Assembly (NCBI GenBank): GCA_963789955.1
Contig: CAWBMV010000017.1
Span: forward strand, 1 to 64,000
Direction of reading: 5' to 3'
DNA: 64,000 nt
Origin: an uncultured Candidatus Rokubacteria bacterium
GTDB lineage: Bacteria > Methylomirabilota > Methylomirabilia > Rokubacteriales > CSP1-6
Shown: positions 1 through 64,000 of the stretch, one piece after another
Position numbering within the stretch: the first letter of the stretch is position 1
Layout: the number at the start of each line of letters is the position of its first letter
Notes under the pieces: model-generated
What the model was told of the DNA's origin: nothing
What the model saw: the letters and a program-made list of their open reading frames with translations, nothing else
Database searches by the model: none
Program-made: the position numbers and the translations under genes

Positions 1-45
1 GAAGCTCTAACGAAATGAAGGGTCCTCTGTCTCGGCGCTGAACGA

Positions 46-900
46 GTGCGGGTGGATGGTCACGCGATACTGGGAGGCGCGATGGTGGGTGGGAGGACGA
101 AGCCGTGGCTCGTCGACGATCAGTTGTGGGCGTTGGTCGAGCCGTTGTTGCCGGCGCGCGCGCCGTTTTCGCTATCCGGGCCGACGTCGGTTCGACGACC
201 GGTTGGTGCTGCAGGGCCTCCTGTTCGTGCTGCACACGGGGATCGGCTGGGAGCATCTGCCGCAGGAGCTGGGCTATCGGCAGCGGGATGACGGCCTGGC
301 GGCGGCTGCACGAGTGGCACGAGGCCGGCGTCTGGGGGCGGCTGCACCAGGTGTTGTTGGAGCGGCTGCACGCGGCGCGGTGAGATCGACTGGTCGCGGG
401 CGCTGATCGACGCCAGTTACGTGCAGGCGAAAAAGGGGGCTCCGGGCTCGGGCCGAGCCCGGTCGACCGCGGCCGGCCGGGCGTCAAGCACCACGTCCTG
501 ACCGACGGCCGCGGCCTGCTCCTGGCCTGGTCGGCGACCGGCGCCAACCGCAACGACGTCACCCAGTTGCTGCCGCTGCTGGACGCGTCCCGCGCGTGCG
601 CGGCCGCGTCGGCCGACCCGCCAGCGGCCGGCACGGCTGGTCGCCGACCGCGGCTACGACCACGACAAGTACCGCCGCCTCGTGCGCGCACGCGGGATCG
701 CGACACCGATCGCCCGCCGCCAGACCGAGCACGGTCAGCGGCATCGGCCGCCAGCGCTGGGTCGTCGAGCGCACGCATCAGCCACCTGCACAACAAGCGG
801 CGCCTACTCGTCTGCACCGACCGCTCCCACGCCACCCACGACGCCTTCCTCAGCCTGGCCAGCCTGCCTGCTCTGCTACAGCCGCCTCCGCAGCTCATTG
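46..900 (+). mobile_element. IS5-family (IS427-group-like) insertion sequence, about 850 bp, orfA/orfB transposase disrupted by multiple frameshifts (degenerate copy)
   Basis: Three overlapping reading frames encode pieces of one transposase: 'WLVDDQLWALVEPLLP' (46..), 'GRRRFDDRLVLQGLLFVLHTGIGWEHLPQELGY' (56..), 'GSGMTAWRRLHEWHEAGVWGRLHQVLLERL' (105..). The orfB-like part ('IDWSRALIDASYVQAKKG', 'ADRGYDHDKYRRLVRARGIATPIARR', 'RWVVERT', 'HLHNKRRLLVCTDRSHATHDAFLSLASL') is spread over at least 3 further frames. Confidence 0.6.
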
Positions 901-1128
901 TGTTAGAGCTTCTAAGCGCGAGCGACTCACGACCAGTTGACCGTCGTAGACTCGCCTGCGTGGTGGCTTGTCCCGCGTGCGGCAACGACCGAGCAATCCA
1001 GACAGCAGCTGCCGGACGACGCCGTGCTGTTCGATCTGCTCATCGACTGGGTGCCGGATGAGAAGGTCCGCCACCGTGTCCTGGTGGAGAACCCGGCCAC
1101 CCTGTACGACTTCCCGAAGGGCGCGTAG

Positions 1129-1969
1129 CTACCGGCGCGGGGTCGGGTTCCGGAGCTCGATGATGTCCTTGGCGCGGATCGTGGCTGCCTCGCGGACCTC
1201 GGGCTGCGCCGGGACGATATAGAAGCGCTTCTCGCGGATGCCGTGAAGCACTTGATCGGCGACTTCCGACGGCGGGTAGCCGCGGGTCAGCCGGTCGGCA
1301 AGGCCCTGGCCGAACGCCTGCGCCATGGGCCCGGCTTTGCCCTCCTCGGCCAGCTCCGCGGGCCGATTGCGTGACGAGTGCATGATGCTCGTGTTGATGA
1401 GACCGGGGCACACCACCGAGACACCGATCGGCGCTCCGGTCGCCTCGAATTCCTTGAACATCGACTCCGACAGCGCCACCACACCGTGCTTCGTGACGTC
1501 GTAGACCGACATGAACGGCGCGGTGCTGAGGCCGGCTATCGACGCGGTGTTCACGATGTGCCCCTCGTCGCCACCGGCTAGCATGCGCGGCACGAACGCG
1601 CGCACGCCGTGGATCACGCCCCAGAGATTCACACCCATCACCCACTGCCAGTCGGCCAGCGAGTGCTCGTGGACGGCGCCGATCACCGCGACGCCGGCGT
1701 TGTTGCAGACCACGTGGACGGCGCCGAACGCCGCGTAGGTCTCGCGGGCGAGCCGCTCGACGTCCTCGGCGCGGGAGACATCGACTCGCAGGGCCAGCAC
1801 GGCGGGCGCCTTGGCCCGCACCGCGGCCGCGGCGGTGTCGAGGGCAGTCGCCTCGACGTCGGCCATGACGACCTTCATGCCCTCGGCGGCAAACCGCTCG
1901 GCGAGCGCGCAGCCCGATCCCGCTCGCGGCGCCCGTGACGACTGCGACCCGATCTCGAAATCGCTCCAC
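1129..1969 (-). CDS. SDR-family short-chain dehydrogenase/reductase, frameshifted near 1880-1900
   Basis: N-terminal Rossmann motif 'RVAVVTGAASGIG' in ORF 1040..1969. The rest ('NNAGVAVIG', 'SIAGLSTAPFMSVYDVTKHGVVAL') is in ORF 1129..1878, in a different frame. Confidence 0.6.
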
Positions 1970-2253
1970 GGCCCAATATCTTACCAGCGCTGCGCCAACA
2001 GATAGTTCTCGCCGCTGGCGGCGCTCGGGCAGGCGACTGCGACCTTGGTCCCATACGATTCGGTACCTGGTTCGGCCACGCTATGCCGCTCGGCCAACAT
2101 CGCGACCCGCAGACCTGGCTGACGGTATATCGTGGCGCAGGGCGCAAGCCCGGAAGCTTCGCGAGCGACGAAGACACTGGAGACGCTCAGCGGGCGCGGC
2201 GACAGGTGCCGCTGCGGGCATGCCGCCGAGCTCTGATCAAGGAGGATGACGAG

Positions 2254-3276
2254 ATGCAGAGACTGCTCAGCGCAATAGTTGGCATCGGGCTGCTCGCGTG
2301 GTTCGCGCCCGTTGCCCAGGCGCAGACGCCCGGCGAGGTCTTCCGCAAGGTCGCCCCGTCCGTCGTGATAATCCGCGCCAAAGGCCGTGACATCAGCACG
2401 AGTGGTCAATCGCGCTTTGCCGAGACGGGCTCGGGCGTGCTGATCTCACCCGACGGCAAGGTGATGACGGCGGCCCACGTCGTGCACTCGATGGACGAGA
2501 TCAGCGTCGAGTTCCTCGGCGGCGAGACCGTCAAGGCTCGCGTGGTGGCCTCGGAGCCGGCCGCCGATCTCTCGCTGCTCCAGCTCGAGCGCGTGCCCGC
2601 GGGCGCCAAGTCGTCGCCCCTCGCCAACTCGGATCCGATCCAGGTGGGTGATCCGGTCATCATCGTTGGCGCGCCCTATGGGCTCAGTTATTCGTTGAGC
2701 AATGGCTTGATCAGCGCGCGATGGAAGCCGAACACGGTGTACAAGACGATGCCGCTCGCCGAGTTTTTCCAGACCACGGCGACGATCAACACCGGTAACT
2801 CCGGCGGGCCGATGTTCAACATGAACGGCGAGGTGATCGGCATCGTCAGCCACAACATCTCCAAGAGCGGCGGTAGCGAGGGGCTGGGCTTCGTCGTGAC
2901 CATCAACACCGCGAAGAAGCTCCTGCTCGAGCGTAAGTCGTTCTGGGCCGGCCTCGAAGGCCAGATCCTGTCGGACGCCGAGGCTGACCTGCTGAACCTC
3001 CCGCCCGGGTCGACGGGTTTCATCGTGAAGACCGTGGCCAAGGATTCGCCGGCCGCCCAGCTCGGGCTTCGAGGCGCTACGATGGTCGTCAATCTTGGCA
3101 GCGGCGAAGTTCCTCTCGGCGGCGACATCATCCTGACCGTCGAGGGCATCAAGGCGGAAGCGGCCAACCTGGCGAAGGTTCGGGATCAGTTGTCCGCCAA
3201 GGCCTCGGGGAGCCCGTTCAAGGTCACCATATTTCGCGCCGGCAAGGTGCTCGAGCTGACCGGGCGGGTGCCATGA
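2254..3276 (+). CDS. HtrA/DegP-family trypsin-like serine protease with C-terminal PDZ domain, secreted
   Basis: ATG at 2254 preceded by aaggagga. Signal peptide 'MQRLLSAIVGIGLLAWFAPVAQA'. Motifs 'TAAHVV' and 'GNSGGPMFN' (catalytic His and Ser). PDZ-like C-terminus. Confidence 0.8.
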   Translation: MQRLLSAIVGIGLLAWFAPVAQAQTPGEVFRKVAPSVVIIRAKGRDISTSGQSRFAETGSGVLISPDGKVMTAAHVVHSMDEISVEFLGGETVKARVVASEPAADLSLLQLERVPAGAKSSPLANSDPIQVGDPVIIVGAPYGLSYSLSNGLISARWKPNTVYKTMPLAEFFQTTATINTGNSGGPMFNMNGEVIGIVSHNISKSGGSEGLGFVVTINTAKKLLLERKSFWAGLEGQILSDAEADLLNLPPGSTGFIVKTVAKDSPAAQLGLRGATMVVNLGSGEVPLGGDIILTVEGIKAEAANLAKVRDQLSAKASGSPFKVTIFRAGKVLELTGRVP

Positions 3277-4622
3277 GCGGAACTCACCGCAGACTCGGCG
3301 CGCGTGCGCTCGCCGTCGCCGCGACGATCTTCCTGGCGTGCGGCTGCGCCGGCCGATCGGGCAGCGCCGCCACCGCGGGCGGCGAGCTGCCGCCGCCGGT
3401 TCGCCAGGTGCTGCCCAACGGCCTCAGGCTGATCGTGCAGGACCATCGCGCCGCCGATATCGTCGCGGTCTATCTATACGTGGGCGTCGGGGTCCGCTAC
3501 GAGCGGCCGGATCAGCTCGGCTACTCCCACTTCCAGGAGCACATGCTCTTCAAGGGCACGGACAAGTGGGGACCGGGGTACATCGATCGAGCGGTGGAGG
3601 GCGTCGGCGGGCGCACGAACGCGACGACCTCGTTCGACTTCACGGATTTCTACATCTTAGTGCCCAAGGAGTCCATGGAAACGGGGATGCAGACGCTTGC
3701 CGACATGGCGTTCCGCTCGACGTTCGATCCCGCCGAAGTCGCGCGCGAGCGCGAAGTGATCTTCGAAGAGGCGAACATCGAGACCGACAACCCGAAGACC
3801 GCCATCATCCGCCAGCTCTACGGGATGGTCTTCGCCGATAACCCGTACGGCTACCCGGTACTGGGCACGCCCGCCACGATGAACGCCGCCACGAGCGCGA
3901 TCCTCAAGGCGTACAACAAGAAGTACTACACGCCGGAGAACATGACGCTCGTGGTCGCGGGGCCGGTCGACGTCAAGACCGTGCGCGGCATGGTCGACCG
4001 CATCTGGGGCGTGATCCCGTCCACCGGGTACACGTCCGTGCCGGCGCCGAAGCCCGGCCCGCTCACCGGCGTTGTGCGAAAGTCTGTCGAGCGGCCGGAG
4101 CAGCAGGCCCGGCTCGCGCTCGGCTGGCAGGCGCCGCCGACGAACGATTTCACTGGCGACACGGTCGACCTGCTCACGACAATCCTCGCGGGCGCCGAGA
4201 GCTCGCGGCTGGCGGTTCGGTTGCGTGACAAGGAGCGCCTGGTGTCGTCGATCACGATGAGCTACTCGGCGCAGATGGGCGGAGGCATCGTGAGCGTCAG
4301 GGCCGAGCTGGAGGCCAAGGATCTCGAACGGGTGGAGCAGATCATCCTCGAGGAGATCGCACGCATGCAGGCGGAGGGACCAACCGAGGAGGAGCGACAG
4401 CTCGCCGTGGTCCGGGCCGAATCCCAGCACGCCTTCGACACCGAGACGTCCGACGGGCTCGCCAACGCCTACGCGATCGCTGAGACGACCTGGACGCTCG
4501 ACGCGGAGCTGGGCTACGTGGACCGGCTGGGCAAGATCACGCGCGAGCAGATCCGCGACGCGGCCCGCCGTTATCTCTCGCGCACCGACTACGCGCGGAT
4601 CTCGTTCCAGCCCAAGCCATGA
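3273..4622 (+). CDS. M16-family zinc peptidase (pitrilysin/insulinase-like), catalytic subunit
   Basis: Inverzincin motif 'HFQEHMLFKGT' (HxxEH). Signal-peptide-like N-terminus. Stop overlaps the next start (atga). Confidence 0.8.
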   Translation: MSGTHRRLGARALAVAATIFLACGCAGRSGSAATAGGELPPPVRQVLPNGLRLIVQDHRAADIVAVYLYVGVGVRYERPDQLGYSHFQEHMLFKGTDKWGPGYIDRAVEGVGGRTNATTSFDFTDFYILVPKESMETGMQTLADMAFRSTFDPAEVAREREVIFEEANIETDNPKTAIIRQLYGMVFADNPYGYPVLGTPATMNAATSAILKAYNKKYYTPENMTLVVAGPVDVKTVRGMVDRIWGVIPSTGYTSVPAPKPGPLTGVVRKSVERPEQQARLALGWQAPPTNDFTGDTVDLLTTILAGAESSRLAVRLRDKERLVSSITMSYSAQMGGGIVSVRAELEAKDLERVEQIILEEIARMQAEGPTEEERQLAVVRAESQHAFDTETSDGLANAYAIAETTWTLDAELGYVDRLGKITREQIRDAARRYLSRTDYARISFQPKP

Positions 4623-5935
4623 CCCGCCGACGGCTCGCCGCGTTCTTGCTCGGCCTGTTGGTCGTCGCCCTCGTCACGCCGGGGCTCGCCGCCGCTGAGG
4701 GTGAACCGGGCGCCGTCACGCGCACGAAGCTGACCAACGGTATGACCGTGCTCGTGCGCGAGAATCCGACCGCTCCCGTCGTCGCGATCTCGTTGATGCT
4801 CCGGATGGGCACGCGCTGGGAGACGCGCGCGAACGCGGGCATCTCCAACTTCCTGCAGCTCATGGTCGTGCGTGGCTCGACGTCGCTCGACGGCACCCAG
4901 ATCGTCAGCGCCGCTGATCGCATGGGCGGGAGCATCGATGCCTACGCCGACGCGGACTACGCCGAGATCCCGGCGACCGCGCTCTCACGCTACTGGGGCG
5001 AGATGCTCGATCTCGTCGCCGAGGTGGCCCTGCGGCCGTCGCTCCCGGACAACACGACGCAGGCGGTCCGCGACTTTCTCGTGCGGCAGATCCGCAACCG
5101 CGCCGACAAGCCGTATGACGCGGCGTTCGACAGCCTGATGGGCCGGACCTACGGCGACAACCCGTATGCCTGGGATCCGATCGGGCTCAAGGAGAGTCTC
5201 GAGCGAATGGATCGCGCGGCGCTGCTCGCGCACTATCGGCGCCACTACGTGCCGGGGGCGATGGTGCTGGCGGTCAGCGGCAAGGTGAAGAACGGGGAAG
5301 TGGTGGCACGAGCCGAGCGTCTGTTCGGTGCGCTGCCGGCCGCGCCGGCGCCCGCGCCGAACGCGACGGCGCCACCGGCACCGGCAACGGGGCGGGCGGT
5401 GCTCACGGTGCCGGGCGCGCAGGCTCAGATCCTCATGGGCGGTCTCGCGCCGTCGCTGACGGATCCCGATCTCGCGGCGATGAAGGTCGCGAGCGCCGTG
5501 CTGGGCGGCGGGCTGGCGAGCCGATTCTTCTCGGAGCTTCGTGACAAGCAAGGGCTGGCGTACACGACCGCGGCGCGCGAGCCGATGCGCGTGGGCGCCG
5601 GGTATTTCCTCGCCCTGCTCGGCACAGCGCCGGCCAACAAGGACAAGGCCGAGGCGGCGCTACGCGAGCAGCTCGAGCGAATCCAAGGTCAGGCCGTTCC
5701 CGATGATGAGCTCCGAGTGGCGAAGGCGTATCTGCTCGGCAGTCTTGCGATGGACCGCCGGACCAACGCGCGTCAGGCCTGGTACATGGCCTCGCTCGAA
5801 GTCGCGGGTGTCGGCCACGAGTTCCTCGATCGTTACGTGGTCCAGGTTCGCGCGGTGACAGCGGCCGATGTTCAGCGGGCTGCGCAACGGTATCTGGCGA
5901 CAGTTCGCACCGTTGTGGCGGAACCGGCGCCCTAG
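4619..5935 (+). CDS. M16-family peptidase paralogue lacking HxxEH (non-catalytic partner subunit)
   Basis: M16 fold. 'NFLQLMVVRGS' replaces HxxEH. Translationally coupled to the upstream M16 gene. Signal peptide present. Confidence 0.75.
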   Translation: MTRRRLAAFLLGLLVVALVTPGLAAAEGEPGAVTRTKLTNGMTVLVRENPTAPVVAISLMLRMGTRWETRANAGISNFLQLMVVRGSTSLDGTQIVSAADRMGGSIDAYADADYAEIPATALSRYWGEMLDLVAEVALRPSLPDNTTQAVRDFLVRQIRNRADKPYDAAFDSLMGRTYGDNPYAWDPIGLKESLERMDRAALLAHYRRHYVPGAMVLAVSGKVKNGEVVARAERLFGALPAAPAPAPNATAPPAPATGRAVLTVPGAQAQILMGGLAPSLTDPDLAAMKVASAVLGGGLASRFFSELRDKQGLAYTTAAREPMRVGAGYFLALLGTAPANKDKAEAALREQLERIQGQAVPDDELRVAKAYLLGSLAMDRRTNARQAWYMASLEVAGVGHEFLDRYVVQVRAVTAADVQRAAQRYLATVRTVVAEPAP

Positions 5936-5947
5936 ACTACGAGAGGA

Positions 5948-6343
5948 CTACTCGGACCTCGGCGGGACCTTGACCCAGGCGTCGCTGCAGCTCGGAACGC
6001 TTGGGTAATAGGCCTTCGTGTTTGGGCAGTAGTACCAGAACGACTCCGGCGGCTGTTGCTCTTGCTCATTGCGCTCGACGTAGACCGGTGCCGGCTGCAC
6101 GACGACTTGCGGCTGCTGATAGTAGTAAGGCGGCGGATAGTAGCCTCCCCATCCATAGCCCCACCACGGACCGCCCCAGCCCCACCCGGGTCCGACGACG
6201 ACCACGCCACGGCCATGGCCATGGAAGCCGCCGTGATGAACGCCGCCGCCTCCGCCGCCACCGCGGCCCCACGCGAAGCTAGAGCCCACGGAAACGAGCA
6301 GGACCAGAATCGTGAGAAGCGCGATCGCTACTGACTTTTTCAC
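5948..6343 (-). CDS. small secreted Gly/Trp/Tyr-rich protein (hypothetical)
   Basis: GTG start at 6343 with GGAG 8 nt upstream. Signal peptide 'KKSVAIALLTILVLLVSVGSSFA'. Low-complexity 'GGGGGGGVHHGGFHGHGRGVVVVGPGWGWGGPWWGYGWGGYYPPPYYY'. C-terminal two-Cys segment 'YYCPNTKAYYPSVPSCSDAW'. Confidence 0.5.
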   Translation of the reverse strand: MKKSVAIALLTILVLLVSVGSSFAWGRGGGGGGGVHHGGFHGHGRGVVVVGPGWGWGGPWWGYGWGGYYPPPYYYQQPQVVVQPAPVYVERNEQEQQPPESFWYYCPNTKAYYPSVPSCSDAWVKVPPRSE

Positions 6344-6399
6344 GTCTAACTCACCACTCCCAGCGTAGACCCGCGACCCACGAGGTGTCAACCTCACGA

Positions 6400-7700
6400 T
6401 GTGCCTCATTAGAACTGTTACCGGCGAAGAGGTCGATGCCTCACAAAGGGTGTTACCGAGCAGGACACCCGAAGGGAGGCCCGGTGACCAAGCCAGCGCG
6501 TGCGGAGTACACGGAAGCCGTTCGGCGGCGATACGTGGCCGCGGAGCGCGAAATGAAGAGCCGGATCCTGGATGAGTATTGCCGCACGCTGCGCTGTCAT
6601 CGCAAGGCGGCGATCCGCGCCTTGGCTCGGACGCCGCGGCCACGGCGGCGCGCCGGTCGCCGGGTGCAGTACGATCGCAGCCTCGTGCCCACGCTCGAGC
6701 GCCTCTGGCACATCAGCGATCGGCTGTGTGGCAAGCTGCTCGCGGCGGCGCTGCCGACCCTCGTCCCCGCGCTCGAACGCCACGGACTGCGGATCGCCCC
6801 CGACCACCGCCGCCAGCTGCTCGCGCTCAGTCCGGCCACCCTCGATCGCTTCCTCCGGCCGTGCCGCACGCGTCTGGGCCGGCAGCCGTATCGCGTCTCC
6901 CTGGCGGCGAGCGCGTTGAAGCAGCAGATCCCGGTGCGGACGTGGAGCGAATGGGCCGGCAGCCAGCCCGGCGCGGTCCAGGCCGATCTGGTCCTGCATT
7001 GTGGGGAGTCGACCGAGGGCTTTCACCTCGCGAGCCTGGTGGCGGTCGACGTCGCCAGCGGCTGGATCGAGCTCGAGCCGATCTGGGGCGTGGGCGCCGT
7101 CCGCGTGGGCGCCGGCGTGCAGCATGTGCACCAGCGCCTGCCCGTCCCCCTGCGCGAATGGCACACCGACAACGGCAGCGAATTCCTCAACCGGGGACTA
7201 CTGCGCTATTGCCGTCGGCATAACATCCGTGTCACCCGCGGCCGGCAATATCGCAAGAACGATCAGGCGTGGGTGGAACTGCGCAACTGGCTGGCGGTGC
7301 GTCGGCTCGTGGGTCGGGATCGCTACAGCTCGCACATCGCCTTCGGCCTGCTCCGACGCCTGTACGACTTGCTGCGCGTGCAACTGAACTTCTTCCGGCC
7401 CTTTCGCAAAGTGCTGCACACCCGCCGCGTCGGCAGTAAACGCGTGCGCGCCTATGACCGCGCCCAGACGCCGTATCAGCGCTTGCTCGCCGCCGGCGCC
7501 CTCGCGGCGGACGGCCGTCGTGCCCTCGAGGCTCAGTTTCTGGCCGTGGACCCTGCGACGCTCGCCACCCACATCGGCGATACTCTCGATCGGCTCTGGA
7601 AATGTGGCGACTCGCGCCGCCGGGTCGCCGAATCTTCGGTAACTCCATTGTGAGGCATTGCCGTCGGTCCCCGGTAACACCTACGGCTGAGGCATCACGC
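6400..7700 (+). mobile_element. insertion sequence carrying a DDE (rve-type) transposase with imperfect terminal inverted repeats containing TGCCTCA..GTTACCG modules
   Basis: Left end 'tgcctcattagaactgttaccgg' and 'tgcctcacaaagggtgttaccg'. Right end (reverse complement) 'tgcctcagccgtaggtgttaccgg'. Single transposase ORF between them. Confidence 0.5.
6436..7653 (+). CDS. DDE transposase/integrase (rve catalytic core)
   Basis: Motifs 'VQADLVLHCGES', 'LVAVDVASGW', 'HTDNGSEF' and 'QAWVE' (D,D,E-like spacing). ATG at 6436 with gaagagg upstream. Confidence 0.7.
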   Translation: MPHKGCYRAGHPKGGPVTKPARAEYTEAVRRRYVAAEREMKSRILDEYCRTLRCHRKAAIRALARTPRPRRRAGRRVQYDRSLVPTLERLWHISDRLCGKLLAAALPTLVPALERHGLRIAPDHRRQLLALSPATLDRFLRPCRTRLGRQPYRVSLAASALKQQIPVRTWSEWAGSQPGAVQADLVLHCGESTEGFHLASLVAVDVASGWIELEPIWGVGAVRVGAGVQHVHQRLPVPLREWHTDNGSEFLNRGLLRYCRRHNIRVTRGRQYRKNDQAWVELRNWLAVRRLVGRDRYSSHIAFGLLRRLYDLLRVQLNFFRPFRKVLHTRRVGSKRVRAYDRAQTPYQRLLAAGALAADGRRALEAQFLAVDPATLATHIGDTLDRLWKCGDSRRRVAESSVTPL

Positions 7701-7774
7701 CTCAGGGCAAACCAGCCGGTTTCCGGTAATTCGTCGCCAGCCCCTGAGCCTCAGGATCAGCCCCCACTTGGAGC

Positions 7775-9088
7775 CTAGAAGGTGAAGGGGATCGGCAGGG
7801 GCGGGCGCCCGAACGGCCGGCCGGCCTTCACCGTCAGGAACGGGACGAGCTTCTTCGTCCCGTTTCGCTTGTTGTTGCGCGTGTCGACGAACTCGACGGG
7901 CCCATCCAGGAGGTCGAAGATCGCGACGTCCGCGGGGGCACCGAGGCGCAGGGTGCCCAAACCGGGCACGCGACCGATGATCTTCGCCGGCTCGACGGTC
8001 GCTTTGGCCACGACGTCCTCGAGAGGCATGCCGAGGTTGAGGAACTTCGACATCACGTTGGGCAGGGTCGGATATCCGGGTGTGTTGATGCTGACGGCGT
8101 GGATGTCGCTGGAGATCGTGTCGGGCACGGCGCCCTGCTGGAGCGCCGGCTCGCACACCGTGTAGTCGAAGCTCCCACCGCCGTGTCCGACGTCGAAGAT
8201 GACTCCGCGCTGCTTGGCCGCCTTGGCCGCGGGCAGGAGCTGGCCGTTCTGCACGGTGTTGTTGCCGGCGCCGCTGTAGGCGTGCGTCAGGATGTCGCCC
8301 GGCCGCAGGAGATCCAGCAGATCGGACAGCGCGCCGGGCGCCGCCCCGATGTGGCACATGACCGGTACGCCCTTGCCGACCATCTCGGCGGCGCGGATCG
8401 CCCGCCGCAGCGGCTCGAGGCCGTTCTGGCCGACCACCGTGTCGGTGATCCGCACTTTCACGCCGAGCGCGATGTCGGGATTCTCGATGACCGCCTTGGC
8501 GCAGCCGTCCACGTTGGCGTAGTCGATGTTGAGCATCTCGCCGGGCGCCAGTCCGCCGGCGAGGCCGATCGACGCGATGTGGACGAAGGCGAAGATGCGC
8601 GTCCGCGCCTGCGGAATCGCGTAGTGGCGGACCGCGCCGAACGTCTGCCATCCCGCATCGCCGGCCGACACGGCGGTGGTCACCGCGGTGATCCCGACCA
8701 TCTCGTCGGCCGGCAGCCCGATGCCGAGATGCGGGACGAGGTGCGTATGCAGATCGACGAGCCCCGGCGTGACGAGCTTGCCGGCGGCGTCGATGCGCTG
8801 CACCGCGCGAGCGGCCGGGATGCTCGTCTCGACCGCGGCGATCTGACCGTGCTTGATCCCGATGTCTCGCTTGCCGCGGAGCTTCTGACTGGGATCGAGC
8901 ACCTCGCCGTTCGCGATCACCAGGTCGTACTTGAGCGCGGGGTCTTTCGGATCGAAGCCGTGCGGCGCGGGCGCGCCGGCCTGGGCGACGAGCACGGGGG
9001 CCGCCTGGGCGGACGTCTGCGCGGTGAGCGTCGCGCCGGCGGCGGCTGCCGACGTCGAGACGATGAAGTTGCGTCGTGAGACTTCCAT
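7775..9088 (-). CDS. metal-dependent amidohydrolase-family protein with Tat signal
   Basis: N-terminus 'MEVSRRNFIVSTSAAAAGATL' (twin-arginine). Motif 'LVDLHTHL'. RBS gaggag before ATG. Confidence 0.75.
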   Translation of the reverse strand: MEVSRRNFIVSTSAAAAGATLTAQTSAQAAPVLVAQAGAPAPHGFDPKDPALKYDLVIANGEVLDPSQKLRGKRDIGIKHGQIAAVETSIPAARAVQRIDAAGKLVTPGLVDLHTHLVPHLGIGLPADEMVGITAVTTAVSAGDAGWQTFGAVRHYAIPQARTRIFAFVHIASIGLAGGLAPGEMLNIDYANVDGCAKAVIENPDIALGVKVRITDTVVGQNGLEPLRRAIRAAEMVGKGVPVMCHIGAAPGALSDLLDLLRPGDILTHAYSGAGNNTVQNGQLLPAAKAAKQRGVIFDVGHGGGSFDYTVCEPALQQGAVPDTISSDIHAVSINTPGYPTLPNVMSKFLNLGMPLEDVVAKATVEPAKIIGRVPGLGTLRLGAPADVAIFDLLDGPVEFVDTRNNKRNGTKKLVPFLTVKAGRPFGRPPLPIPFTF

Positions 9089-9240
9089 CACGTGGTCTCC
9101 TCGCCCGTGCTGCATGGCCAGGTGAGCTGCCTGTCGCGGCGGCGAGCGGGCACACCGCGTTCCGTTGCCGCAGGGATGCTATGCGGTGAGACGGCAGGCG
9201 TCAACCACGGTTGGCGCGATCGCGGCGCTTGAAAGACCAA

Positions 9241-9271
9241 ACCGCGTACCGGTGATCACCACCGGTACGCG
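9241..9271 (-). terminator. putative intrinsic terminator of the histidine-kinase gene (13-bp perfect stem, 5-nt loop, T-rich tail on minus strand)
   Basis: Forward strand 'ccgcgtaccggtg atcac caccggtacgcgg'. Followed on the minus strand by 'tttggtctttc'. Confidence 0.35.
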
Positions 9272-9464
9272 GCCTGGCCTCACTCGAAATCCGCGACGCC
9301 GGTTACGACTGAGGAATACCGAGCGCCGGAGCGCTCACGCTGTCGCGACCGTTCTCCAGGTGACCGGCGAGACGGCCACGCAGAGTGTCAGGACGAGGCC
9401 GAGCGGGAAACGCTGCATGCTCTGGCCGTGAGTGTAAAGCGGGAGGGTTACGTGGCGATGACGG

Positions 9465-11792
9465 CTAGGGCGACGGCACCTGAGGAGGGCGCGCAGCGAC
9501 GCTCGCGACGATCGTCGTCAGCTCGCCCGGATCGACCGGCTTCGGAACGTGCATGCTGTAGCCGGCGGCCAGCGACAGGATCCGATCCTGCGTCCGCCCA
9601 TAGGCCGTCAGCGCGATGGCCGGCGTTCGACCTCCCTGGGCTGGATCGAGCGCGCGCACCTTCCGGATGAGCGAATAGCCGTCCTCTCCGGGCATCTCGA
9701 TGTCCGAGACGAGCACATCGGGACGCCATTCCCGGAGCGCGTCCAACGCCTCGGGCGCCGCGAAGCATCTCCGCACGCCCGCTCCGGAGCTCTCGAGAAT
9801 CGCGGTGACGAGCTCGAGGGCATCGGGGTCGTCGTCGACCACCAGGATCTTGAGCCCGTCCAGACGCGTTCCGGCGGGCAGCGGCTCGGCGGACGGCGCC
9901 GTCGGATGCACGCGTGGGAGCGGCCCCAGCGGAAACTCCGCGATCGCCAGCGGCAGCCTGACGATGAAGGTCGCGCCGCGTGTGGCGCCGGCGCTCTGCG
10001 CAACGACGGTGCCGCCGTGAAGCTCGACGAGGTGCTTGACGAGCGCCAGGCCCAGACCGAGGCCGGCGTGGGTTCGCGTGCTCGAGCTGTCCGCCTGGCG
10101 AAATCGCTCGAAGATGACGGGCAAGACGTCCGGCGCGATGCCCTGTCCGGTGTCGCTGACGACGATCTCGATGTGGGAGTTGATGCGCTGCAGGTGCACC
10201 TGGATCTGGCCGCCCTTCGGCGTGAATTTCACCGCGTTGATGAGCAGGTTCCACACGATCTGCTGGAGCCGATCTGGATCGCCCGTGATCGGGCCGGCGC
10301 GCGGATCCAGCACGCTCTGCAGCCGGATGCCCTTGGCTTCCGCGGCCGGCCGAACGGCGTCGGCCGCCGCCTCCACCACGGTGCTCAGGTCCACCTTGCG
10401 GACGTCGAGCCGCATCTTTCCCGTGATGACGCGTGAGACGTCGAGCAGGTCGTCGACCAGCTGGACCTGCGCGTTGGCGTTGCGTTCGATGACTTCCAGC
10501 GCCCGCGTCACATCCGCCTCGCCCTGGATTTGCCCGGCGCGAAGCATGCGCGCCCAACCGTACACCGCGTTCAGTGGAGTCCGCAGCTCGTGCGACAGCA
10601 CCGCCAGAAACTGATCCTTCGCCCGATCGGCCGCCTCCGCCGTCGCGCGCGCCTCCTGTTCCTTGCGCAGGAGCGCCTCGCGGTCGACCTCGACGCCCGT
10701 GCGCTCCTCGGCGGCGGCGACGAGCGCGGCGGCGACATCGCGAATCTCCGGAATGGATGTGTCCGGCGACTTCGGCGCCTCGCGGCGGCCGAGCGCCTGG
10801 GCAGCACTGCGGAGCTCATCGATCGGGCGCGTGATGCTTCGGGCGACCCACAAGGCCGCGAGCGATCCAAGCGCGATCGAGAGCAGGATGCTGCCACCAT
10901 AGATCGCCAGCGACCGGTAGCCGGCAGCTTCGACCACGGCCGTGGGAATCCCGAGGGCCACCAGCCAGCCGCTCGGCTCGATTCGGCTGTAGGGCGTGTA
11001 GATTCGCTCGCCCTCGAGCGTCAACGTCTCGCCGAATCCCGCGCGCTCCTGCTTTGCGACGAGGGCGCGCAGGGTTGGTGAGGCCGCGCCACCCAGGCTT
11101 GCCTCGTGCGCCCTCGAACGCGCCACCCGCAAGCCATTGGCGTCGAAGACCGAGATGACCCAGTCGCCCGGCGCACCATGGCGGGCGACCACGTCGCGGA
11201 TCTCCTCGGGCTTGACGACCGCGGTCAGCACGTAGCGGATCTCTCGGTTGCGGAGGACGGGAACACGCACGGGAAACTGCAGAACGCCGTCCGAGCCCTT
11301 GACGAGATTGCCCACCGCTGGCGCACCGGTGCGGATGACGCGATCGAAGCTCTCCCGGTCGTTGATCGGCGGGATCTGACTGCCGTCGCCGAGCCGCGTG
11401 TCGACGAGCCGAGCTCCGGACGGGTCGGTGAGTGTCACGCCGGCCCACTGGGGCTGCGTGTCGAGGACGCGCCGCGCCCGCTCACGAAACGCCGACAGAT
11501 CGTTGCCGTCGAGGGTGAAGGTGGTCGCGAGCGATTCGAGAACCGAGATGGTGCTCCGCAGCTCCGCGTCGACGGCCGTGCCGATGGCCCGGACGAGCTC
11601 GAGCCCGACGCGTTCGGCCTGAACACGCTGCTGCTGGGCGAGGACATGAAGGCCGATGCCCGACATGATGGCCAGCGGCACGATGCCGGCGCAGGCGAGC
11701 AGCAAGAGCCTCCGGCTGAGAGGCGCCCCTGTCGGTCTGTCCCGGCGTTCAGTCATTGACGCACACACGGCCGCGGATGGCCGCTCGCGCAT
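9465..11792 (-). CDS. hybrid sensor histidine kinase / response regulator (periplasmic sensor, HisKA, HATPase_c, C-terminal receiver)
   Basis: H-box 'LSHELRTPLNAV'. N, G1 and G2 boxes ('NLLINAVKFT', 'DTGQGI', 'GLGLGL'). Receiver 'ILVVDDDPDALE...DVLVSDIEMPGEDGY'. N-terminal TM followed by a roughly 280-aa extracytoplasmic domain. Confidence 0.8.
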   Translation of the reverse strand: MRERPSAAVCASMTERRDRPTGAPLSRRLLLLACAGIVPLAIMSGIGLHVLAQQQRVQAERVGLELVRAIGTAVDAELRSTISVLESLATTFTLDGNDLSAFRERARRVLDTQPQWAGVTLTDPSGARLVDTRLGDGSQIPPINDRESFDRVIRTGAPAVGNLVKGSDGVLQFPVRVPVLRNREIRYVLTAVVKPEEIRDVVARHGAPGDWVISVFDANGLRVARSRAHEASLGGAASPTLRALVAKQERAGFGETLTLEGERIYTPYSRIEPSGWLVALGIPTAVVEAAGYRSLAIYGGSILLSIALGSLAALWVARSITRPIDELRSAAQALGRREAPKSPDTSIPEIRDVAAALVAAAEERTGVEVDREALLRKEQEARATAEAADRAKDQFLAVLSHELRTPLNAVYGWARMLRAGQIQGEADVTRALEVIERNANAQVQLVDDLLDVSRVITGKMRLDVRKVDLSTVVEAAADAVRPAAEAKGIRLQSVLDPRAGPITGDPDRLQQIVWNLLINAVKFTPKGGQIQVHLQRINSHIEIVVSDTGQGIAPDVLPVIFERFRQADSSSTRTHAGLGLGLALVKHLVELHGGTVVAQSAGATRGATFIVRLPLAIAEFPLGPLPRVHPTAPSAEPLPAGTRLDGLKILVVDDDPDALELVTAILESSGAGVRRCFAAPEALDALREWRPDVLVSDIEMPGEDGYSLIRKVRALDPAQGGRTPAIALTAYGRTQDRILSLAAGYSMHVPKPVDPGELTTIVASVAARPPQVPSP

Positions 11793-12036
11793 GGTCGCGC
11801 GGACATGATCCGGCGACCGCGGCGTCCAGGAATCCAACAACGGGGCGCACCCGCTGCAAAAGGAAAGTTCATCTCCAGGATCGGGCCAATCGGCTTGCCC
11901 ATACTAGATCGGAGGTCAACGCCGGCGCCACTCGCAGACGGACGCCAAGGCTCTTGACCGGTTTTGATCCCTCACGCTAGGCTCGGCGCGACCGTCCTCC
12001 AGGGTATCGGCCGTCCTGATCGCCAACGATCGGATC

Positions 12037-14164
<2,128 letters not shown>

Positions 14165-14165
14165 C

Positions 14166-15602
14166 TCAGCGACCGGGCGTGGGAATCTGCATCAAGAGAT
14201 TGCTGCCGCTGCCAGTGACGAACTGCGGCAGCTTGCCGTCCCACTTCGACAGGTACTGCTGCTGGATCAAGGTGGCCGTGAGCGACTGCGTGACCTTCGC
14301 GTTGTACTCGGCCTCCGCGGCCGCGCGCAGGCGGAGGGCGGCCGCCTCACCCTCGGCGCGCGCCTGGAGGGCGGCGCCTTCGCCGCGCTCACGGGCGACT
14401 TTTGATTCCGCTTCGCGCTTGGCCTGGTCGACCTCGTAGCGCTTCTGCTCGGCGACCTGCTGGGCGATCTGCTTGCGCTCGACCGCTTGCTCGAAGTCCT
14501 TGTCGAAGCGGATGTCCTTGATCGACACCTCGGTGACCTGGATGCCGTATTTCAGGAGCCACTTGGTCAGGCCGTCCTGGACGTCCGCCTTGATCCTCGG
14601 GCGCTGCTGGAGGATGTCGTTGGCGGCGTGGACCGCCGTGTTGGCCTTCAGCACCTCGGCGGCCGCCGGGTCGATGATCGACTGTTCGTAGCGCAGGCCG
14701 ACGGTGCGGTACACCTCGGGCGCGCGGTCGTCGATCAGCCGATAGTTCAGCGCCATGACCGCGTGCACCGCCTGGATGTCGACCGACGCGGCGTCGTATC
14801 GCGCCTCGTGCTTCTGAACGCGGGTGTCCATCCGGATGACGTCCTTGTACGGCAGGACGAAGTGCAGCCCGTTGTAGAGCGGCACCTTCTCGACGTTGCC
14901 GAACACGGTGACCACACCGATGTGGCCGGAATCGACCACCACGAAGCTCGAGAGCACGATGATGAGCAGCCCCAGGAACACGCCGCCGCCTTGCACGGCG
15001 CGGCCGATCGCGGCCAGCGGCAGCCGAGGTCGCGCCGCGTCGCGGATCTGAGCCGCCATCGCCACGAGAACTCGGCCGACGAGGAGACCGCCGACGATCA
15101 ACACTGTCGCGAGGATCAGCTTGCCCATCTGTTCCTCCCGTGCCTGACTCAGCTCTTCCCGACTTCGTAGCCCCTGGCCTTGATGCAGTCGGCGAAAATC
15201 TGGCGGCGTTTCTCGGTGTTGTGCCTCCAGCTGCACGAGGTTCTCCCGGATCCAGCGCGAGATGAATCCCAGGTCGGCCTCGGACTCGCGCTTCGCCAGG
15301 CCGTCGCAGTCGAGCACCTCGAGCAGCACGCGCGTCGGCTCTATCTCGGTCGAGCGGGCCAATCGCAGGGTCTCGGAGCTCGAGCCCACCCCCGGTATCG
15401 TCTCGTAGCCCGCCGCGATCAGGCATGCGGCGAAGCCGGCGAGCGGGGCGGCGGTCTGCTTCGACCACTCGGTGCATCGCTTACGGTCGGCATCGATCTG
15501 GTCGGTGCTCTGCCCCTTGAGGGGTGTCGCTTTGAGATTGGCGATGGTGGTGCAGCCTGCCAGGATCAGGACAGCCGAGAGGGCCAGCACGGCCTTCGTC
15601 AT
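14166..15602 (-). CDS. lipoprotein N-terminal domain fused in frame to a 2-TM SPFH/band-7 (prohibitin/HflC-like) protein, or two adjacent genes lacking an intervening stop
   Basis: Lipobox 'LILAGCTT' after 'MTKAVLALSAV'. About 160 aa later 'MGKLILATVLIVGG' is preceded by GGGAGG. SPFH core 'IGVVTVFGNVEKVPLYNGLHFVLPYKDVIRMDTRVQ' and coiled-coil tail. No stop codon between the two modules. Confidence 0.6.
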   Translation of the reverse strand: MTKAVLALSAVLILAGCTTIANLKATPLKGQSTDQIDADRKRCTEWSKQTAAPLAGFAACLIAAGYETIPGVGSSSETLRLARSTEIEPTRVLLEVLDCDGLAKRESEADLGFISRWIRENLVQLEAQHRETPPDFRRLHQGQGLRSREELSQAREEQMGKLILATVLIVGGLLVGRVLVAMAAQIRDAARPRLPLAAIGRAVQGGGVFLGLLIIVLSSFVVVDSGHIGVVTVFGNVEKVPLYNGLHFVLPYKDVIRMDTRVQKHEARYDAASVDIQAVHAVMALNYRLIDDRAPEVYRTVGLRYEQSIIDPAAAEVLKANTAVHAANDILQQRPRIKADVQDGLTKWLLKYGIQVTEVSIKDIRFDKDFEQAVERKQIAQQVAEQKRYEVDQAKREAESKVARERGEGAALQARAEGEAAALRLRAAAEAEYNAKVTQSLTATLIQQQYLSKWDGKLPQFVTGSGSNLLMQIPTPGR

Positions 15603-15606
15603 CGGC

Positions 15607-17313
15607 TCAGAGCGTAGCACGCGACGTCGGACTTCCGACGACTCCGAGAACGGCCGCGCGAGGCGCGGTGAGGCGCTGGGACAGCTCCGGATCCATCACG
15701 ATCTCGCGGACGAACTGCTGAAGCGCGAGATTCAGAAACGCCTGGTAGCCGCTGACGTCCTGCTCCGGCGAGCCGCCCGCGGAGTCGCGCGGGATCCGAG
15801 CGGAGATGCTCCGGGTCAGGAGCAGATCTCCCCGATCGTCGTAGAGCCACACGATGCCGCTGACGTGGGCCTGCAAGGTCCACCGCGTCTCCGTCGAGAA
15901 GTTGTGGATCTCGCCTGCCACGGCGAACGGCGTCGAGACGGCCGTCGCGCGCGGGACGAACTCCCGGTCCGGCGCGGCTACCGCGGCAACGCCGCGCTCG
16001 GTGAAACCCGCCACCAGGCTTTCGACCAGCGCGTCGGGCCATGGAGTGGCGGAGAGCACCTTGGCCAGCCGCGAGCCGTAGCCGTCGTACATGCCGCCGA
16101 CGCGGTGCGGATCGCGGTCACCTTCGTCGCCGCGGCGGTCGGCGAATCGGAAGACGGTCACCGGCTGAGCCCCGGCGAGGCGCTCGATCCGGGAATCGGG
16201 CAGATAGCGAAGCCGGACGGTCTGATCGCTCACGCAGGCGGTGAACACCGCCGCGATCATCGCCAGCGCCACCGTTCGCACCCCGGACTGGCGCATCAGA
16301 CCGCCGTCCGGTGTGCGCCGTGCCGGACGGCGATAGAGCACGAGGTCCTCGCTCGCCCCCACCACCGGTTTCAAGGTGCCCGCGGCCCGGTCGGCCTCGA
16401 GGAGGACGAAGCGCAAGTGATAGCGGTCTCCCTGCCGGTCGATGACGATGCGCCATGCGAGGTTCCGGCCTCCGTCGTCGCACGTCGTGGTGCCGCACAT
16501 GCACGTGATCAACCGCTTCTCCAGCTGGTGCGTCTTCGCCAGCCGGCGGCGGACCCGCCGATCGCCGATGAGATCGCTGTAGGTTCGCTCGCCGAGGTAG
16601 TGATAGTGCTCGTGCCCGAACATGACGAGGTCGATGTCGGCGCGCAGCATGCTCTCGAGTGCGTCGGTCACGTTCTTGAGCTTCGTCCATCGATTGAATC
16701 GGTGGCTGTCGGGGATCGCGACGTGGTGGTGCAACAGCAGGAGTCTGAGATCGTAGGGCTCTTCGCGGCGCGTGTCGTCGTCGTATACCGTCTGCAGCCA
16801 GTCGAGATCGTCGTCGTGCACCTTGCCCGTGGCGACCGACGCCCAGCCGGCGTCGCCCATCGAGTCGATCGCGAGCACCCGGATTCTGAGATCGCGCGAT
16901 GTCAACCAGCCGGCGGCGCGCGGACGGCCGCGATTTCCGAACCAGTCGCCGAAGACGGATTCGAAGTTGGTGATCTGATTGCTGATCGGGAGGTACCGTC
17001 CGGCGTAGCGATCGTGGTTGCCGGGCACCAGAAAGAGCCTGGCCGGGTCCGCGAGGCCCAAGCCGATCGCCGCCGACGCGCCCGGGCGCGGGACGGCTCC
17101 CGTCAGGAACTGCCTGGCGGCCTCCAGCGACTGGACCTGTCCGTCCGTCGAGATGTCCCCGGTCACCACGACATAGTCGGCCGGCTCGGCCTTCCAGTAT
17201 CCGTCGAGCGCGGTGAACAGATCCGGATCATGCCGGCGCGGCAGCCCGCGTTCCGGTGAGAACAGCTCGCCGGCGACGTGGAGATCGGAGATGTGCAAGA
17301 TCGAAAGCGGCAT
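15607..17313 (-). CDS. calcineurin-like metallophosphoesterase with C-terminal lipoprotein-like module (in-frame, no stop between)
   Basis: N-terminus 'ILHISDLHV' and 'GNHDRY' (metallophosphoesterase motifs). After about 340 aa comes 'MRQSGVRTVALAMIAAVFTACVSDQ' (lipobox) and a roughly 220-aa domain. Confidence 0.65.
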   Translation of the reverse strand: MPLSILHISDLHVAGELFSPERGLPRRHDPDLFTALDGYWKAEPADYVVVTGDISTDGQVQSLEAARQFLTGAVPRPGASAAIGLGLADPARLFLVPGNHDRYAGRYLPISNQITNFESVFGDWFGNRGRPRAAGWLTSRDLRIRVLAIDSMGDAGWASVATGKVHDDDLDWLQTVYDDDTRREEPYDLRLLLLHHHVAIPDSHRFNRWTKLKNVTDALESMLRADIDLVMFGHEHYHYLGERTYSDLIGDRRVRRRLAKTHQLEKRLITCMCGTTTCDDGGRNLAWRIVIDRQGDRYHLRFVLLEADRAAGTLKPVVGASEDLVLYRRPARRTPDGGLMRQSGVRTVALAMIAAVFTACVSDQTVRLRYLPDSRIERLAGAQPVTVFRFADRRGDEGDRDPHRVGGMYDGYGSRLAKVLSATPWPDALVESLVAGFTERGVAAVAAPDREFVPRATAVSTPFAVAGEIHNFSTETRWTLQAHVSGIVWLYDDRGDLLLTRSISARIPRDSAGGSPEQDVSGYQAFLNLALQQFVREIVMDPELSQRLTAPRAAVLGVVGSPTSRATL

Positions 17314-17331
17314 CGCCGGCGGGGTCGTCTC

Positions 17332-17538
17332 CTAGCGGTTCTGGTAGTACCGCGTGCCGCCGAGCGCCGGCGGCAGACTGAGGAAGTCGCCCACGCCCTC
17401 CGGGCCCCTGAACTGATTGTTGTCGGCGACGGAAACCTCGACCCGCTTCCAGCCCTTGCCCCAGCCTCCTCCCGCGGTCACGACCGCGCCGGCCGCGAGA
17501 AACGATTCAAGGGCGAATGTTCTCGTTTTCGTCCTCAT
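17332..17538 (-). CDS. small hypothetical protein (68 aa), first gene of the metallophosphoesterase/SPFH operon
   Basis: ATG at 17538. 'MRTKTRTFALESFLAAGAVVTAGGGWGKGWKRVEVSVADNNQFRGPEG...'. Ends 19 nt before the metallophosphoesterase start. Confidence 0.35.
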   Translation of the reverse strand: MRTKTRTFALESFLAAGAVVTAGGGWGKGWKRVEVSVADNNQFRGPEGVGDFLSLPPALGGTRYYQNR

Positions 17539-17894
17539 AGACGTGTCTCTTCTCGGAGCGGGCGCGATGGCCACCGGGACCTCAAGCACGCTAAAGCGGG
17601 TGGCCGGGCTCGTCAATCGGTCTTGGGCGGCTTCGCCCGTCGTCGGCGGGCGTCGAGATTTTTTACGATTACGCGACGCGGGCGGGCGGCCGACCCGCGG
17701 AACCGATTGAATTCAAACACACCTCGTTATTGGCATCGGACATGCCCGCGAGCACGACTGTGAAGCGCGTTACAGACAGTGTTGCTGTCCGAGTAAGAGG
17801 CCTCCCGCGAGGTGTCAGGAGTTCTCACGGGGATGGGGAAGAGAGGGCCGAACGCTTGCGGGTCTTCGAGGACTCGGGTACGTTACGCGACGGC

Positions 17895-18334
17895 ATGACT
17901 CGCCGGCTCGTCGCGCTCGCGGTCGTCGGAGTGCTCGCTTGCAGCCCGCTCATGGCCTACGCGGATCCGCCCGACCCGACCTGGATCCCTGGATTCTGGG
18001 ACGACGCGGACTTCGACGACGTGATCGTTCGCGTCACCTCGACATCCAGCGTCGCCGAGACCCACGCGCTCGGTACGCTCGAGCCGCACTGGGTTGCCGG
18101 TCTGGACCGTGCCGGCGGCCGACGACCGGCCGGCTCCGAGCCCGGTGTTCGCCCCGCATCAGCCCCGAGGTCCTCCGCACGTCTGAGCCTCCCGCAGGAC
18201 GGCTGCCGCGCGCGGCGACGGCTCGAGATGACGCGAGTCGCGAGAACCGTCTGTGTCGTATCGATCTTGCTCCCAGGGCGGGAGCGCGACCTCGCGACGG
18301 CGCTCAGAGTCATTGGTTCTCAGAGGAGGAGCTT

Positions 18335-18338
<4 letters not shown>
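17895..18338 (+). CDS. small secreted/membrane-anchored hypothetical protein overlapping the start of the sigma-54 activator
   Basis: '[47 protein letters not shown]...'. Stop TGA overlaps the GTG of the downstream activator (ttGTGAag). Confidence 0.4.
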
Positions 18339-19420
<1,082 letters not shown>

Positions 19421-19504
19421 CCGACATTGCCGACCTCCCGGCTAAGATGAGGCCGTGGACGGGCCCGCCACGGCCGGCGGGACCGCGGGGGGGAGACGCG
19501 GCCT

Positions 19505-20755
19505 ATGATCCGGGCTCTCACGGCTCTGGCGGTGCTCGGCGCCGCCGCCACGGTCCTGCTCGGCGCGTGCGATCGCGGGAGCGAACGGACCGGTGGCGGT
19601 GGCAAGTCGATCACGGTGGTGATCGCCGAATACAGTAAAGAGCACACGAAGCCCTTCTGGCAGGGCCTCTCCGAGCAGTACACCAAGCAAGCCAACGTGA
19701 AGGTCGATCTCCGGATCATCGACTGGAACTCGATCGACCAGCAAGTCAGCACGATGATCCAGAACAACCAGCGGCCGGACGTGCTGAACCTGAACTCGTT
19801 CTCCAGCTACGCCAAAGACCAGCTCCTCTATACCGCCGATGAGGTGCTGTCGGCGAAGACCCGAGACGACTTCATCGAGGCCTTCGCGCGCGGGGGCGAA
19901 TACCAGGGCAAGCTCTACGGGTTCCCGATCCTGTCGAGCGCGCGCGCCTTCTTCTACAACAAGGATCTCTTCACGCGCGCCGGCCTCGCCGGGCCCCCGA
20001 AGACCTGGGACGAGTTCGTCGACGCCGCGCGCAAGATCCAGGCGCTCGGTGGTGGCGTGATCGGCTATGCGCTGCCGCTCGGGCCCGAGGAAGCGCAGGC
20101 CGAGTGGGCCATCTGGATGTGGAACAACGGCGGCGATTGGAAGTCGGGCGACGGGTGGGCGCTCAACAGCGACAAGAACGTCCAGACGCTCCGGTTCCTG
20201 GCCGACCTCGCCAACCGGCACCGGGTCACGCAGATCAATCCCGGCAAGACCAATCGCACCGACGGCGCCTTCCAGCTCTTCAAGGACGGCAAGGTCGGCA
20301 TGGTGATGGGCTTCAGCCCGCTCGCCGCGCAGCTCGACGCCGAGAAGAAGGTGAGCTACGGCGTGGCCGAGATGCCGACCGCCGCCGGCCAGTCGGTGAC
20401 CCTCGGAGTCGAGGACTACCTGATGGCGTTCAAGAAGAGCGGCAATCAGGATTCCGTGAAGCAGTTCCTCGACCTCTACTATCAGCCGGAGAACATCACG
20501 CGCTGGATCGCCGCGGAGGGCTTCCTGCCGGTGACGAAGTCCGGGCTCCAGCAGATGAGCTCGAATGCGAAGCTCAAGCCGTATCTCGACGCGCTGCCCC
20601 GCGCGAGGCTCGTGCCGACGACCGACCCGGCGTGGGATCGGGTGAAGCTCGACGTGCAGCAGAACATCGGCGTGGCCGTCCAGCCCGGAGGCAATCCCAA
20701 GCAGGTGCTCGACCAGCTGCAGAAGAACGCCGTCGCCGCGGCCGGGAGCCGCTGA
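19505..20755 (+). CDS. ABC transporter substrate-binding protein, family 1 (sugar type), lipoprotein
   Basis: Lipobox 'LLGACD'. Extracellular solute-binding family 1 fold. RBS gggaga. Confidence 0.8.
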   Translation: MIRALTALAVLGAAATVLLGACDRGSERTGGGGKSITVVIAEYSKEHTKPFWQGLSEQYTKQANVKVDLRIIDWNSIDQQVSTMIQNNQRPDVLNLNSFSSYAKDQLLYTADEVLSAKTRDDFIEAFARGGEYQGKLYGFPILSSARAFFYNKDLFTRAGLAGPPKTWDEFVDAARKIQALGGGVIGYALPLGPEEAQAEWAIWMWNNGGDWKSGDGWALNSDKNVQTLRFLADLANRHRVTQINPGKTNRTDGAFQLFKDGKVGMVMGFSPLAAQLDAEKKVSYGVAEMPTAAGQSVTLGVEDYLMAFKKSGNQDSVKQFLDLYYQPENITRWIAAEGFLPVTKSGLQQMSSNAKLKPYLDALPRARLVPTTDPAWDRVKLDVQQNIGVAVQPGGNPKQVLDQLQKNAVAAAGSR

Positions 20756-21664
20756 CGCCGGATCGCCGGCTCGCGCGCGGCCGCGGCGTAGGTCGCTGGC
20801 AGGCGCTCTTCTGGCTCGGCCCCAGTCTCGCGCTCATCGCGGCGGTCGTGCTCTATCCAGCAGTCGCGCTCGTTCGCGCCTCGCTGAGCCACTATTCCGT
20901 CACGGGTCTCTATCGAGGCTCGGTCGGGGCGTCCAACTACGCGCGGCTCCTCGAGCAAGAGGCGCTGCCGACCGTGGTGGCCAACACCGTGATCTGGGTC
21001 GTGGTGGTCGTGCTCGTGACGGTCGTCGTGTCGCTCGGCCTCGCGCAGCTCCTGAACGAAGCCTTCCCGGGCCGGCGGCTGGTGCGATGGGCGCTGATCG
21101 TGCCGTGGGCGGCGTCGGTCATCATGACCGCGAAGCTCTTCGCGTGGATCTACGATTACTACTTCGGGATCCTGAACCACGTCCTGGTGTCGCTGCGGCT
21201 CGTGCCGGCGCCCGTGGATTGGCTCGGCAATGACGCGACGGTGATGGGCGCGATGATCGCCGTCGGCGTCTTCGTGTCGCTGCCGTTCACGACGTACGTG
21301 GTGCTGGCGGGGCTGTCGGCCATTCCCGGCGAGGTGTACGAAGCGGCGCTGGGTGGACGGCGCCTCGGCCTGGCGCACGTACTGGTCCGTCACGGTGCCC
21401 CTGCTGCGCCCGGCCCTGCTGGTGGCGGTCGTGCTGAACGTGATCTACGTCTTCAACTCGTTCCCGATCGTGTGGACCCTGAACGACCGTAACCCGGGCT
21501 TCACGCACGACACGATGATCACGTACATGTACAAGATCGCGTTCAAGAGCTCGCTGCGCGACGTCGGGCTGGCGGCGGCGCTCGGCGTCGTGAACGTGCT
21601 CGTGATCCTGATGGCCGTGCTGCTCTATCTGCGCACGGTGTCCTGGCGCGAGGCCGAGGCGTGA
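20755..21664 (+). CDS. ABC sugar transporter permease (MalF-like), frameshifted near 21360. Start codon not resolved
   Basis: TM segments 'ALFWLGPSLALIAAVVLYP'. EAA-loop region 'EAAL' is followed by a frame change: 'GGRRLGLAHV' where 'DGASAWRTYWSVTVPLLRP' is expected, and that peptide is found in ORF 21353..21664. Confidence 0.55.
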
Positions 21665-22497
21665 GCGTGGCGCGAGGATCCTCGATTCGCCGGACCGCGC
21701 TCTCGGGCACGGGGCTCGCGGTCGCGCTGGTCGTGCTGGCGCCGTACATCGTGATGGTCTGCACCGCGCTCAAGCCCGAGCGCGAGCTTCGCATCACCCC
21801 GCCACGGCTCACCCCGATCGAATGGCGGCCGGGCAACGTGCTCGACGTCCTCGGCGATCCGAGCTTTCAGGGCTGGCTCTACGCCTCGCTGGTCGTCGCG
21901 CTGACCTCGACGGCCATCGTCGTGCTGGCCGCCACGCCGGCCGCCTACTACACCGCGCGCCACCGCTTCCCCGGGCGCTCCGCGTTTCTCCTGCTCGTGC
22001 TCGTGACGCAGATGTTTTCACCGACGGCGCTGGTCGTCGGTCTCTACCGCGAGTTCTTCGAGCTGGGCCTGGTGGACACGTACGCGGCGTTGATCCTGAC
22101 CAACGCGGCCTTCAATCTCGCGTTCGCGATCTGGATCCTGCGCGCGTTCTTCACGGCCATTCCACGCGAGATCGAGGAAGCCGCTGCGGTCGACGGCTGC
22201 GGGCGATTGAGAACCTTGGTTCAGGTCGTGCTGCCGCTCTCGCTGCCGGCGATCGTCACCACCGTGATCTTCGCCTTCATCGCCGCCTGGAACGAGTACA
22301 TCGTGGCGCTCACCTTGATGGCCGATCCGGCCCGGAAGCCGCTGACCGTCGGCATTACCTCGTACGTGACGGCCTACGTGCAGCACTGGAGCCATCTGTT
22401 CGCCGCCTCGGTCATCGCGATCGTGCCGATCGTCGTCCTGTTCGCGTTGATCGAGCGCCATCTGGTCGGCGGGCTCACGGCCGGCAGCGTGAAGTGA
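21661..22497 (+). CDS. ABC sugar transporter permease (MalG-like)
   Basis: EAA motif 'EEAAAVDGCGRLRTLVQVVLPLSLPAI'. 6 TM segments. Start overlaps the upstream stop. Confidence 0.8.
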   Translation: MSVARGSSIRRTALSGTGLAVALVVLAPYIVMVCTALKPERELRITPPRLTPIEWRPGNVLDVLGDPSFQGWLYASLVVALTSTAIVVLAATPAAYYTARHRFPGRSAFLLLVLVTQMFSPTALVVGLYREFFELGLVDTYAALILTNAAFNLAFAIWILRAFFTAIPREIEEAAAVDGCGRLRTLVQVVLPLSLPAIVTTVIFAFIAAWNEYIVALTLMADPARKPLTVGITSYVTAYVQHWSHLFAASVIAIVPIVVLFALIERHLVGGLTAGSVK

Positions 22498-22506
22498 GCG
22501 AAAAAA

Positions 22507-22545
22507 ATCCCGGGAAGGGGGACCCCTTCCCGGGCGTGGTGGACC
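22507..22545 (-). terminator. rho-independent terminator of the pilin-like gene (perfect 12-bp GC stem followed by T7 on the minus strand)
   Basis: Forward 'aaaaaaatcccgggaaggggg a ccccttcccggg'. On the minus strand this is a hairpin followed by tttttttcgc, 10 nt after the stop of 22556..22963. Confidence 0.65.
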
Positions 22546-22555
22546 TGCAGATCCG

Positions 22556-22963
22556 CTACGGCAGGCTGACGGTGGTCCCGTCGCCCGACGCGGAGATGTT
22601 GAAGGTACCGGCCGCGCTGTTGGGCGAGTACTGGTACTGCTGCCAGCCCGTGGGCGGACTCGGGATCGAGGCCATGAACGGACCGGCGGTCTGGCCCTGG
22701 CCGTTGCTCGCGACCCCCGTGAGGTCGCTGAGGGCGTTGGCCACGTTACCCATGTGGGCGCTGTAGATCGAGACAGCCGACGCGAGGGCTCGGGAGTCGG
22801 CCTGAGCCTTGGCGACCCGCGCGCGCGCCTGCACGTTGGCGTAGAGCGGGATGGCGATGGCCGCCAGGATGCCGATGATCGCGACGACGATCATCAGCTC
22901 GATGAGAGTGAAGCCTCGCTGGGTCGCTACCGTGAGCCGCTTCTTCGTCCACCACTGACACAT
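22556..22963 (-). CDS. type IV pilin / pseudopilin family protein (prepilin N-terminal cleavage/methylation domain)
   Basis: 'QRGFTLIELMIVVAIIGILAAIAIPLY' (G^FTLIE motif with Glu+5). 135 aa. Own sigma-54 promoter and intrinsic terminator. Confidence 0.75.
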   Translation of the reverse strand: MCQWWTKKRLTVATQRGFTLIELMIVVAIIGILAAIAIPLYANVQARARVAKAQADSRALASAVSIYSAHMGNVANALSDLTGVASNGQGQTAGPFMASIPSPPTGWQQYQYSPNSAAGTFNISASGDGTTVSLP

Positions 22964-23022
22964 GTGAGAGCCCCCTATCTGAGCGCGTTGAGTTAGGTGA
23001 TCGTCCGGTGACGTTTTGGAGG

Positions 23023-23038
23023 TGCAGCTTCAGTGCCA
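23023..23038 (-). promoter_or_regulatory. sigma-54 (RpoN) promoter TGGCAC-N5-CTGCA upstream of the pilin-like gene
   Basis: Minus-strand sequence 'gacgTGGCACtgaagCTGCAcc', about 60 nt upstream of ATG 22963. RBS 'agatagggggctctcacATG'. Confidence 0.6.
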
Positions 23039-23271
23039 CGTCGAAGCAAAAACGACAACGACGGCTTAGCGGGCATTTGAGCGCGTCGAAGGTTCGTTCG
23101 ATCGCCAAAGTGCGTCCAACTCTGGCCACCAGGACGGCACGACCGATATTGTGGAACCACTGGACAGATTCGTTCCACGCTACGCCGAACCGCGTGAAAC
23201 AACGCGCGAGCCCACGCGAGCAAGAGAGCTGCGTTTCCGGTAACCGCCGCGCAGCGTGTACAGTCAAGGCA

Positions 23272-24552
23272 ATGTCCGGGGGATCGGAAGCTACGGAAGG
23301 AGTCCGAGGGCTCGCGCCGACGCCCCGGCCGGTACGACTCGGAGCCCTCCGCCACCGCGATTTCCGATTATTCTGGATCGGCCAGCTCGTCTCGCAGATC
23401 GGCACGTGGATGCAGAGTGTCGCGCAGGCCTGGCTCGTCCTGGAGCTGACCAAGTCCCCGCTCCAGCTCGGATTCGTGAGCGCGTTGCAGTTCGCCCCGG
23501 TCCTGCTGCTGTCGCCGATCGGAGGCGTGCTGAGTGACCGCTTCCCTAAACGCCGGGTGTTGCTCATCAGCCAAACGGCGATGCAGCTCCAGGCGTTCGT
23601 GCTGGCGGCGCTCGTCTGGAGCGGGCGTATCCAGTACTGGCACGTCGCGGTCCTCGCGCTGATCTACGGGCTGGGCCGCGCCATCGACATCCCGGCGCGG
23701 CAGTCGTACATCACGGATCTGGTCGGCCGATCCGATCTGGCCAACGCCGTCGCGCTCAACTCGATGGTCATGAACGGGGCACGCATCGTCGGCCCGGCGG
23801 TCGCGGGGCTCCTCATTGCCGCGTTCGGCGTGGCGCTCGCCTTTTTCCTGAACGGGGTGAGCTTCGTCGCGGTCCTGGTGGCGCTGGTGGCGATCCGTAC
23901 AGAAGGCCGTCCCGACGTCAACGGCCGCCTCGGGATCAGGGAAGGCGTGCTCGGAGCGTTGAGCTACGCCGCGGCGACTCCACCGGTCGCGTTCACGCTC
24001 GGGCTGATGGTCGTGGTGAGTCTCATGGTGCTCAACTTCAACGTCATCGTTCCTCTCGTGGCTCGCAACGTCCTGAACCTGGATGCCCATGGATTTGGGC
24101 TTCTGATGTCCGCGCTGGGCGCCGGCGCCGTCGCCGGAGCATTCGGTGTCGCGCTCTTGCGACGCGGCGAGCCGCCGTTGGGATTTCTGGTCGGCTCGGG
24201 CGCGACGCTCTGCGCCGGTCTCGTCGCGCTGGCGACGGTGAGCCACTTCGGTCTGGCCGCGGCGGTGCTGGCGCTCCTGGGCTGCTGTCAGATTCTCTTC
24301 ACCACCGGCTGCAACACCACCTTGCAGCTCATGGCGCCCAACGAGCTCCGCGGGCGCGTGATGGGACTCTATACCGTGACGTTCGCGGGCATGACCCCTT
24401 TTGGCTCCCTGCTAATCGGCTACGTCGCCGAGCACCAGGGCGTGCGCGCCGCGTGTGCGGCGGGTGGCGCGATCGGTTTGCTGGGTGTGGCAATCCTGGT
24501 GGCGATCGCGCACCGAGCGGGCATCGCCTGGACTCACGGGCGCACGCTGTAG
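23272..24552 (+). CDS. MFS transporter (12 TM)
   Basis: 'LGALRHRDFRLFWIGQLVSQIGTWMQSVAQAWLVLELT' and 'LSPIGGVLSDRFPKRRVLL' (MFS motif A-like). 427 aa from ATG 23272. Confidence 0.8.
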   Translation: MSGGSEATEGVRGLAPTPRPVRLGALRHRDFRLFWIGQLVSQIGTWMQSVAQAWLVLELTKSPLQLGFVSALQFAPVLLLSPIGGVLSDRFPKRRVLLISQTAMQLQAFVLAALVWSGRIQYWHVAVLALIYGLGRAIDIPARQSYITDLVGRSDLANAVALNSMVMNGARIVGPAVAGLLIAAFGVALAFFLNGVSFVAVLVALVAIRTEGRPDVNGRLGIREGVLGALSYAAATPPVAFTLGLMVVVSLMVLNFNVIVPLVARNVLNLDAHGFGLLMSALGAGAVAGAFGVALLRRGEPPLGFLVGSGATLCAGLVALATVSHFGLAAAVLALLGCCQILFTTGCNTTLQLMAPNELRGRVMGLYTVTFAGMTPFGSLLIGYVAEHQGVRAACAAGGAIGLLGVAILVAIAHRAGIAWTHGRTL

Positions 24553-24570
24553 GCGCGCCCGCCGGCGCCG

Positions 24571-26013
24571 CTACTCGTCGTTCAGGAGATCGCGCACCCG
24601 GTCCATCATCTCGTCCTTTGGATAGATGGCGCCGAGCGCGCGGGCGCGGGTCAGCGGATCGCTGGCGAAGAAGCGCTCGTAGAGCACCTGGCGGCTGCCG
24701 AAGGCGCTCCCGGCGACGTCCCAGGCCAGGCGGAAGAGCTTCACCCGATCCCGAGCCGAGGCGGTGTCGGTCGCCAGATACTGCTCGATCTCGGGCGCGA
24801 GCGGGCCTTTGAAGTCGGCTTCGGTCGGCGTGATCATGAAGCTGCTCGAGCCGAGGAGCTGCAGGATCTCGACCATCCGCGGATAGGCGGTCATGAACAA
24901 GTTGCGCGTGCTCTCGGCCGGAAGCGCGGCGGGGCACATGACGCCCCACTCGTCGAGCTTCGCGTCGGCCTCGGCCGCCCGCATGCACGATCGGGTCAGC
25001 TCCGTGTAGAGCATCAGCTCGGCCAGACGCTCCTCGGAGTGGGGCAGGTGGGCGTTGCCGAGCGTCTTCGTCATCAGGAGCGCCAGCCCGAGCACGAACT
25101 CGCACTTGGCGAGATTCTTGGCCGCGCCCTGGTGGGCCGTGTGGGTCATCGAGTGCGTGCTCGTCGCCGTCGCGTTCAAGAGATCGACGTCACCCAGCAG
25201 GAACACGCGCTCCCACGGCACCAGCACGTCGTTGAAGAAGACGACGCAGTCCATCTCCTCGAAGCGCGAGCCGAGCGGGTGCTCGAAGTGCGACCGCCCG
25301 AGGTCGAAGCTCTCCCGGCACAGGAACTTGAGCCCTGGTGTCGCGCAGGGGATCGCGAAGTTCAGCGCGAACGGGCTGTGCGTCTCGGTGTGCCGCGCGA
25401 CCCGCGGGGAGTAGACGGCGATCTCGTCCGAAAGTGGTCCGAGCGTCGCCAGGATCCGCGCGCCGCGCACGACGATGCCGGCGTCGGTCTCGCGGATCAC
25501 CTGGAGCGCCGTGCCTTCCTCGAGATTGAAGACGCCGCTGGCGGTACGGCTCCGTTGAAGGTTGATCAGCGAATGGGTCAGGGTGAGGTCGCGCTCGCTG
25601 ATGTAGTCGTAGTAGCGGCGGATGTTCTCGCCGAACTCGGGCCGGCCTCGGGCGAAGTATCGCGCCGCCGCGGCCCAGGCGGCGAAGGTGACGTTCATGA
25701 AGTCGGGCGAGCGGCCCATCATCCCGCAGGTGGTCCGCGCCCAGCGCAGCATCATCGCGCCCCGGCGCGCCAGCTCGTCCTGGGTGCGCGGGATGATGAA
25801 GGAGAGTCCCAGGCGCTCGCCGCTGGTCGGCGAGACGAACGTCATCTCGTCGCGCAGCTCGTGCTGCAGGTCGTACAGCGACGCGATCGCACGCACCCCG
25901 TTGGCGAGACCGGGGTGCGTGGTGACGTCCTTGACGCGCTCGCCGCGCAGCCAGACCTCGCACTCCTGAGCCTGGAGGCCCTTGATGTACTCGGCGCCTG
26001 TCCGCGCGGCCAT
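24571..26013 (-). CDS. HpaB-family flavin-dependent monooxygenase (4-hydroxyphenylacetate 3-hydroxylase oxygenase-component family)
   Basis: 480 aa with full-length similarity pattern to the HpaB/4-hydroxybutyryl-CoA dehydratase fold ('YIKGLQ...VKDVTTHP', 'MLRWARTTCGMMGRSPDF'). Confidence 0.75.
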   Translation of the reverse strand: MAARTGAEYIKGLQAQECEVWLRGERVKDVTTHPGLANGVRAIASLYDLQHELRDEMTFVSPTSGERLGLSFIIPRTQDELARRGAMMLRWARTTCGMMGRSPDFMNVTFAAWAAAARYFARGRPEFGENIRRYYDYISERDLTLTHSLINLQRSRTASGVFNLEEGTALQVIRETDAGIVVRGARILATLGPLSDEIAVYSPRVARHTETHSPFALNFAIPCATPGLKFLCRESFDLGRSHFEHPLGSRFEEMDCVVFFNDVLVPWERVFLLGDVDLLNATATSTHSMTHTAHQGAAKNLAKCEFVLGLALLMTKTLGNAHLPHSEERLAELMLYTELTRSCMRAAEADAKLDEWGVMCPAALPAESTRNLFMTAYPRMVEILQLLGSSSFMITPTEADFKGPLAPEIEQYLATDTASARDRVKLFRLAWDVAGSAFGSRQVLYERFFASDPLTRARALGAIYPKDEMMDRVRDLLNDE

Positions 26014-26021
26014 GGGTGGCT

Positions 26022-27565
26022 CCCTGATCCGCTACTTGAGCTTCATATCCTCGCAGGGCGCGGCGTACGGATAGCCCTGGATCAGACCCGGCGCCCGAAA
26101 CCTCGACCCGCGAGCTCACGCCCCAGATGAATCCTTGCTGGAAGATCGGCGCCACCATCGCCTGATCGATGACGATCTTCTGGATCTGATGGAGCGTCGC
26201 CTCCCGCTTCTTGCGGTCGAGCTCCTTGGCCTGCTGCTGGAAGAGGTCGTCGATCTCGGGCAGCGAGCCGTACGCGTAGAGGCCGCCCTTGGTGAAGAAC
26301 GGCTCGAGTCGGGCCGCCGCGTTGCCCGCCGCACCGGTCGCGCCGATGAGGAGCCCTTTCAGCTTCTTCTCGTGCCACGTGGTCATGAAGGTCGCGCGCT
26401 CCATGGTCCGCACCTTGGTGCGGATGCCGATGCCCTGGAGATAGCCGCCCACCGTCTCGGCGAGCGACGTGTAGGGCGGGAGCGGCGTGAGGTCGCCCGC
26501 GTCGAAGCCGTTGGGATAGCCGGCCTCGGTCATGAGCTGCTTGGCGCGCTTGGTATCGAGCGGCGGCGGCTCGACCTTGAGCGCGAAGTCGAACTCCGGC
26601 GGCACGAACCCTCCGGTGGCTTTGCCGTAGCCCAGCATCTCGGCCTGGTTGATTGCGGCGCGATCGATGACGAGGCTCGCCGCCTGGCGGACGCGCTTGT
26701 CGTGCCACGGAGACTTCGGGTCCCACTGATCGAGGAAGTCGAGCCAGTAGATGCCGTAGAGCAGGGGAGCCGTGATCCTGACTCCGGGCGTGCGCTTGCA
26801 GCTCCTCGGCGATCGCGCCGACGAAGAGGTACGCGATGTCCACCTCACCGGTCTTCACCGCCGCGGCTCGCGTGCTCTCGTCGGGGATGCTCCTCATGAC
26901 GATGCGCTTCACCTGCGGCGCCTTACGCCAGTAGTCGGGGAACGCCTCGAGCACGAGCTCGATGCCGGGCTGGAACGAGACGAACTTGAACGGGCCGGCG
27001 CCGACCGGCGCCTTCTTGTATCCCTCTTCGCCCACCTTCTCGACGTACTTCTTGGGCACGATCCAGGAGGCGCCGGTGGCCGAGGTGCCGTAGAAGGCGA
27101 TGAAGTCCGGCCATGCCTCCTTGAGCACGAAGCGTACGCGGTTCGGGGCGACGACCTGGACCTCCTTCACCTTGTCCTTGAGCAATCGGGCCGACGCGCC
27201 CTTATACCGCTCGAAGGTGAACTTCACGTCCTCGGCGGTCACTGGATCCCCGTTGTGGAACTTGGCGTTCTTGCGCAAGACGAAGTCGTAGGTGATGCCG
27301 TCTTTGGAGACGGACCACGACTCGGCGAGACTCGGTGTGCTGATGTTGCCGGGCATCGGCTTCACCAGCGCGTCGTGGAGCGCATACAGCACCATGAACG
27401 GCGTGATCAGCGCTTCGGTCTCGCCCGGATCGAGCCAGCGCGAGACCAGGGTCACGTGGACGCCCCAGACCATCGTCCCCGGCTCCGGCGCCGCGAGCGC
27501 CGGGGTGACGACCGAGAAGGCCAGGAGAACGACGAGCAGGACGCCGAGCCACGAGCGGACGACGC
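26022..27565 (-). pseudogene. ABC transporter substrate-binding protein family 5 (Dpp/Opp-like) with at least 3-4 frameshifts
   Basis: Start 'MRRP' is in one frame and the signal peptide 'SWLGVLLVVLLAFSVVTPALAAPEPGT' in another. Body is split between ORFs 26082..27473 and 25190..26848. The canonical C-terminus 'GLIQGYPYAAPCEDMKLK*' is in a further frame ending at 26022. Confidence 0.7.
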
Positions 27566-27566
27566 A

Positions 27567-28835
27567 TCAGGACACCTCCAACGGTGTTGGAACGCGGGCG
27601 GCGGTGCGCTCGTTGGCGGGCGCCGCCGAGTCGGGGAAGGCCATACTCACAGGCGCATTGGCCTCGAAGGGGCTCCAGAGGCCGAGCTCTTTTCCGATTT
27701 CTCTCAGGGCGGGCAGCACTTCCTCGCCCATGAGCCGGATGCACGTCCGCGTATCCGCGCTCGAGACGAATCCATCGGCCGCCCAGAAGCCGAGGATGGA
27801 CGGCCGCGTCTCCTCGAGCAGCCGCCGGAGCTTCGGGATCACGGTCTTGGGCGTCCCCGCGACGATCATCTGACTGTTGATCTGATCCTCGAAGGACGAG
27901 CCGCGGGGATTGGATCGGCGCCCGACCGCGTATTCGACGAACTGGGTCCGGATCGAGGGTGAGAAGTAGCCGGACGGCGTCGACCAGACCGGGTGCGCCA
28001 GGCCGGTGAACTCGCCCTGCATCCACATGAACTGCCGCGCGTTCTCCAGGGCCTTCTCCTCGGTTTCAGCGACGTGGCAGCGCTGGAGATAGCCGCGGTA
28101 CTCGGGGCCGCCGGCGTAGCCGGTCTCCTGCGCGACCGAATCGTAGAGCTCCCAGATCTTCTTGGTCGCATCGATCGCGGTGCTCAGCGCGATGTACGGG
28201 TAGCGCTTCTTCGCCGCCCAGATGATCGTTTCCTTGCTGAGCACGCCGGGAATCCAGACCCGTGGGTGCGGCTTCTGCAGCGGCACCGCCCACGGGTTCA
28301 CGACGCGATGCTGGTAGTGGGCCCCTTCCCACCGGAACGGCCCGGGCTGCGTCCACGCCCGCACGATCAGCTCGTGCGCCTCCTCGAAGCGCTCGCGGTT
28401 GAAGGCGGGGTTGACGCCGGTGGCGAGCTGCTCCTGGCCGCCGCCGCGCACGAACCCAGACACGAGCCGCCCGCGCGAGACCATGTCGATCATCGCGAGC
28501 TCTTCGGCGAGCCGCACGGGGTTGTCGGCGAGCGGCAGCGGGTTGCCGAGCAGGACGATCTTCACGCGCCGGGTCGTGGCCGCCAGGATCGACGCGAAGA
28601 CGTTGCACTTGGCCTGCATACAGAACGGCGCGTTGTGGTGCTCGTTGAGCATGATGCCGTCGAAGCCGACGTTCTCGGCCAGCCGGTAGTGCTCGAGGTA
28701 CTCGTTGTAGAGGCGGCTGCCGGCGGCCGGATCGAAGTGGCGATTGGAGAACATGAGGGCGGTCGCCCCGAACTCCCGGCCTTCGGCCTCGGGGTACGCC
28801 GACATTGGCTGCTCGGTGAAGTACATGAGATGCAT
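27567..28835 (-). CDS. LLM-class (luciferase-like) flavin-dependent oxidoreductase
   Basis: ATG at 28835 with aaggaga RBS. Luciferase-like TIM-barrel signature ('FDGIMLNEHH', 'LGNPLPLADNPVRLAEELAMIDMVSRGRL'). Confidence 0.8.
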   Translation of the reverse strand: MHLMYFTEQPMSAYPEAEGREFGATALMFSNRHFDPAAGSRLYNEYLEHYRLAENVGFDGIMLNEHHNAPFCMQAKCNVFASILAATTRRVKIVLLGNPLPLADNPVRLAEELAMIDMVSRGRLVSGFVRGGGQEQLATGVNPAFNRERFEEAHELIVRAWTQPGPFRWEGAHYQHRVVNPWAVPLQKPHPRVWIPGVLSKETIIWAAKKRYPYIALSTAIDATKKIWELYDSVAQETGYAGGPEYRGYLQRCHVAETEEKALENARQFMWMQGEFTGLAHPVWSTPSGYFSPSIRTQFVEYAVGRRSNPRGSSFEDQINSQMIVAGTPKTVIPKLRRLLEETRPSILGFWAADGFVSSADTRTCIRLMGEEVLPALREIGKELGLWSPFEANAPVSMAFPDSAAPANERTAARVPTPLEVS

Positions 28836-29644
28836 CAGGCGTCTCCTTGGCTCACGAAATCGGTGACGAGCCGCGCAAGCTCGGTGGGTTTCTCCATCTC
28901 GACGAAGTGGCCGGCGCCCTCGAGGACCTCGAGGCGCGCCCGGGGCAGCGCTTTGGCGTAGCGCTCGCCGCATTCGAGGGGCACGATGCGATCGTCGCGC
29001 CCCCAGACGACCAGGGTGGGCGTGGCGATGCCGCCGAGGAGATGCGGCAAGGAAGCGTTGTACATGTAGGGCTTCCACGCGATGCGGAAAGACATCTCGC
29101 GATTCAAGTCCCAGTGCTCGAGCCGGCTGGTCTCCGGCTCGGCGCCGAAGAGACGATCGAACGCGCTCTGATCGCTGAACCCGAGCCGCACGTAGTCGAT
29201 ATACGAGACGAGCGCCTGGTCAGCGATCACGCCGCGATCGGGCTTGAGACCCATGGCGCCCACGAGGACGAGCTTGCGGAACGCGCGCGGGGCCTGCGTC
29301 GCCATCTCCGCCGCGACCCAGCCACCGAAGCCGAGCCCGACCACCGTGACGGCCTGCGGCGCGCGCGTGATCGCGAGCTCGCCGAGCAGCCACTGGTGCA
29401 CGGCGGCCAGATCGCGGACGTTGCGCATCCACTGGGGACGCTCGGATCCGTCGTACCCGGGGTGCGACGGCACGAGCACGGTGAAGCGGCGCGCGAGCGC
29501 ATCGTAGAAGGGTAGACGCGGGAGTGTGCCCACGTCGTGATGAAGCACGAGAAGAGGCGGACCGTCGCCTGCTCGGGCGACCTGCACGGCGACTCCGCCG
29601 ATCGGAATGGTCTCTGAGGTCCAGGTGCCGGCTGACGTGCTCAC
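28835..29644 (-). CDS. alpha/beta-fold hydrolase
   Basis: 'LLVLHHDVG', nucleophile elbow 'VGLGFGGWVA', C-terminal 'GAGHFVEME'. Stop overlaps the LLM start (ATGA). Confidence 0.8.
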   Translation of the reverse strand: MSTSAGTWTSETIPIGGVAVQVARAGDGPPLLVLHHDVGTLPRLPFYDALARRFTVLVPSHPGYDGSERPQWMRNVRDLAAVHQWLLGELAITRAPQAVTVVGLGFGGWVAAEMATQAPRAFRKLVLVGAMGLKPDRGVIADQALVSYIDYVRLGFSDQSAFDRLFGAEPETSRLEHWDLNREMSFRIAWKPYMYNASLPHLLGGIATPTLVVWGRDDRIVPLECGERYAKALPRARLEVLEGAGHFVEMEKPTELARLVTDFVSQGDA

Positions 29645-29739
29645 GGTAGCGGAAGCTCCTTCGCCGCGCGGGCTGGAGCCCCGCTCGACGCCTGCTCAGA
29701 CTACCCGCTTCGCGGCGGGACTGGCAAACGCGGTTTTTT

Positions 29740-29901
29740 GTGGTGGTCGTGGGGCGGGGCGTGGGTGGGGGGTGCGGGACCACGCGGCATGCGTGCGCCG
29801 GCCCGCGGCGGCTGGGCTCCATCCCGGCGCGCGGCGATCCGCCGTACGCTTGGAGGGAACGGGTCCCGCACCCCCCACCCACGCCCCGCCCCACGACCAC
29901 C
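29740..29901. repeat. perfect 41-bp inverted repeat pair (G-rich arm / C-rich arm) separated by 80 bp, MITE- or cruciform-like element
   Basis: Arm 1 at 29740-29780 is 'gtggtggtcgtggggcggggcgtgggtggggggtgcgggacc'. Arm 2 at 29861-29901 is its exact reverse complement. Confidence 0.9.
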
Positions 29902-30024
29902 ACCCTGGTGACGCGAGCCTAGAACCCGGAAAGTGCATAGACACAAGACGGCTGTCGGCGAAGAGTGGACGCGAGTGGCTATTGGACTCGAGCGGTGCTG
30001 CGGTCGAAGCCGAGGACGAGTTGG

Positions 30025-30321
30025 CTAGTTGGGGAGGTTGGCGGCGGGGGGTTGGGGGGCGGGGGGTGGAGGGAGGAGCTGATAGGCCGGGTGGGCGGGG
30101 CGGCTTCGAAGGACTGTGATCGTGATGTTTTGGGAGAGGAGCCAGTCCTGGACAGAGGACCAGCTTCGCGGATCGTCGCGCTCCCAGCGCGCGATCGCTT
30201 CGGCCTCGATCGCGATGGCCGTGCGATTTCGCAAGAGGGCGCTGATGACGAGCCGCTTCAGGTCGGTCGGACTGGTTTCGAGCTCGCGAAGCAGATTTTC
30301 GGTCGCGGCGTCCATATCCAC
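30025..30321 (-). CDS. small hypothetical protein in a low-GC islet. C-terminal Pro-rich tail encoded by the G-rich tract
   Basis: 'MDMDAATENLLRELETSPTDLKRLVISALLRNRTAIAIEAEAIARWERDDPRSWSSVQDWLLSQNITI..'. Local GC is clearly lower than the surroundings. Confidence 0.3.
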   Translation of the reverse strand: MDMDAATENLLRELETSPTDLKRLVISALLRNRTAIAIEAEAIARWERDDPRSWSSVQDWLLSQNITITVLRSRPAHPAYQLLPPPPAPQPPAANLPN

Positions 30322-30411
30322 GCGAAGCCTAGCCTAACCGTCATGTCAATGGCGCGGGGATAAGAGTTCACGACATCCAGGGTCGGTATGCCAGTATCGA
30401 CGAAAGGCGCC

Positions 30412-30717
30412 ATGGCTGAACCGTCACATCCGTCGGGGCGTCCCCTCGAGCTCGAAGATCGGCGCTCCCGCGCCCCCGCCGAAACAGCGTCGAAGAGACC
30501 GATGCCGGTGTCGCCGCTCGCGATGGAGCGATGGGCGATCGTGCTCAGGCGTCATCGTGCAGGCTACGCGGGCTACGAGCAGGTCGATCCTCGGGCGCTC
30601 GCGCTGGCGCGGCGCAGTCATCCGGCGGACACGAGCATGTTGAAGTCGCTGGTGGGTCGTCTCCGGTCGCTTGGACAGGGCCGCAAGGGCGAGCCCAGGC
30701 CGTCGAAGTCGGCGTGA
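30412..30717 (+). CDS. small Arg-rich hypothetical protein translationally coupled to the patatin gene
   Basis: ATG 30412 with gaaagg RBS. Stop TGA overlaps the GTG of the downstream gene (gGTGAg). Confidence 0.4.
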   Translation: MAEPSHPSGRPLELEDRRSRAPAETASKRPMPVSPLAMERWAIVLRRHRAGYAGYEQVDPRALALARRSHPADTSMLKSLVGRLRSLGQGRKGEPRPSKSA

Positions 30718-33399
30718 GCGCTGAGCGGGCTCACCAGCCGGCGCAGACGCCGCCGACGGCGGCTCCGCCTGCCACGGACAACCTCGTGGGGCTTGCCATG
30801 TCCGGCGGCGGCATCCGAAGCGCGACCTTCGGGCTCGGCGCGCTCCAGGCTCTCCAGAAGCTCGGGCTGCTCGGGATCTTCGACTATGTGTCCACGGTGT
30901 CGGGCGGCGGCTTCACCGGGGCCTGGTGGAGCGCCTGGCTGTCGCGAGCCGAGCGGCAGCCGAGAGATCTCTTTCCCGAGGCCGAGGACATCGAGCCGAG
31001 CCGACGGCCGTCCACGCTCCTCACCGCTCAGGATTCGTCGAAGCCGCCGGACGAGTCGCGGGCCGCGCGCGATCCGATTCACCATCTCCGTCTCTTCGCC
31101 AACTATCTGACGCCGCGCCGCGGCGCCTTGAGCGCCGACACCTGGCGCGCGGTCACGTTCTACGTGCGGAGCCTCGTCTTCAACTGGCTCGTGCTGGTGC
31201 CAATGCTCCTGGTGGTGGTCATGGCGGCGCAGCTCTACTTCGTCGCCTGGAACCGGGACGTCGCCATGGGCTTCGCGTGCTCGACGCCCGAGGGCGACGA
31301 CGTGACCTACCAGGTGCTGTGGACCCTCTGCGAGGACGCCGACCTGACCCACGGCCAGGTGCTCTGGGCCCGGGTCGCGTATGCGGCAGCGCCACTCGTG
31401 ATTCTCCTCGTGGCGATGGCGGCCGTATCGATCCTGTGGCTTCTCCACGGCACGTCGACACCGTGGCTGGCGCTTGTTCGGCTTGCTGACGCTCTTCGGA
31501 TTCGCGGCGTTCCTCGCGGAGCGAGTGAACAGCGGGGCGACCGGCCCCTCGTGGCTGTCAGTGCCCGGCCTGTCCCTGGTGGCGGCCGGGCTCGTCGCAG
31601 TCGCGCATGTCGTGAAGCTGGTGACGACGGCCAGGGTGAACGGCCACGTCCCGCACGATGCGCATCGCACGACCCTCGCTCAGTGGAACAGCGGCCTGCT
31701 CATGATCACGGTGCTGCTCGCTCTTTGCCTGGCGGTCGCCGGGTTCGGCCACGAGATCGTCTGGTTCTTCTTTTATCCGAAGACGGGACGGGTGTGGTCC
31801 GCCGTTCGTCAGGCCGGAGGCTGGGGCGCGGTCGTCGTGGCGGCGGCGAGCGCGGCGTGGACCGCCTACCAGGCCGCGCCGTCGGGTCGAGCCAAGGACA
31901 GCGCCGAGCCGCAGAGCCGGACGACGCAAGTGGTGTTCCTGGTCGCGCCCTACGTCGTGCTGGGCGTCCTGGTCCTGCTCCTGGCGTACGCGGCGCGGAA
32001 GAGCATCGTCGCGGTCGCGATCGACCTCGACGTCGCGGAGGCGCTCTCGTACGGGGTGATCGCGGGAGCCGTCGTGCAGCTCGTGTTCGCCATCTCGGAG
32101 CTTCGACGCAGGCGCTTGCCCGGCGTCAACTACCGCGCGTGGATTCTCGTCGCGCTCGCGATCGTCGGCAGCGGGAGCCAGGCGATGTTCCTCTGGCGCT
32201 TCGACGACGAGAGCGTGACGTTCACGCTCTTCTACGTCGGGGTCGCGGAAATCCTGCTGGCGGTCGCCGCCGTGGTGGGCTTGGGCTGGATGTCGGATCC
32301 GAACGGGCTCTCGATGCACGCCTTCTACAAGGCGCGTCTGGTGCGGGCGTACCTCGGAGCGTCGAATCCCGACCGCCGCGGCGAGCAGGTGACCGACGCC
32401 GTACCGGGCGACGACGTACCGCTCAGGAGCCTCTGCAATCACGACCGCGGCGCGCCGTACCATCTCGTCAACACGACCCTGAACCTCGTGGCCAGCGTCG
32501 ATCTCGCGACCGCCCAGCGCTCGGCCGCCAACTTCGTGCTCTCGAGCTATTACTGCGGCTCGGCGCGCACGGGCTACCGGCGGACCGACGAGTACATGGG
32601 CGGCGAGCTCACACTCGGCACGGCCGCGGCGATCTCGGGAGCGGCCGCGAGCCCCAACATGGGCTCACGAACCCCGAGCATGCCCCTCGTGGTGCTCCTG
32701 GCGCTCGTGAACGCGCGGCTCGGCTTCTGGGCTCCGACGCCGTACGCCGCGCGCTGGCGCGAGCCTCTCGCGGCGCTGTGGCCCTTCTATCTCCTCAGCG
32801 AAGCGCTGTCGCAGACCACGGACCTGTCGACCTACTGCTATCTGACGGACGGCGGTCACTTCGACAACACGGGCCTCTATCCGCTGGTCGAGCGCGGCTG
32901 CCGCTACATCGTGCTGCTCGACTGCGGCGCCGACCCCGGGCCGTGTTTCGCCGATCTGGGCGACGCGATCCGCCGCTGCCGCATCGATTTCGGCGCCGAA
33001 ATCTCGCTGGGCGTCCAGGGCTTTCTGGATCACGCGCCGAACAACGGCCTCGCGGCCCGGCACGTGATCGCCGGCAAGATCCTCTATCGCCAGGAGCACT
33101 GGGATCAGCTCGGCTTCGCCGCTCAGAGCGACGCCGACCGCACCGGCGTCATCGTCTGGGTCAAGCCGGCCGTGACGGCGGACGACGCGGCCGACGTCCG
33201 CCAGTACAAGCTGGAGAATCCCGACTTCCCGCATCAGACGACCGTCGATCAGTGGTACGACGAGGCGCAGTTCGAGAGCTATCGCAAGCTCGCGTACGAC
33301 AGCGTGACCAATGCCCTGCGCCCGTGCGTTCAACCGGGTCCGCTCGGGGCGGCCCACGTCCAGGCGTTCTTCAGAAGCCTCGAAGCGCAGTATCCCTAG
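30714..33399 (+). CDS. patatin-like phospholipase with a roughly 550-aa polytopic membrane domain inserted between the Ser and Asp catalytic motifs (one +1 frameshift near 31470)
   Basis: 'LAMSGGGIRSATFGLGALQAL' (GGGxR oxyanion hole), 'YVSTVSGGG' (nucleophilic Ser), 10 or more predicted TM helices, then 'YLTDGGHFDNTGLYPL' (DGG catalytic Asp motif). The N-terminal part is in ORF 30531.. and the remainder in ORF 31474..33399. Confidence 0.7.
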
Positions 33400-33432
33400 C
33401 TCAAGACGCTTCTCAGCCGGCGGGCTGCAACT

Positions 33433-34691
33433 TCAGTCGCGGCTTCGCCAGGGACGTGTGATGAGTCGGGCGCCGCGTTGCCAGGACAGGTAGGCCCAGG
33501 CCCACTCGAACAGCACGAGGAAGCGATTGCGAAAGCCGATCAGGAACATGATGTGCACGAAGAGCCACGCGAGCCACGCGATCAGGCCCGAGAGCTGGAT
33601 GCCGCCGACGACCGCGACGGCCGCGGCGCGCCCGATGGTCGCCATGGTTCCGCGATCGCGGTAGCGAAAGGCGCGAGTCGGCCGGCCGCTCAGACGTCGC
33701 AGCACGTTGTCCGCCGCGCGCCGGCCCTGCTGGATCGCGACGGGGGCCAGCCCCGGGAGCGGCGCGCCCGATGGGCCGCGACAGACGCTCATATCCCCGA
33801 TGACGAACACCTCCGGGTGACCCGCGATCGAAAGATCCGCTTCGACGGGGACGCGACCGGCCCGATCGAGCGTGATGCCCAGGGTCCGGGCGAGCGGCGA
33901 CGCCGCCACCCCCGCGGCCCAGAGCACGGTGCGCGCGCGAATCTGCTCGCCGCCGAGCCAGACCGCGTCGGGGGTGACTCGCGTGACGGTCGTTCCGGTG
34001 CGGACCTCGACACCGATGCGCTCGAGCGCATCCTGAGCGCGGCCGCTCAGCGGCTCCGGAAAGGCGCTGAGGATTCTGGCGACCGCCCTCGACGAGGACG
34101 ATGCGCGCCTTGGTCGGATCGATGACGCGAAAATCGCGCGCGATGGTCTGGCGTGAGATCTCGCCGAGCGCGCCGGCCAGCTCCACGCCGGTGGGACCGC
34201 CGCCGACGACCACGAAGGTGAGCAGCGCGCGCTGCTCGGCGCCGTCCGTCTCACGCTCGGCGGATTCGTACGCGAGGAGCACCCGGCGGCGGATCTCGAG
34301 CGCGTCTTCGAGCGTCTTCAGACCGGGAGCGAACGGCTTCCCAGTCCTCGTGGCCGAAGTACGAATGGCTGGCGCCCGCCGCGAGGATGAGCGCGTCGTA
34401 GCCGATCTCGCCGCGATCGAGCGCGAGCCGCCGCGCGCCGAGATCGATTCGCTGGACCTCCGCCAGGAGCACCGTGACGTTCCGGGCGCGGCGGAGCACC
34501 GAGCGCAGCGGCGCCGCGATGTCGGACGCGTTCAGCGCCGCGGTCGCGACCTGGTAGAGGAGCGGCTGAAACAGATGGTGATTGCGTCGGTCCAGCAGGG
34601 TGACCCGCACGGGCCGATCCGCGAGCGCGCGGGCCGCGTTGAGCCCGCCGAAGCCACCGCCCACCACGACCACGTGGGGACGGTCGGCCAC
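33433..34691 (-). pseudogene. type II NADH:quinone oxidoreductase (NDH-2) with two frameshifts
   Basis: 'HVVVVGGGFGGLNAAR' (first FAD motif) in 34251..34691. '[20 protein letters not shown]' in 33413..34282. C-terminal part with 'VFVIGDMS' and TM tail in 33433..34254. Confidence 0.7.
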
Positions 34692-34775
34692 GTCAGGAAC
34701 CGAGGTTCGGCGCGGCGGTGAGAAGAACGGCGAGCGGCCCGCGCGCCGGCTCGCGGGCCGCCATCCGGCGCGACA

Positions 34776-35549
34776 CTAGGCCTTGGCGTGCTGACGAACG
34801 AAGGCCTGAACGCGCTTCCAGGCGTCGGCCGAGGCCTCCGCGAACTCCGTCTGCTTGCGATCGAAGAAGCTGTGCGGCGCGCCCGGATAGACCGTCGAAT
34901 CGTGCTTCACGCCGGCCTTCCGGCACGCGGCGTCGAACTCGTCGACGGCGGTCTGGGGAATGCCCTGATCGGCGCCGCCGAAGAGCGAGAGCACGCCGCA
35001 CTTGTAGCGCGGGACCGCGTCGATCGGCTTGGGCCGGTCCGGCCAGCGACTGAGACCGAGCGGCCAGCCGTAGAACCCGATCACGCCCGAATAGCCGAGC
35101 CCGCTCGCGGCCTGCAGGTACGAGAGCGCGCCGCCGAAGCAGAACCCGACCGAGAAGATCGACCGCACCTCGCCGCCGTCTTTGCTCTTCAAGTACGCGA
35201 CGGCCGCCGCGATGTCGGCCTGAAGGGCGTCGGGCTTCGTTTGCGGCACGTGTGGCATGAAGTCGAAGCTTTCGCCACGATCGTCAGAGGGTGCGGTCCG
35301 CGCGAAGAAGTCGATCGCGACGGCGTCCACGCCCACCTCGGCGAAGCGGTCGGCGAGCTCCTTGTAGTACGGATGCAGCCCGCGCACGTCGGGGATGACG
35401 ACCATCCCGGCGCCCGTCGGTTTGCCGGCGCGCGCCGCGTGAGCCATGAAGCGCGTGCCGTCCGACGAGTTGAGCCGAAGGTCGCGCGAGCCGGCCGAGC
35501 CGCCGGCGATCGGATGAATTGGCGGACGAGAGTCGTTATCGACGCACAT
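34776..35549 (-). CDS. dienelactone hydrolase family protein
   Basis: 'GAGMVVIPDVRGLHPYY', 'VGFCFGG' nucleophile elbow, 'YPGAPHSF'. Confidence 0.8.
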   Translation of the reverse strand: MCVDNDSRPPIHPIAGGSAGSRDLRLNSSDGTRFMAHAARAGKPTGAGMVVIPDVRGLHPYYKELADRFAEVGVDAVAIDFFARTAPSDDRGESFDFMPHVPQTKPDALQADIAAAVAYLKSKDGGEVRSIFSVGFCFGGALSYLQAASGLGYSGVIGFYGWPLGLSRWPDRPKPIDAVPRYKCGVLSLFGGADQGIPQTAVDEFDAACRKAGVKHDSTVYPGAPHSFFDRKQTEFAEASADAWKRVQAFVRQHAKA

Positions 35550-35683
35550 GGAGGCCTCCTTGTTGCCGGGCGGCGCCCGGATAGCTTGACTCTAACACCC
35601 GGCGCGATATAGTCGCGGCTCAGCGGGATATCAGTGTGGACGGCGCGCCTCGGCGCGCCCATCTTCACGCGGGGGAGGACGAG

Positions 35684-36901
35684 ATGAAGGACGGCCTACG
35701 GTTCGTCGACTGCGACATGCACATCATGGAGCCGGTGGACCTCTTCGATCGCTATCTGGATCCGCGGTTCAAGGACCGCGTGATGCTCCAGGTGGGCGCC
35801 GACGGCCGGGCGCGGCGCGGGACGATCGTCATCGACGGCCTGCCCACGACGCGTGACGCCGAGATGCAGCAATACCGGAAGCGGAACCGCCCGGGCTCGA
35901 CGCACAGCACCCAGCCGCTGTCGGGCTCGCGGCTCGCGGACACCGGCCGCCTCGATTTCGCGATCGACCGCAAGTACAACGCCGAAGCGCAGGTGATGGG
36001 CATGGCGATGGAAGGCGTCGACATCGCGGTGCTGTACCCGACGACGGGGCTCTCGCTCATCGCGCGCGACAATCTGGATCCCCAGCTCTCGCTGGCTCTC
36101 TGCCAGGCCTACAACAACTGGATCCACGAGTTCTGCCAGTACAGCCCGGAGCGGCTGAAGTTCGTCGCGATGCTGCCGGTGCACGACGTGCACCTGGCCT
36201 CGCGCGAGCTCGTCCGCTGCGTGCGCGAGCTCGGCGCGGTCGGCTCGTTCATCCGGCCGAATCTCGTCAACGGCCACTACTGGCACTCGAACTACTGGGA
36301 TCCGCTCTACAGCCTGCACGAGGAGCTCAACGTGACCTGGGGCTTCCACGAGGGCACGGGAGCCTGGTACTCGTACTTCAACGACCTCTACGGCGAGAAC
36401 CGGTTCTACCGTCACGTCGCCAGCCACTGGATCGAGATGCAGCAGGCGCTGATCGCGATGATCATCGGCGGCGTGTTCGAGTTCCACCCCAAGCTTCGCG
36501 TCGGCTTCCTCGAGGCGCAGAACTCCTGGGCGCCGGGTCTCCTGTCGCGCATCGAGTGGGACTATCCGCAATATCGCGACTCACACGCGCCGTACCTGTC
36601 GATGACGCCGCGCGAGTACTTCCGGCGCAACTGCTGGGCGGCGGTCGAGGGGAGCGAGCCGGAGATCGAAGCGACGGCCGGTCTCATCGGCGCGGACCGT
36701 ATGTGCATCTCGACCGACTATCCGCACTTCGACTCGAATTTCCCGCACGTCTCGACGAATCTGCTGAAGAACGTGCCGCGCGAGATCGCGGCGCAGATCT
36801 TCATGGGCGGCGCGCATCTCTACGCGTTCGGCGAACGTGACTTCCAGCGGGCCGCGCAGGCGGCGGACAGGCAGCTCGGCGGAGCCGCGGCCGGCGGCTG
36901 A
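35684..36901 (+). CDS. amidohydrolase-2 family protein (ACMSD-like metal-dependent hydrolase/decarboxylase)
   Basis: 'FVDCDMHIMEP' and 'ISTDYPHFDS'. ATG 35684 with gggggagga RBS. Confidence 0.8.
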   Translation: MKDGLRFVDCDMHIMEPVDLFDRYLDPRFKDRVMLQVGADGRARRGTIVIDGLPTTRDAEMQQYRKRNRPGSTHSTQPLSGSRLADTGRLDFAIDRKYNAEAQVMGMAMEGVDIAVLYPTTGLSLIARDNLDPQLSLALCQAYNNWIHEFCQYSPERLKFVAMLPVHDVHLASRELVRCVRELGAVGSFIRPNLVNGHYWHSNYWDPLYSLHEELNVTWGFHEGTGAWYSYFNDLYGENRFYRHVASHWIEMQQALIAMIIGGVFEFHPKLRVGFLEAQNSWAPGLLSRIEWDYPQYRDSHAPYLSMTPREYFRRNCWAAVEGSEPEIEATAGLIGADRMCISTDYPHFDSNFPHVSTNLLKNVPREIAAQIFMGGAHLYAFGERDFQRAAQAADRQLGGAAAGG

Positions 36902-36982
36902 TCGTTCGGCACGCACCTGGGCGCCTCGTTCGAGGCGCCCAAGTGCGTGCGCACGCGCGATCCGCGCTGTACGCTGGCAGCC

Positions 36983-37450
36983 ATGCTTCGCACCCGGTTC
37001 GCGATCGCGTCGTTCTGGCTGGTCCTGGTCCTGTTTCTCGGCAGCGCCTACTTCGCCGCTCAGGAAACGGGACGCTACGTTCTGCCTTTCCTGAAATTCC
37101 TGATGCCCGGAGTGCCCTCCTCCGAGCTTCAGGCCATCCACATGGTGCTGCGCAAGCTGGCCCACGTGCTCGAGTACGCCGTGCTGGCACTGCTCTGGCA
37201 TCGGGCACTCCACGAGGTGGGCGGCCTGAGCCCGCGGACGGCCGCGTGGGTGGCGCTCTCGATCTGCCTGGTGTGCTCCTTCGCCGACGAGGCGCACCAA
37301 TCGATGCTCCCCTCTCGCCACGGCAGCGCCCGTGATTTCGTCATCGACGCCTTCGGCGCGACCGCGATGCTCACGATCGCGAGGGGACGGACCATGGGCG
37401 ACCGCGGCGGACGCTTGAGCGGCGCGATCGCCGCCGAGCCCGCCGACTGA
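36983..37450 (+). CDS. VanZ-family membrane protein
   Basis: 'RKLAHVLEYAVLALLWHRAL' and 'SFADEAHQSMLPSRHGSARDFVIDAFGA' (VanZ-like motifs). Start not well defined (36947 or 36983). Confidence 0.6.
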   Translation: MLRTRFAIASFWLVLVLFLGSAYFAAQETGRYVLPFLKFLMPGVPSSELQAIHMVLRKLAHVLEYAVLALLWHRALHEVGGLSPRTAAWVALSICLVCSFADEAHQSMLPSRHGSARDFVIDAFGATAMLTIARGRTMGDRGGRLSGAIAAEPAD

Positions 37451-37479
37451 CCGGGGCCGGCTTCCCGTCTAACCCGCGA

Positions 37480-38097
37480 TCAGGCGAGCAGGCCGGCGAG
37501 GATGCCGGTCAGGAATACGCCGTCGAATGTGCCCGCGCCTCCGATCGATACGATCGGCGCGCCCAGGCGCGCGATCCGCCCGAGATTGAGGAGGTCGGCC
37601 CCGATCAGGGTCCCCATGGAGCCCGCGACGTAAGCAACCGGCGGCGCCCGGCGGAATGCCAGGAGCAGGGCGACGCCGGCGGCGACCAGCGGTGGCGCGA
37701 TCATGGGCACCGCGATGCCGACGCCCGGAACCAGCTCGGCAAGACTGTGCACCACCGCCGCGACCACCACCGTGCCGATCAGCATCCGCACGAGCATGCC
37801 GGTGCGGGCCACCAGGTACAGCGACACGAGGATCGGAATCAGCGCGCCGCCCACGTTGAGCGCCACGATGGTCCCGTGAGTCGTCCGCCCGGCCACCCCG
37901 GGTCCGATCGCGAAGAGCGGGATGTCCACTCCCGCTCCGATCAAGGACAACAGCATCACGGCGAAGGCATAGCGCGGATTGACGCCGACCTTGCGGTACG
38001 CGTACGTCAGGACACGGATCTCGACCAGAAAGATCAACAGCGCGAAGAGGAAGAGAAGAAGGACCAGCGGGAGAGAGAAAGGCGGTGAGTGGATCAC
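37480..38097 (-). CDS. integral membrane protein (hypothetical, 6 or more TM)
   Basis: Hydrophobic throughout. 205-aa ORF with no competing reading frame. Confidence 0.55.
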   Translation of the reverse strand: MIHSPPFSLPLVLLLFLFALLIFLVEIRVLTYAYRKVGVNPRYAFAVMLLSLIGAGVDIPLFAIGPGVAGRTTHGTIVALNVGGALIPILVSLYLVARTGMLVRMLIGTVVVAAVVHSLAELVPGVGIAVPMIAPPLVAAGVALLLAFRRAPPVAYVAGSMGTLIGADLLNLGRIARLGAPIVSIGGAGTFDGVFLTGILAGLLA

Positions 38098-38116
38098 GAA
38101 CGCGTCTCGGGCAAAG

Positions 38117-38524
38117 CTACATCCCGCCGCCGCCTCCGCCGCTGCCGCCCGAGCACGTCCAGTCGAACGAGAGCACCTGGACGCGGTAGCTCGCCGCTTC
38201 GGCCACGGAGGTGCTGAAGAACGCGCGGGACCCCATCGGCACGTCGCCGATCACCCAGAACGCCGAGGTCCCGACGACTCCGCCGGACGCGTCGACTCGC
38301 TGGACCTGAAGGCGGACGCGCTGAGCCGTCTGATGCGCGTCGTTGTAGAGATAGCCTTCGACCGCGGGGCCCCTGCGATTGCGAGTCACGTCGAACTCGA
38401 TCCGGAAGTTGCGATCGATCGTCTCGGGGGCATAGAGCGTTTGCGTCGGTGCGGGCGCCGCACCGGCGCCGACGAGCAGGAGCGCGACGGCTACGACCGA
38501 GCTTGCTCGTCGCGCTCGAATCAT
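38117..38524 (-). CDS. small secreted hypothetical protein with Gly-rich C-terminus
   Basis: 'MIRARRASSVVAVALLLVGAGAAPAPTQT'. Start overlaps the upstream stop (ATGA). Ends 'GGSGGGGGGM'. Confidence 0.5.
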   Translation of the reverse strand: MIRARRASSVVAVALLLVGAGAAPAPTQTLYAPETIDRNFRIEFDVTRNRRGPAVEGYLYNDAHQTAQRVRLQVQRVDASGGVVGTSAFWVIGDVPMGSRAFFSTSVAEAASYRVQVLSFDWTCSGGSGGGGGGM

Positions 38525-39435
38525 CGCAGGACGACACTGGTGATCGGCGGCAAGCCCTTGGCCACGAGGTTCCATCGCTCACCTCCGTCGACCGAGCGGA
38601 ACACGTGACCGTCTTCGGTCCCGCATACGACGAGACCGCCGTCGTCCGCCGCGAGACAACCGGTATCGACGTTGTCACCGAACCAGGACGGCAAGCCGTC
38701 GGTGCAACGCTCGAACGCGGCCTCCTCCTGCGAGTCGCGCACGATAGAGGGCGGCGCGTCGGCCGCCCGGCCCCGTCGACGCCGACACGAGCACGTCTCG
38801 GCGCTGACCGCGACCGCGCGCAGATAGTGGGCGTGCATGCCGGCGGTGATAAATCGCCAGGATTGGCCGGCGTCGCGACTGATCCCGAAGCCCACGGCCG
38901 CCGCGGCGAGCACGATCTCGGAGCGACTCGGATGCGCGAGCACCTGGTGCACGTCGCTCTCGATGTCGACCGTCGGCGTCCAGGTCCGACCCCCGTCGCG
39001 CGAGCGAACGACGCCGCCGACGTGGACGTTGACGTACAGCGCGCCGTCGCGCGCGGCCGAGATCGACCGCACGTCGGCTGGATCACCCCAGGGCGTGTAC
39101 CACGTGTCGCGTCCTTCGATCGCCTCGAACGACTCGACCGGCTCGAGGGTGCTGCCGTTCAGGCGCAGCAGATGCGCCTCCTCGGTGCCGATCAGGAGAC
39201 CGATCGGCGTCGCCGCCAGAGACGTCGCCGCGGGTCCTTCGATCGTCGCGCGTGGCTTCCAGGTGGAGTCGACACCCTCCCAGAGAGTCCGGCCGTCGAC
39301 GACGGCCCACTCGCGCGGACCGTCGACCGCGAGCGCCGTGAGGGATTTCCCGGTGAGCGCCTCTACGGGGAAGACCTGATCGGTCTCGACCCACCAGAGC
39401 CCTTCGCGCGTGCCCACACGGATCTTCGACGTCAT
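38521..39435 (-). CDS. BNR/Asp-box repeat protein (beta-propeller, sialidase/Ycf48-like fold)
   Basis: Three Asp-box repeats 'SRDGGRTW', 'SRDAGQSW' and 'SVDGGERW'. No signal peptide from ATG 39435. Confidence 0.6.
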   Translation of the reverse strand: MTSKIRVGTREGLWWVETDQVFPVEALTGKSLTALAVDGPREWAVVDGRTLWEGVDSTWKPRATIEGPAATSLAATPIGLLIGTEEAHLLRLNGSTLEPVESFEAIEGRDTWYTPWGDPADVRSISAARDGALYVNVHVGGVVRSRDGGRTWTPTVDIESDVHQVLAHPSRSEIVLAAAAVGFGISRDAGQSWRFITAGMHAHYLRAVAVSAETCSCRRRRGRAADAPPSIVRDSQEEAAFERCTDGLPSWFGDNVDTGCLAADDGGLVVCGTEDGHVFRSVDGGERWNLVAKGLPPITSVVLR

Positions 39436-39676
39436 GCCGCCGATGATACTCGCTCGCGGTTGGCGATGCGAGGTCTGCCAGGGCGGGCGAGACCCTGCAG
39501 GACATGAAGCCCGGTGATCAGATCGCGGGCGAAGCTTCGAGAAGCGCCGAAGTGCTGACGCAATTCGCGCCGCAGGCCGTCGCGGGGCTGGGGCCCCCGC
39601 CGGCCGAGTCGCGACTCGTAATCTGAGTCGATCGCCGTCCTCTCGCGAAGAGGTCGCGTGAGATAGAATCGCTCGC

Positions 39677-41167
39677 GTGTCAGCGACGGCGGACCGCGAT
39701 CCGTGCTGGGTGACGATCACGGAGGTTCAGGCGGCCATGCAGCAGGGCCGCCTGACCTCCCTGCAGCTGACCGAACGGTTCCTCGAGCGAATCGAGGCGT
39801 ACGACCGCGGCGGCCCGCGGCTCAACGCCGTGCTCGAGGTGAACCCCGAGGCCCGCGAGATAGCCGAAGCCCTCGACCGGGAGCGCGCCTCGAGGGGCAG
39901 CCGGGGGCCGATGCACGGCATTCCGATCTTCCTGAAGGACAACATCGCGACGGCCGACCGCCTGCACACCAGTGCCGGCTCGCTGGCCCTCAAGGATTGC
40001 GTCGCGCCGCGCGACGCGTTCCTCGTCGCGCGACTTCGCGAGTCGGGTGCGGTGATCCTGGGCAAGGCGAACATGACCGAGTGGGCGAACTTCATGACCA
40101 CCGACATGCCCGCCGGGTACAGCTCGCGTGGAGGTCAGGTCAAGAATCCATACGGGGAGAGCCTCAGCCCTGGGGGCTCCAGTAGCGGCTCGGCCGTCGT
40201 CGTCGCCGCCGGCCTCTGCACCGTCGCGGTCGGCACCGAGACGTCCGGCTCGATCCTGAGTCCGGCCAACTGGAACTCGGTCGTCGGCGTGAAGCCGACT
40301 CTCGGTCTCATCTCACGGTCCGGCATCGTGCCGATCGCGGCCAGTCAGGACACCGCCGGCCCGTTCGGCCGCACGGTCACGGACGCCGCGATCCTCCTGG
40401 CCGCGATGACCGGGGTCGACACCCTCGATCGCGCCACACGGGCGAGCCGCCGGCACGCGCGGCGCGACTACACGGAGTTGCTGTCACAAGGCGGGCTCGA
40501 GGGCGTCAGGCTCGGCGTGCCGCGTGCGGTGTTCTACGAGCGCCTGGCTGCCGCCGAGGCGCCCGTGATCGACACGGCTCTGCACGCTCTCGGTGGTCTC
40601 GGCGCGACCCTCGTCGATCCCGCGAACATCGCCACCGCCCGCGAAGTGACCGACTTTCGCTCCGACGTCATGCTCTACGAGTTCAAGCGCGATCTGAACC
40701 GGTACTTGCAGGGCCTCGGCGAATCGTCACCGGTGCATTCGATCCGTGACCTGATCCGTTTCAACGAAGCGCGCCCCCAGGAGATGCTGCGCTTCGGTCA
40801 GGTGCGGTTGCTCGCGGCCCAGTCGACGAACGGGCTCCGGACCGAGACGTACCGCCGCAGCCGCGCCGAGGATCTCCGCATCTCGAGAGCCGACGGAATC
40901 GATCGGGTGATGGCCAGTGAGCGCCTCGACGCGCTGGTGTTCCCGGGATGGTCCGGTGCCGCCATCGGCGCCAAGGCCGGCTACCCGAGCGTGATCGTTC
41001 CGGCCGGTTACACGGCCGAGGGCACGCCGATCGGGCTCACATTTCTCGGCCGCGCGTGGCGCGAGCCGACCCTGTTGCGCATCGCGCACGCGTTCGAGAG
41101 CGCCACCCGCTCGAGGCGCCCGCCGACGAGCGTCGTCACGCCGAACGTCGGCGCCTCTTCGCTATGA
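39677..41167 (+). CDS. amidase (amidase-signature family)
   Basis: 'GGSSSGSAVVVAAGLCTVAVGTETSGSI' (amidase-signature Ser-cisSer-Lys region). 'HGIPIFLKDNI'. GTG start. Confidence 0.8.
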   Translation: MSATADRDPCWVTITEVQAAMQQGRLTSLQLTERFLERIEAYDRGGPRLNAVLEVNPEAREIAEALDRERASRGSRGPMHGIPIFLKDNIATADRLHTSAGSLALKDCVAPRDAFLVARLRESGAVILGKANMTEWANFMTTDMPAGYSSRGGQVKNPYGESLSPGGSSSGSAVVVAAGLCTVAVGTETSGSILSPANWNSVVGVKPTLGLISRSGIVPIAASQDTAGPFGRTVTDAAILLAAMTGVDTLDRATRASRRHARRDYTELLSQGGLEGVRLGVPRAVFYERLAAAEAPVIDTALHALGGLGATLVDPANIATAREVTDFRSDVMLYEFKRDLNRYLQGLGESSPVHSIRDLIRFNEARPQEMLRFGQVRLLAAQSTNGLRTETYRRSRAEDLRISRADGIDRVMASERLDALVFPGWSGAAIGAKAGYPSVIVPAGYTAEGTPIGLTFLGRAWREPTLLRIAHAFESATRSRRPPTSVVTPNVGASSL

Positions 41168-41177
41168 GGAAGACACC

Positions 41178-41876
41178 ATGACGACCGAGCAATGGTTCGA
41201 CTCGCTGACGGCCGAGCTGCTTGCGCAGAATCCCTTCAGGCGCTCCGAGTACTTCAAGCGGTTCGCCGCGGGCTCCTTGAGCCGTGAGCAGGTGTGGGGG
41301 CACATCGCCCAGCACTACCTGCTGATCGCGTGGTTTCCCCGCATCTTCAGCGGCATCCACACGCGCTGCGAGGATTTCGAGGTTCGCAAGGATTGCGCAC
41401 GGCACCTGCTGGTCGAGGATCTCGGATTTCTGGGCGGCGAGGTCGGCGCCACGCCCGATCACGACGAGCTCTTCCGCCGCATCGGCGACGATCTCGGCTA
41501 TGCCCGCGACGCGTATGACGGCATCGTCGCCGTGCCGGAGATGGCCGCCATCGTGAGCTTCTTCCGCGAGCTGGCCCACGAGCGGCCGTGGAGCGCGGCA
41601 CTCTGCGCGACGGCGCTCCTGGAGGAGGAAGTGGTCGAGATCGCCCGCACGGTCGGCCGGGCGCTCGTCGAGCACTACGGCGTCCGTCCGGAGTGGGGCG
41701 GCCAGAACTATGCCGTGCACGAAGCGGTGGAGCAGGAGGAATCGGGCGAGACGAAGAAGACCATTCTGAAGCACCTGCGCACCGCCGGCGAGCGCGGAGC
41801 CGCCGAGGATGCGATGCGCGAGATGCATCGCCTGCTTCACGTGTATGCTGAGAGCCTCGCCCGCCGACATCTCTGA
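41178..41876 (+). CDS. TenA/PqqC-like heme-oxygenase-fold (iron-containing redox enzyme) family protein
   Basis: 232-aa helical protein with 'HYLLIAWFPRIFSGI' and 'HLLVEDLG' pattern typical of the TenA/PqqC/CADD superfamily. Confidence 0.6.
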   Translation: MTTEQWFDSLTAELLAQNPFRRSEYFKRFAAGSLSREQVWGHIAQHYLLIAWFPRIFSGIHTRCEDFEVRKDCARHLLVEDLGFLGGEVGATPDHDELFRRIGDDLGYARDAYDGIVAVPEMAAIVSFFRELAHERPWSAALCATALLEEEVVEIARTVGRALVEHYGVRPEWGGQNYAVHEAVEQEESGETKKTILKHLRTAGERGAAEDAMREMHRLLHVYAESLARRHL

Positions 41877-41939
41877 TATGCCGTTTCGTTGCGTGATCGC
41901 CGGACCGGAGAGAGCATAGAGGGAAGGTGGGAGGCGCCC

Positions 41940-43305
41940 ATGAGCCTGCAATCGGTCAATCCAGCGACCGGGGAAGTCCTCGAGACGTTCACCGCGACTT
42001 CGAGCCGCGAGCTCGACCGCATCGTCGCGCAGAGCCACGCGGCGTTCCTCGAGTGGCGCACCGTGCCCTTCAAGGTGCGCGCCGAGCGGATGCGCGGGGC
42101 GGCGCAGATCCTGCGGCGCCGCCGGGCGGAGTTCGCCCGCACGATGACGCTCGAGATGGGCAAGCCGATCACGCAGGGGGAGGCCGAAGCCGACAAGTGC
42201 GCGTGGGTATGCGACTACTACGCGGACTCGGCCGAGGGCTTCCTGGCCGTCCAGCCGCGCGAGACCGACGCGAAGAAGAGCTACGTGCGCTTCGATCCGC
42301 TGGGTGTCGTGCTCGCGGTCATGCCCTGGAACTTCCCGTTCTGGCAGGTGTTCCGCTTCGCCGCGCCGGCGCTCATGGCCGGCAACGCGGGCGTCCTGAA
42401 GCACGCCTCGAACGTTCCGCGCTGCGCGCTCCAGATCGAGGAGGTGTTCCGCGAGGCGGGATTCCCGCGCGGGCTCTTCTCGACCGCGCTGATCGAGTCG
42501 TCGGCCGTCGCCGGCCTGATCGACGACCCGCGCATCGTCGCCGTCACCCTCACGGGCAGCGAGCTGGCGGGCAGCAAGGTCGCCGAGCGGGCAGGGAAGG
42601 CGCTCAAGAAGACGGTGCTCGAGCTCGGCGGCAGCGATCCGTTCATCGTCCTCGAGGACGCCGATCTCGACGCGTGCGGCCAACGTCGCCGCCGACGCGC
42701 GCCTGGTCAACAGCGGCCAGAGCTGCATCGCGGCCAAGCGGTTCATCGTCGTCGACGCGGTGGCCGAGAAGTTCATCCCGAAGTTCGTCGACCAGCTGCG
42801 CTCGCGCCGCATGGGCGATCCGCTGGCCCGCGAGACGCAGATCGGACCTCAGGCGCGTGTCGAGCTGCGCGACGAGCTGCACCGCCAGGTCGAGGAGTCA
42901 GTCAAGCGTGGGGCCCAGCGTCTGCTCGGCGGCGAGCTCCCGCGCGGCAAGGGCGCGTTCTATCCCGCGACGTTGCTCTCGGCGGTGGACAAGGGCATGC
43001 CGGCCTTCGACGAGGAGACGTTCGGGCCGGTGGCCGCGGTGATTCGCGCCAAGGACGAGACGGATGCGGTGCGTCTGGCCAACGACTCGCAATTCGGGCT
43101 GGGCGCGGCGCTGTGGACCAGGGACCACGCGCGCGCCGAGCGCCTCGCGGCGGCGATCGAAGCGGGCGCGGTGTTCGTCAACGGTCTGGTGAAGTCGGAT
43201 CCGCGGCTGCCGTTCGGCGGCATCAAGAAATCGGGTTACGGGCGCGAGCTCTCGGAGTACGGCATCCGCGAGTTCGTCAACATCAAGTCCGTCTGGATGG
43301 CCTGA
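41940..43305 (+). CDS. NAD(P)-dependent aldehyde dehydrogenase (succinate-semialdehyde dehydrogenase-like), interrupted by a single-base insertion near 42675
   Basis: 'LELGGSDPFIV' (catalytic Glu region). Then 'gacgcgTgcggccaac' breaks 'DAAANVAADARLVNSGQSCIAAKRF' (catalytic Cys) into another frame. The C-terminal part is ORF 42760..43305. RBS 'ggaaggtgggagg' before ATG 41940. Confidence 0.75.
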
Positions 43306-43321
43306 CGGCGGGCGTGGTCGT

Positions 43322-44953
43322 ATGAAAGCCTCGGATCTGATCGTCCAGTGCCTCGAGAACGAGCAGGTTCGCTATGTGTTCGGCCTGCCGGGCGAGGAGA
43401 TCCTGGACATCCTCGATTCCTTCCTGGAGTCGCGCATCACCTTCATCCCGACGCGGCACGAGCAGGGGGCCGCGTTCATGGCCGACGCGTACGGGCGCCT
43501 GACCGGGCGCGCGGGCGTGTGTCTCTCGACCCTCGGTCCGGGCGCGACGAATCTCGCCACGGGCGTCGCCGACGCGAACCTCGATCGCGCGCCGCTGGTG
43601 GCGATCACGGGGCAGGCCGGACGCGATCGCATCCACAAGGAGTCGCACCAGCGCGTCGACATCGTCGAGCACTTCCGGCCGCTGACCAAGTGGAATACGC
43701 GCGTGGAGACCGCCGGGGTCATCCCCGAGGTCATCCGCAAGGCGTTCAAGCTGGCCGAGTCCGAGAAGCCGGGAGCCTGTCACATCGAGGTGCCCGAGGA
43801 CCTCGCGCGCGAGGAGACCGACGGCGCGCCGCTCTCGACCGAGCGCGCCCGGCGTCCGTCGCCGGACCGCCAGGCCCTCGAGACCGCGGCGCGACTGATC
43901 GAAAGTGCGTCGTTTCCGCTGATCTTCGCCGGCAACGGCGTGATCCGCGGGCGCGCGTCGGGCGAGCTGCGGACGTTCGCCCGAGCGCACGGGATCCCGG
44001 TCGCGCACACGTTCATGGCGAAGGGCTCGATGCCGTACGACGACGATCTCTGTCTCCTGTCCGTCGGGCTCCAGGCGCGGGACTATATCTCGTGCGGCTT
44101 CGACAAGGCCGACCTGATCATCGCGGTCGGCTACGATCCGGTCGAGTACGCGCCGAAGTTCTGGAACCCGGAGCGCAAGAAGTCGATCGTGCACATCGAC
44201 TTCACGCCGGCCGAGGTCGACAGCTTCTATCAGCCGGCGGTCGAGGTGGTGGCTGACGTGCGCGAGGCGATCGAGCTTCTCGGCGGGCTCGTGAAGGGCC
44301 AGAAGGATCCGGCGCCCTTTCACAAGCTGCGACAGTTCATCCTCGCCGAGCTCGAGGAAGGCGCCGCCGACGACCGCTTTCCGCTGAAGCCTCAGCGCAT
44401 CTTGAGAGATCTCCGGGCGAGCATGGGCCGCGAGGACATCCTGATCTCCGACGTCGGCACGCACAAGCTGTGGATCGCCCGCACGTTTCCCGCGTACGAG
44501 CCGAACACCGTGCTCATCTCCAACGGCTACGCGGCCATGGGCTTCGCGCTGCCGGCCGCCATCGCGGCCAAGCTCGTGCATCCCGAGCGCAAGGTGGTGG
44601 CGGTGAGCGGCGACGGCGGCTTCCTCATGAACAGCCAGGAGCTCGAGACCGCGTGCCGGCTCGGGCTCGGGATCGTCAACGTCATCTTCCGCGACGGTGG
44701 ATACAATCTCATCCAGTGGAAGCAGCAGACGCATCTCGGGCGCGAATCCGGCGTCAAGTTCGGCAATCCGGACTTCGTGGCGCTGGCCGCGGCATTCGGC
44801 GCCAAGGGATACCGGGTCGACTCGGCGCGCGCGCTGGGGCCGATCCTCGCGGACGCCCTGGCGCACCCCGGCCCCTCGATCGTCGATGTGCCGGTCGACT
44901 ACGAGAACGCAAAGCTCACGGCCGGGCTCGGCCAGCTCATCTGTCCGATCTGA
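43322..44953 (+). CDS. thiamine-pyrophosphate enzyme (acetolactate-synthase large-subunit family)
   Basis: N-terminal pyrimidine-binding, central and C-terminal TPP-binding domains ('GDGGFLMNSQELETA'). Confidence 0.8.
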   Translation: MKASDLIVQCLENEQVRYVFGLPGEEILDILDSFLESRITFIPTRHEQGAAFMADAYGRLTGRAGVCLSTLGPGATNLATGVADANLDRAPLVAITGQAGRDRIHKESHQRVDIVEHFRPLTKWNTRVETAGVIPEVIRKAFKLAESEKPGACHIEVPEDLAREETDGAPLSTERARRPSPDRQALETAARLIESASFPLIFAGNGVIRGRASGELRTFARAHGIPVAHTFMAKGSMPYDDDLCLLSVGLQARDYISCGFDKADLIIAVGYDPVEYAPKFWNPERKKSIVHIDFTPAEVDSFYQPAVEVVADVREAIELLGGLVKGQKDPAPFHKLRQFILAELEEGAADDRFPLKPQRILRDLRASMGREDILISDVGTHKLWIARTFPAYEPNTVLISNGYAAMGFALPAAIAAKLVHPERKVVAVSGDGGFLMNSQELETACRLGLGIVNVIFRDGGYNLIQWKQQTHLGRESGVKFGNPDFVALAAAFGAKGYRVDSARALGPILADALAHPGPSIVDVPVDYENAKLTAGLGQLICPI

Positions 44954-44987
44954 GCCCGGCGTGACAGGACCTGTTGCGCGACCGGAC

Positions 44988-45302
44988 ATGGCGATGGAAG
45001 AGACGCTCACGCACGTGGTCGACGAGCTGATCCGGCGAGGCTACCAGGAGCACTTCCGCGTGGTCGACGGCCGGCTCCAGGCGATCGGGACGGGTCAGCG
45101 CTTCGAGCCGAAGGACGTCGTGATTCGCGGGTACTACCGGTTCGAGGGTGTGTCGGACCCCGACGACATGGCGATCGTCTACGCGATCGAGACCACGAGC
45201 GGTGTGCGGGGCTTTCTCGTGGATGCGTTCGGCGTGTACTCCGATCCTGCGATCGGCGCTGCGCTTCGGCACGTTCCTATCCTCGGCAAGACCGCCGCGT
45301 AG
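44988..45302 (+). CDS. small hypothetical protein (104 aa)
   Basis: 'MAMEETLTHVVDELIRRGYQEHFRVVDGRLQAIG...YYRFEGVSDPDDMAIVYAIET'. Weak RBS. Confidence 0.4.
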   Translation: MAMEETLTHVVDELIRRGYQEHFRVVDGRLQAIGTGQRFEPKDVVIRGYYRFEGVSDPDDMAIVYAIETTSGVRGFLVDAFGVYSDPAIGAALRHVPILGKTAA

Positions 45303-45621
45303 CTCACCTTCGGCCGGACCTAGCGTCGCACGCGTTCGATTGCGGGGCCGATCGCGAGCGCGGCGCCGGCGGCGATCGCCGAGAGCACCGCGAACGCGGC
45401 CCAGATCGACGGAACGATGAGCGCGACTTCGAGCGGCGTCAGGCCGAAGCCGGCGACGAGGCTCGGCGAGAGGGGCGAGATCCCGAGCACGCCGAACGCG
45501 CCCGCGCCGTAGGAGCCCGTGAGAATCGCCAGGAGAAACCACCGAGTGGACACGAACGGGAAAGAGGCCGGCAGCTCCGAGGCCGCCGGCCCAGCTCCTC
45601 AGCGCGATCGCGTGATGGCGA

Positions 45622-46593
45622 TCAGGACGTCAGCGCGAACTTCTGGAACGTGTGGCAGCTCTCGGGTACGTAACCGCGGCTTCCCGCGAACGTCCACGTG
45701 ACCTCGCTGACGTACACGTCGCCTTTCGAGTCGACCGCGATGCCGTGCGGCGCCGCGAAGCTGCCGGCCGCCGTCGGATCCGGGCCACCCCAGCGCGCGA
45801 GCACGCGGCCGTCGCGGTCGTAGACGCTCACGCGGCCCGAGCGGATCTCGCCGGCGGGACCATAGCGCCGCGACGTCTGACCCGGCTGCCACCAGAGCTC
45901 CGAGACGTACGCGCGGCCCTGCGCGTCGAAGACCACGTGCGTCGGGCGCCGCGTGTCGGTCCACTCGGACAGATACTCGCCGTCCGGGTTGAAGATCTGG
46001 ATGCGATCGTTCTCTCGGTCGCACACGAAGACGCGACCGTCGGAGGCGACCGCGATGCCGTGGGGCAAGAAGAACTCGCCCGGGCCCTGACCCGGCACGC
46101 CCCACGAGCGCTTGAGCTCGCCCGTCGGCGAGAACAGATGGACGCGGCAGTTGCCGTAGCCGTCGGACACGTACAGCTCGCCGCGCGGGCCGACCGCGAG
46201 ATTCGTCGGCCGGTTGAACGGGCCACCCGCCTTCGACACGGTGGCGGTGTTCTTACCGTCGTACCCCGTGTCGGAAGGCGTGTTCATCGTGCCCATCGTC
46301 ATCAGGAGCTTGCCCTGCGGCGTGAACTTCCGCACGGTGTGGTTGCCGTCGTCCGAGCAGTACAGGAGGCCGTCCGGTCCGACGGTGATGCCGTGCGTGC
46401 GCAGGGTGAACTGGCCCTCGCCCCACGAGCCCAGGAAGTTGCCCTTCCGGTCGTAGACGATGATCGGATGATCCCCGCGACAGATCAGATAGACGCGATC
46501 CTCACCGTCGATCGCGACGCCCGCGACGTCGCGGTGAGAATAGCCGCTGGGCAGCTGCTCCCAGCCTTCGACGACTCCGTAGCTCAGCGCCAT
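45622..46593 (-). CDS. NHL-repeat beta-propeller protein
   Basis: Repeated 'GxxLYVSDxxNxRV/IQIF' blades ('LYCSDDGNHTVRKF', 'LYVSDGYGNCRVHLF', 'VFVCDRENDRIQIF'). Confidence 0.75.
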   Translation of the reverse strand: MALSYGVVEGWEQLPSGYSHRDVAGVAIDGEDRVYLICRGDHPIIVYDRKGNFLGSWGEGQFTLRTHGITVGPDGLLYCSDDGNHTVRKFTPQGKLLMTMGTMNTPSDTGYDGKNTATVSKAGGPFNRPTNLAVGPRGELYVSDGYGNCRVHLFSPTGELKRSWGVPGQGPGEFFLPHGIAVASDGRVFVCDRENDRIQIFNPDGEYLSEWTDTRRPTHVVFDAQGRAYVSELWWQPGQTSRRYGPAGEIRSGRVSVYDRDGRVLARWGGPDPTAAGSFAAPHGIAVDSKGDVYVSEVTWTFAGSRGYVPESCHTFQKFALTS

Positions 46594-46609
46594 CGGATTC
46601 CTCCTCGGC

Positions 46610-47110
46610 TCACACCCGCTCGTAGGCGAGGCGTTTCACCTTGTCCATGTTCGTGCCCTCGATCCGGATCAGTCGCGTCGGTCCGTCGCGGCGCGGCGAG
46701 TGCAGATCGCCCTCGTTGTAGACGTGCGCCATGCCGGGCTTGAGCGTGTAGCTCGTGGCGAGGCGCACCTTGCCCGGCTTGTCGGGCTTGGCAGCCTCGA
46801 CGAGCGCCCAATCGCTCATCACGGTCTCACCGCGCGCCTGGCCGTAGATCGCCCAGGACGGACCGTGATCGTGCGGATTGCTCTCCTTCTTGCCGGTGTA
46901 GACGTGGGCGAGGATGCAGAAGCCGAGCTTCGGATCTTCGTAGAGGATCTTGCGCTCGGGGACGTCGTCGCCGACGTACTTGCCGACGAACGCCTCGTCC
47001 TTGAGAACCTCCTGGACGACCTCGCACACCTTCTTGCGGCCGGCGGGGCCGGGGTCTTCGGTGAGCGCCTGCTGACAGGCCGCCGCGAACTTCTCCAGGG
47101 TCCAGCTCAT
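46610..47110 (-). CDS. cupin-fold protein (cysteine-dioxygenase type I-like)
   Basis: 'CILAHVYTGKKESNPHDHGPSWAIYG' cupin metal-site motif. Confidence 0.65.
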   Translation of the reverse strand: MSWTLEKFAAACQQALTEDPGPAGRKKVCEVVQEVLKDEAFVGKYVGDDVPERKILYEDPKLGFCILAHVYTGKKESNPHDHGPSWAIYGQARGETVMSDWALVEAAKPDKPGKVRLATSYTLKPGMAHVYNEGDLHSPRRDGPTRLIRIEGTNMDKVKRLAYERV

Positions 47111-47220
47111 GACCTTGACCTCCTCAGGTTGTCTTGGACCGAGTTGCCGCCATGACGACCTTCATCTAGGGTCGCGCCTCGGCCGGCGGGGCCCCAGCCC
47201 CGCGACGGCCTGCGCGCGTA

Positions 47221-48924
47221 CTACCGCCCGCGGGCGCCGCCGCGTAGCAGCTGCCCCGGCAGCGCCCCGGTGGGCTTGCCGTCGCGCAGCACGACCTCGC
47301 CGTTCACCACGGTCGCCGCGATGCCGCGCGCCCGCTGCGTGAGCCGACGGGCTCCCGCCGGCAGATCGCGCACGACCTCGGGCATCTCCGGGGCGATCGT
47401 CTCGGGATCGAAGACGAGCAGATCGGCCGCCATGCCCTCGCGGATCAATCCGCGATCCAAGAAGCCCCAGTGCGTGGCCGGCTCGAAGCTCAGCATGCGC
47501 ACCGCCTGCTCGAGGGACATGGCTTGCTTCGCCCGAACCCAGTGGCTCAGCAGGTGAGTCTGGAGCGAGGCGTCCATGATCTGCGAGACGTGCGCGCCCG
47601 AGTCCGAGAACGTGACGACCGTCCGCGGATGCTTCATGAGCTCGAGGGCGTGATCCTGATTCTCGTTGGCGATCGGCTGCAGGAAGAACCGGTCGAGATC
47701 CTTCTCGAGCGCCAGATCGATGATCGCCTCGACCGGGTCGATGCCACGCTCGCGCGCGACCGCCGCCACCGAGCGATGCGGTCCTTCAGCCGTGTCCATC
47801 ACGAAGATCCACTCGTACGACCCCAGCCGCGCCTCGGCGCCGATGGGACGGCGCTCGTCGCGCTCCTTCGCGGCCTCCACCAGACGGCGGCGCAGCTCCG
47901 GATCGCGCAGCCGCTGCTTCTGCTCCTCGAGCGGCAGCGCGCGCAGCTCGCGCCACACGGGCAGGCGATCGAAGGGCAGCTGGGTCTTGAACGAGAGGAC
48001 GACCGTGAGCGCGCGACTGTGCACCTGGGCGAACATGCGGCCGCCGCGGGCCGCCGTCTCCTCGAGCAGGGCGACGTAGGTGCGCCAGAGATCGGGCTCT
48101 TCACGACGACTGAACAGGCCCCAGGTGACGGGCCGGCCGGTCTCGACGGCCAGATCGCGCAGCCGCACGTGGTAGTCGCGCAGACGCTCGGGGTCCCCAC
48201 CGGCGCGCTCGCCGGCCAGCTCGAACACCCCGGCATTCATCTCGCCCATGACGCCGACGAGCCGGCGCACCTCGTCCCACGAGGCCAGGCGGCTCGCGAC
48301 CGGACGACGATCGGGCGTCTCGTGGCTCGGCGAGCGCGAGGTCGTGAAGCCGATGGCGCCGGCGCGAATCCCGTCGCGCAGCTCGCGCTCCATGGCGCGC
48401 AGGTCGTCCTCACTGGCTTCCTTCTCGAAGGCGCGTTCGCCCATCGCGTACGTGCGCAGCGCCGAGTGACCCACGTAGCCGGCGTAGTTGATGCCCTTGG
48501 GAAGCATCTCGACCCGGTCCAGGAACTCCGGGAACGTCGTCCAGGTCCAGTCGATGCCGGCGTCCATCGCTTCGGCGGCGATGTCCTCGGCGCGCTCGAG
48601 ATTGCGCACGACCAGATGACGCTCGGACTTGCCGCAGGGCGCCAGGGTGAAGCCGCAATTGCCCATCACGACCGTGGTGACGCCATGCCAGCACGAGCAG
48701 GTGCCGTATGGATCCCAGAAGACCTGGGCGTCCATGTGCGTGTGGCCGTCGATGAAGCCCGGGGTCACCACCTGGCCGTCGGCGTCGATCACCTCGCGCG
48801 CGGCCTCTCGAATACGACCGATGGCGGCAACGCGACCGTGACGTACGGCCACGTCGGCTCGGTAGCGGGGCAGTCCGGATCCGTCGATCACCGTGCCGTT
48901 CTTGATCACCAGGTCATACGGCAT
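47221..48924 (-). CDS. N-acyl-D-amino-acid deacylase (D-aminoacylase) family amidohydrolase
   Basis: 'MPYDLVIKNGTVIDGSG', 'PGFIDGHTHMD', 'VMGNCGFTLAP'. Confidence 0.8.
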   Translation of the reverse strand: MPYDLVIKNGTVIDGSGLPRYRADVAVRHGRVAAIGRIREAAREVIDADGQVVTPGFIDGHTHMDAQVFWDPYGTCSCWHGVTTVVMGNCGFTLAPCGKSERHLVVRNLERAEDIAAEAMDAGIDWTWTTFPEFLDRVEMLPKGINYAGYVGHSALRTYAMGERAFEKEASEDDLRAMERELRDGIRAGAIGFTTSRSPSHETPDRRPVASRLASWDEVRRLVGVMGEMNAGVFELAGERAGGDPERLRDYHVRLRDLAVETGRPVTWGLFSRREEPDLWRTYVALLEETAARGGRMFAQVHSRALTVVLSFKTQLPFDRLPVWRELRALPLEEQKQRLRDPELRRRLVEAAKERDERRPIGAEARLGSYEWIFVMDTAEGPHRSVAAVARERGIDPVEAIIDLALEKDLDRFFLQPIANENQDHALELMKHPRTVVTFSDSGAHVSQIMDASLQTHLLSHWVRAKQAMSLEQAVRMLSFEPATHWGFLDRGLIREGMAADLLVFDPETIAPEMPEVVRDLPAGARRLTQRARGIAATVVNGEVVLRDGKPTGALPGQLLRGGARGR

Positions 48925-49074
48925 CGCGTGCTCCTCTCATCGACTCGCCCGAGGGACGGCAGGGCCCCGCGCCCGGTGGGTCGTGGCCGACCGAGGCGGC
49001 GCGCGTAAACGTGGCCGTATCGTACGTCAGTTCGGGACGTGCGGCCAGATGAAGGTGGTGGGGACTCGGGAGGA

Positions 49075-49785
49075 CTACGCGGCGTCGATTCCGGAGAGCC
49101 GGCCGAAGCTGACGGCGACCTGTTTGCCGCCGTCCTGATCGACCAGAAGCCCCTCGGGTGTGACATCGATGAGGGTGCCCGTGATCGGGACTCGAGAGTT
49201 CATGATCGAGAGCGCGACGCGGCGATCCTTGTAGGCCAGCGCTTCGCCCATCCAGAGCTTCGCCATCGCGCGGCTCAGATCGTCGACTTCCTGGATCATG
49301 CCGAGGCCGGGAATTCCCTGCGGACGCGGAGCTTCGATCTCGACGGTCTGTGCGGTGGCGGTGGCTGCCACCGGTGCGCCGACGGTCGCGGCGCGGGCTG
49401 GGGCGGGCGTGGGACGAGGGGCGGAGGCCGAGGGCGCGGTGTGCGGCTGGGCGCCGAGGGCCGGAGGCCGATACTCGGCGACGAGTCCGGGCGCGCGATC
49501 TTGCGCGGCCGCATTGACGCGCCCGTCGATAGCCGATCGCGTGCCCACGGCTCTTCCGAGACCGCGGATGAGCTCGGACATCTGACCCATCAAGCGGCGG
49601 AAGATGTAGTAGCCGAGAAGGGCGATCCCCAGAGCCAGGGCCAGTCCGATCTGGGATTGCAGGCGCGACAGGGATCCCAGCCGGTGGAGGGTCCAGACGA
49701 AGATGAGCAGCGGGACGACCGTGGTGACGGCGAACACCGCGGAAGCGGCCTGTTGCAGTGAGTTGGGTCGCGGTGTATTCGCCAT
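49075..49785 (-). CDS. membrane protein with Pro/Ala-rich linker and small C-terminal beta-rich domain (hypothetical)
   Basis: 2 N-terminal TM segments, a PA-rich spacer and C-terminal 'RRVALSIMNSRVPITGTLIDVTPEGLLVDQDGGKQVAVSFGRL'. Confidence 0.5.
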   Translation of the reverse strand: MANTPRPNSLQQAASAVFAVTTVVPLLIFVWTLHRLGSLSRLQSQIGLALALGIALLGYYIFRRLMGQMSELIRGLGRAVGTRSAIDGRVNAAAQDRAPGLVAEYRPPALGAQPHTAPSASAPRPTPAPARAATVGAPVAATATAQTVEIEAPRPQGIPGLGMIQEVDDLSRAMAKLWMGEALAYKDRRVALSIMNSRVPITGTLIDVTPEGLLVDQDGGKQVAVSFGRLSGIDAA

Positions 49786-49908
49786 CAAAATCCATCGTAG
49801 GCGATCGCAAGCTCAGGGCCTTCAGGAAAAAATCGGCGGGCCCCGGCCGAGGCCTAAGGTGTGATATATCGCGGGGTAGATCGACAGAGCTTCAGAGGAG
49901 GTATCAAG

Positions 49909-50262
49909 GTGAGCGACCTGAAAATCGATGCGGTGCGGTCCTCGAGCAGCGGTGTGCTCGGGCGCGCCCGGAGCGAGGCGCGAGGCCACAGGCTGGTCCT
50001 CGACTCGTCGTCCCGGCCACAAGCCGACGCCTTCACCAACAGCGAGGCGTTCCTCGCGGGCGTCTCGTCCTGCGGTGTCACCTTGATCGAGGCGCACGCG
50101 AAGGAGTCGAGCATCCCGATGACGGGTATCGACGTCACGATCGAGGGGGCGCGGACTGCGGCCGAGCCGAACCGGTTCGCCGTGGTGACGATGACCTTCG
50201 AGATCGCCGGAGTCAGCCAGGCCCAGGCGGACGAGCTCGTCGCGACCTACCGCGGGCGTTGA
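49909..50262 (+). CDS. OsmC/Ohr-family peroxiredoxin-like protein
   Basis: GTG 49909 with gaggagg RBS. 'EAFLAGVSSCGVTLIEAHA' (OsmC Cys region). Confidence 0.75.
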   Translation: MSDLKIDAVRSSSSGVLGRARSEARGHRLVLDSSSRPQADAFTNSEAFLAGVSSCGVTLIEAHAKESSIPMTGIDVTIEGARTAAEPNRFAVVTMTFEIAGVSQAQADELVATYRGR

Positions 50263-50357
50263 CCCCTCTACCGGACGGTCGCGGGCGCGACCGAGGTGAA
50301 GGTGCGGGTGGTGGCGGTTCGCTGAACCGGTAGTACCATCGGGCCCCGGAGGATTCG

Positions 50358-50939
50358 GTGGCGAAGCAGCGGTGTGCCTGGGCCCGCGGCGATCTCGACG
50401 TCGCGTATCACGATCGTGAGTGGGGCGTGCCGATCCATCGAGATCGGCGGCTGTTCGAGCTCCTGATTCTCGAGGGCGCGCAGGCGGGGCTGAGCTGGTC
50501 GACGATTCTGAAGAAGCGGCCGGCCTACCGAAAGGCGTTCGACGGGTTCGACGCGAACAAGATTGCTCGCTACTCCGCCGTCCGCGTGCGGCGCCTCATG
50601 AACGACGCGGGCATCGTTCGCAATCGCGCGAAGATCGAGGCCACGATCGCCAACGCGCGGGCCTTCCTCGCGGTCCAGCGCGAGCACGGAAGCTTCGACT
50701 CCTACATCTGGCAGTTCGTGGACGGCCGTCCCAGGCAGAACGCCTGGCGCCGGCACGGCGAATGTCCGGCGGTGACGGACACGTCGCGAGCCATGAGTCG
50801 CGATCTTCTCCGCCGGGGCTTCAAGTTCGTCGGCCCGACGATCTGTTACGCTTTCATGCAAGCGACCGGCATGGTGAACGACCACCTGCGCGGCTGTTTT
50901 CGATGGCGCGAGGTTCGGCGGCGCGCCACGACGCGGTGA
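50358..50939 (+). CDS. tag: DNA-3-methyladenine glycosylase I
   Basis: 'RCAWARGDLDVAYHDREWGVP', 'FELLILEGAQAGLSWSTIL', 'CYAFMQATGMVNDH'. Confidence 0.85.
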   Translation: MAKQRCAWARGDLDVAYHDREWGVPIHRDRRLFELLILEGAQAGLSWSTILKKRPAYRKAFDGFDANKIARYSAVRVRRLMNDAGIVRNRAKIEATIANARAFLAVQREHGSFDSYIWQFVDGRPRQNAWRRHGECPAVTDTSRAMSRDLLRRGFKFVGPTICYAFMQATGMVNDHLRGCFRWREVRRRATTR

Positions 50940-50954
50940 ACGGAAGGCGAGGGA

Positions 50955-51266
50955 ATGGCGAGACGGCGTGTTCGACTCGCGGCGGTAGGCGACGTGCCGG
51001 CCGGGCAAGGCCGGGTCGTCGAGGTCGAGGGCAAGGATCTGGCGCTGTTCAACGTCGACGGGACCTACTACGCGATCGACAATGCGTGTGCGCATCGCGG
51101 CGGACCGCTGGGCGAAGGCGACCTCGAAGGCCGATTCGTCCTGTGCCCGTGGCACGCCTGGCGCTGGGACGTCACGACCGGCGCCAACGCGAACAACCCC
51201 GCCGTCAAGATGGCCTGTTTCCCCGTCGCGGTCGAGAACGGCGACGTCTTCGTCGAGCTCGCCTGA
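50955..51266 (+). CDS. Rieske [2Fe-2S] domain protein (NirD-like small subunit)
   Basis: 'CAHRGGPL' and 'CPWHAWRWD' (CxH..CxxH). Confidence 0.8.
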   Translation: MARRRVRLAAVGDVPAGQGRVVEVEGKDLALFNVDGTYYAIDNACAHRGGPLGEGDLEGRFVLCPWHAWRWDVTTGANANNPAVKMACFPVAVENGDVFVELA

Positions 51267-51293
51267 GGACCACGGCCGGTGGATGCCACGCTG

Positions 51294-51455
51294 ATGGTCG
51301 GGGTCGGGCTGGCGGCCGGCATCGGTCTGGTCGTCGGCTGGATCACGTATCAGCGCTGCCCGCACTGCGGCCACCTCGTGCGCCGCGCGTCACAGGGCTG
51401 GAAGCGATGCGGCTCCTGCGGTCGGCAGTATCGCCGCGGACTTCGCGTACGATAG
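51294..51455 (+). CDS. 53-aa membrane-anchored zinc-ribbon protein (hypothetical)
   Basis: 'MVGVGLAAGIGLVVGWITYQRCPHCGHLVRRASQGWKRCGSCGRQYRRGLRVR'. CxxC..CxxC. Fills the gap between the Rieske and TPR genes. Confidence 0.35.
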   Translation: MVGVGLAAGIGLVVGWITYQRCPHCGHLVRRASQGWKRCGSCGRQYRRGLRVR

Positions 51456-51459
51456 CGGC

Positions 51460-52086
51460 ATGCTGAAACTCACTCTGCCGACAGGTCGGACGTTGATCAT
51501 CGCCGGCGGCGCCGCGCTCGTCGTCGTCGCGCTCGGCGCGGGCGGCTGGTACTGGCACATCGTCTCGCAACGGCATGCGATGGCCGCGTACGCCGACGCG
51601 ATGACGCGGGCTCAGCCCGCGCTGACGCCGCAGGCGACCGCGGACGCGAAGGCCACGGCGATCCGGGAGCTCGAAACGGCCCTCACGCAATATCCTTCGG
51701 GCCCGGGCGCCGCGCAGGTGGCCTACGAGCTCGGTAACCTTCGCTACGACGCCCAGCAGTACGCGCAGGCGCGCGGCGCCTGGGATCTCGCCGTCGCGCA
51801 GGGGCCGCCGCGGACGATCAAGGCGCTGAGCCAGGGCGGCATCGCGTACACGTGGGAGGCCGAGCGCAACTACGCGAAGGCGGTCGAGGCGTTCAAGATC
51901 GCGCTGACCGGCCTGGGCCCCAAGGACTTCTACTACGAGGATCTGCTCCTGGGTCTCGCGCGGACGCAGGAGCTGGCCGGCCAGAAGGCCGACGCGATCG
52001 CGACCTATCGCCGGGCGCTCGGCGAGTTCGCGCAGAGTCGTCGCGTCGAGGAGATCAAGGCGCGGCTCGCCGCGCTGGGAGCGTAG
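51460..52086 (+). CDS. membrane-anchored tetratricopeptide-repeat protein (YfgM-like)
   Basis: N-terminal TM 'LIIAGGAALVVVALGAGGWYW' and TPR-like helical repeats. Confidence 0.65.
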   Translation: MLKLTLPTGRTLIIAGGAALVVVALGAGGWYWHIVSQRHAMAAYADAMTRAQPALTPQATADAKATAIRELETALTQYPSGPGAAQVAYELGNLRYDAQQYAQARGAWDLAVAQGPPRTIKALSQGGIAYTWEAERNYAKAVEAFKIALTGLGPKDFYYEDLLLGLARTQELAGQKADAIATYRRALGEFAQSRRVEEIKARLAALGA

Positions 52087-52198
52087 TCGATCGGCGCAAC
52101 CCTCGCGCCCGAGCCAGGCCTCGCGTACTTCCGATAAGGTGGATTATGTCAAGTAAAAGAGAAGTGCCCGTGCGCGGGGTGACGATCTCACCCGGCCA

Positions 52199-52226
52199 TT
52201 GACACGCTCACAAATCCTCCTAGACT
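52199..52226 (+). promoter_or_regulatory. sigma-70-like promoter for the CHASE2 gene
   Basis: TTGACA-16 nt-TAGACT in a locally AT-rich intergenic region, about 75 nt upstream of GTG 52304. Confidence 0.35.
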
Positions 52227-52303
52227 GAGCGCGCCTCGGCGCGGCGCAACGCTTCTCGGGGCGCTGACAACGCGTTGAGAGCTTCGAGAGTCGAGGATCG
52301 CCT

Positions 52304-53960
52304 GTGAACGAACCGCGGGAGCCGGGGCCCTCCAGCGCCGCACGAGAGTCGCGAAGCCCGGCGCCGCTGACCCGGATGCTGATCAGGCTCGGCGCGCTGG
52401 TGCTCATCGGAGCGCTCCTCTTCGTTTTCCATGGGATCCCCTCGTACGTCAAGCCATGGTCGCAGGCGATCATCAACGGCATCGTCAAGTACACGTACCG
52501 GCAGGACGGGCAGGCGGAAACCACCGTCGTTCTCTTCCGAGAGAGCAATCTTCGCGATCTGAAGGAGCCCTACCCGGTCTCGTATCAGCGCCACGCCATG
52601 GTGCTCGACGCGATCGCGTCGTATCAGCCGAGCGCGGTATTCATGGATTTCGTCTTCATGGACCAGCGCCAGGGGATTGGGGATCTGCGCCAGGCCATCT
52701 GCGACTTGCGTGACGCCGAAGATCCCTGTCTATCTCGCGGTGCTCGAACCCATGAAGCGCCCGGAGAAGGCGGGCGAGCCTTGGGTATTCGAATGCGCGA
52801 TTCAGGTGAGCGCCCAGATGGCGGCGGTGGTGGGGACCAGCGGCGTCCTGACGTACGCTCACGGGGTCACCGTCTACCAAGACGCGCAGAAGCACGAGGG
52901 CAAGACGTTCCTCCCCACGCCCGCGTTCGCCATGGCCTCGTCGAAATTGCAGATGGAGCCGAGCGACGCGCAGGACATGGAAATCATCTGGGGTAACGGC
53001 GTCGCGAAGCTGAACGAGCACTGGATGAGCGCGTGCGCGCGCGCCGGCACCTGGCTCTCTCATCTCGTCGGTATCTTCTCGAACGACCCTTTGAAGTCGG
53101 TGAAGCTGCAATGCCCGTACACGCGGACCATCACCGTGGGCCAGCTCCTGCTCTCGTCGGGCGACAAAGAGCTGGCGGACGCGATCCACGGCAGTGCGGT
53201 GTTCTACGGGGCCGCCTTCGATCTCACCGGTGACCGCGTCGCCTCGCCGGTCTTCCAGGAGCTGCCGGGCGTCTATCTGCACGCGATGGCCTACGACAAT
53301 CTCGTGACGTTCCACACCGACTACAAGCGGGCGGAGCGTCAGCTCCTGATTCCCTCGTTGATCGGCCGAAACATCTCCGTTCCGCTCACCGGCGTCGTCG
53401 ACGCCATCCTCCTGCTCGTCACCGTCACCATTCTCCTCCTCGTCGAAGAGCCGCCCGTTCCCGTCCAGACGCTCCGCGCGCGCTTCACGCAGATGAGGCC
53501 CGCGCGCAAGTGGATCGTGCTCGGGCTCATCGCCTCGCTGGTGATCGGCGCGATCAAGGCGGACGCCAGTCTCTTGGCGGCGGGAGGTCTCTTGCTCCTC
53601 ATGATCGCCATCACCCTGCTCGATCTCGCGCCACCGGCCGAACGGCCTCCTGAGAGCCTGCAGGGATTTGTCGTGCGCCGGATTCTGTCTCTCGTCGTCC
53701 CGATCGTCGCGGTGTTGGCGTTCATCGGGATCGACCGTGGACTCGGTCTCGACGCCGCGCTGCTTCTGGTGGCCGTGCCCGGATACTTCATCTACAAGGT
53801 CGTCGTCGGCCGCGATCTGCTCTTCGCGGCGACGGCCGTGCTGCTGGTCCTGGCGGCGGTCGTTCTCGTGTCATCCGCCGGTCAACCTCGGCCCGCGCAA
53901 CGTGATCACGTACGTGGCGTTCTTCGAGGTGGCTCGAACGCTGCTCAAGCATGCGGATGA
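52304..53960 (+). CDS. CHASE2 domain membrane sensor protein, frameshifted near 52720. C-terminal end uncertain
   Basis: N-terminal TM then extracytoplasmic CHASE2-like region split between ORFs 52304..52996 and 52677..53960. 4 or more C-terminal TM helices. The frame appears to change again near 53880. Confidence 0.55.
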
Positions 53961-54120
53961 CGTGGCGACCCAGTACTTCGATCTGACGTCGACCGGTATC
54001 CCGATGACGGCGACTGGGGCCGGGCCCGGCCGCTCATGCCGGCACTGGACAAGGTGTTCGCCGTGTGCCGACGCACGACGCGGCACGCCGACACCGAGCG
54101 TGACAGTAAGGAGGAGACTC

Positions 54121-54506
54121 ATGCGAAGCCTGCCGGTGCTCCGGCGTAGTCCACTGATCGTCATCGCGCTGCTCGTTGCCGTCACGACCGCCGGCGCCCA
54201 GGGCGCCTCGCAGGTCACGAAGCTCAGGACGGCGAAGGTGACGCTCTTCGACTGCGCGAGCGGCGCCAAGAAGACGGATCTCGCCCAGAAGGACTTTCAG
54301 GGGCCGTGGCCGGTCACGGGCCAGACCGACGCCGGCCGGCCTTCTCCCCGTCAAGGTCAACGGAGACAACGTATGCGTACGCGTCTACGCGGTCGAGACG
54401 GACAAGGTCATCACGACGAGCTCCGATTGCGAACGCGGTCGTGGCGGCGAATCAGCCCAGGAGCGGCGCGACGCGAGGGGTCGGCGAGGATTGCAAGAAA
54501 CAGTGA
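54121..54506 (+). CDS. small secreted hypothetical protein (frameshifted)
   Basis: ATG 54121 with aaggagga RBS. 'MRSLPVLRRSPLIVIALLVAVTTAGAQG..'. The later part 'KVNGDNVCVRVYAVETDKVITTSSDCERG' is in another frame. Confidence 0.35.
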
Positions 54507-56139
54507 ATCGTACGGCCGCCCTCGCCCTGGCCGTTCTGGTCGCGACCGGCTGCGCCGCACAGACCGAGCAGACCGGTAAGAGCCGACGCGGGGAACAAGT
54601 CCAGCGTGGATGTCGAATCTCCCGAGCGTGCCCGGCCTGAACGACCAGGGCGAGAAGGCGACGCTCATCTCCGAGCTCAAGACCCGGCCCCTACAAGCCT
54701 CGCCGCTGGCGATCGGCGTGGGGAAGGATCTCGCCCAGCGTCGCGCCGACGCCCTCGGGTTCGTACGCACCGCGTCGCTCGAGCAGTACCTCGCCGCGGT
54801 GCGAGTACCCAGCTGCGTCGCCGCCTCGAACGTCACCGGCGTGCCCGGCCGCGTGACGGTGCTCGCCAATCCTGCGTTCGCCGCCTACTCGACGCCGGAC
54901 GGCAACGTGTACCTGGCGATGGGATGGTTGAAGAACCTCGAGAACGCGGACGAGATGGCGGCGATCGTCGCGCACGAGCTCTCCCACGTGCTGCTCACCC
55001 ACCACTCCTCCGACCTGGTGAGCGAATGGCAGCACAAGGGCCAGGCGATTCAGGAGATCGTCATCCGCGCCAAGGCCGATCAGAGCAAAACGAAGACCGT
55101 GTCGAAGGCCGACGCCAAGACCGTCAAGGACGCGCAGTTCGTCGCGGACATCAGCGACAAGCTGCTGCTCCCGGCATGGAGCCGACGGCAGGAGCGCGAG
55201 GCCGACCTCCTGGGCGTCGACCTGATGATTCGCGCCAACTACTCGCCGGCGGCCATGGTGAGCATGCTCGAGAAGCTCAAAGCGTGGGAAGCGCAGAACA
55301 AGGAGTCGGACGACGCCTTCTGGAGCGGCTCAAGCAGACCGTCGCAGGCGGACGCGGGCCAGGCGGCGAACATGCTCTACAAGAAAGCCGTCAGCATCGT
55401 CTCGGTCAACCATCCCAAGACCGAGGACCGGATCAACGACGTCGCGCAGTACCTCGATCGGCACTACGGCGACAAGAAGCTGCCGGACATGCACCCGGCC
55501 GCGTGGAAGGACGTGGTGACACGGCCGGACGTGGCCGATCTGATCAAGAACTACGACTCGGCCTTCCAGGCGCAAGAAGCTCCTCGACGCGCAACAAGCC
55601 GCTGGAGTCGCTCGCCGAAGCGAAGATCGCGGCGACGGCACCGACGGCGACCGACGCGTACCCCAACTGGATTCTCGCGCGCGCGGCGACGTCGCTCCAT
55701 CGGCAGCCCGACGCGCTCGGCCGCGCTCCAGCGGGCGCTGAGCTCGCCCGAGCCCGAATCCCGCAGATCTACGACGACACGATCGCCGGCTACGAGCAGG
55801 CCACCGAACATCCAGACCGCACTCACGTGGACGGACAAGGCCTCGTCGGTCTTCGGCGGCGCCCCGCGGTGGAGGCCGGTGAAGATCCGACTGCTCAGAA
55901 AGGCCGGGAAGACGTCGGACGCGGACGCTCAGACGCTCGACTGCTCGGTCAACGCTCAGGACTGGCGCCGCCTGTGCCAGGAGGCGAATCAGACGCCGGC
56001 TCCGGGCCAGAAGACGCCGCCGGCGACGCGACACGCGACCCCAAAGCCGAGCCGACACCGACGCCCGGCGACGCCCGCGGCGAGACGCCGGCGCCAAGCC
56101 GGTTCGCCGGCGCCGGCCCCCCCGCCCCGAACGAGCTAG
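54503..56139 (+). pseudogene. M48-family zinc metallopeptidase lipoprotein (BepA/Ste24-like) with several frameshifts
   Basis: Lipobox 'LAVLVATGCAAQ' after GTG 54503. 'VAHELSHVL' (HExxH) and 'EREADLLG' in ORF 54610... Plausible C-terminal helical repeats spread over other frames. Confidence 0.6.
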
Positions 56140-57423
56140 GACGCGGAGCGCGCTACGGGCGGGCGCGCCCGACCGGCGGGGCGACTTTCCAGCGGTTCGT
56201 CACGAGCGCGCCCAGCCGCTGCCAGCGGCCGGACGCTCCGCGGTGATGACCTCGTAGTACTTGACGAACGCCGGGTGTTGGCGAGCGGGATCGGACGGTA
56301 GGGCCCTTCACCGCGGACGGAGGGCACGCTCGGCTCGAGGAAGCGTCGCTCGACGTGGATCCTCGCACTGGACCGGCTCCGGTCGCAGATGCTCGCGCGT
56401 GCCCTTGATCCAGAGCGCGCCCAAGCCCATCCGCCCGTCGTGCTGCATGCCTCGTGCGAGGAGCGCAGGCCCAATCGCGTCGAGTCGACGAGCAGCGGAT
56501 TCGGGATCGCTGTCGCCTCGGCGATCATCCACTCGAGCGCCAGATCGGACAGCTCGTTTTCGGGGTAGCCGCCACCGACGTCGGAGTGCACGCCCGGGAA
56601 ACCAGACTTGCTTGATCCGGCCGGAGGCACGATCCGAGTCGAGCTCGTCCCAGAGCTCGGGCCAGGAAGGTCGCGCGATCCTCGTCGAGCGCCAGCGCGT
56701 GGCGCGCGAACGCGACGTCCGGATGCAGGGTCGCATCGTGAAACGCGTGACGCCACGGGACGAACCGGCTGACCCCGGCAAGCCGAGCGCCCGCACCGTG
56801 TCCCACACGCCGATGAAGTGCGGCACTGCGTCGAGGAGCGCATAGCGCTCCCGATAGCGAGCGGCCCGCGAGGCGCGCAGACGCTTCATCTGAGTCGCTG
56901 CGAGCCGTAGGTCTGGTAGACCCAGTGGAGCGCGCGCCACACGAGTCGGCGGCGAGCCCGGCGGTCGACGCGCGGATCATGGCCGCGCCGACTGCGCGTC
57001 GGAATGCCGCACATCGCGAGCATGCCGCCGAGGCTGCGCACGGTGTAGGCACCCGCGGCTGAAGCCGAACAGATAGATCCGATCGCCGGGCTCGTACATC
57101 CGGATCAGGGCGTCGTAGCAGTCGACGATGTTCCAGGAAATGCCGAGACCCGTCGCCTGGCTGACCAGGTTGTAGATCTGGCGCCACCGCCGCCAGCGGG
57201 CGCCGTCGGGCGGCGAGCCGAGGCCGGGATCGTAGAAGGTCTCCTGGACGCCGGGATAGCCGGGCACGCGAGGAACAGCTTGTAGACGTTGCTCGGAACC
57301 AGGCCGGGAATGCCGCCCGGCCTGCCCGGTTCCGTCAGAGAAGATCACGATGTTCTTGGGCACGCGGCACCTCGACCGAATTCGCGGACGCGACTCTACA
57401 AAGCTTCGATCGGACGCTGTCAA
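56136..57423 (-). pseudogene. DUF2235-family alpha/beta hydrolase (T6SS Tle1-like phospholipase fold), with at least 3 frameshifts
   Basis: 'NIVIFSDGTGQ' and 'IYLFGFSRG' in 56977..57423. 'YALLDAVPHFIGVWDTVRALG' in 56308..56940. 'FPGVHSDVGGGYPENELSDLALEWM' in 56136..56843. Confidence 0.6.
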
Positions 57424-57449
57424 TTCGAAAACGGACTCAGCGCGACGCG

Positions 57450-58347
57450 AGTCAGCCGAGATGCGGAAGCACGGCGGCGGCGAAGAGCTGGGTGCCCTCC
57501 GGACGGGGCGCGTCGGCGAAGTTCACGGTCAGCCGATGGGCGCCCTGCGCGACGATCGCCGCGGAGCGCCTCGGTCACGCGCGCCGGCGTGCCGGCGAGC
57601 CTGATGTCGGTCATCGGACGGACGCCGGGCGCGGTCTTGAGCCGCTCCACCTCGCGCTCGGTCTCGGCGATCAGGATGCCGACGCGAACGACCTGGCGGA
57701 TCGTGTCGTAGTCGCGGCCCACCTCGCGGCAGTGCTTCTTGAGAACTTCCTGCTTGTGCGTGTAGAGCGCGGGATCACGGAAGGGATAGTTCCACCAGTC
57801 GGCGTGACGCGCGACGACGCGCAGCAGGTAGGTCTCGCCGTGGCCGCCGACCATGACCGGCGGGATCGGATCGGGTCGAGGCTCGCAGTGCGCGTCGGTG
57901 AGCGTGTAGTGCTCCCCCTGATAGCTGGCGGGCGCCTGGGTCCACATCGTCCGGATCAGCTCGATCGCCTCGGCCAGCTGCGCGATGCGCGTGCGCGTCG
58001 GCGGATACGGCCAGCCGTACGCCCGGTACTCTTCCTCGTTCCAGCCGGCGCCGATGCCGAGGATCACCCGCCCGCCCGAGAGCGCCTGCGCGGTGGCGAC
58101 CATCTTGGCCAGGTGCGCGGGGTTCCGGAAGCTGTTGCAGAGCACTTCGTGGCCGCAGAGCTTGTCGGGATAGCGCGCGAGCGCGTACGGCAGGAGCGTC
58201 CAGCCCTCGGCGACGCGGTTGCCGCCGTACTGGACGTGATCGGGAAGCCAGAGCGAGTCGAACGGGCCGAGCGTCTTGTCGAGGTACGGAAACGTACTGC
58301 TCGACGAGCCTCGACCAGATGTTGAGGCCGACCGGAACCCGCACTAG
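57450..58347 (-). CDS. LLM-class F420/flavin-dependent oxidoreductase with two frameshifts
   Basis: GTG overlapping the upstream stop (taGTG). 'FDSLWLPDHVQYGGN', 'LGIGAGWNEEEY'. Canonical C-terminus 'IVAQGAHRLTVNFADAPRPEGTQLFAAAVLPHLG*' found in a third frame ending at 57450. Confidence 0.6.
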
Positions 58348-59165
58348 CCCGGGATGTGCGCTTCTTCGGGGAGCTTGTCCCAGACTGGCTTCCACTCCGG
58401 CACGGTCAGCCCGAACTTCTCGCAGAGGTCCTTGACCTCCGCCGCGAACGCCTGGCGCACCTCGTCGTTGTCACGGAGCTTGAGCTTCAGCTTTCGATAG
58501 ATCTGATTTTTCGGCGATCCCGGGCGCCCGAAGATGTTCATCGTCCGGATGTACCACTTGTCGAACGTGGTCTGGGCTTCCGCGTGGGTCGTTGGGTCTT
58601 CGGTGAGCTTCTTGACCCAGTACTCGCCGTGGCGGATGTGGAACTTCTCTTCCTTGAAGATGCCGTCGATCGCCCGCACCCAGGGCCCGTAGGAGCAGCC
58701 GCGCACGTCCTCGAGCTGATGCCCGGCGCCGCGGTCCATGCAGAAGTTGAAGAAGATGAAATCGGCCCAGGTGTCGATCGGGTAGTAGAAGATGTTCACC
58801 CGCTTGTCGCTCGTGATGCGCGCGGTGCCGATGTCGCGGCCGGCGTCGATGCGCATCGTGAAGATCTCGTCGTGCTGGCGCACGTGGCTCTCGACGTCGA
58901 AGCCGAGGTCGGCCAGCAGCCCGTACATGACGGTCGCGTGGCGGAGCTCGTCCTTCACGATCTGGGCGACCACGTGCTTTTCCTCGACCGTCGGCGCCCT
59001 GGTGATCCAGGGCACGTAGCCATAGCCGCCGGCGAGCTCGGAATCCGCCTGCATGGTCAGGAGATGGATCAGGTTCTCGCGGTACTCCCCGGTCATCTCC
59101 GCGGCCGACTCCAGACGCACGCCGCGGTCGATCTTCGCCATCATGTCCCTGGCCTGGTCGCTCAT
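58344..59165 (-). CDS. ferritin-like diiron oxygenase, PaaA-like (1,2-phenylacetyl-CoA epoxidase subunit A family)
   Basis: 'QADSELAGGYGY' and 'KDELRHATVMYGLLADLG' (ExxH diiron motif). ATG 59165 with GGGAGG RBS. Confidence 0.7.
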   Translation of the reverse strand: MSDQARDMMAKIDRGVRLESAAEMTGEYRENLIHLLTMQADSELAGGYGYVPWITRAPTVEEKHVVAQIVKDELRHATVMYGLLADLGFDVESHVRQHDEIFTMRIDAGRDIGTARITSDKRVNIFYYPIDTWADFIFFNFCMDRGAGHQLEDVRGCSYGPWVRAIDGIFKEEKFHIRHGEYWVKKLTEDPTTHAEAQTTFDKWYIRTMNIFGRPGSPKNQIYRKLKLKLRDNDEVRQAFAAEVKDLCEKFGLTVPEWKPVWDKLPEEAHIPG

Positions 59166-59190
59166 CGGAGCCTCCCGTCCCAGCATACCG

Positions 59191-60488
59191 CTACCCGCGC
59201 TCGATCACACGCACCGCCTTGCCTTCGGATCGAGGGATCGTTCGAGGCGCCACGATCGTGAGCTCGACACCGAGGCCCGTCGCCTGGCGGAGCTGCTCGG
59301 TGGCGCGCCGTCTCAGCGACGCGATCTCCGGATGATCGGCGGCGAAGCCGCCGCAGCGCGCGATCAGCTCGGGAGCCGGCTCGACCTGGACCTCGAGCCG
59401 CGCCAGGGTCGCGCCACGGTCCACGACGAGCTGATAGTGGGGGGCCAGCTCTTCCACGGCGAGCAGGGTGCGTTCGACCTCGGACGGATAGAGGTTGACC
59501 CCTTTGACGATGAGCATGTCGTCGGAGCGCCCCTTGACCCGCGCCATCCGAGCCGAGGTGCGGCCGCAGCGGCAGGGCTCCACGGTCAGGGTCGTGATGT
59601 CGCCGGTGCGGTAGCGCACGAGCGGCATCGCCCGCTTGGTCACGGTGGTGAAGACGAGCTCCCCTTCCCGGCCCGGCGGCAGCACGGTCCCGGAGGCCGG
59701 ATCGATGATCTCCGGCAGGAAGTGATCGTCGGCGATGTGCAGCCCGTCGCGCGCCTCGCACTCACCGGCGACGCCGGGTCCGATGATCTCCGAGAGGCCG
59801 TAGATGTCGAACGCGCTGAGGCCGAGCGCCCGCTCGATCGCGATCCGGATGCCGTCGGTCCAGGGCTCGGCGCCGAAGATGCCGACGCGCAGGCCGAGGT
59901 CGCGGGGCTTTCCGCCCTGCTCCGCGAGCGTCTCGGCCAGGTGCAACGCGAAGGACGGCGTCGCCGCGATCACGTCCGGCTTGAAGTCTTGCAGCAGGAG
60001 ATGATGGCGCGCGGTGTTGCCCGAGGAGACCGGTACGACGGTCATGCCGACCCGCTCCGCCCCGTCGTGGAAGCCGAGCCCGCCCGTGAAGAGCCCATAG
60101 CCGAAGGCGATGTGGAGGAGATCGCCGCGACGCGTGCCCGCCGCCGTCAGCGCACGGGCCATGACCTCGCGCCAGAGGTCGAGATCGCCGGCGGTATAGG
60201 CGGCGACGGTCGGCTTGCCCTTGGTGCCGGACGACGCGTGGATCCGCGCGACCTCCGGGCGAGGCACCGCCAGGAGGCCGAACGGATACTGCTCGCGAAG
60301 GTCGGTCTTGCGGACGAACGGGCAGGCTCGCGAGATCCGCGAGCGTGCGGACCGTCGGCGCCGCCGAGTCGCTCCCGGTGAAACGGGACGTGCTCGACGG
60401 CCCAGCGGATGGTGTCTTGAAGTCGCTGAAGCTGCAGGCGCTCGCGTGCCGCCCGCGGCATGGTCTCGGCTTCGGGATTCCAGATCAA
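59191..60488 (-). CDS. paaK: phenylacetate-CoA ligase (PaaK family adenylate-forming enzyme), one frameshift near 60340
   Basis: N-terminus 'MIWNPEAETMPRAARERLQLQRLQDTIRWAVEHVPFHRE' (ORF 60147..60488). Body with 'SSGTKGKPTVAAYTAGDLDLW' and 'YRTGD' in ORF 59191..60267. Confidence 0.75.
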
Positions 60489-60790
60489 CGCGCGCGCCGA
60501 GGCGGCTCGGGAAACTTTTGCTCGACGATCCGGTGTTGACGCAGGCCGAGCGCTTCGCGCTGGATCACGAGGGCCAGACGGGCGTGGACGGCTCGCATGC
60601 GCGCGCTCTCGTACTCGCCGAGAAGGCGCGCGTGCTCGTTCGGATCGGGGGCCGCGTCGAGCTGCCGGCCGAGGGCGGTCACGTGCGCGAGCGCCGCCTC
60701 GAGCCGCTCACCGGCGCGGCCGAGCGCCGCCGCCTTTTCCTCGGCGATCTCGGCGTTGATGCGCCGGTGCGACTCTTGAAGCCGCGTCAC
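60485..60790 (-). CDS. 101-aa coiled-coil hypothetical protein translationally coupled on both sides
   Basis: GTG overlaps the GT4 stop (GTGA). Its TGA overlaps the TTG start of paaK (TTGA). 'LQESHRRINAEIAEEKAAALGRAGERLEAALAHVTALGRQLD..'. Confidence 0.45.
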   Translation of the reverse strand: MTRLQESHRRINAEIAEEKAAALGRAGERLEAALAHVTALGRQLDAAPDPNEHARLLGEYESARMRAVHARLALVIQREALGLRQHRIVEQKFPEPPRRAR

Positions 60791-61935
60791 CGCAGGCGCG
60801 CGACCGCGTCGGCGTAGACGGCCATCGTCCGGTCGATCTGGAGCTTGACGTCGAACAGATGCTCGGCCACCTCGCGCGCGCGGCGGGCCATCGCGCGCCG
60901 GCGCTCCGGATCGAGGAGGAGTCCGATGACGGCTTCGGCCAGCGCGGCCGGATCGCCCTTCGTGAGGATTCCGGTGTCGCCGTCGCGAACGACCTCGTCG
61001 CAGCCCGGGGCGTCGACGGCCACCGCCGGCAGGCCGCACGCGGCGGCTTCGGCGAGGACCAGGCCCTGCGTCTCGGTCTCGGAGGCGAAGAGAAAGACGT
61101 CGGCGGCCTGGTAGCACTCGGCCAGCGAATCGTGCGGCCGGAGTCCGAGAAAGCGGATCCGCTCGGCCACCGGCAGGCTCGCGGCCGTGCGCCGCAGCCG
61201 CTCCGCCTCGGTGCCCTGCCCCACCAGAACGAGCCGGGCGGCCGGGATCGTCGAGGCGACGCGCTCGAACGCGCCGAGCACCCGATCGACGCTCTTCTCC
61301 CGGTCGAGGCGTCCGACGTAGAGCACCAGCGGCTCGCCCTGGCCCACGCCGAGGCTCCGCCGCGCGGCCTCACGGTCGCCCGGACGAAAGCGCTCGAGAT
61401 CGACGCCCGTGGGGACCACGGCGATCGGTGCCCGGACGCCGCGCGCGTGCAGCTCGTCGCGGATCACCGCCGAGGGCGCCAGCACCGCGTCGGCCTGCGC
61501 CGCGAAGCCGGCGGAGATCCGCAGCGCCGCCGCCTGCACGAGCCGGAGCGGCAGCGGCACGTAGTGCGCGTATTTCTCGTAGCGCGTGTGATAGGTGAAG
61601 ATCAGCGGCCGTCGGGTGCGCCGGGCGAGGCGACGCGCCGCCGGGCCGAGCAGGAACGGATGGTGCGCATGGATGACGTCGAACGCGAGCGCCGACACGA
61701 GCCGCTCGATGCGGCGCGAATACGGCACCGCCAGCGCGAACTCCGGATAGGTCGCGACCGGGATCGACGGGTAGCGAACGACCTTGACCGAGGCGTCCTC
61801 GGCCCCGGTCAGGCGCGGGCCGAAGACCCACGCCTCGTGGCCGGACGCTTCGAGGCCCCGTCGGAGCGTCTCGACCGAGATCGTGACGCCCCCGCAAAAC
61901 GGCAGATAGTTGTTGGTGAAGAGCGCGATCCGCAC
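60787..61935 (-). CDS. GT4-family glycosyltransferase (glycosyl transferase group 1)
   Basis: 'MRIALFTNNYLPFCGGV' and C-terminal 'FASETETQGLVLAEAAACGLPAVAVDAPG' (EX7E region). Confidence 0.8.
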   Translation of the reverse strand: MRIALFTNNYLPFCGGVTISVETLRRGLEASGHEAWVFGPRLTGAEDASVKVVRYPSIPVATYPEFALAVPYSRRIERLVSALAFDVIHAHHPFLLGPAARRLARRTRRPLIFTYHTRYEKYAHYVPLPLRLVQAAALRISAGFAAQADAVLAPSAVIRDELHARGVRAPIAVVPTGVDLERFRPGDREAARRSLGVGQGEPLVLYVGRLDREKSVDRVLGAFERVASTIPAARLVLVGQGTEAERLRRTAASLPVAERIRFLGLRPHDSLAECYQAADVFLFASETETQGLVLAEAAACGLPAVAVDAPGCDEVVRDGDTGILTKGDPAALAEAVIGLLLDPERRRAMARRAREVAEHLFDVKLQIDRTMAVYADAVARLR

Positions 61936-61948
61936 GAGCAGAAGTCCG

Positions 61949-62452
61949 TCAGGCCTTGTTGAACTTCTCGAAATCCTCCGGCTTGATGTTCTGCAGCCAC
62001 TCGCGGAGCTGGTCGGGATCGTCGGGCTTCACGGGCTCCGCCTCCTTGGTGACCTCGAGGCTCTTCGCCTTGCGAATGACTTCCTCGTCGACGTAGATCG
62101 GAGCCGCCACACGGAGGGCGAGCGCGATGGCGTCCGACGGGCGCGAGTCGACGGTGTACTCGGTCTCCCCGAGCTGGAGATGGAGCACGGCGAAGAAGGT
62201 GTTCTCCTTGAGGTCGGTCACGACCACCTTGAGCACGCGCGCTTCGAGCGTCTCGAGGATGTTCTTGATGAGATCGTGCGTCATGGGCCGGGCCGGCGCG
62301 ACCTTCTCGAGCTCGAGCGCGATCGCGTTGGCCTCGAAGATGCCGACCCAGATCTGCAGCGACCGCTTGTCCTCCTCGTCGCGGAGGATGATGATCGGCA
62401 TGTTCGAGACGGCGTCCAGGGCCAGTCCGCGGACCTTCATTTCGACAAACAT
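61949..62452 (-). CDS. bifunctional nuclease family protein (DUF151/BFN domain)
   Basis: 'IIILRDEEDKRSLQIWVGIFEANAIALELE' and 'RPMTHDL'. Classic position immediately downstream of miaB. Confidence 0.75.
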   Translation of the reverse strand: MFVEMKVRGLALDAVSNMPIIILRDEEDKRSLQIWVGIFEANAIALELEKVAPARPMTHDLIKNILETLEARVLKVVVTDLKENTFFAVLHLQLGETEYTVDSRPSDAIALALRVAAPIYVDEEVIRKAKSLEVTKEAEPVKPDDPDQLREWLQNIKPEDFEKFNKA

Positions 62453-63780
62453 GCGGCCTCCTCAGGTTGGGAAGCGAGTGACCCCCGCAGACTGTGCGGC
62501 AGCACCTGGTCGATATGGACCTGCGTCAATTCGCCGACGGACGCGCGGCCCTGCCCGTCGAAGTTGACGACGCGATTGCAGCGGGTCCGGCCCGAGAGCT
62601 CCCGCGGATTCTTCTTCGAGACTCCGTCCACCAGCACGTCCATCGTCCGGCCGGCCAGCCGGCCGCTGCGCTCGGCGCCGACGCGCGTGGCGACGTCGAG
62701 GAGCCGCGAGTTGCGGCTGGCCTTCACGTCGTCGGCGACCTGGTCCGGCATCGTCGCGGCCGGCGTTCCGGGCCGGCGCGAGTAGCGGAACACGAACACG
62801 TTGTCGTAGCCGACGGTCTCCACCATCTCGAGGGTCTGCTCGAAGTCCGCCTCGGTCTCACCGGGAAAGCCGACGATCAGATCGGTCGAGAACGCCATGT
62901 CCGGCACCGCGTCGCGAATCTCCGCGACCAGCTCCAGATAGCGCTCGCGCGTGTAGCCGCGGTTCATCCGGGTGAGCACGTCGTTCGAGCCCGACTGGAG
63001 CGGCAGGTGGAAGTACTCGCACACCTTGGGAACGTCGCGCATGGCGCGGATCAGCCGGGGCGTCAGATTGTAGGGATTCGACGTCGTGAAGCGAATCCGG
63101 GCGATGTCCTCGACCTCGTCCACGCGCGCGAACAGCTCGCCGAGATCGGTCCGCGGCGTGAGGTCGCGCCCGTAGGCGTTCACGGTCTGCCCCAGGAGCG
63201 TCACCTCCCGGCACCCGTCGGCGGCGAGCCGGCGCACCTCCTCGACGATGACGTCGGGCGGATGGCTGCGCTCGCGTCCGCGCGTCTGCGGTACCACGCA
63301 GAAGGTGCAGTTCTTCTCGCACCCTTCCATCACCGTCACGAACTCCCGCAGCCGCCCGGCGGAGGGCGGACGCGCCGTGATCTTGACGAGGGGGCCCTCA
63401 CCCGTCTCGAGCACGGGCCGGCGCTCGCGGCGCACCCGATCGACGAGCTCGGCCACGCGGGCGATGGCGGGCGAGCCGAAGACCAGGTCGACCGACGGGG
63501 CGCGGCGCTGGATCGCGCTCTGATGAAGCTGCGCCATGCAGCCCATCACGCCGATGACGAGCTCGGGCTTCTGCGCCTTGAGCAGGCGAAGCTCGCCGAG
63601 CTTCGAGAACACCTTGTCCTCGGCCTTCTCGCGGATCGCGCAGGTGTTGACGAGAATCAGGTCGGCTTCGGTCTGATCGGAGGTCAGCTCCCAGCTTTGC
63701 TCCCGGAGCAAGCCGGCCACACGCTCCGAGTCGTACTCGTTCATCTGGCAGCCGTATGTGATCAGGTGGAGCTTAGCCAT
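62437..63780 (-). CDS. miaB: tRNA-i6A37 methylthiotransferase MiaB (radical SAM)
   Basis: 'ITYGCQMNEYDSE', 'LVNTCAIREKAE' (MTTase N-domain Cys), radical-SAM 'CEKNCTFCVVP', TRAM-like C-terminus. Confidence 0.85.
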   Translation of the reverse strand: MAKLHLITYGCQMNEYDSERVAGLLREQSWELTSDQTEADLILVNTCAIREKAEDKVFSKLGELRLLKAQKPELVIGVMGCMAQLHQSAIQRRAPSVDLVFGSPAIARVAELVDRVRRERRPVLETGEGPLVKITARPPSAGRLREFVTVMEGCEKNCTFCVVPQTRGRERSHPPDVIVEEVRRLAADGCREVTLLGQTVNAYGRDLTPRTDLGELFARVDEVEDIARIRFTTSNPYNLTPRLIRAMRDVPKVCEYFHLPLQSGSNDVLTRMNRGYTRERYLELVAEIRDAVPDMAFSTDLIVGFPGETEADFEQTLEMVETVGYDNVFVFRYSRRPGTPAATMPDQVADDVKASRNSRLLDVATRVGAERSGRLAGRTMDVLVDGVSKKNPRELSGRTRCNRVVNFDGQGRASVGELTQVHIDQVLPHSLRGSLASQPEEAACLSK

Positions 63781-63896
63781 GAGTGCTTGGAAAATCCCAC
63801 GTTTGCGTTGGTCCCGACCGTAGCATTCGCGGTCGGGCAAGTCAAACGAGAGCGGTCAAAGTGACCGCCGGCCGGGCCACTTGCCGGACAGGAATC

Positions 63897-63924
63897 TTGA
63901 CTGATCAAGTTTATTTGATATATT
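63897..63924 (+). promoter_or_regulatory. sigma-70 promoter (TTGACT-16 nt-TATATT) driving a leaderless or near-leaderless ArsR-like gene
   Basis: AT-rich island 'cTTGACTgatcaagtttatttgaTATATTtcggactgcGTG'. GTG about 10 nt after the -10 element. Confidence 0.45.
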
Positions 63925-63933
63925 TCGGACTGC

Positions 63934-64000
63934 GTGAAGACCGGGGAGAGCGTCAGTCGCCGCTTCCATGCCCTGGCCGATGAGACCCGCCTGAAGATCA
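63934..64000 (+). CDS. ArsR/SmtB-family transcriptional regulator, 5-prime fragment (continues beyond the window)
   Basis: 'VKTGESVSRRFHALADETRLKI' matches the ArsR N-terminal helix (xxxALaDpTRLrIL). Confidence 0.4.
   Translation, partial: MKTGESVSRRFHALADETRLKI

What the first reader, a model, noticed from the sequence alone, without database searches (positions are those of the whole stretch)
14166..17538. Minus-strand operon: small protein, metallophosphoesterase, lipoprotein module, lipoprotein module, SPFH, with no stop codons between modules
Four recognisable modules sit in a single continuous frame pair. These are a calcineurin-like phosphoesterase, a lipobox-containing domain (AAVFTACVSDQ), a second lipobox domain (LILAGCTT) and a 2-TM SPFH/band-7 protein. 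The third and fourth have their own RBS-like sequences (GGGAGG before MGKLIL). However, the sequence has no stop between the phosphoesterase and its lipoprotein domain, or between the second lipoprotein and SPFH. Either these are unusual multi-domain fusions, such as a phosphoesterase anchored by an internal lipoprotein module, or stops have been lost to indels. SPFH scaffolds paired with a phosphoesterase and a 68-aa leader gene do not form a described system.
Basis: partly seen in the sequence, partly recalled or inferred. Interest (0 to 1): 0.6.

Follow-up and report, generated by a model that had tools for sequence, protein, structure and literature searches.

The report
Four genes fused by stray bases
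The apparent giant "fusion proteins" are four ordinary, separate genes that run together only because this sequence has two extra single bases that every related genome lacks. It is therefore a sequence-quality artefact (or fresh damage), not a new multi-domain protein or system.

Summary
The literal observation is correct. On the minus strand, ORF 17313-15607 (568 aa) joins a metallophosphoesterase (MPE) to a lipoprotein. ORF 15620-14166 (484 aa) joins a second lipoprotein to an SPFH protein. Neither has a stop in between.

Five related Rokubacteria/Methylomirabilota loci (83-97% nucleotide identity) encode separate genes. These are a 111-aa small lipoprotein, a 332-338-aa MPE, a ~230-aa lipoprotein 1, a 150-aa lipoprotein 2 and a ~322-aa SPFH. 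Among 13, 42 and 73 database clusters for MPE, lipoprotein 1 and lipoprotein 2, none has a fused architecture.

The fusions come from two window-specific one-base insertions, at about 16311 and about 15236. Deleting the first restores the TGA that overlaps lipoprotein 1's ATG. The window carries the same lesion elsewhere:
- five insertions break the adjacent PQQ alcohol dehydrogenase;
- one breaks an ABC permease;
- an SBP_bac_5 gene is split.

Relatives are intact at every site where a comparator was available. The cause is most likely sequencing or assembly error, less likely recent decay.

The "68-aa leader" is a deletion remnant of the 111-aa lipoprotein. The gene set is a mosaic across relatives: MPE, lipoprotein 1 and SPFH come and go. 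It is therefore not an obligate system. Interest is low.

The parts
17332..17538 (-). Remnant (68 aa) of a 111-aa small lipoprotein gene. It has an in-frame deletion of about 43 codons at about 17461-17467 that removes the lipobox Cys and the central segment.
   Evidence: Full-length 110-113-aa versions are present in L001, L002, L004, L006, L090 and L091, and in L095. L005 carries an independent 46-codon deletion with different borders.
16296..17313 (-). Calcineurin-like metallophosphoesterase gene with no signal peptide. Its true stop is TGA 16298-16296, overlapping the ATG of the next gene (TGATG). One extra base at about 16311 (ACACCGG versus ACACGG) takes that stop out of frame.
   Evidence: Pfam PF00149 scores 54 bits against a cut-off of 21.5. 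Homologues are 332-347 aa and cover only 58-59% of the 568-aa ORF. DNA alignments locate the insertion. Deleting base 16311 gives ...LYRRPARRTRTAV*, 338 aa, like P0001. The catalytic motif residues are invariant in alignment A1.
16311..16311 (-). Window-specific single-base insertion that fuses the phosphoesterase ORF to lipoprotein 1.
   Evidence: It is absent from L004 (96% identity), L095 (97%), L005 (90%) and L001 (84%).
15607..16296 (-). Lipoprotein 1 (229 aa; signal peptide MRQSGVRTVALAMIAAVFTA|C). Its predicted fold is like the PqiC/DUF330/PelC/LptE outer-membrane lipoproteins.
   Evidence: There are 42 homologue clusters. Nearly all are stand-alone proteins of 208-288 aa, a few are shorter fragments, and two of 329-336 aa carry read-through tails. 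The Cys is invariant. The AlphaFold model has pLDDT 87.5. The top Foldseek PDB hits are 2iqi (XCC0632, DUF330, E 1.4e-8) and PqiC 8q2c.
15149..15602 (-). Lipoprotein 2 (150 aa when repaired; lipobox LILAG|C; four further invariant Cys). It is broken by one extra base at about 15236. The true C-terminus SWRHNTEKRRQIFADCIKARGYEVGKS* is read in another frame, with stop TGA at 15151-15149.
   Evidence: Three-frame translation. tblastn shows the frame changing from -3 to -1 at 15237/15232. The repaired protein hits 73 clusters, about 60 of them 146-153 aa at 88-100% coverage, with a best identity of 91%. See also alignment A3.
15236..15236 (-). Window-specific single-base insertion (CTCGTGCAGCTGG). 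It shifts lipoprotein 2 out of frame, past its stop and into the SPFH frame.
   Evidence: It is absent from L095, L005 and L001.
14166..15128 (-). SPFH/Band-7 gene (320 aa) with its own GGGAGG ribosome-binding site (15141-15136) and ATG at 15128. It has two N-terminal hydrophobic segments (about residues 4-24 and 47-66), the SPFH domain and an Ala/Glu-rich helical tail.
   Evidence: Pfam PF01145 scores 107 bits. It is 93-96% identical in a single frame to the separate 321-324-aa genes of L001 and L005.

Best explanation
The region encodes five separate genes, not two fused polypeptides. These are a small lipoprotein (here a deletion remnant), a cytoplasmic calcineurin-like metallophosphoesterase, a PqiC/DUF330-fold lipoprotein, a 150-aa Cys-rich lipoprotein and a membrane SPFH protein.

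The stop-less junctions have two causes.
1. One extra base at about 16311 lies about 13 nt before the phosphoesterase's TGA. That TGA normally overlaps the next gene's ATG as TGATG. The extra base puts the phosphoesterase into lipoprotein 1's frame.
2. One extra base at about 15236 throws lipoprotein 2 out of frame 27 codons before its end. The ribosome-independent reading then skips lipoprotein 2's TGA (15151-15149). It crosses about 30 stop-free codons, including the SPFH ribosome-binding site, and lands in the SPFH frame.

The same kind of lesion, single-base insertions, breaks several neighbouring genes that are intact in relatives. The insertions are therefore most likely consensus errors of the sequence or assembly.

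Shown: the insertions, their uniqueness to this window, the separate genes in all relatives, and the broken neighbours. Inferred: that the cause is sequencing or assembly error rather than real mutation.
For: 1. Orthologous loci have separate genes. L001 has 111, 332, 236, 151 and 324 aa. L005 has MPE 4809-5825, lipoprotein 1 5825-6514, lipoprotein 2 6501-6974 and SPFH 6994-7959. In L004 the MPE stop overlaps lipoprotein 1's ATG.
2. Multiple alignments show the bases at about 16311 and about 15236 only in the window. They are absent from L095 (97% identity), L005 and L001, and the first is also absent from L004 (96% identity).
3. Deleting base 16311 restores a 338-aa MPE ending ...RRTRTAV*, like P0001's ...WRTRAVV*.
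4. The repaired lipoprotein 2 aligns over 100% of its length with 150-151-aa proteins at up to 91% identity. It recovers the invariant W125, N128, C139 and G144.
5. No fused architecture appears among 13 MPE, 42 lipoprotein 1 or 73 lipoprotein 2 clusters.
6. Neighbouring genes carry the same lesion.
   - The PQQ alcohol dehydrogenase at 12037-14164 lies in five frame pieces that match consecutive profile positions. It has five one-base insertions relative to the intact 739-aa ORF of L005.
   - The ABC permease has an extra base at 21350 that is absent from L005, L001 and L006.
   - An SBP_bac_5 gene is split at about 26755.
7. In coding sequence, L005, L001 and L006 show no frameshifting singletons in the same alignments. 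The window's are all insertions. That pattern is unlike natural gene decay, which is biased towards deletions (general knowledge).
Against: - No reads are available, so error and real mutation cannot be separated directly.
- The insertions are not in long homopolymers, so they do not match the classic homopolymer error signature.
- They are unevenly spread: five in the 2.2-kb dehydrogenase and none in 2318-5930. This could instead mean local real decay.
- The window-specific 129-nt in-frame deletion in the small gene looks like a real mutation. L005 has an independent one, so some real degradation of this locus does occur.
- The third nearby extra base (15145, intergenic) is shared with L095 and is therefore genuine.
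Confidence: 0.8

Rival explanations
1. The insertions are real mutations in this strain. The locus and its neighbours would then be decaying into pseudogenes, and the fused ORFs are accidental products of that decay rather than functional fusions.
For: - The small lipoprotein gene carries a window-specific in-frame 129-nt deletion. L005 has an independent deletion of the same segment, and L093/L094 lack the gene. The locus is therefore evolutionarily labile.
- The gene content of the locus is a mosaic among relatives.
- The frameshifts cluster in the PQQ dehydrogenase.
Against: - Frameshifts also hit unrelated genes on both sides, namely the ABC permease at 21350 and SBP_bac_5 at about 26755.
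- All the polarised coding-sequence lesions are one-base insertions and none are deletions.
- Substitution divergence from relatives shows no sign of relaxed constraint. Protein identities of the unbroken parts remain 90-96%.
- Noisy long-read assemblies of this same population exist publicly (L095).
Confidence: 0.15
2. These are genuine multi-domain proteins. One would be a phosphoesterase anchored by an internal lipoprotein or transmembrane module. The other would be a lipoprotein fused to an SPFH scaffold.
For: The only support is the uninterrupted ORFs in this window.
Against: - No homologue has this architecture.
- The 96-97% identical relatives have stops.
- The second fusion discards lipoprotein 2's conserved 27-residue C-terminus, including the invariant Cys139. 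It replaces it with about 30 residues translated out of frame across a spacer and a ribosome-binding site.
- An internal lipobox after 336 cytoplasmic residues could not be processed as a lipoprotein signal (general knowledge of Sec/Lgt/LspA processing).
Confidence: 0.03
3. Programmed ribosomal frameshifting or recoding joins or separates the modules.
For: None was found. The idea was considered only because the genes lie in adjacent frames.
Against: - Relatives need no frameshift to make the separate proteins.
- The shift sites are not conserved and have no slippery heptamer (CACACCGGA; CGTGCAGCT).
- The same lesions occur in unrelated neighbouring genes.
Confidence: 0.01

Closest known systems
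Chimeric or split ORFs created by single-base indel errors in high-GC (long-read or unpolished) assemblies
   Same: One-base insertions that are unique to one assembly merge adjacent genes or split single genes. Long stop-free alternative frames in 68% GC DNA hide the lesion. Relatives are intact.
   Different: The sequencing technology of the window is unknown, and the insertions are not homopolymer-associated. A real-mutation origin cannot be excluded without reads.
SPFH (stomatin/prohibitin/flotillin/HflK-C) operons, classically SPFH-NfeD pairs and HflK-HflC-FtsH
   Same: The locus encodes a membrane-anchored Band_7 protein with N-terminal hydrophobic segments and a C-terminal helical Ala/Glu-rich tail. 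It is encoded next to small envelope proteins.
   Different: There is no NfeD partner and no second SPFH paralogue in the locus. The HflK and HflC NCBIfam scores are far below cut-off, at 42.7 against 159.4 and 28.3 against 134.4. The neighbours are lipoproteins and a phosphoesterase, and their linkage to the SPFH gene is variable.
PqiC / DUF330 (ABC-transport auxiliary) and PelC/LptE/CsgG-type outer-membrane lipoproteins
   Same: The lipoprotein 1 model (pLDDT 87.5) matches XCC0632/DUF330 (E 1.4e-8, TM 0.54/0.71) and E. coli PqiC (E 2.4e-7), then PelC, CsgG and LptE. It has an N-terminal lipobox.
   Different: Sequence identity is only 11-16%. There is no Pfam hit to the DUF330/ABC_trans_aux family at E <= 5. 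There are no PqiAB/MCE, Pel or Lpt genes nearby. The resemblance is at fold level only.
Class III cyclic-nucleotide phosphodiesterases (CpdA/Rv0805) and other calcineurin-like metallophosphoesterases
   Same: The protein has the PF00149 domain with all metal-binding motifs: D10-x-H12, G52-D53, G98-N99-H100-D101, H195/H196 and G233-H234-x-H236. JGI labels its homologues 'CpdA'.
   Different: The CpdA equivalog PRK11148 scores 19.4 bits against a cut-off of 225. There is no sequence match to any solved structure at E <= 0.01. The substrate is unknown. The weak N-terminal similarity to anti-phage DS9 phosphoesterase (51.7 bits against 420) is generic to the motif I-III region.

Membership tests
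Natural multi-domain fusion protein (MPE+lipoprotein; lipoprotein+SPFH) | The same domain architecture is found in homologues | tested here: not met
   MPE homologues are 332-347 aa and cover 58-59% of the ORF. Full-length lipoprotein 1 homologues are 208-288 aa, or 329-336 aa only through read-through into an alternative frame. About 60 of the 73 lipoprotein 2 clusters are 146-153 aa, and the longest is 234 aa. SPFH is a separate 321-324-aa gene in L001, L005, L006 and L093.
Natural multi-domain fusion protein (MPE+lipoprotein; lipoprotein+SPFH) | The junction is conserved in close relatives, with no stop at the module boundary | tested here: not met
   L004, L005, L001 and L095 all have stops at the boundaries. 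The window differs by one extra base at each junction.
Calcineurin-like metallophosphoesterase (Pfam PF00149) | Profile score above the gathering threshold | tested here: met
   54 bits against 21.5, over residues 4-237.
Calcineurin-like metallophosphoesterase (Pfam PF00149) | Metal-binding motifs DxH, GD, GNH(D/E), H and GHxH | tested here: met
   D10, H12, G52, D53, G98, N99, H100, D101, H195, H196, G233, H234 and H236 are invariant in the 11-sequence alignment A1 and present in the window protein.
CpdA 3',5'-cAMP phosphodiesterase (NCBIfam PRK11148) | Equivalog score above the cut-off | tested here: not met
   19.4 bits against a cut-off of 225.
SPFH / Band 7 (Pfam PF01145) | Profile score above the gathering threshold | tested here: met
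   107.4 bits against 23.6, covering profile positions 2-176 of 176.
HflK/HflC FtsH modulators | Equivalog score above the cut-off, plus a paired HflK and HflC | tested here: not met
   TIGR01933 scores 42.7 against 159.4 and TIGR01932 scores 28.3 against 134.4. There is only one SPFH gene in the locus.
SPFH-NfeD operon | An adjacent NfeD-family gene | tested here: not met
   No NfeD hit on any of the neighbouring proteins in Pfam at E <= 5, and none in the precomputed Pfam calls of related loci.
Bacterial lipoproteins (Lgt/LspA substrates) | An N-terminal signal peptide ending in a lipobox [LVI][ASTVI][GAS]C with a conserved Cys | tested here: met
   Lipoprotein 2 has LILAG|C and Cys17 is invariant in A3. 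Lipoprotein 1 has VFTA|C (LTAC, LAGC or LTGC in homologues) and Cys22 is invariant in A2. The full-length small protein has AGG|C. Actual lipidation is not testable here.
PqiC / DUF330 ABC-transport auxiliary lipoprotein | Sequence-profile membership and a PqiAB/MCE gene context | tested here: not met
   No Pfam hit at E <= 5. No MCE or PqiAB genes in any context examined. Only fold similarity was found.
Known anti-phage defence systems (PADLOC; NCBIfam DS8/DS9) | A significant full-length match to a defence-system protein model | tested here: not met
   PADLOC gives only weak partial hits, the best being E 3e-6 over about 100 N-terminal residues of the MPE. DS9_1 scores 51.7 bits against a cut-off of 420.

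The most novel reading that the evidence does not exclude
Once the artefactual fusions are set aside, the underlying cluster might still be a genuine, undescribed envelope module of Rokubacteria. The cluster is small lipoprotein, cytoplasmic metallophosphoesterase, PqiC-fold lipoprotein, Cys-rich lipoprotein and SPFH, lying next to a divergently encoded sigma-54 activator that lacks an N-terminal regulatory domain.

In such a module an SPFH membrane scaffold would cooperate with dedicated lipoproteins. Lipoprotein 2 is the constant partner, and its model weakly resembles an SPFH domain. The module would then represent a non-NfeD partner class for bacterial SPFH proteins.
Probability: 0.15. Interest if true: 0.4.

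Novelty: not a real feature. Interest (0 to 1): 0.1.

Why it matters
- It removes a false lead. The "multi-domain fusions" should not be catalogued as new architectures.
- It flags the whole window as carrying scattered one-base insertions. Other odd ORF structures in it, such as split or over-long genes, should be treated with the same suspicion.
- A minor positive result is that the locus documents a variable gene neighbourhood in uncultured Rokubacteria/Methylomirabilota. Several uncharacterised lipoprotein families occur there, one with a PqiC-like fold, sometimes next to an SPFH gene.

Tried and rejected
1. A sigma-54 promoter for the operon. The only -24/-12-like match in the intergenic region (17731-17745, TGGCATCGGACATGC) faces the other way. 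It is at chance frequency window-wide (47 found, 48 expected) and is shared only with L090. No sigma-70-like promoter and no terminator of note were found.
2. A defence-system reading. PADLOC and NCBIfam give only weak, partial hits.
3. A solved-structure relative of the MPE by sequence. None was found at E <= 0.01.
5. Homology between the small lipoprotein and lipoprotein 2. hhalign gives a probability of only 34%.
6. A GC3 frame plot to map frameshifts window-wide. It was too noisy to use alone. Protein-profile and outgroup comparisons were used instead.
7. A literature search for an SPFH + metallophosphoesterase + lipoprotein operon. It returned one irrelevant paper.
8. Conservation of the cluster around distant MPE homologues (25-30% identity, L007-L010). 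No SPFH or lipoprotein homologues were found nearby.
Full report
**1. What is in the sequence**

On the minus strand there are two long ORFs.
- ORF 17313-15607 (568 aa) begins with a calcineurin-like phosphoesterase (Pfam Metallophos, residues 4-237, 54 bits). It continues in frame into a lipoprotein-like sequence, ...GGLMRQSGVRTVALAMIAAVFTACVSDQ....
- ORF 15620-14166 (484 aa) begins with a lipoprotein signal, MTKAVLALSAVLILAGCTT. It continues without a stop into MGKLIL..., an SPFH/Band_7 protein (107 bits).
- Upstream lies a 68-aa ORF at 17538-17332.

**2. Three-frame reading already hints at indels**

- Around 15236 another frame reads SWRHNTEKRRQIFADCIKARGYEVGKS*. This repeats the C...GYE motif seen earlier in the same protein. 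It ends in a TGA at 15151-15149, about 20 nt before the SPFH ATG, which has its own GGGAGG.
- Around 16300 another frame ends in a TGA that overlaps the lipoprotein's ATG, the typical coupled TGATG arrangement.

**3. Homologues are never fused**

- A search with the 568-aa ORF found 13 clusters. Eleven are phosphoesterases of 332-347 aa that cover only the first 58-59% of the query. Two are lipoproteins that cover the last 40%.
- Lipoprotein 1 alone finds 42 clusters. Nearly all are stand-alone proteins of 208-288 aa and a few are shorter fragments.
- The two 329-336-aa exceptions owe their extra length mainly to read-through tails in an alternative frame of the next gene.
- Lipoprotein 2, repaired by joining the two frames, finds 73 clusters. 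About 60 of them are 146-153 aa, at 88-100% coverage and up to 91% identity. The sources name them Methylomirabilota or Candidatus Rokuibacteriota.
- The repaired tail restores invariant residues of the family: W125, N128, C139 and G144.

**4. Orthologous loci show separate genes**

| Locus | Identity to window | Gene content |
|---|---|---|
| L001 (27-kb soil contig) | 84% nt | 111-aa small lipoprotein, 332-aa MPE, 236-aa lipoprotein 1 (ATGA overlap), 151-aa lipoprotein 2, 324-aa SPFH; divergent from a sigma-54 activator and an ABC transporter, as in the window |
| L005 (MAG) | about 90% nt over window 22202-11935 | Same five genes, separate and intact; also an intact 739-aa PQQ alcohol dehydrogenase |
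| L004 | 96% nt | MPE stop overlaps lipoprotein 1's ATG |
| L095 | 97% nt | Retrieved with a pattern that tolerated either state of the junction; covers MPE to SPFH |

**5. The lesions**

- Multiple alignments show one extra base in the window at about 16311 (ACACCGG versus ACACGG). It is absent from L004, L095, L005 and L001.
- A second extra base lies at about 15236 (CTCGTGCAGCTGG). It is absent from L095, L005 and L001.
- Deleting base 16311 gives a 338-aa phosphoesterase ending ...RRTRTAV*. This matches the 338-aa P0001, which ends ...WRTRAVV*.
- A third extra base at 15145, in the lipoprotein 2/SPFH spacer, is shared with L095 and so is genuine for this lineage. Together with the 15236 insertion it explains why the shifted frame lands exactly in the SPFH frame.
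- The stop-free stretch required is only about 30 codons. In 68% GC DNA the chance of that is roughly even (my estimate from base composition).

**6. The same lesion breaks neighbouring genes**

- The adjacent PQQ alcohol dehydrogenase (12037-14164, plus strand) lies in five frame pieces. They match consecutive positions of TIGR03075: 4-77, 77-168, 180-369, 383-452 and 464-530.
- Relative to L005's intact ORF, the window has one-base insertions at about 12045, 12345, 12624, 13241 and 13502.
- An ABC permease has an extra base at 21350 that is absent from L005, L001 and L006.
- An SBP_bac_5 gene is split at about 26755. Profile positions 3-198 and 201-365 fall in two different frames.
- Further one-base insertions relative to L006 lie at 26085, 22552 and 1910.
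- In the same alignments the comparators show no frameshifting singletons within coding sequence.
- All polarised coding-sequence lesions in the window are insertions. I take this pattern, together with the spread over unrelated genes, to indicate sequence or assembly error rather than natural decay. Without reads this remains an inference.
- A noisy assembly of the same population exists publicly (L095).

**7. The "68-aa leader"**

- It is the remnant of a conserved 110-113-aa lipoprotein (signal peptide ...AGG|C, then two Cys and a KGWKRVEV motif).
- The window lacks 129 nt (43 codons), including the lipobox Cys.
- L095 and L004 have the full gene.
- L005 has an independent 46-codon deletion with different borders.
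- This lesion is in frame and is probably real.

**8. What the real genes are**

- *Phosphoesterase.* It has no signal peptide. All the metal-binding motifs are invariant. It does not reach the cut-off for CpdA (19.4 bits against 225) or for the DS9 defence model (51.7 against 420). It has no sequence relative among solved structures.
- *Lipoprotein 1.* It models confidently (pLDDT 87.5). It resembles DUF330/XCC0632 and PqiC, then PelC, CsgG and LptE. This is the common outer-membrane lipoprotein alpha/beta fold. There is no sequence-level membership and no matching gene context.
- *Lipoprotein 2.* It has four invariant cysteines beyond the lipobox and no convincing structural relative.
- *SPFH protein.* It has two N-terminal hydrophobic segments separated by an Arg-rich loop. 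It is not HflK or HflC by the curated cut-offs. No NfeD partner is present.

**9. Is it a system?**

The composition is a mosaic across relatives.

| Loci | Genes present |
|---|---|
| L090, L091 | small lipoprotein, lipoprotein 2 |
| L093, L094 | lipoprotein 2, SPFH, DUF3047 |
| L006 | small lipoprotein, MPE, lipoprotein 2, SPFH |
| L002, L003 | small lipoprotein, MPE, lipoprotein 2, DUF3047 |
| L001, L005 and the window | all five genes |

- Lipoprotein 1 homologues at about 50% identity sit in unrelated neighbourhoods.
- Distant MPE homologues have none of the partners nearby.
- No publication describes such an operon.
- The cluster is best seen as a variable envelope-gene neighbourhood in Rokubacteria. 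Lipoprotein 2 is present in every locus sampled, although several of these loci were retrieved through it. A functional partnership between lipoprotein 2 and SPFH remains possible but is unsupported.

**10. Verdict**

- The "unusual fusion" and "new system" readings are not supported.
- The "stops lost to indels" reading is supported.
- The feature is an artefact of single-base insertions (about 0.8). Less likely, it reflects real recent frameshift mutations (about 0.15).
- Interest is low.

Noticed in passing
window 12037-14164 (+): A PQQ-dependent alcohol dehydrogenase with a cytochrome c domain is broken into five frame pieces. The cause is one-base insertions at about 12045, 12345, 12624, 13241 and 13502. 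The L005 orthologue is an intact 739-aa ORF.
   Followed up: yes
window ~21350 (+), ~26755 (-), 26085, 22552, 1910: There are further one-base insertions or frame breaks. An ABC permease is split at 21350, where the extra base is absent from L005, L001 and L006. An SBP_bac_5 gene is split at about 26755. Additional single-base insertions relative to L006 occur at the other sites. An amidase at 39662-41164 matches only profile positions 2-378 of 445 and may also be truncated.
   Followed up: partly
window 17461-17467; L005 4596-4790: The small lipoprotein gene has lost its central roughly 43-46 codons independently in the window and in L005, with different deletion borders. It is missing or degraded in L093/L094.
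   Followed up: yes
P0012, P0013 (public protein clusters): Public gene calls for lipoprotein 1 homologues include 329-336-aa versions. Their C-terminal tails are the alternative-frame translation of the downstream lipoprotein 2 gene (stop TGA replaced by TGG, or read-through). The same kind of over-long ORF therefore occurs elsewhere in this high-GC lineage.
   Followed up: partly
L095 (ERZ1370068 contig-549, 174 kb): This is the closest public relative (97% identity) and is itself indel-noisy. It carries many contig-specific one-base insertions and deletions, including one inside the small gene's ATG. Error-prone assemblies of this population are therefore in circulation.
   Followed up: partly
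window 9206-14166 versus L001/L006: In L001 and L006 the gene that follows SPFH corresponds to window 9088-8816. The window and L005 instead have about 5 kb in between, including the PQQ dehydrogenase. This is a lineage-specific insertion or deletion downstream of the operon.
   Followed up: no
window 17841-18185 (+) and 18293-19417 (+): A 115-129-aa secreted-looking ORF (...[19 protein letters not shown]...) lies here, followed by a sigma-54 activator. The activator consists only of an AAA+ domain and an HTH domain, with no N-terminal sensory domain. This is a PspF-like architecture. Both are divergent from the operon.
   Followed up: no
window 17731-17745 (+): A near-palindromic -24/-12-like motif, TGGCATCGGACATGC, lies in the divergent intergenic region and faces the activator side. 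It is shared with L090 but not with the other relatives, and it is not above chance window-wide.
   Followed up: partly
[not shown]
   Followed up: partly
window 14162-14168: The stop codons of the convergent SPFH gene and PQQ dehydrogenase gene are separated by a single base. No terminator-like structure lies between them.
   Followed up: no

Follow-up and report, generated by a model that had tools for sequence, protein, structure and literature searches.

A palindromic repeat family with a conserved core and variable, paired arms on Rokubacteria-type contigs

Intergenic palindromic repeats of several kinds are known from bacteria. Correia elements (NEMIS) of Neisseria are abundant non-coding intergenic units of about 100-160 bp with long terminal inverted repeats. 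REP/BIME, REPIN and ERIC (IRU) sequences are likewise intergenic palindromic repeats, and BIME-1 (RIP) carries a central protein-binding motif between inverted REPs. The tetranucleotide CTAG at both ends of an element is expected of an IS630/mariner-type insertion into CTAG with TA duplication, and template switching at short quasipalindromes is a known source of mutations, described in mutagenesis studies of E. coli and phage T4. Here we describe a perfect inverted repeat located in a 64-kb stretch of Rokubacteria DNA, the whole of which is referred to below as the window, together with the repeat family to which it belongs. The family is of the kind represented by Correia/NEMIS, RUP, ERIC and REP/BIME/REPIN and is distinct from them by its central conservation and by its variable, concertedly evolving, G/C-skewed arms of 43 bp.

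With Correia elements the Rokubacteria family shares a distinct central region, the lack of a transposase of its own and, as predicted features, a TA-type target and co-transcription with adjacent genes as long hairpins. However, the terminal repeats of Correia elements are conserved in sequence between copies and are flanked by a TA duplication, whereas in most Rokubacteria copies, including that of the window, the arms are unalike, neither a duplication nor conserved termini are present and it is the core that is conserved; the two also belong to different phyla and no sequence similarity was seen. RUP and other IS630-related MITEs resemble the long forms of the Rokubacteria repeat (242-264 bp), which end in CTAG on both sides, but no IS630-like partner was found in 1.7 Mb or in viral contigs and the window copy is without CTAG ends. 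As with REP, BIME, REPIN and ERIC sequences, the copies are concentrated at gene 3' ends, would form transcript hairpins and preserve the pairing of their halves, and as in BIME-1 a conserved central site is found with inverted arms on either side. REP arms are conserved, transposase-recognised and carry a 5' GTAG, whereas the Rokubacteria arms vary around a conserved centre, are much longer (about 43 bp) and are strongly G/C-skewed.

Genomes of Rokubacteria were reported to be 8-17% non-coding (2017 genome paper, PMC5712423). No description of repeat families from this lineage was found in the searchable literature, nothing relevant on repeats with a conserved loop and a variable stem was found in the literature searched, and the family is apparently undescribed in Rfam 15 and the searchable literature. 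Our preferred explanation, which we consider probable, is that the window unit is a short-form copy of a MITE-like Rokubacteria family that spread by transposition, has arms maintained by copy-correction and possibly acts as a 3'-end hairpin.

The features of the window unit and its neighbouring genes are presented in Table 1. An earlier note on this DNA had described a perfect 41-bp inverted repeat, with its second arm at 29861-29901, in a unit of 162 bp. The repeat is indeed perfect (arms 100% complementary), but these boundaries were 1-2 nt off, and the unit, made up of a 42-nt arm, an 80-nt core and a second 42-nt arm, measures 164 bp. The window has two occurrences of the 42-mer of the arm, one on each strand; allowing up to three mismatches added none, and 100 dinucleotide-preserving shuffles gave no match. 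No second inverted repeat of at least 22 nt and 100% complementarity (within 3 kb) exists in the 64-kb window, where the best of the rest measures 23 nt at 87%. When folded as RNA the unit reached -158.4 kcal/mol (z = -11.6 versus shuffles), while the stability of the 80-nt core alone was unremarkable (z = -0.5). Five G-runs of three or more were counted in the G-rich arm, one of them of six Gs, and not six runs as had been noted. The inner end of the left arm, GGGACC, agrees with the family consensus GGGGTCGCGGGACC. No protein or RNA-family match was found on the 164-bp unit.

Table 1. Coordinates of the inverted repeat and of neighbouring genes in the window (plus strand of the element set by the orientation of its core, which in the window is the plus strand of the window).
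Feature	Position	Strand	Remarks
Luciferase-like monooxygenase (LLM)	27567-28835	minus	operon with hydrolase
Alpha/beta-hydrolase	28835-29644	minus	Pfam Abhydrolase_1/6; operon start 96 nt left of repeat
Left arm	29740-29781	plus	42 nt, G-rich, GTGGTGGTCGTGGGGCGGGGCGTGGGTGGGGGGTGCGGGACC
Core (spacer between arms)	29782-29861	plus	80 nt; common to all family members
Core block 1	29782-29788	plus	ACGCGGC; adjoins left arm; (nearly) invariant in 104 aligned copies
Core block 2	29810-29824	plus	GGCTGGGCTCCATCC; family's most conserved stretch; invariant columns in 104-copy alignment
Core block 3	29855-29861	plus	GGGAACG; adjoins right arm; invariant columns in 104-copy alignment
Right arm	29862-29903	plus	42 nt, C-rich, exact reverse complement of left arm
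Small ORF	30025-30321	minus	conserved hypothetical; reads towards repeat; no Pfam match
Patatin-like gene	30531-33399	plus	right of small ORF; NDH2-type oxidoreductase next

Further copies were sought with a pattern consisting of CACGNGGC, N17-28, GGCTGGGCTCCAYC, N24-38 and GGAACG, the strict form of which the window matches. This core pattern was found on at least 120 soil-metagenome contigs, and no match was obtained in viral contigs. A family profile built from 104 copies, used with nhmmer, recovered every pattern-defined copy. It detected five copies in 467 kb made up of the window and the Rokubacteria-type loci L001-L045, none in the 368 kb of the hydrolase loci L046-L080, nearly all of which are titled as other phyla, and eight in 881 kb of metagenome loci in addition to the copy by which each locus was selected. 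The resulting density is about 1 copy per 100 kb, and the 64-kb window holds one. Mean GC was 70% in the metagenome loci and 68% in the window. An HMM of the core built from three copies matched the window at 29782-29862 (E=2.7e-17) and the HMM of the 104-copy family at 29756-29886 (E=3.1e-22). In the window copy ACGNGGC, GGCTGGGCTCCAYC and GGAACG stand at the fixed spacing of the family, and the arms (42 nt, 100% paired) fall within the 35-50 nt or so of the family, with the G-rich arm 5' on the plus strand of the core. The window repeat thus belongs, with near certainty, to a palindromic repeat family specific to Rokubacteria, of which it is a resident copy. As found here, the family is confined to Rokubacteria-type (Methylomirabilota) contigs and is non-coding, multi-copy and MITE-like. 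An exact 28-mer of the window arm had no match in the GTDB species genomes.

Anatomy was analysed on 128 copies, those from metagenomes being the matches listed. The core is 78-83 nt long with the invariant blocks ACGCGGC, GGCTGGGCTCCATC and GGGAACG, and a minor core subtype, which includes the copy of L019, also exists. Most arms measure 35-50 nt, with a median of 43 nt, and their complementarity is about 90%, with a mismatch rate of 5-6% at arm positions 10-40 and of 10-16% in the first ten positions; left arms are 52% G and right arms 53% C. At 7 bp from the core, the right arm of many copies has the same single-nucleotide bulge, which is conserved. Perfect arms were observed in three copies (window, L003, L169). 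The mismatch rates at the individual arm positions predict that about 3.5% of copies will be perfect by chance, which places the window copy in the tail of what the family shows and gives it no special status. A search of Rfam 15 at permissive E-values with the window region and 13 family loci returned chance-level matches, none of them on the elements, and neither RNAalifold nor a scan of column pairs gave helices with covariation support in the core. The core thus looks like a primary-sequence site, not a folded RNA domain.

The orthologous site was compared in related genomes. The closest relatives of the hydrolase in the GTDB species genomes are all from Rokubacteria/Methylomirabilota MAGs (L001, 92% identical; L002, 90%; L003, 88%). 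Two such MAGs, L003 and L011, carry the element at the orthologous site. In L003 a perfect 43-nt inverted repeat directly follows the same T-run at the same position in flanks that are 88% identical; its arms differ from those of the window at many positions and the cores align closely. In L011 the arms are decayed and the element sits between a lactonase gene (PF10282) and the hydrolase; this 12.8-kb locus holds two copies, the second about 3 kb from the first. In L001, the closest relative, nothing is left but the left arm with the first 7 nt of core; the remnant in L002 is shorter, and no trace was found at this site in L004 and L007. Because of these copies, remnants and absences, the element is taken to be old at this locus, independent of the patatin gene and losable, and it predates the split of the window lineage from those of L003 and L011. 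It has been kept at the locus across a hydrolase divergence down to 78% amino-acid identity. The native flank of element-free relatives resumes in the window 13 nt from the left arm, so the window copy either never had, or has precisely lost, the terminal repeats of the long form described below.

The earlier note had proposed that the repeat may mark an insertion boundary next to a patatin block and had advised a synteny comparison of the 29.7-33.4 kb block. This comparison bore out the variability of the patatin block (about 30400-33430), which is a variable insertion (an insertion/deletion polymorphism between close relatives), lacking in L001, L002, L004, L005 and L007 and present in L003 (27-35 kb aligned). 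Variability of this kind is what a scar or boundary of a patatin insertion would need, but the block begins about 470 nt away from the repeat, beyond the conserved small ORF, and the element occurs in L011, between lactonase and hydrolase, and as a remnant in L001, neither with a patatin match. L011 is taken to be without the patatin block because its sole further match to the window is one of about 200 bp at 34792-34994. An assembly artefact, the companion of this explanation, is contradicted by independent assemblies that show the identical architecture at the same site. Both are refuted, such an origin being hardly credible, and the window repeat no longer suggests a genomic-island boundary. 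The low-GC islet said to adjoin it is weak (62-66% GC at 29900-30500 versus about 68-72% around). It had further been argued that a single-copy element conserved in position in relatives without the patatin block would more likely be a regulatory hairpin than a mobile element; position is conserved in such relatives, but at the family level the element is not single-copy.

Several side observations were made at this site. The deletion junction in L001, at about 5860-5900, adjoins CCACGCG, which is also found after the right arm in L011, and the loss in L001 may be a deletion between short direct repeats. The lactonase gene of L011 (PF10282, 4643-5710) is intact and ends 58 nt from the element, and only fragments resembling its 3' end are seen in L003 (about 5320-5740) and, by eye, at 29904-30024 of the window; judged from these fragments, the gene appears to have decayed in the lineage of the window and L003. 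In the five patatin-free relatives the NDH2-type gene follows the small ORF almost directly.

The two arms have changed together. Between the window and L003 copies 13 arm positions are changed on both sides and still paired, and none is changed on one side only, demonstrating at the level of the aligned copies that the arms of the window copy changed in concert. Over all ortholog pairs 130 double changes that kept Watson-Crick pairing were counted versus 127 single changes, a double-change count that slippage of the alignment in G-runs may inflate, although indels common to both arms are themselves concerted changes. Double changes comprised 52 of transversion type versus 35 of transition type, with no enrichment of transitions, and single changes 50 transitions versus 31 transversions. 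The same signal was obtained from the 104-copy alignment, where standard pairs made up 80.2% of cells (62.3% in shuffled data), changes on both sides were found in 555 cells (shuffled, 207 +/- 12) and the covariation score was 0.413 (shuffled, 0.144). None of 500 shuffles reached the observed value on any of the three measures, and in a control in which the 3' partner was slid by 1-3 columns 41-58% of cells paired. The arms of non-orthologous copies are nevertheless no more alike in their outer 24 nt (65%) than shuffled arms (62%), whereas their cores are 77% identical. Mismatches of the A.C type exceed those of the G.T type about 2:1 on the usually transcribed strand, in every gene context, which argues against RNA-level selection there. 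Stepwise RNA compensation through G.U pairs was considered and is unsupported, given the double changes without transition bias and this 2:1 excess of A.C over G.T.

These patterns would be accounted for if one arm were copied onto the other at the DNA level while the hairpin is folded, by intramolecular template switching or by gene conversion, and we infer that after insertion the arms are likely kept complementary mainly by such copy-correction. The perfect 42-bp match of the window would then be a recently corrected copy. Quasipalindrome correction of the known type would likewise remove arm mismatches or copy them, giving double changes of any type; the difference lies in its proposed action here as a long-term force on a 43-bp repeat family. 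Identical arms might also be maintained by recombination between them if they were the two recombination sites of an inverton flanking an invertible 80-bp segment, and arms perfect in both the window and L003 could be read in this way. This is very improbable, as the core has the same orientation in the window, L003 and L011, the family has a fixed orientation bias relative to genes, the arm sequences are not conserved between copies, whereas those of recombinase sites would be, and in most copies the arms are imperfect. Moreover, no recombinase or transposase gene lies within about 5 kb of the window repeat and no promoter-like site was detected.

The designation MITE-like in the earlier note holds at the family level, where multiple copies, presence/absence polymorphism and a subfamily of long forms whose conserved terminal repeats end in CTAG were found; it does not hold for the window copy and other short forms as regards target-site duplications and conserved termini. 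The window copy is small (well below the limit of about 500 bp for MITEs) and non-coding with terminal inverted repeats (164 bp, 42-nt repeats). The search for target-site duplications recommended in the note found none among 106 copies, that of the window included, when direct repeats of at least 3 nt were sought where the arms end. Conserved termini are lacking in the window copy and in 99 of 114 others, and occur in the 15 long forms among 114 copies alone. Polymorphism was seen at two places. At the window locus the site is filled in the window, L003 and L011, retains remnants in L001 and L002 and shows no trace in L004 and L007. The single clear filled/empty comparison is at a divergent-promoter region, where the site is filled in L104, with 173 nt plus 15 and 4 unpaired nt, and empty in the orthologous L170 and L200, which have 16 and 2 unrelated nt at the insertion point. 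The outer arms might have been copied in inverted form from the target flank, but for L104 this was rejected, its arms not deriving from the sequence of the empty site. As a separate observation, GCTATG within the 15 extra left nt of L104 is complementary to CATAGC in its right flank, where the empty-site relatives read GTGGGA, and the L104 arms may be extending outward by copying.

The long form (242-264 bp) accounts for 15 of 114 copies (about 13%), nine of them with both ends, among which are L098, L121, L140, L146, L159, L161, L163 and L180, while one end was found in L123, L134, L172, L177 and L193. Its terminal repeat is a conserved 26 nt, CTAGTGTCCCGTCCTCGAAGTCATGT, located 55-68 nt outside the core and ending in CTAG; a sequence beginning CTAGTGTCCCGTCC stands at both ends of the form. 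This terminal repeat was never found without a core in 1.7 Mb and had no match in viral contigs, and no transposase-bearing partner with such ends was present in the 1.7 Mb. The minor core subtype has a related end that starts with CTAG, and long-form ends are absent from the copies of the window, L003, L011 and L104. Stop codons adjoining copies were TAG in 65% of cases versus a background of 42%. CTAG ends together with this TAG excess would point to a TA target of the IS630/Tc1-mariner type; the long-form CTAG ends are compatible with a putative TA duplication. Taken together, the family is MITE-like and has likely spread by transposition.

Gene context was determined with a crude GC3-based ORF caller. 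By this measure the gene on the 5' side of the core points into the element in 80 of 110 copies, with mostly 0-50 nt (median about 10 nt) from stop codon to arm, and no orientation bias was seen on the other side of the core (53 versus 50). Between tandem genes the element was co-oriented in 37 copies and anti-oriented in 13; a further 28 copies lie between convergent and 9 between divergent genes. In two loci, L199 and L153, a convergent gene pair has two elements side by side, and each element is oriented like the gene to which it belongs (ORFs checked); L094 has the same pair of a plus followed by a minus element. Either strand reads the G-rich arm first, and the gene polarity therefore concerns the core only. 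This polarity suggests a transcript-level role or an orientation-dependent tolerance. Between orthologs the core is 87% conserved versus 84% for the largely coding flanks, and this, together with the strong orientation bias, suggests a selected function rather than purely selfish DNA.

A transcript crossing the unit would fold into a very stable hairpin, and the family may act, or be tolerated, as a hairpin at the 3' end by which the transcript is terminated or stabilised. For the window copy it is plausible that the hairpin separates the small ORF from the hydrolase-LLM operon, which it would insulate from small-ORF read-through in the less common orientation: the gene reading into the element is the small ORF (in the ancestral state the lactonase, as L011 has it), and it does so in the anti sense. 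A canonical intrinsic (Rho-independent) terminator was rejected as a candidate, there being no U-tract, no terminator-like site in 29400-30500, a loop of 80 nt and a T-run of at least four after the right arm in only 2 of 106 copies.

The same gene context could be explained by a cis-acting 3'-UTR function that depends on orientation, the family being a module that is either a structured RNA or a long stem presenting a protein-binding site. Purifying selection would then maintain the family, its MITE-like features would reflect its origin only, the core would serve for recognition, and the stem would be a terminator or nuclease barrier. We regard this as a genuine possibility but not a likely one. 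It would fit the 80 of 110 copies placed 0-50 nt past the stop of a co-oriented gene, the 37 co-oriented versus 13 anti-oriented tandem copies, the one co-oriented element per gene in convergent pairs, the core conservation relative to flanks, the retention at the window locus down to 78% hydrolase identity and the conserved right-arm bulge. However, it sits poorly with a core that has no covariation-supported helix and no Rfam match, with arm double changes that show no transition bias and with A.C mismatches exceeding G.U on the usually transcribed strand. The element has also been lost or half-deleted in L001, L002, L004, L005 and L007 with the neighbouring genes undisrupted, and the window copy is in the minority orientation. 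Rather more tentatively still, the family may be a domesticated, orientation-dependent 3'-end module, more than selfish DNA, with a self-correcting stem of roughly 43 bp and an invariant core (GGCTGGGCTCCATCC, GGGAACG) recognised by a protein or RNA; if so, it would offer, across a whole phylum and in a lineage without cultures, a natural system in which to study how palindromes are maintained and how transcript ends depend on hairpins. The family also provides a large natural data set (at least 120 copies, with orthologous sets) on demonstrated concerted change of paired arms, which bears on the tolerance and maintenance of long palindromes in bacteria. For the Rokubacteria, an abundant group that is uncultivated, the family annotates a recurrent intergenic feature otherwise flagged as an odd palindrome and is a marker for Rokubacteria contigs in soil metagenomes.

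The position of the repeat beside the hydrolase-LLM operon raises the further explanation of a locus-specific hairpin, cruciform or G-quadruplex controlling the operon promoter. The hydrolase start lies 96 nt from the left arm, in agreement with the figure of about 95 bp given previously, a conserved TTGCCA-N18-TAGTCT motif is found 13 nt from the repeat, and the left arm contains a canonical G4 motif, GGGGCGGGGCGTGGGTGGGGGG. Such a switch is nonetheless improbable and largely refuted by the distribution of the element, since the same unit occurs at 120 or more unrelated loci, mostly at gene 3' ends, and the hydrolase operon and upstream motif persist in close relatives that have no element. 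A scan of 29400-30500 for promoter and terminator consensus sequences gave no sites. The G4-prone arm noted earlier is thus real for the window but is not a family feature: the motif was found in 26 of 105 left arms versus 15.6 +/- 3.4 in shuffled arms, a mild enrichment that does not define the family.

The TTGCCA-N18-TAGTCT motif (29727-29698, minus strand) is located just upstream of the hydrolase and is a candidate promoter that scores below the threshold of the consensus scan; it is kept in L001, L002, L003, L004 and L007, with or without the element, and is slightly altered in L011. Other neighbours in the window are HpaB, a solute-binding protein, a dienelactone hydrolase and an amidohydrolase. 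No tRNA was found in a scan of the window and blastn of 29650-30030 against plasmids gave no match. A weak Rfam match to the dauA motif at 30470-30556 (24.6 bits versus a gathering score of 45, E=0.56) was taken as chance. The small ORF is considered a real gene because its protein is 61-89% identical across seven related loci. About 75 of its residues are conserved, it is present in L001-L007 and its C-terminal tail is variable and proline-rich; the G-rich tract that encodes this tail (30025-30110) is 77% similar to the repeat arm. The patatin-like gene of the window is split over two frames; the N-terminal patatin domain is read in that of 30531 and everything else in that of 31474, the junction being at about 31400-31480. 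In L003 a single open frame of about 1000 codons, counted between stops, holds both parts, and the split in the window reflects either a pseudogene with a frameshift or an error of assembly.

Follow-up and report, generated by a model that had tools for sequence, protein, structure and literature searches.

The locus analysed here raises the question of whether a patatin-like active site that is divided in sequence by a polytopic membrane domain belongs to one gene and one enzyme, and of what such an enzyme would be used for by the cell. It is located in a window of 64,000 nucleotides, the whole stretch of DNA that was analysed. An initial annotation had described the active-site motifs, a short overlapping ORF upstream and a frameshift near position 31470, and all these sequence features have been found where it had placed them.

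Gene layout and reading frame

The features of the locus, all on the plus strand, are the following:

30412..30717, plus strand: small upstream ORF of 101 aa, basic and without membrane helix; its TGA overlaps the lipase GTG
30714-33399, plus strand: lipase gene, encoding an 894-aa protein once the inserted base 31473 is removed
30714..31472, plus strand: 5' part of the lipase gene in frame 0, residues 1-253, covering the N-terminal half of the catalytic domain and the membrane helices as far as the start of helix 3
30804..30818, plus strand: GGGIR oxyanion-hole motif, residues 31-35, inside the Pfam Patatin match (residues 27-82)
30900..30902, plus strand: codon of the predicted nucleophile Ser63, within S-T-V-S-G-G-G
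31134..32292, plus strand: membrane insert, residues 141-526, ten long helices, with the inserted base 31473 inside
31473..31473, plus strand: inserted base C that shifts the reading frame, GGCG[C]TTG versus contig L001
31474..33399, plus strand: 3' part of the lipase gene in frame 1, residues 254-894, TAG stop
32293..33396, plus strand: C-terminal soluble catalytic half, residues 527-894
32839-32868, plus strand: YLTDGGHFDN, with the codon of the predicted catalytic Asp712 at 32848..32850

The GTG start codon of the lipase gene (30714-30716) and the TGA stop codon of the 101-aa ORF (30715-30717) form the 4-nt start/stop overlap that had been annotated, at 30714-30717. The frameshift has been assigned to one extra C at 31473, both from the third-position GC plot and from a DNA alignment with contig L001. 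Up to about 31470 the coding frame is frame 0, with a third-position GC of 0.84-0.98, and past this point it is frame 1, with 0.84-0.96; base 31473 is the sole indel within the lipase gene in the alignment with L001, which is 97.9% identical in DNA. The corrected 894-aa protein aligns gap-free and with 98% identity to an intact homologue of the same length, P0001. This homologue and nine others, the ten closest relatives, are all intact and collinear with it, at 891-974 aa, and the sequence at the junction reads through to TPWLALFGLL, which is common to them.

It had been considered initially that the frameshift could hide a boundary between two independent genes. In such a case the first would encode the N-terminal patatin fragment, small and soluble, and the second a separate membrane protein. 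In the raw window the region is indeed covered by two ORFs in different frames. However, both active-site halves and the membrane block are found in one ORF in more than 100 homologues, the close relatives all have a single ORF of 891-902 aa, and the junction is translated without gaps, as in the closest relatives, with neither a stop codon nor a start context. This reading, which retains practically no probability, has already been refuted: the lipase is encoded by a single gene and the frameshift does not split two genes.

Origin of the frameshift

The insertion at 31473 most likely arose in sequencing or assembly, because several other frameshifts are present in the window. Two further 1-nt insertions (34081 and 34332) were found in the NDH-2 gene adjoining the lipase, the frame of an aldehyde dehydrogenase gene, which is intact in L003, changes at about 42675, a PQQ-type dehydrogenase gene shows shifts at about 12330 and 12620, and another shift is located near 52664. 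At least three other frameshifts were confirmed by comparison with intact relatives in neighbouring genes, and still more are probably present elsewhere in it. The automatic frameshift scans of the window give a lower bound, as known cases were missed because of a chance stop 72 nt upstream of the junction.

The lipase gene is under purifying selection on both sides of the shift. Synonymous to non-synonymous substitutions on the two sides were 12:5 and 22:10 with respect to L001, and 65:30 and 158:58 with respect to L002, and an excess of non-synonymous changes downstream of 31473 was not found in either comparison. The alternative that the gene is here a true and recently inactivated pseudogene, the NDH-2 gene likewise, so that a truncated N-terminal product or nothing would be made, is considered unlikely. 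The frameshift is present in the sequence as given, the NDH-2 gene next door has two more 1-nt insertions, and none of the three insertions (31473, 34081 and 34332) is located in a long homopolymer. Nevertheless, distant and unrelated genes of the window are also shifted (those at ~42675, ~12330, 12620 and near 52664), which indicates assembly-wide indel errors, the excess of synonymous and third-position changes is undiminished 3' of the shift, no in-frame stops or other lesions occur across the 2.7 kb of the gene, and none of the ten closest relatives is interrupted. Programmed frameshifting was rejected, as the extra base is absent from every relative and unrelated genes of the window are shifted similarly.

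Catalytic motifs and fold

Both halves of the patatin active site proposed in the initial annotation, GGGIR and TVSGG (Ser63) on one side and DGG (Asp712) on the other, are present and conserved without exception in 35 homologues with 41-90% identity to the query. Invariant positions in this set are G31, G32, G33 and R35, the segment S60-G66, which includes Ser63 (T-V-S-G-G), and D712 and G713 of D712-G713-G714. This invariance across the family makes the DGG segment presumably catalytic. In the nucleophile elbow, the first Gly of the classical G-x-S-x-G is replaced by Thr throughout the family. The conserved sequence supports the assignment of the protein as a patatin-superfamily Ser/Asp lipase, with a catalytic domain interrupted by a polytopic membrane module.

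The Pfam Patatin model (PF01734) recognises the protein above its gathering score (35.6 versus 27.7 bits), with only profile positions 1-54 of 191 matched; when the insert was removed, the score was 38 bits and positions 1-70 were matched. The PLA2_B model (PF01735) remained below threshold (7.4 bits versus a cut-off of 23, E 1.7), with the N-terminal motif alone. Neither a C2 domain nor any other domain beside Patatin was found in the Pfam scan of the lipase, and nothing was matched in the NCBIfam scan of the corrected lipase and the small ORF. The catalytic domain is preceded by 26 residues only.

The characteristic alpha/beta fold of the patatin/cPLA2 superfamily was found, and in its fold the model resembles cytosolic PLA2 more than it does patatin or CapV. 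The closest structural match of the catalytic domain is to the group IV enzymes (PDB 5ixc, cPLA2-delta; 1cjy, cPLA2-alpha), and most of it is contributed by the C-terminal half. This likeness of the model to cPLA2 is structural only and does not extend to the sequence-profile level: a profile built from the family alignment, searched against the PDB, matched cPLA2-delta and VipD only weakly and only in the N-terminal part, and a solved relative of the C-terminal half was not detectable by sequence. The Ser63 segment aligns with the ISGS nucleophile segment of cPLA2-delta, and Asp712 is placed opposite its VDAAYF segment in a sub-threshold alignment. The spacing between Ser63 and Asp712 is 649 residues, or 263 with the insert removed, which is close to the 286 counted for cPLA2-delta. 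In patatin and bacterial patatin-like lipases this spacing is about 140-200 residues.

Membrane module and topology

The membrane part is wholly alpha-helical in the AlphaFold model. Helices 1-5 comprise residues 141-178, 213-246, 250-271, 283-304 and 314-353, helices 6-10 comprise residues 359-387, 402-436, 438-464, 473-494 and 501-526, and the hydropathy peaks agree with them. The at least ten helices that had been predicted between the dyad halves are present (ten), but the dyad residues are separated by 649 residues and not by about 550, and the block takes up only about 385 aa (141-526) of this spacing. Residues 527-711 form a soluble catalytic core outside the membrane block. The pLDDT of the model falls below 50 at residues 591-603, 643-653, 699-707 and 712-715, around the active-site loops.

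The best-conserved part of the family is the C-terminal half (residues 527-894), with a mean column conservation of 0.76 for residues 527-735 and 0.64 for residues 736-860. Membrane helices 2-10, with values of 0.28-0.48, are far below the catalytic halves (0.76-0.84). Two segments at the junctions, PIHHLRLFANYLTPR and DPNxLSxHxFYKARLVRAYLGASN, are strongly conserved. The weak conservation of the helices fits a mere anchor as well as a lipid-access module.

The mean number of K+R residues is 1.0, 3.7, 1.5 and 13.9 in the inside loops and 0.7, 0.6, 0.5 and 0.4 in the outside loops. The assembled catalytic domain would be located on the cytoplasmic face of the inner membrane because the protein has no signal peptide, an even number of helices and positive-inside loops. 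A hydrophobic segment before GGGxR was found in 3 of the 35 sequences and is absent in this protein. In 17 of the 35 sequences the first outside loop contains exactly two Cys; in the remaining 18 it has none.

Family size and distribution

The arrangement of Ser, membrane insert and DGG, for which a search among homologues had been suggested, is family-wide: all three motifs are kept in 115 of the top 120 homologues, with a Ser-Asp spacing of 649-1008 aa and about 8-17 hydrophobic segments. The protein of this locus, described at first as giant, has the shortest spacing among those 115 and, with its 894 aa, is at the short end of its family. The family consists of 6,500 clusters at 50% identity (E<=1e-30) and occurs in many phyla, with at least 582 species genomes that carry a member. 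The initial annotation had also admitted that the protein might align to a known, widespread family with a non-catalytic DGG-like segment or a membrane block derived from a separate fused gene. It does align to the 6,500 clusters; in that family, however, the DGG segment shows no variation, and one gene always encodes the membrane block together with the active-site motifs.

Members occur widely among bacteria of soil and water, and cultured Methylobacterium, Azospirillum, Luteimonas, Massilia and Variovorax are among their hosts. In the longest homologues (1,390-1,773 aa), Pfam shows nothing besides Patatin, and for their N-terminal extension of about 270 aa a relative was not found in the PDB. 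Database labels are just 'patatin-like' or 'hypothetical', no curated model covering the family was found, and a description of it was not found in full-text literature searches on patatin/cPLA2 membrane lipases. Members are often left as 'hypothetical' because Pfam sees just the first 54 residues of the domain, which is a lesson for the annotation of such lipases.

Genomic context

The previous statement that this is not a standard CBASS stands. PADLOC gave no match for the lipase or the small ORF, no cyclase or E1/E2 gene was found in the syntenic loci, and no cyclase was detected among 92 neighbours of diverse homologues. A CBASS phospholipase effector of the CapV/CapE type was rejected on the lack of both a cyclase partner and a PADLOC match. 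When all the ORFs within 5 kb of the gene were clustered at 84 loci, no conserved partner gene was found, and the largest clusters consisted of antisense shadow ORFs of the lipase or of lineage-specific neighbours. The flanking genes are heterogeneous and metabolic; the 92 neighbours of diverse homologues belong to 133 Pfam families, each seen at most five times. Relatives of 90-98% identity keep synteny with hydrolase, NDH-2, DLH and amidohydrolase genes. The family has zero copies in phage records and one homologue in 2.9 million viral contigs, and plasmid copies are mostly found on large, non-mobilizable replicons.

A defence or immunity reading of the lipase, the 'effector or immunity-type module' offered initially as a hypothesis, is not supported, given a widespread family with no conserved partner in 84 loci, metabolic flanks and no phage copies. 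A stand-alone abortive-infection or defence effector, silent until the bundle senses a phage-induced membrane perturbation and then destroying the inner membrane, is very unlikely. Conserved partners are also missing for single-gene defence proteins. Nevertheless, in addition to the lack of a PADLOC match and of a conserved sensor gene, the neighbours are overwhelmingly metabolic, copies are almost absent from viral contigs, the plasmid replicons that carry the gene are mostly not mobilizable, close relatives keep it in the same core-like synteny, and its distribution over so many phyla looks like that of a broadly retained cellular gene.

Proposed role of the helix bundle

The protein is probably an integral inner-membrane serine lipase with a cytoplasmic catalytic domain, in which the helix bundle would serve as an anchor and probably for lipid access, with a housekeeping or stress role. 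The catalytic domain is split in sequence into an N-terminal piece with GGGxR and Ser63 and a C-terminal piece with Asp712, and in the model both pieces fold together into the cPLA2-like domain. The ten-helix bundle, inserted between them shortly after the nucleophile helix, would anchor this domain against the inner leaflet. Together with the conserved junction segments, it probably replaces the soluble cap and lid of cPLA2, and acyl chains of lipids would reach the Ser/Asp dyad straight from the bilayer. Its likely role is to deacylate membrane lipids of its own cell, as housekeeping or under stress, with an activity of the phospholipase A or lysophospholipase type.

More tentatively, and with doubts that exceed our confidence, the bundle may be a membrane-embedded substitute for the cap and lid that works as a lateral gate for bilayer lipids, in a family that would be a large bacterial sister group of eukaryotic cPLA2 and be controlled by the state of the membrane (packing, potential or damage) and not by cytosolic recruitment. 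If this were true, it would be the first intramembrane-access lipase of the patatin/cPLA2 superfamily.

By analogy with LplT-Aas, the ten-helix insert could also be a lipid transporter or scramblase that brings lysolipids from the outer leaflet or the periplasm to the cytoplasmic lipase fused to it. Several polar or charged residues in the helices or beside them, namely GFGH(E/D) in helix 5, the APSGxxKD loop, E462 and R474, are kept across the family, and a bundle of at least ten helices exceeds the needs of an anchor. This function is nonetheless regarded as quite improbable, and the anchored lipase with probable lipid access is the reading retained below.

Comparison with known lipases

Patatin/cPLA2 lipases are known as soluble enzymes that are recruited or activated by calcium and the C2 domain (cPLA2), ubiquitin (ExoU) or cyclic nucleotides (CapV), whereas in the protein of this locus the catalytic machinery is permanently built around a polytopic membrane domain. 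Cytosolic PLA2 is eukaryotic, soluble and membrane-recruited, with a soluble cap and lid; the family described here is bacterial, carries a ten-helix bundle built into the catalytic domain and lacks the C2 domain used by most cPLA2 paralogues for calcium-dependent recruitment. Pat17, CapV/CapE, ExoU and VipD are also soluble, unlike this membrane-embedded lipase, which matches the N-terminal third alone of the Patatin profile. CapV/CapE need an adjacent cyclase, which is lacking here, and ExoU and VipD are secreted effectors.

PNPLA6/NTE and PNPLA7 are eukaryotic patatin lysophospholipases, permanently tethered to a membrane and with a cytosolic catalytic domain, by which a cell turns over its own phospholipids and lysophospholipids, and they may offer the closest functional analogy. 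Their catalytic domain is, however, anchored from outside by one N-terminal helix, and neither such a helix nor their cyclic-nucleotide-binding domains (Pfam) are present here. The type Vd proteins PlpD/FplA have a C-terminal outer-membrane beta-barrel (16-strand in PlpD) and a POTRA domain, with the lipase facing outward; neither domain was found by Pfam in this lipase, which has instead an alpha-helical inner-membrane bundle inside the catalytic domain.

Tight control would be required for a lipase that never leaves the inner leaflet of its own cell; no regulator was found. Studying a single member in detail would establish a new architectural class among the membrane lipases of bacteria and would reveal how a phospholipase can be kept at the inner leaflet without harm to the cell. 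The family may possibly also clarify the origin of the eukaryotic cPLA2 fold.

Small upstream ORF

The 101-aa ORF, said initially to be coupled to the lipase gene by overlap, has proved to be a real gene by its substitutions, which are mostly at third codon positions (positions 3/1/2: 11/4/0 versus L001, 26/11/6 versus L002 and 30/16/13 versus L003), and gene calling also predicted it in L001 and L002. With an alternative ATG start at 30388 it would be 109 aa long. It had no Pfam, NCBIfam or PADLOC match, and its AlphaFold model (three helices, pTM 0.23) was too poor to be used. The ORF was not found beside 80 diverse lipase family members, and a search of 5.8 billion proteins gave 37 homologues, each at least 51% identical. 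Judging from these sequence comparisons, it is a real coding sequence and an orphan confined to the narrow immediate clade, and this ORF, translationally coupled to the lipase gene, would be a lineage-specific addition.

Identification of a membrane lipase gene with a single inserted base

The G+C content of the window is 65-72% and, because long spurious ORFs are common at high G+C, the true reading frames were searched by third-position GC (GC3). The coding signal was located in frame 0 from about 30710 to 31430 (GC3 0.84-0.98) and in frame 1 from about 31430 to 33399 (GC3 0.84-0.96). Therefore, the two ORFs obtained by mechanical listing over this region (30531-33461 and 31474-33399) are fragments of a single coding region that is interrupted by a +1 shift near 31470. 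When 30714-31472 was joined to 31474-33399, a lipase of 894 amino acids was obtained, in which all the motifs quoted in the initial annotation are present:

Lipase residues 31-35, GGGIR motif
Lipase residues 60-66, STVSGGG, with Ser63
YLTDGGHFDN motif, containing Asp712 (coordinates verified)
Window 30714 (+), GTG start of the lipase gene, overlapping the TGA (30715-30717) of a 101-aa ORF beginning at 30412

A search of 5.8 billion proteins has revealed intact relatives of 891-902 aa and 72-98% identity, including P0001 (894 aa, 98% identity), to which the corrected lipase aligns without gaps over the junction, at ...TPWLALFGLL.... The window and the P0001 contig (L001) share 97.9% DNA identity over 6.6 kb, and the sole indel difference in the lipase gene is one extra C at 31473, GGCG[C]TTG. 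The excess of synonymous over non-synonymous substitutions was equal before and after the shift, both against L001 (12:5 and 22:10) and against the related locus L002 (65:30 and 158:58), which is consistent with an assembly error. A very recent genuine inactivation, by which the extra base would have left the gene dead in this strain, is unlikely, and on these comparisons the single inserted base is most likely of technical origin. Programmed frameshifting was excluded, as was the presence of two genes in the region.

Frameshifts are also present in other genes of the window, so the indels are a property of the assembly and not of the lipase gene:

33433-34691 (-), NDH-2 (type II NADH dehydrogenase) gene, convergent to the lipase gene and read in three frames, with two 1-nt insertions (34081 and 34332) relative to L001-L003, in which it is intact (417-422 aa)
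41940-43302 (+), aldehyde dehydrogenase gene, frame change at about 42675, confirmed against the intact gene in L003
About 12330 and about 12620 (+), two frame changes in a PQQ-type dehydrogenase, detected by eye
Near 52664 (+), another frame switch, heuristic candidate
Near 13498 and 21342, candidate frameshifts, heuristic only

The indel rate of the assembly seems to be roughly one per 8 kb. Compared with L001, the window also has a 3-nt indel (GCT) at 34749-34751, between the NDH-2 and DLH genes, in a GC-rich, palindrome-like intergenic stretch.

Predicted structure and relation to cytosolic phospholipases A2

The lipase matched the Pfam Patatin model over no more than its first 54 positions (lipase residues 27-82, 35.6 bits; gathering score 27.7 bits), and NCBIfam and PADLOC scans left it unmatched. 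Its structure was modelled with AlphaFold2 from an alignment of 35 sequences (pLDDT 75, pTM 0.72), and the model contained the following elements:

Residues 25-77, small N-terminal beta-alpha-beta-alpha unit
Residues 92-118, disordered acidic linker
Residues 121-129, short conserved helix
Residues 141 to 526, ten long helices
Residues 527-894, alpha/beta C-terminal region

Structural comparison of the lipase model (two values per row)
cPLA2-delta (5ixc): 21.7; 327
cPLA2-alpha (1cjy): 21.1; 364
CapE: 17.6; 244
PlpD: 16.9; 217
Patatin (9kh6, 1oxw): 16.7, 15.1; 249, 260
CapV: 16.0; 257
iPLA2-beta: 15.0; 244
VipD: 14.4; 241

These values indicate that the two halves separated in the sequence form one lipase domain, nearest to cytosolic PLA2. 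The split catalytic domain noticed in the initial annotation is confirmed, the Ser63 and Asp712 sides flanking a ten-helix block in the model. Without this block the Ser-Asp spacing is 263 residues, compared to the 286 that the alignment gives for cPLA2-delta. By sequence too, cPLA2-delta was the nearest protein of solved structure (E about 0.002, over the GGGxR...SG segment), and a second, sub-threshold stretch of the alignment pairs CYLTDGGHFDNT with LCLVDAAYFINT. The Pfam PLA2_B model did not match the lipase (7.4 bits), which places it outside the cPLA2 sequence family; the enzyme is cPLA2-like by its predicted fold, not by sequence-family membership.

Proposed topology and mechanism

The lipase is of the single-polypeptide Ser/Asp type, with a patatin/cPLA2 fold and a ten-helix insert shortly past the nucleophile helix. 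No hydrophobic segment precedes GGGxR in the window lipase or in 32 of 35 homologues, and the helix count is even. Mean Lys+Arg contents were 1.0, 3.7, 1.5 and 13.9 in the predicted cytoplasmic loops, and lower (0.7, 0.6, 0.5 and 0.4) in the predicted outward loops. In the first outward loop (residues 179-212), 17 of 35 sequences have exactly two Cys and the other 18 have none, the pattern that would be expected for a periplasmic disulfide. From these four features together, both catalytic halves should be cytoplasmic, held at the inner leaflet.

Soluble patatin and cPLA2 structures have helical cap elements, and the insert probably occupies their place. With the catalytic domain presumably fixed to the inner leaflet, the insert and the highly conserved junction segments could plausibly provide a path for acyl chains from the bilayer into the active site. 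The enzyme probably turns over or repairs membrane lipids of the cell itself, as phospholipase A or lysophospholipase, and eukaryotic PNPLA6/NTE would be its closest functional analogy. In the alignment, G31-G33, R35, S63, D712 and G713 are invariant; conservation is high (0.76-0.84) in the catalytic halves and two junction segments, takes a moderate value of 0.67 in helix 1 and drops to 0.28-0.48 over helices 2-10. A lipid transporter fused to a lipase, in which the helices would have a function of their own, seems rather improbable.

Size and distribution of the family

All three motifs were found in 115 of the top 120 homologues, with Ser-Asp spacings of 649-1008 aa, the shortest being that of the window lipase, and about 8-17 hydrophobic segments between both residues. 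When 1.84 billion cluster representatives were scanned exhaustively with HMMER, 16,823 clusters were retrieved at E<=1e-3; the stricter thresholds E<=1e-10 and E<=1e-30 left 11,401 and 6,500. A scan with one genome per species revealed at least 582 genomes carrying the family, the best hit being from Rokubacteria. The best 80 of these loci also come from Acidobacteriota, Gemmatimonadota, Nitrospirota, Proteobacteria, Planctomycetota, Verrucomicrobiota, Bacteroidota and others, including the cultured carriers Luteimonas sp. R10, Massilia aurea, Variovorax sp., Caballeronia choica and Marinobacter sp. Copies were also found in 42 plasmid records, for the most part large non-mobilizable replicons from Rhizobium, Methylobacterium, Burkholderia and similar genera, and are annotated as 'hypothetical protein' or 'patatin-like phospholipase family protein'. 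No copy was found in 50,697 phage records, and one was found among 2.9 million viral contigs (L087 5001-6776; IMGVR_UViG_3300038300_000076, 62 kb; 30% identity), on a contig that may be either viral or a cellular fragment classified wrongly.

Full-text literature searches retrieved no description of the family, which is very large but apparently undescribed. The window locus is an ordinary member, and the enzymes of this family are of a well-known kind with a new architecture. Some homologues (P0052, P0067, P0098, P0104, P0118 and P0119) share a conserved N-terminal extension of 270-325 residues that resembles an alpha/beta domain. No sequence match to it was obtained in Pfam or the PDB, and it may have a regulatory or sensory function.

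Genomic context

The small upstream ORF (30412-30717, +) is a genuine gene, judging from substitutions among relatives concentrated at third codon positions, gene calls in independent metagenomes and the conserved blocks SGRPLELEDRR, SPLxMERWAIVLRRHRAGYxGYEQVD and SLVGRLRSL. It has only 37 homologues, each at least 51% identical, and was found beside none of 80 diverse family members. In the related loci L003 and L004 a 22-nt deletion alters its 3' end, and the overlap with the lipase start is about 17 nt instead of 4 nt. Its structure prediction was uninformative. The coupling to the lipase proposed initially holds as to the overlap, but this is a clade-specific detail; in this lineage the ORF product may regulate the lipase or serve as its chaperone, and the ORF is not among the family-defining features. 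Upstream of it, across a conserved intergenic region of 90 bp, lies another orphan gene restricted to the clade, which is conserved in L002-L004 (78-85% identity) and was found in none of the 80 diverse loci:

30025-30321 (-), divergent 98-aa ORF

In relatives at 90-98% identity the lipase neighbours are unchanged (alpha/beta hydrolase, divergent 98-101-aa ORF, small upstream ORF, NDH-2, dienelactone hydrolase, amidohydrolase, VanZ and further genes). Beyond such lineage-specific blocks no neighbour protein family recurred across 84 loci, and the closest large neighbours of diverse homologues (92) fell into 133 Pfam families, each seen at most five times. Among neighbours, PADLOC matched little beyond a HerA/mad8-like ATPase, present at five related loci of Nitrospira. 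This pattern is neither that of a defence island nor that of a multi-gene system, and the defence or immunity module suggested by the initial annotation is unsupported. A suicide effector acting alone, for which no partner gene would be expected, is very unlikely.

In Nitrospira (L047 6205-7839, and likewise L030, L048, L050 and L053), the membrane lipase gene is preceded by that of another lipase, about 480-540 aa long, lipoprotein-like and without membrane insert, which shares the motif subtype (SGGGSRAAT...SVSGG...DGGLFDN; Ser-Asp about 210 aa), and is followed by the convergent gene of the 833-aa HerA/mad8-like ATPase.
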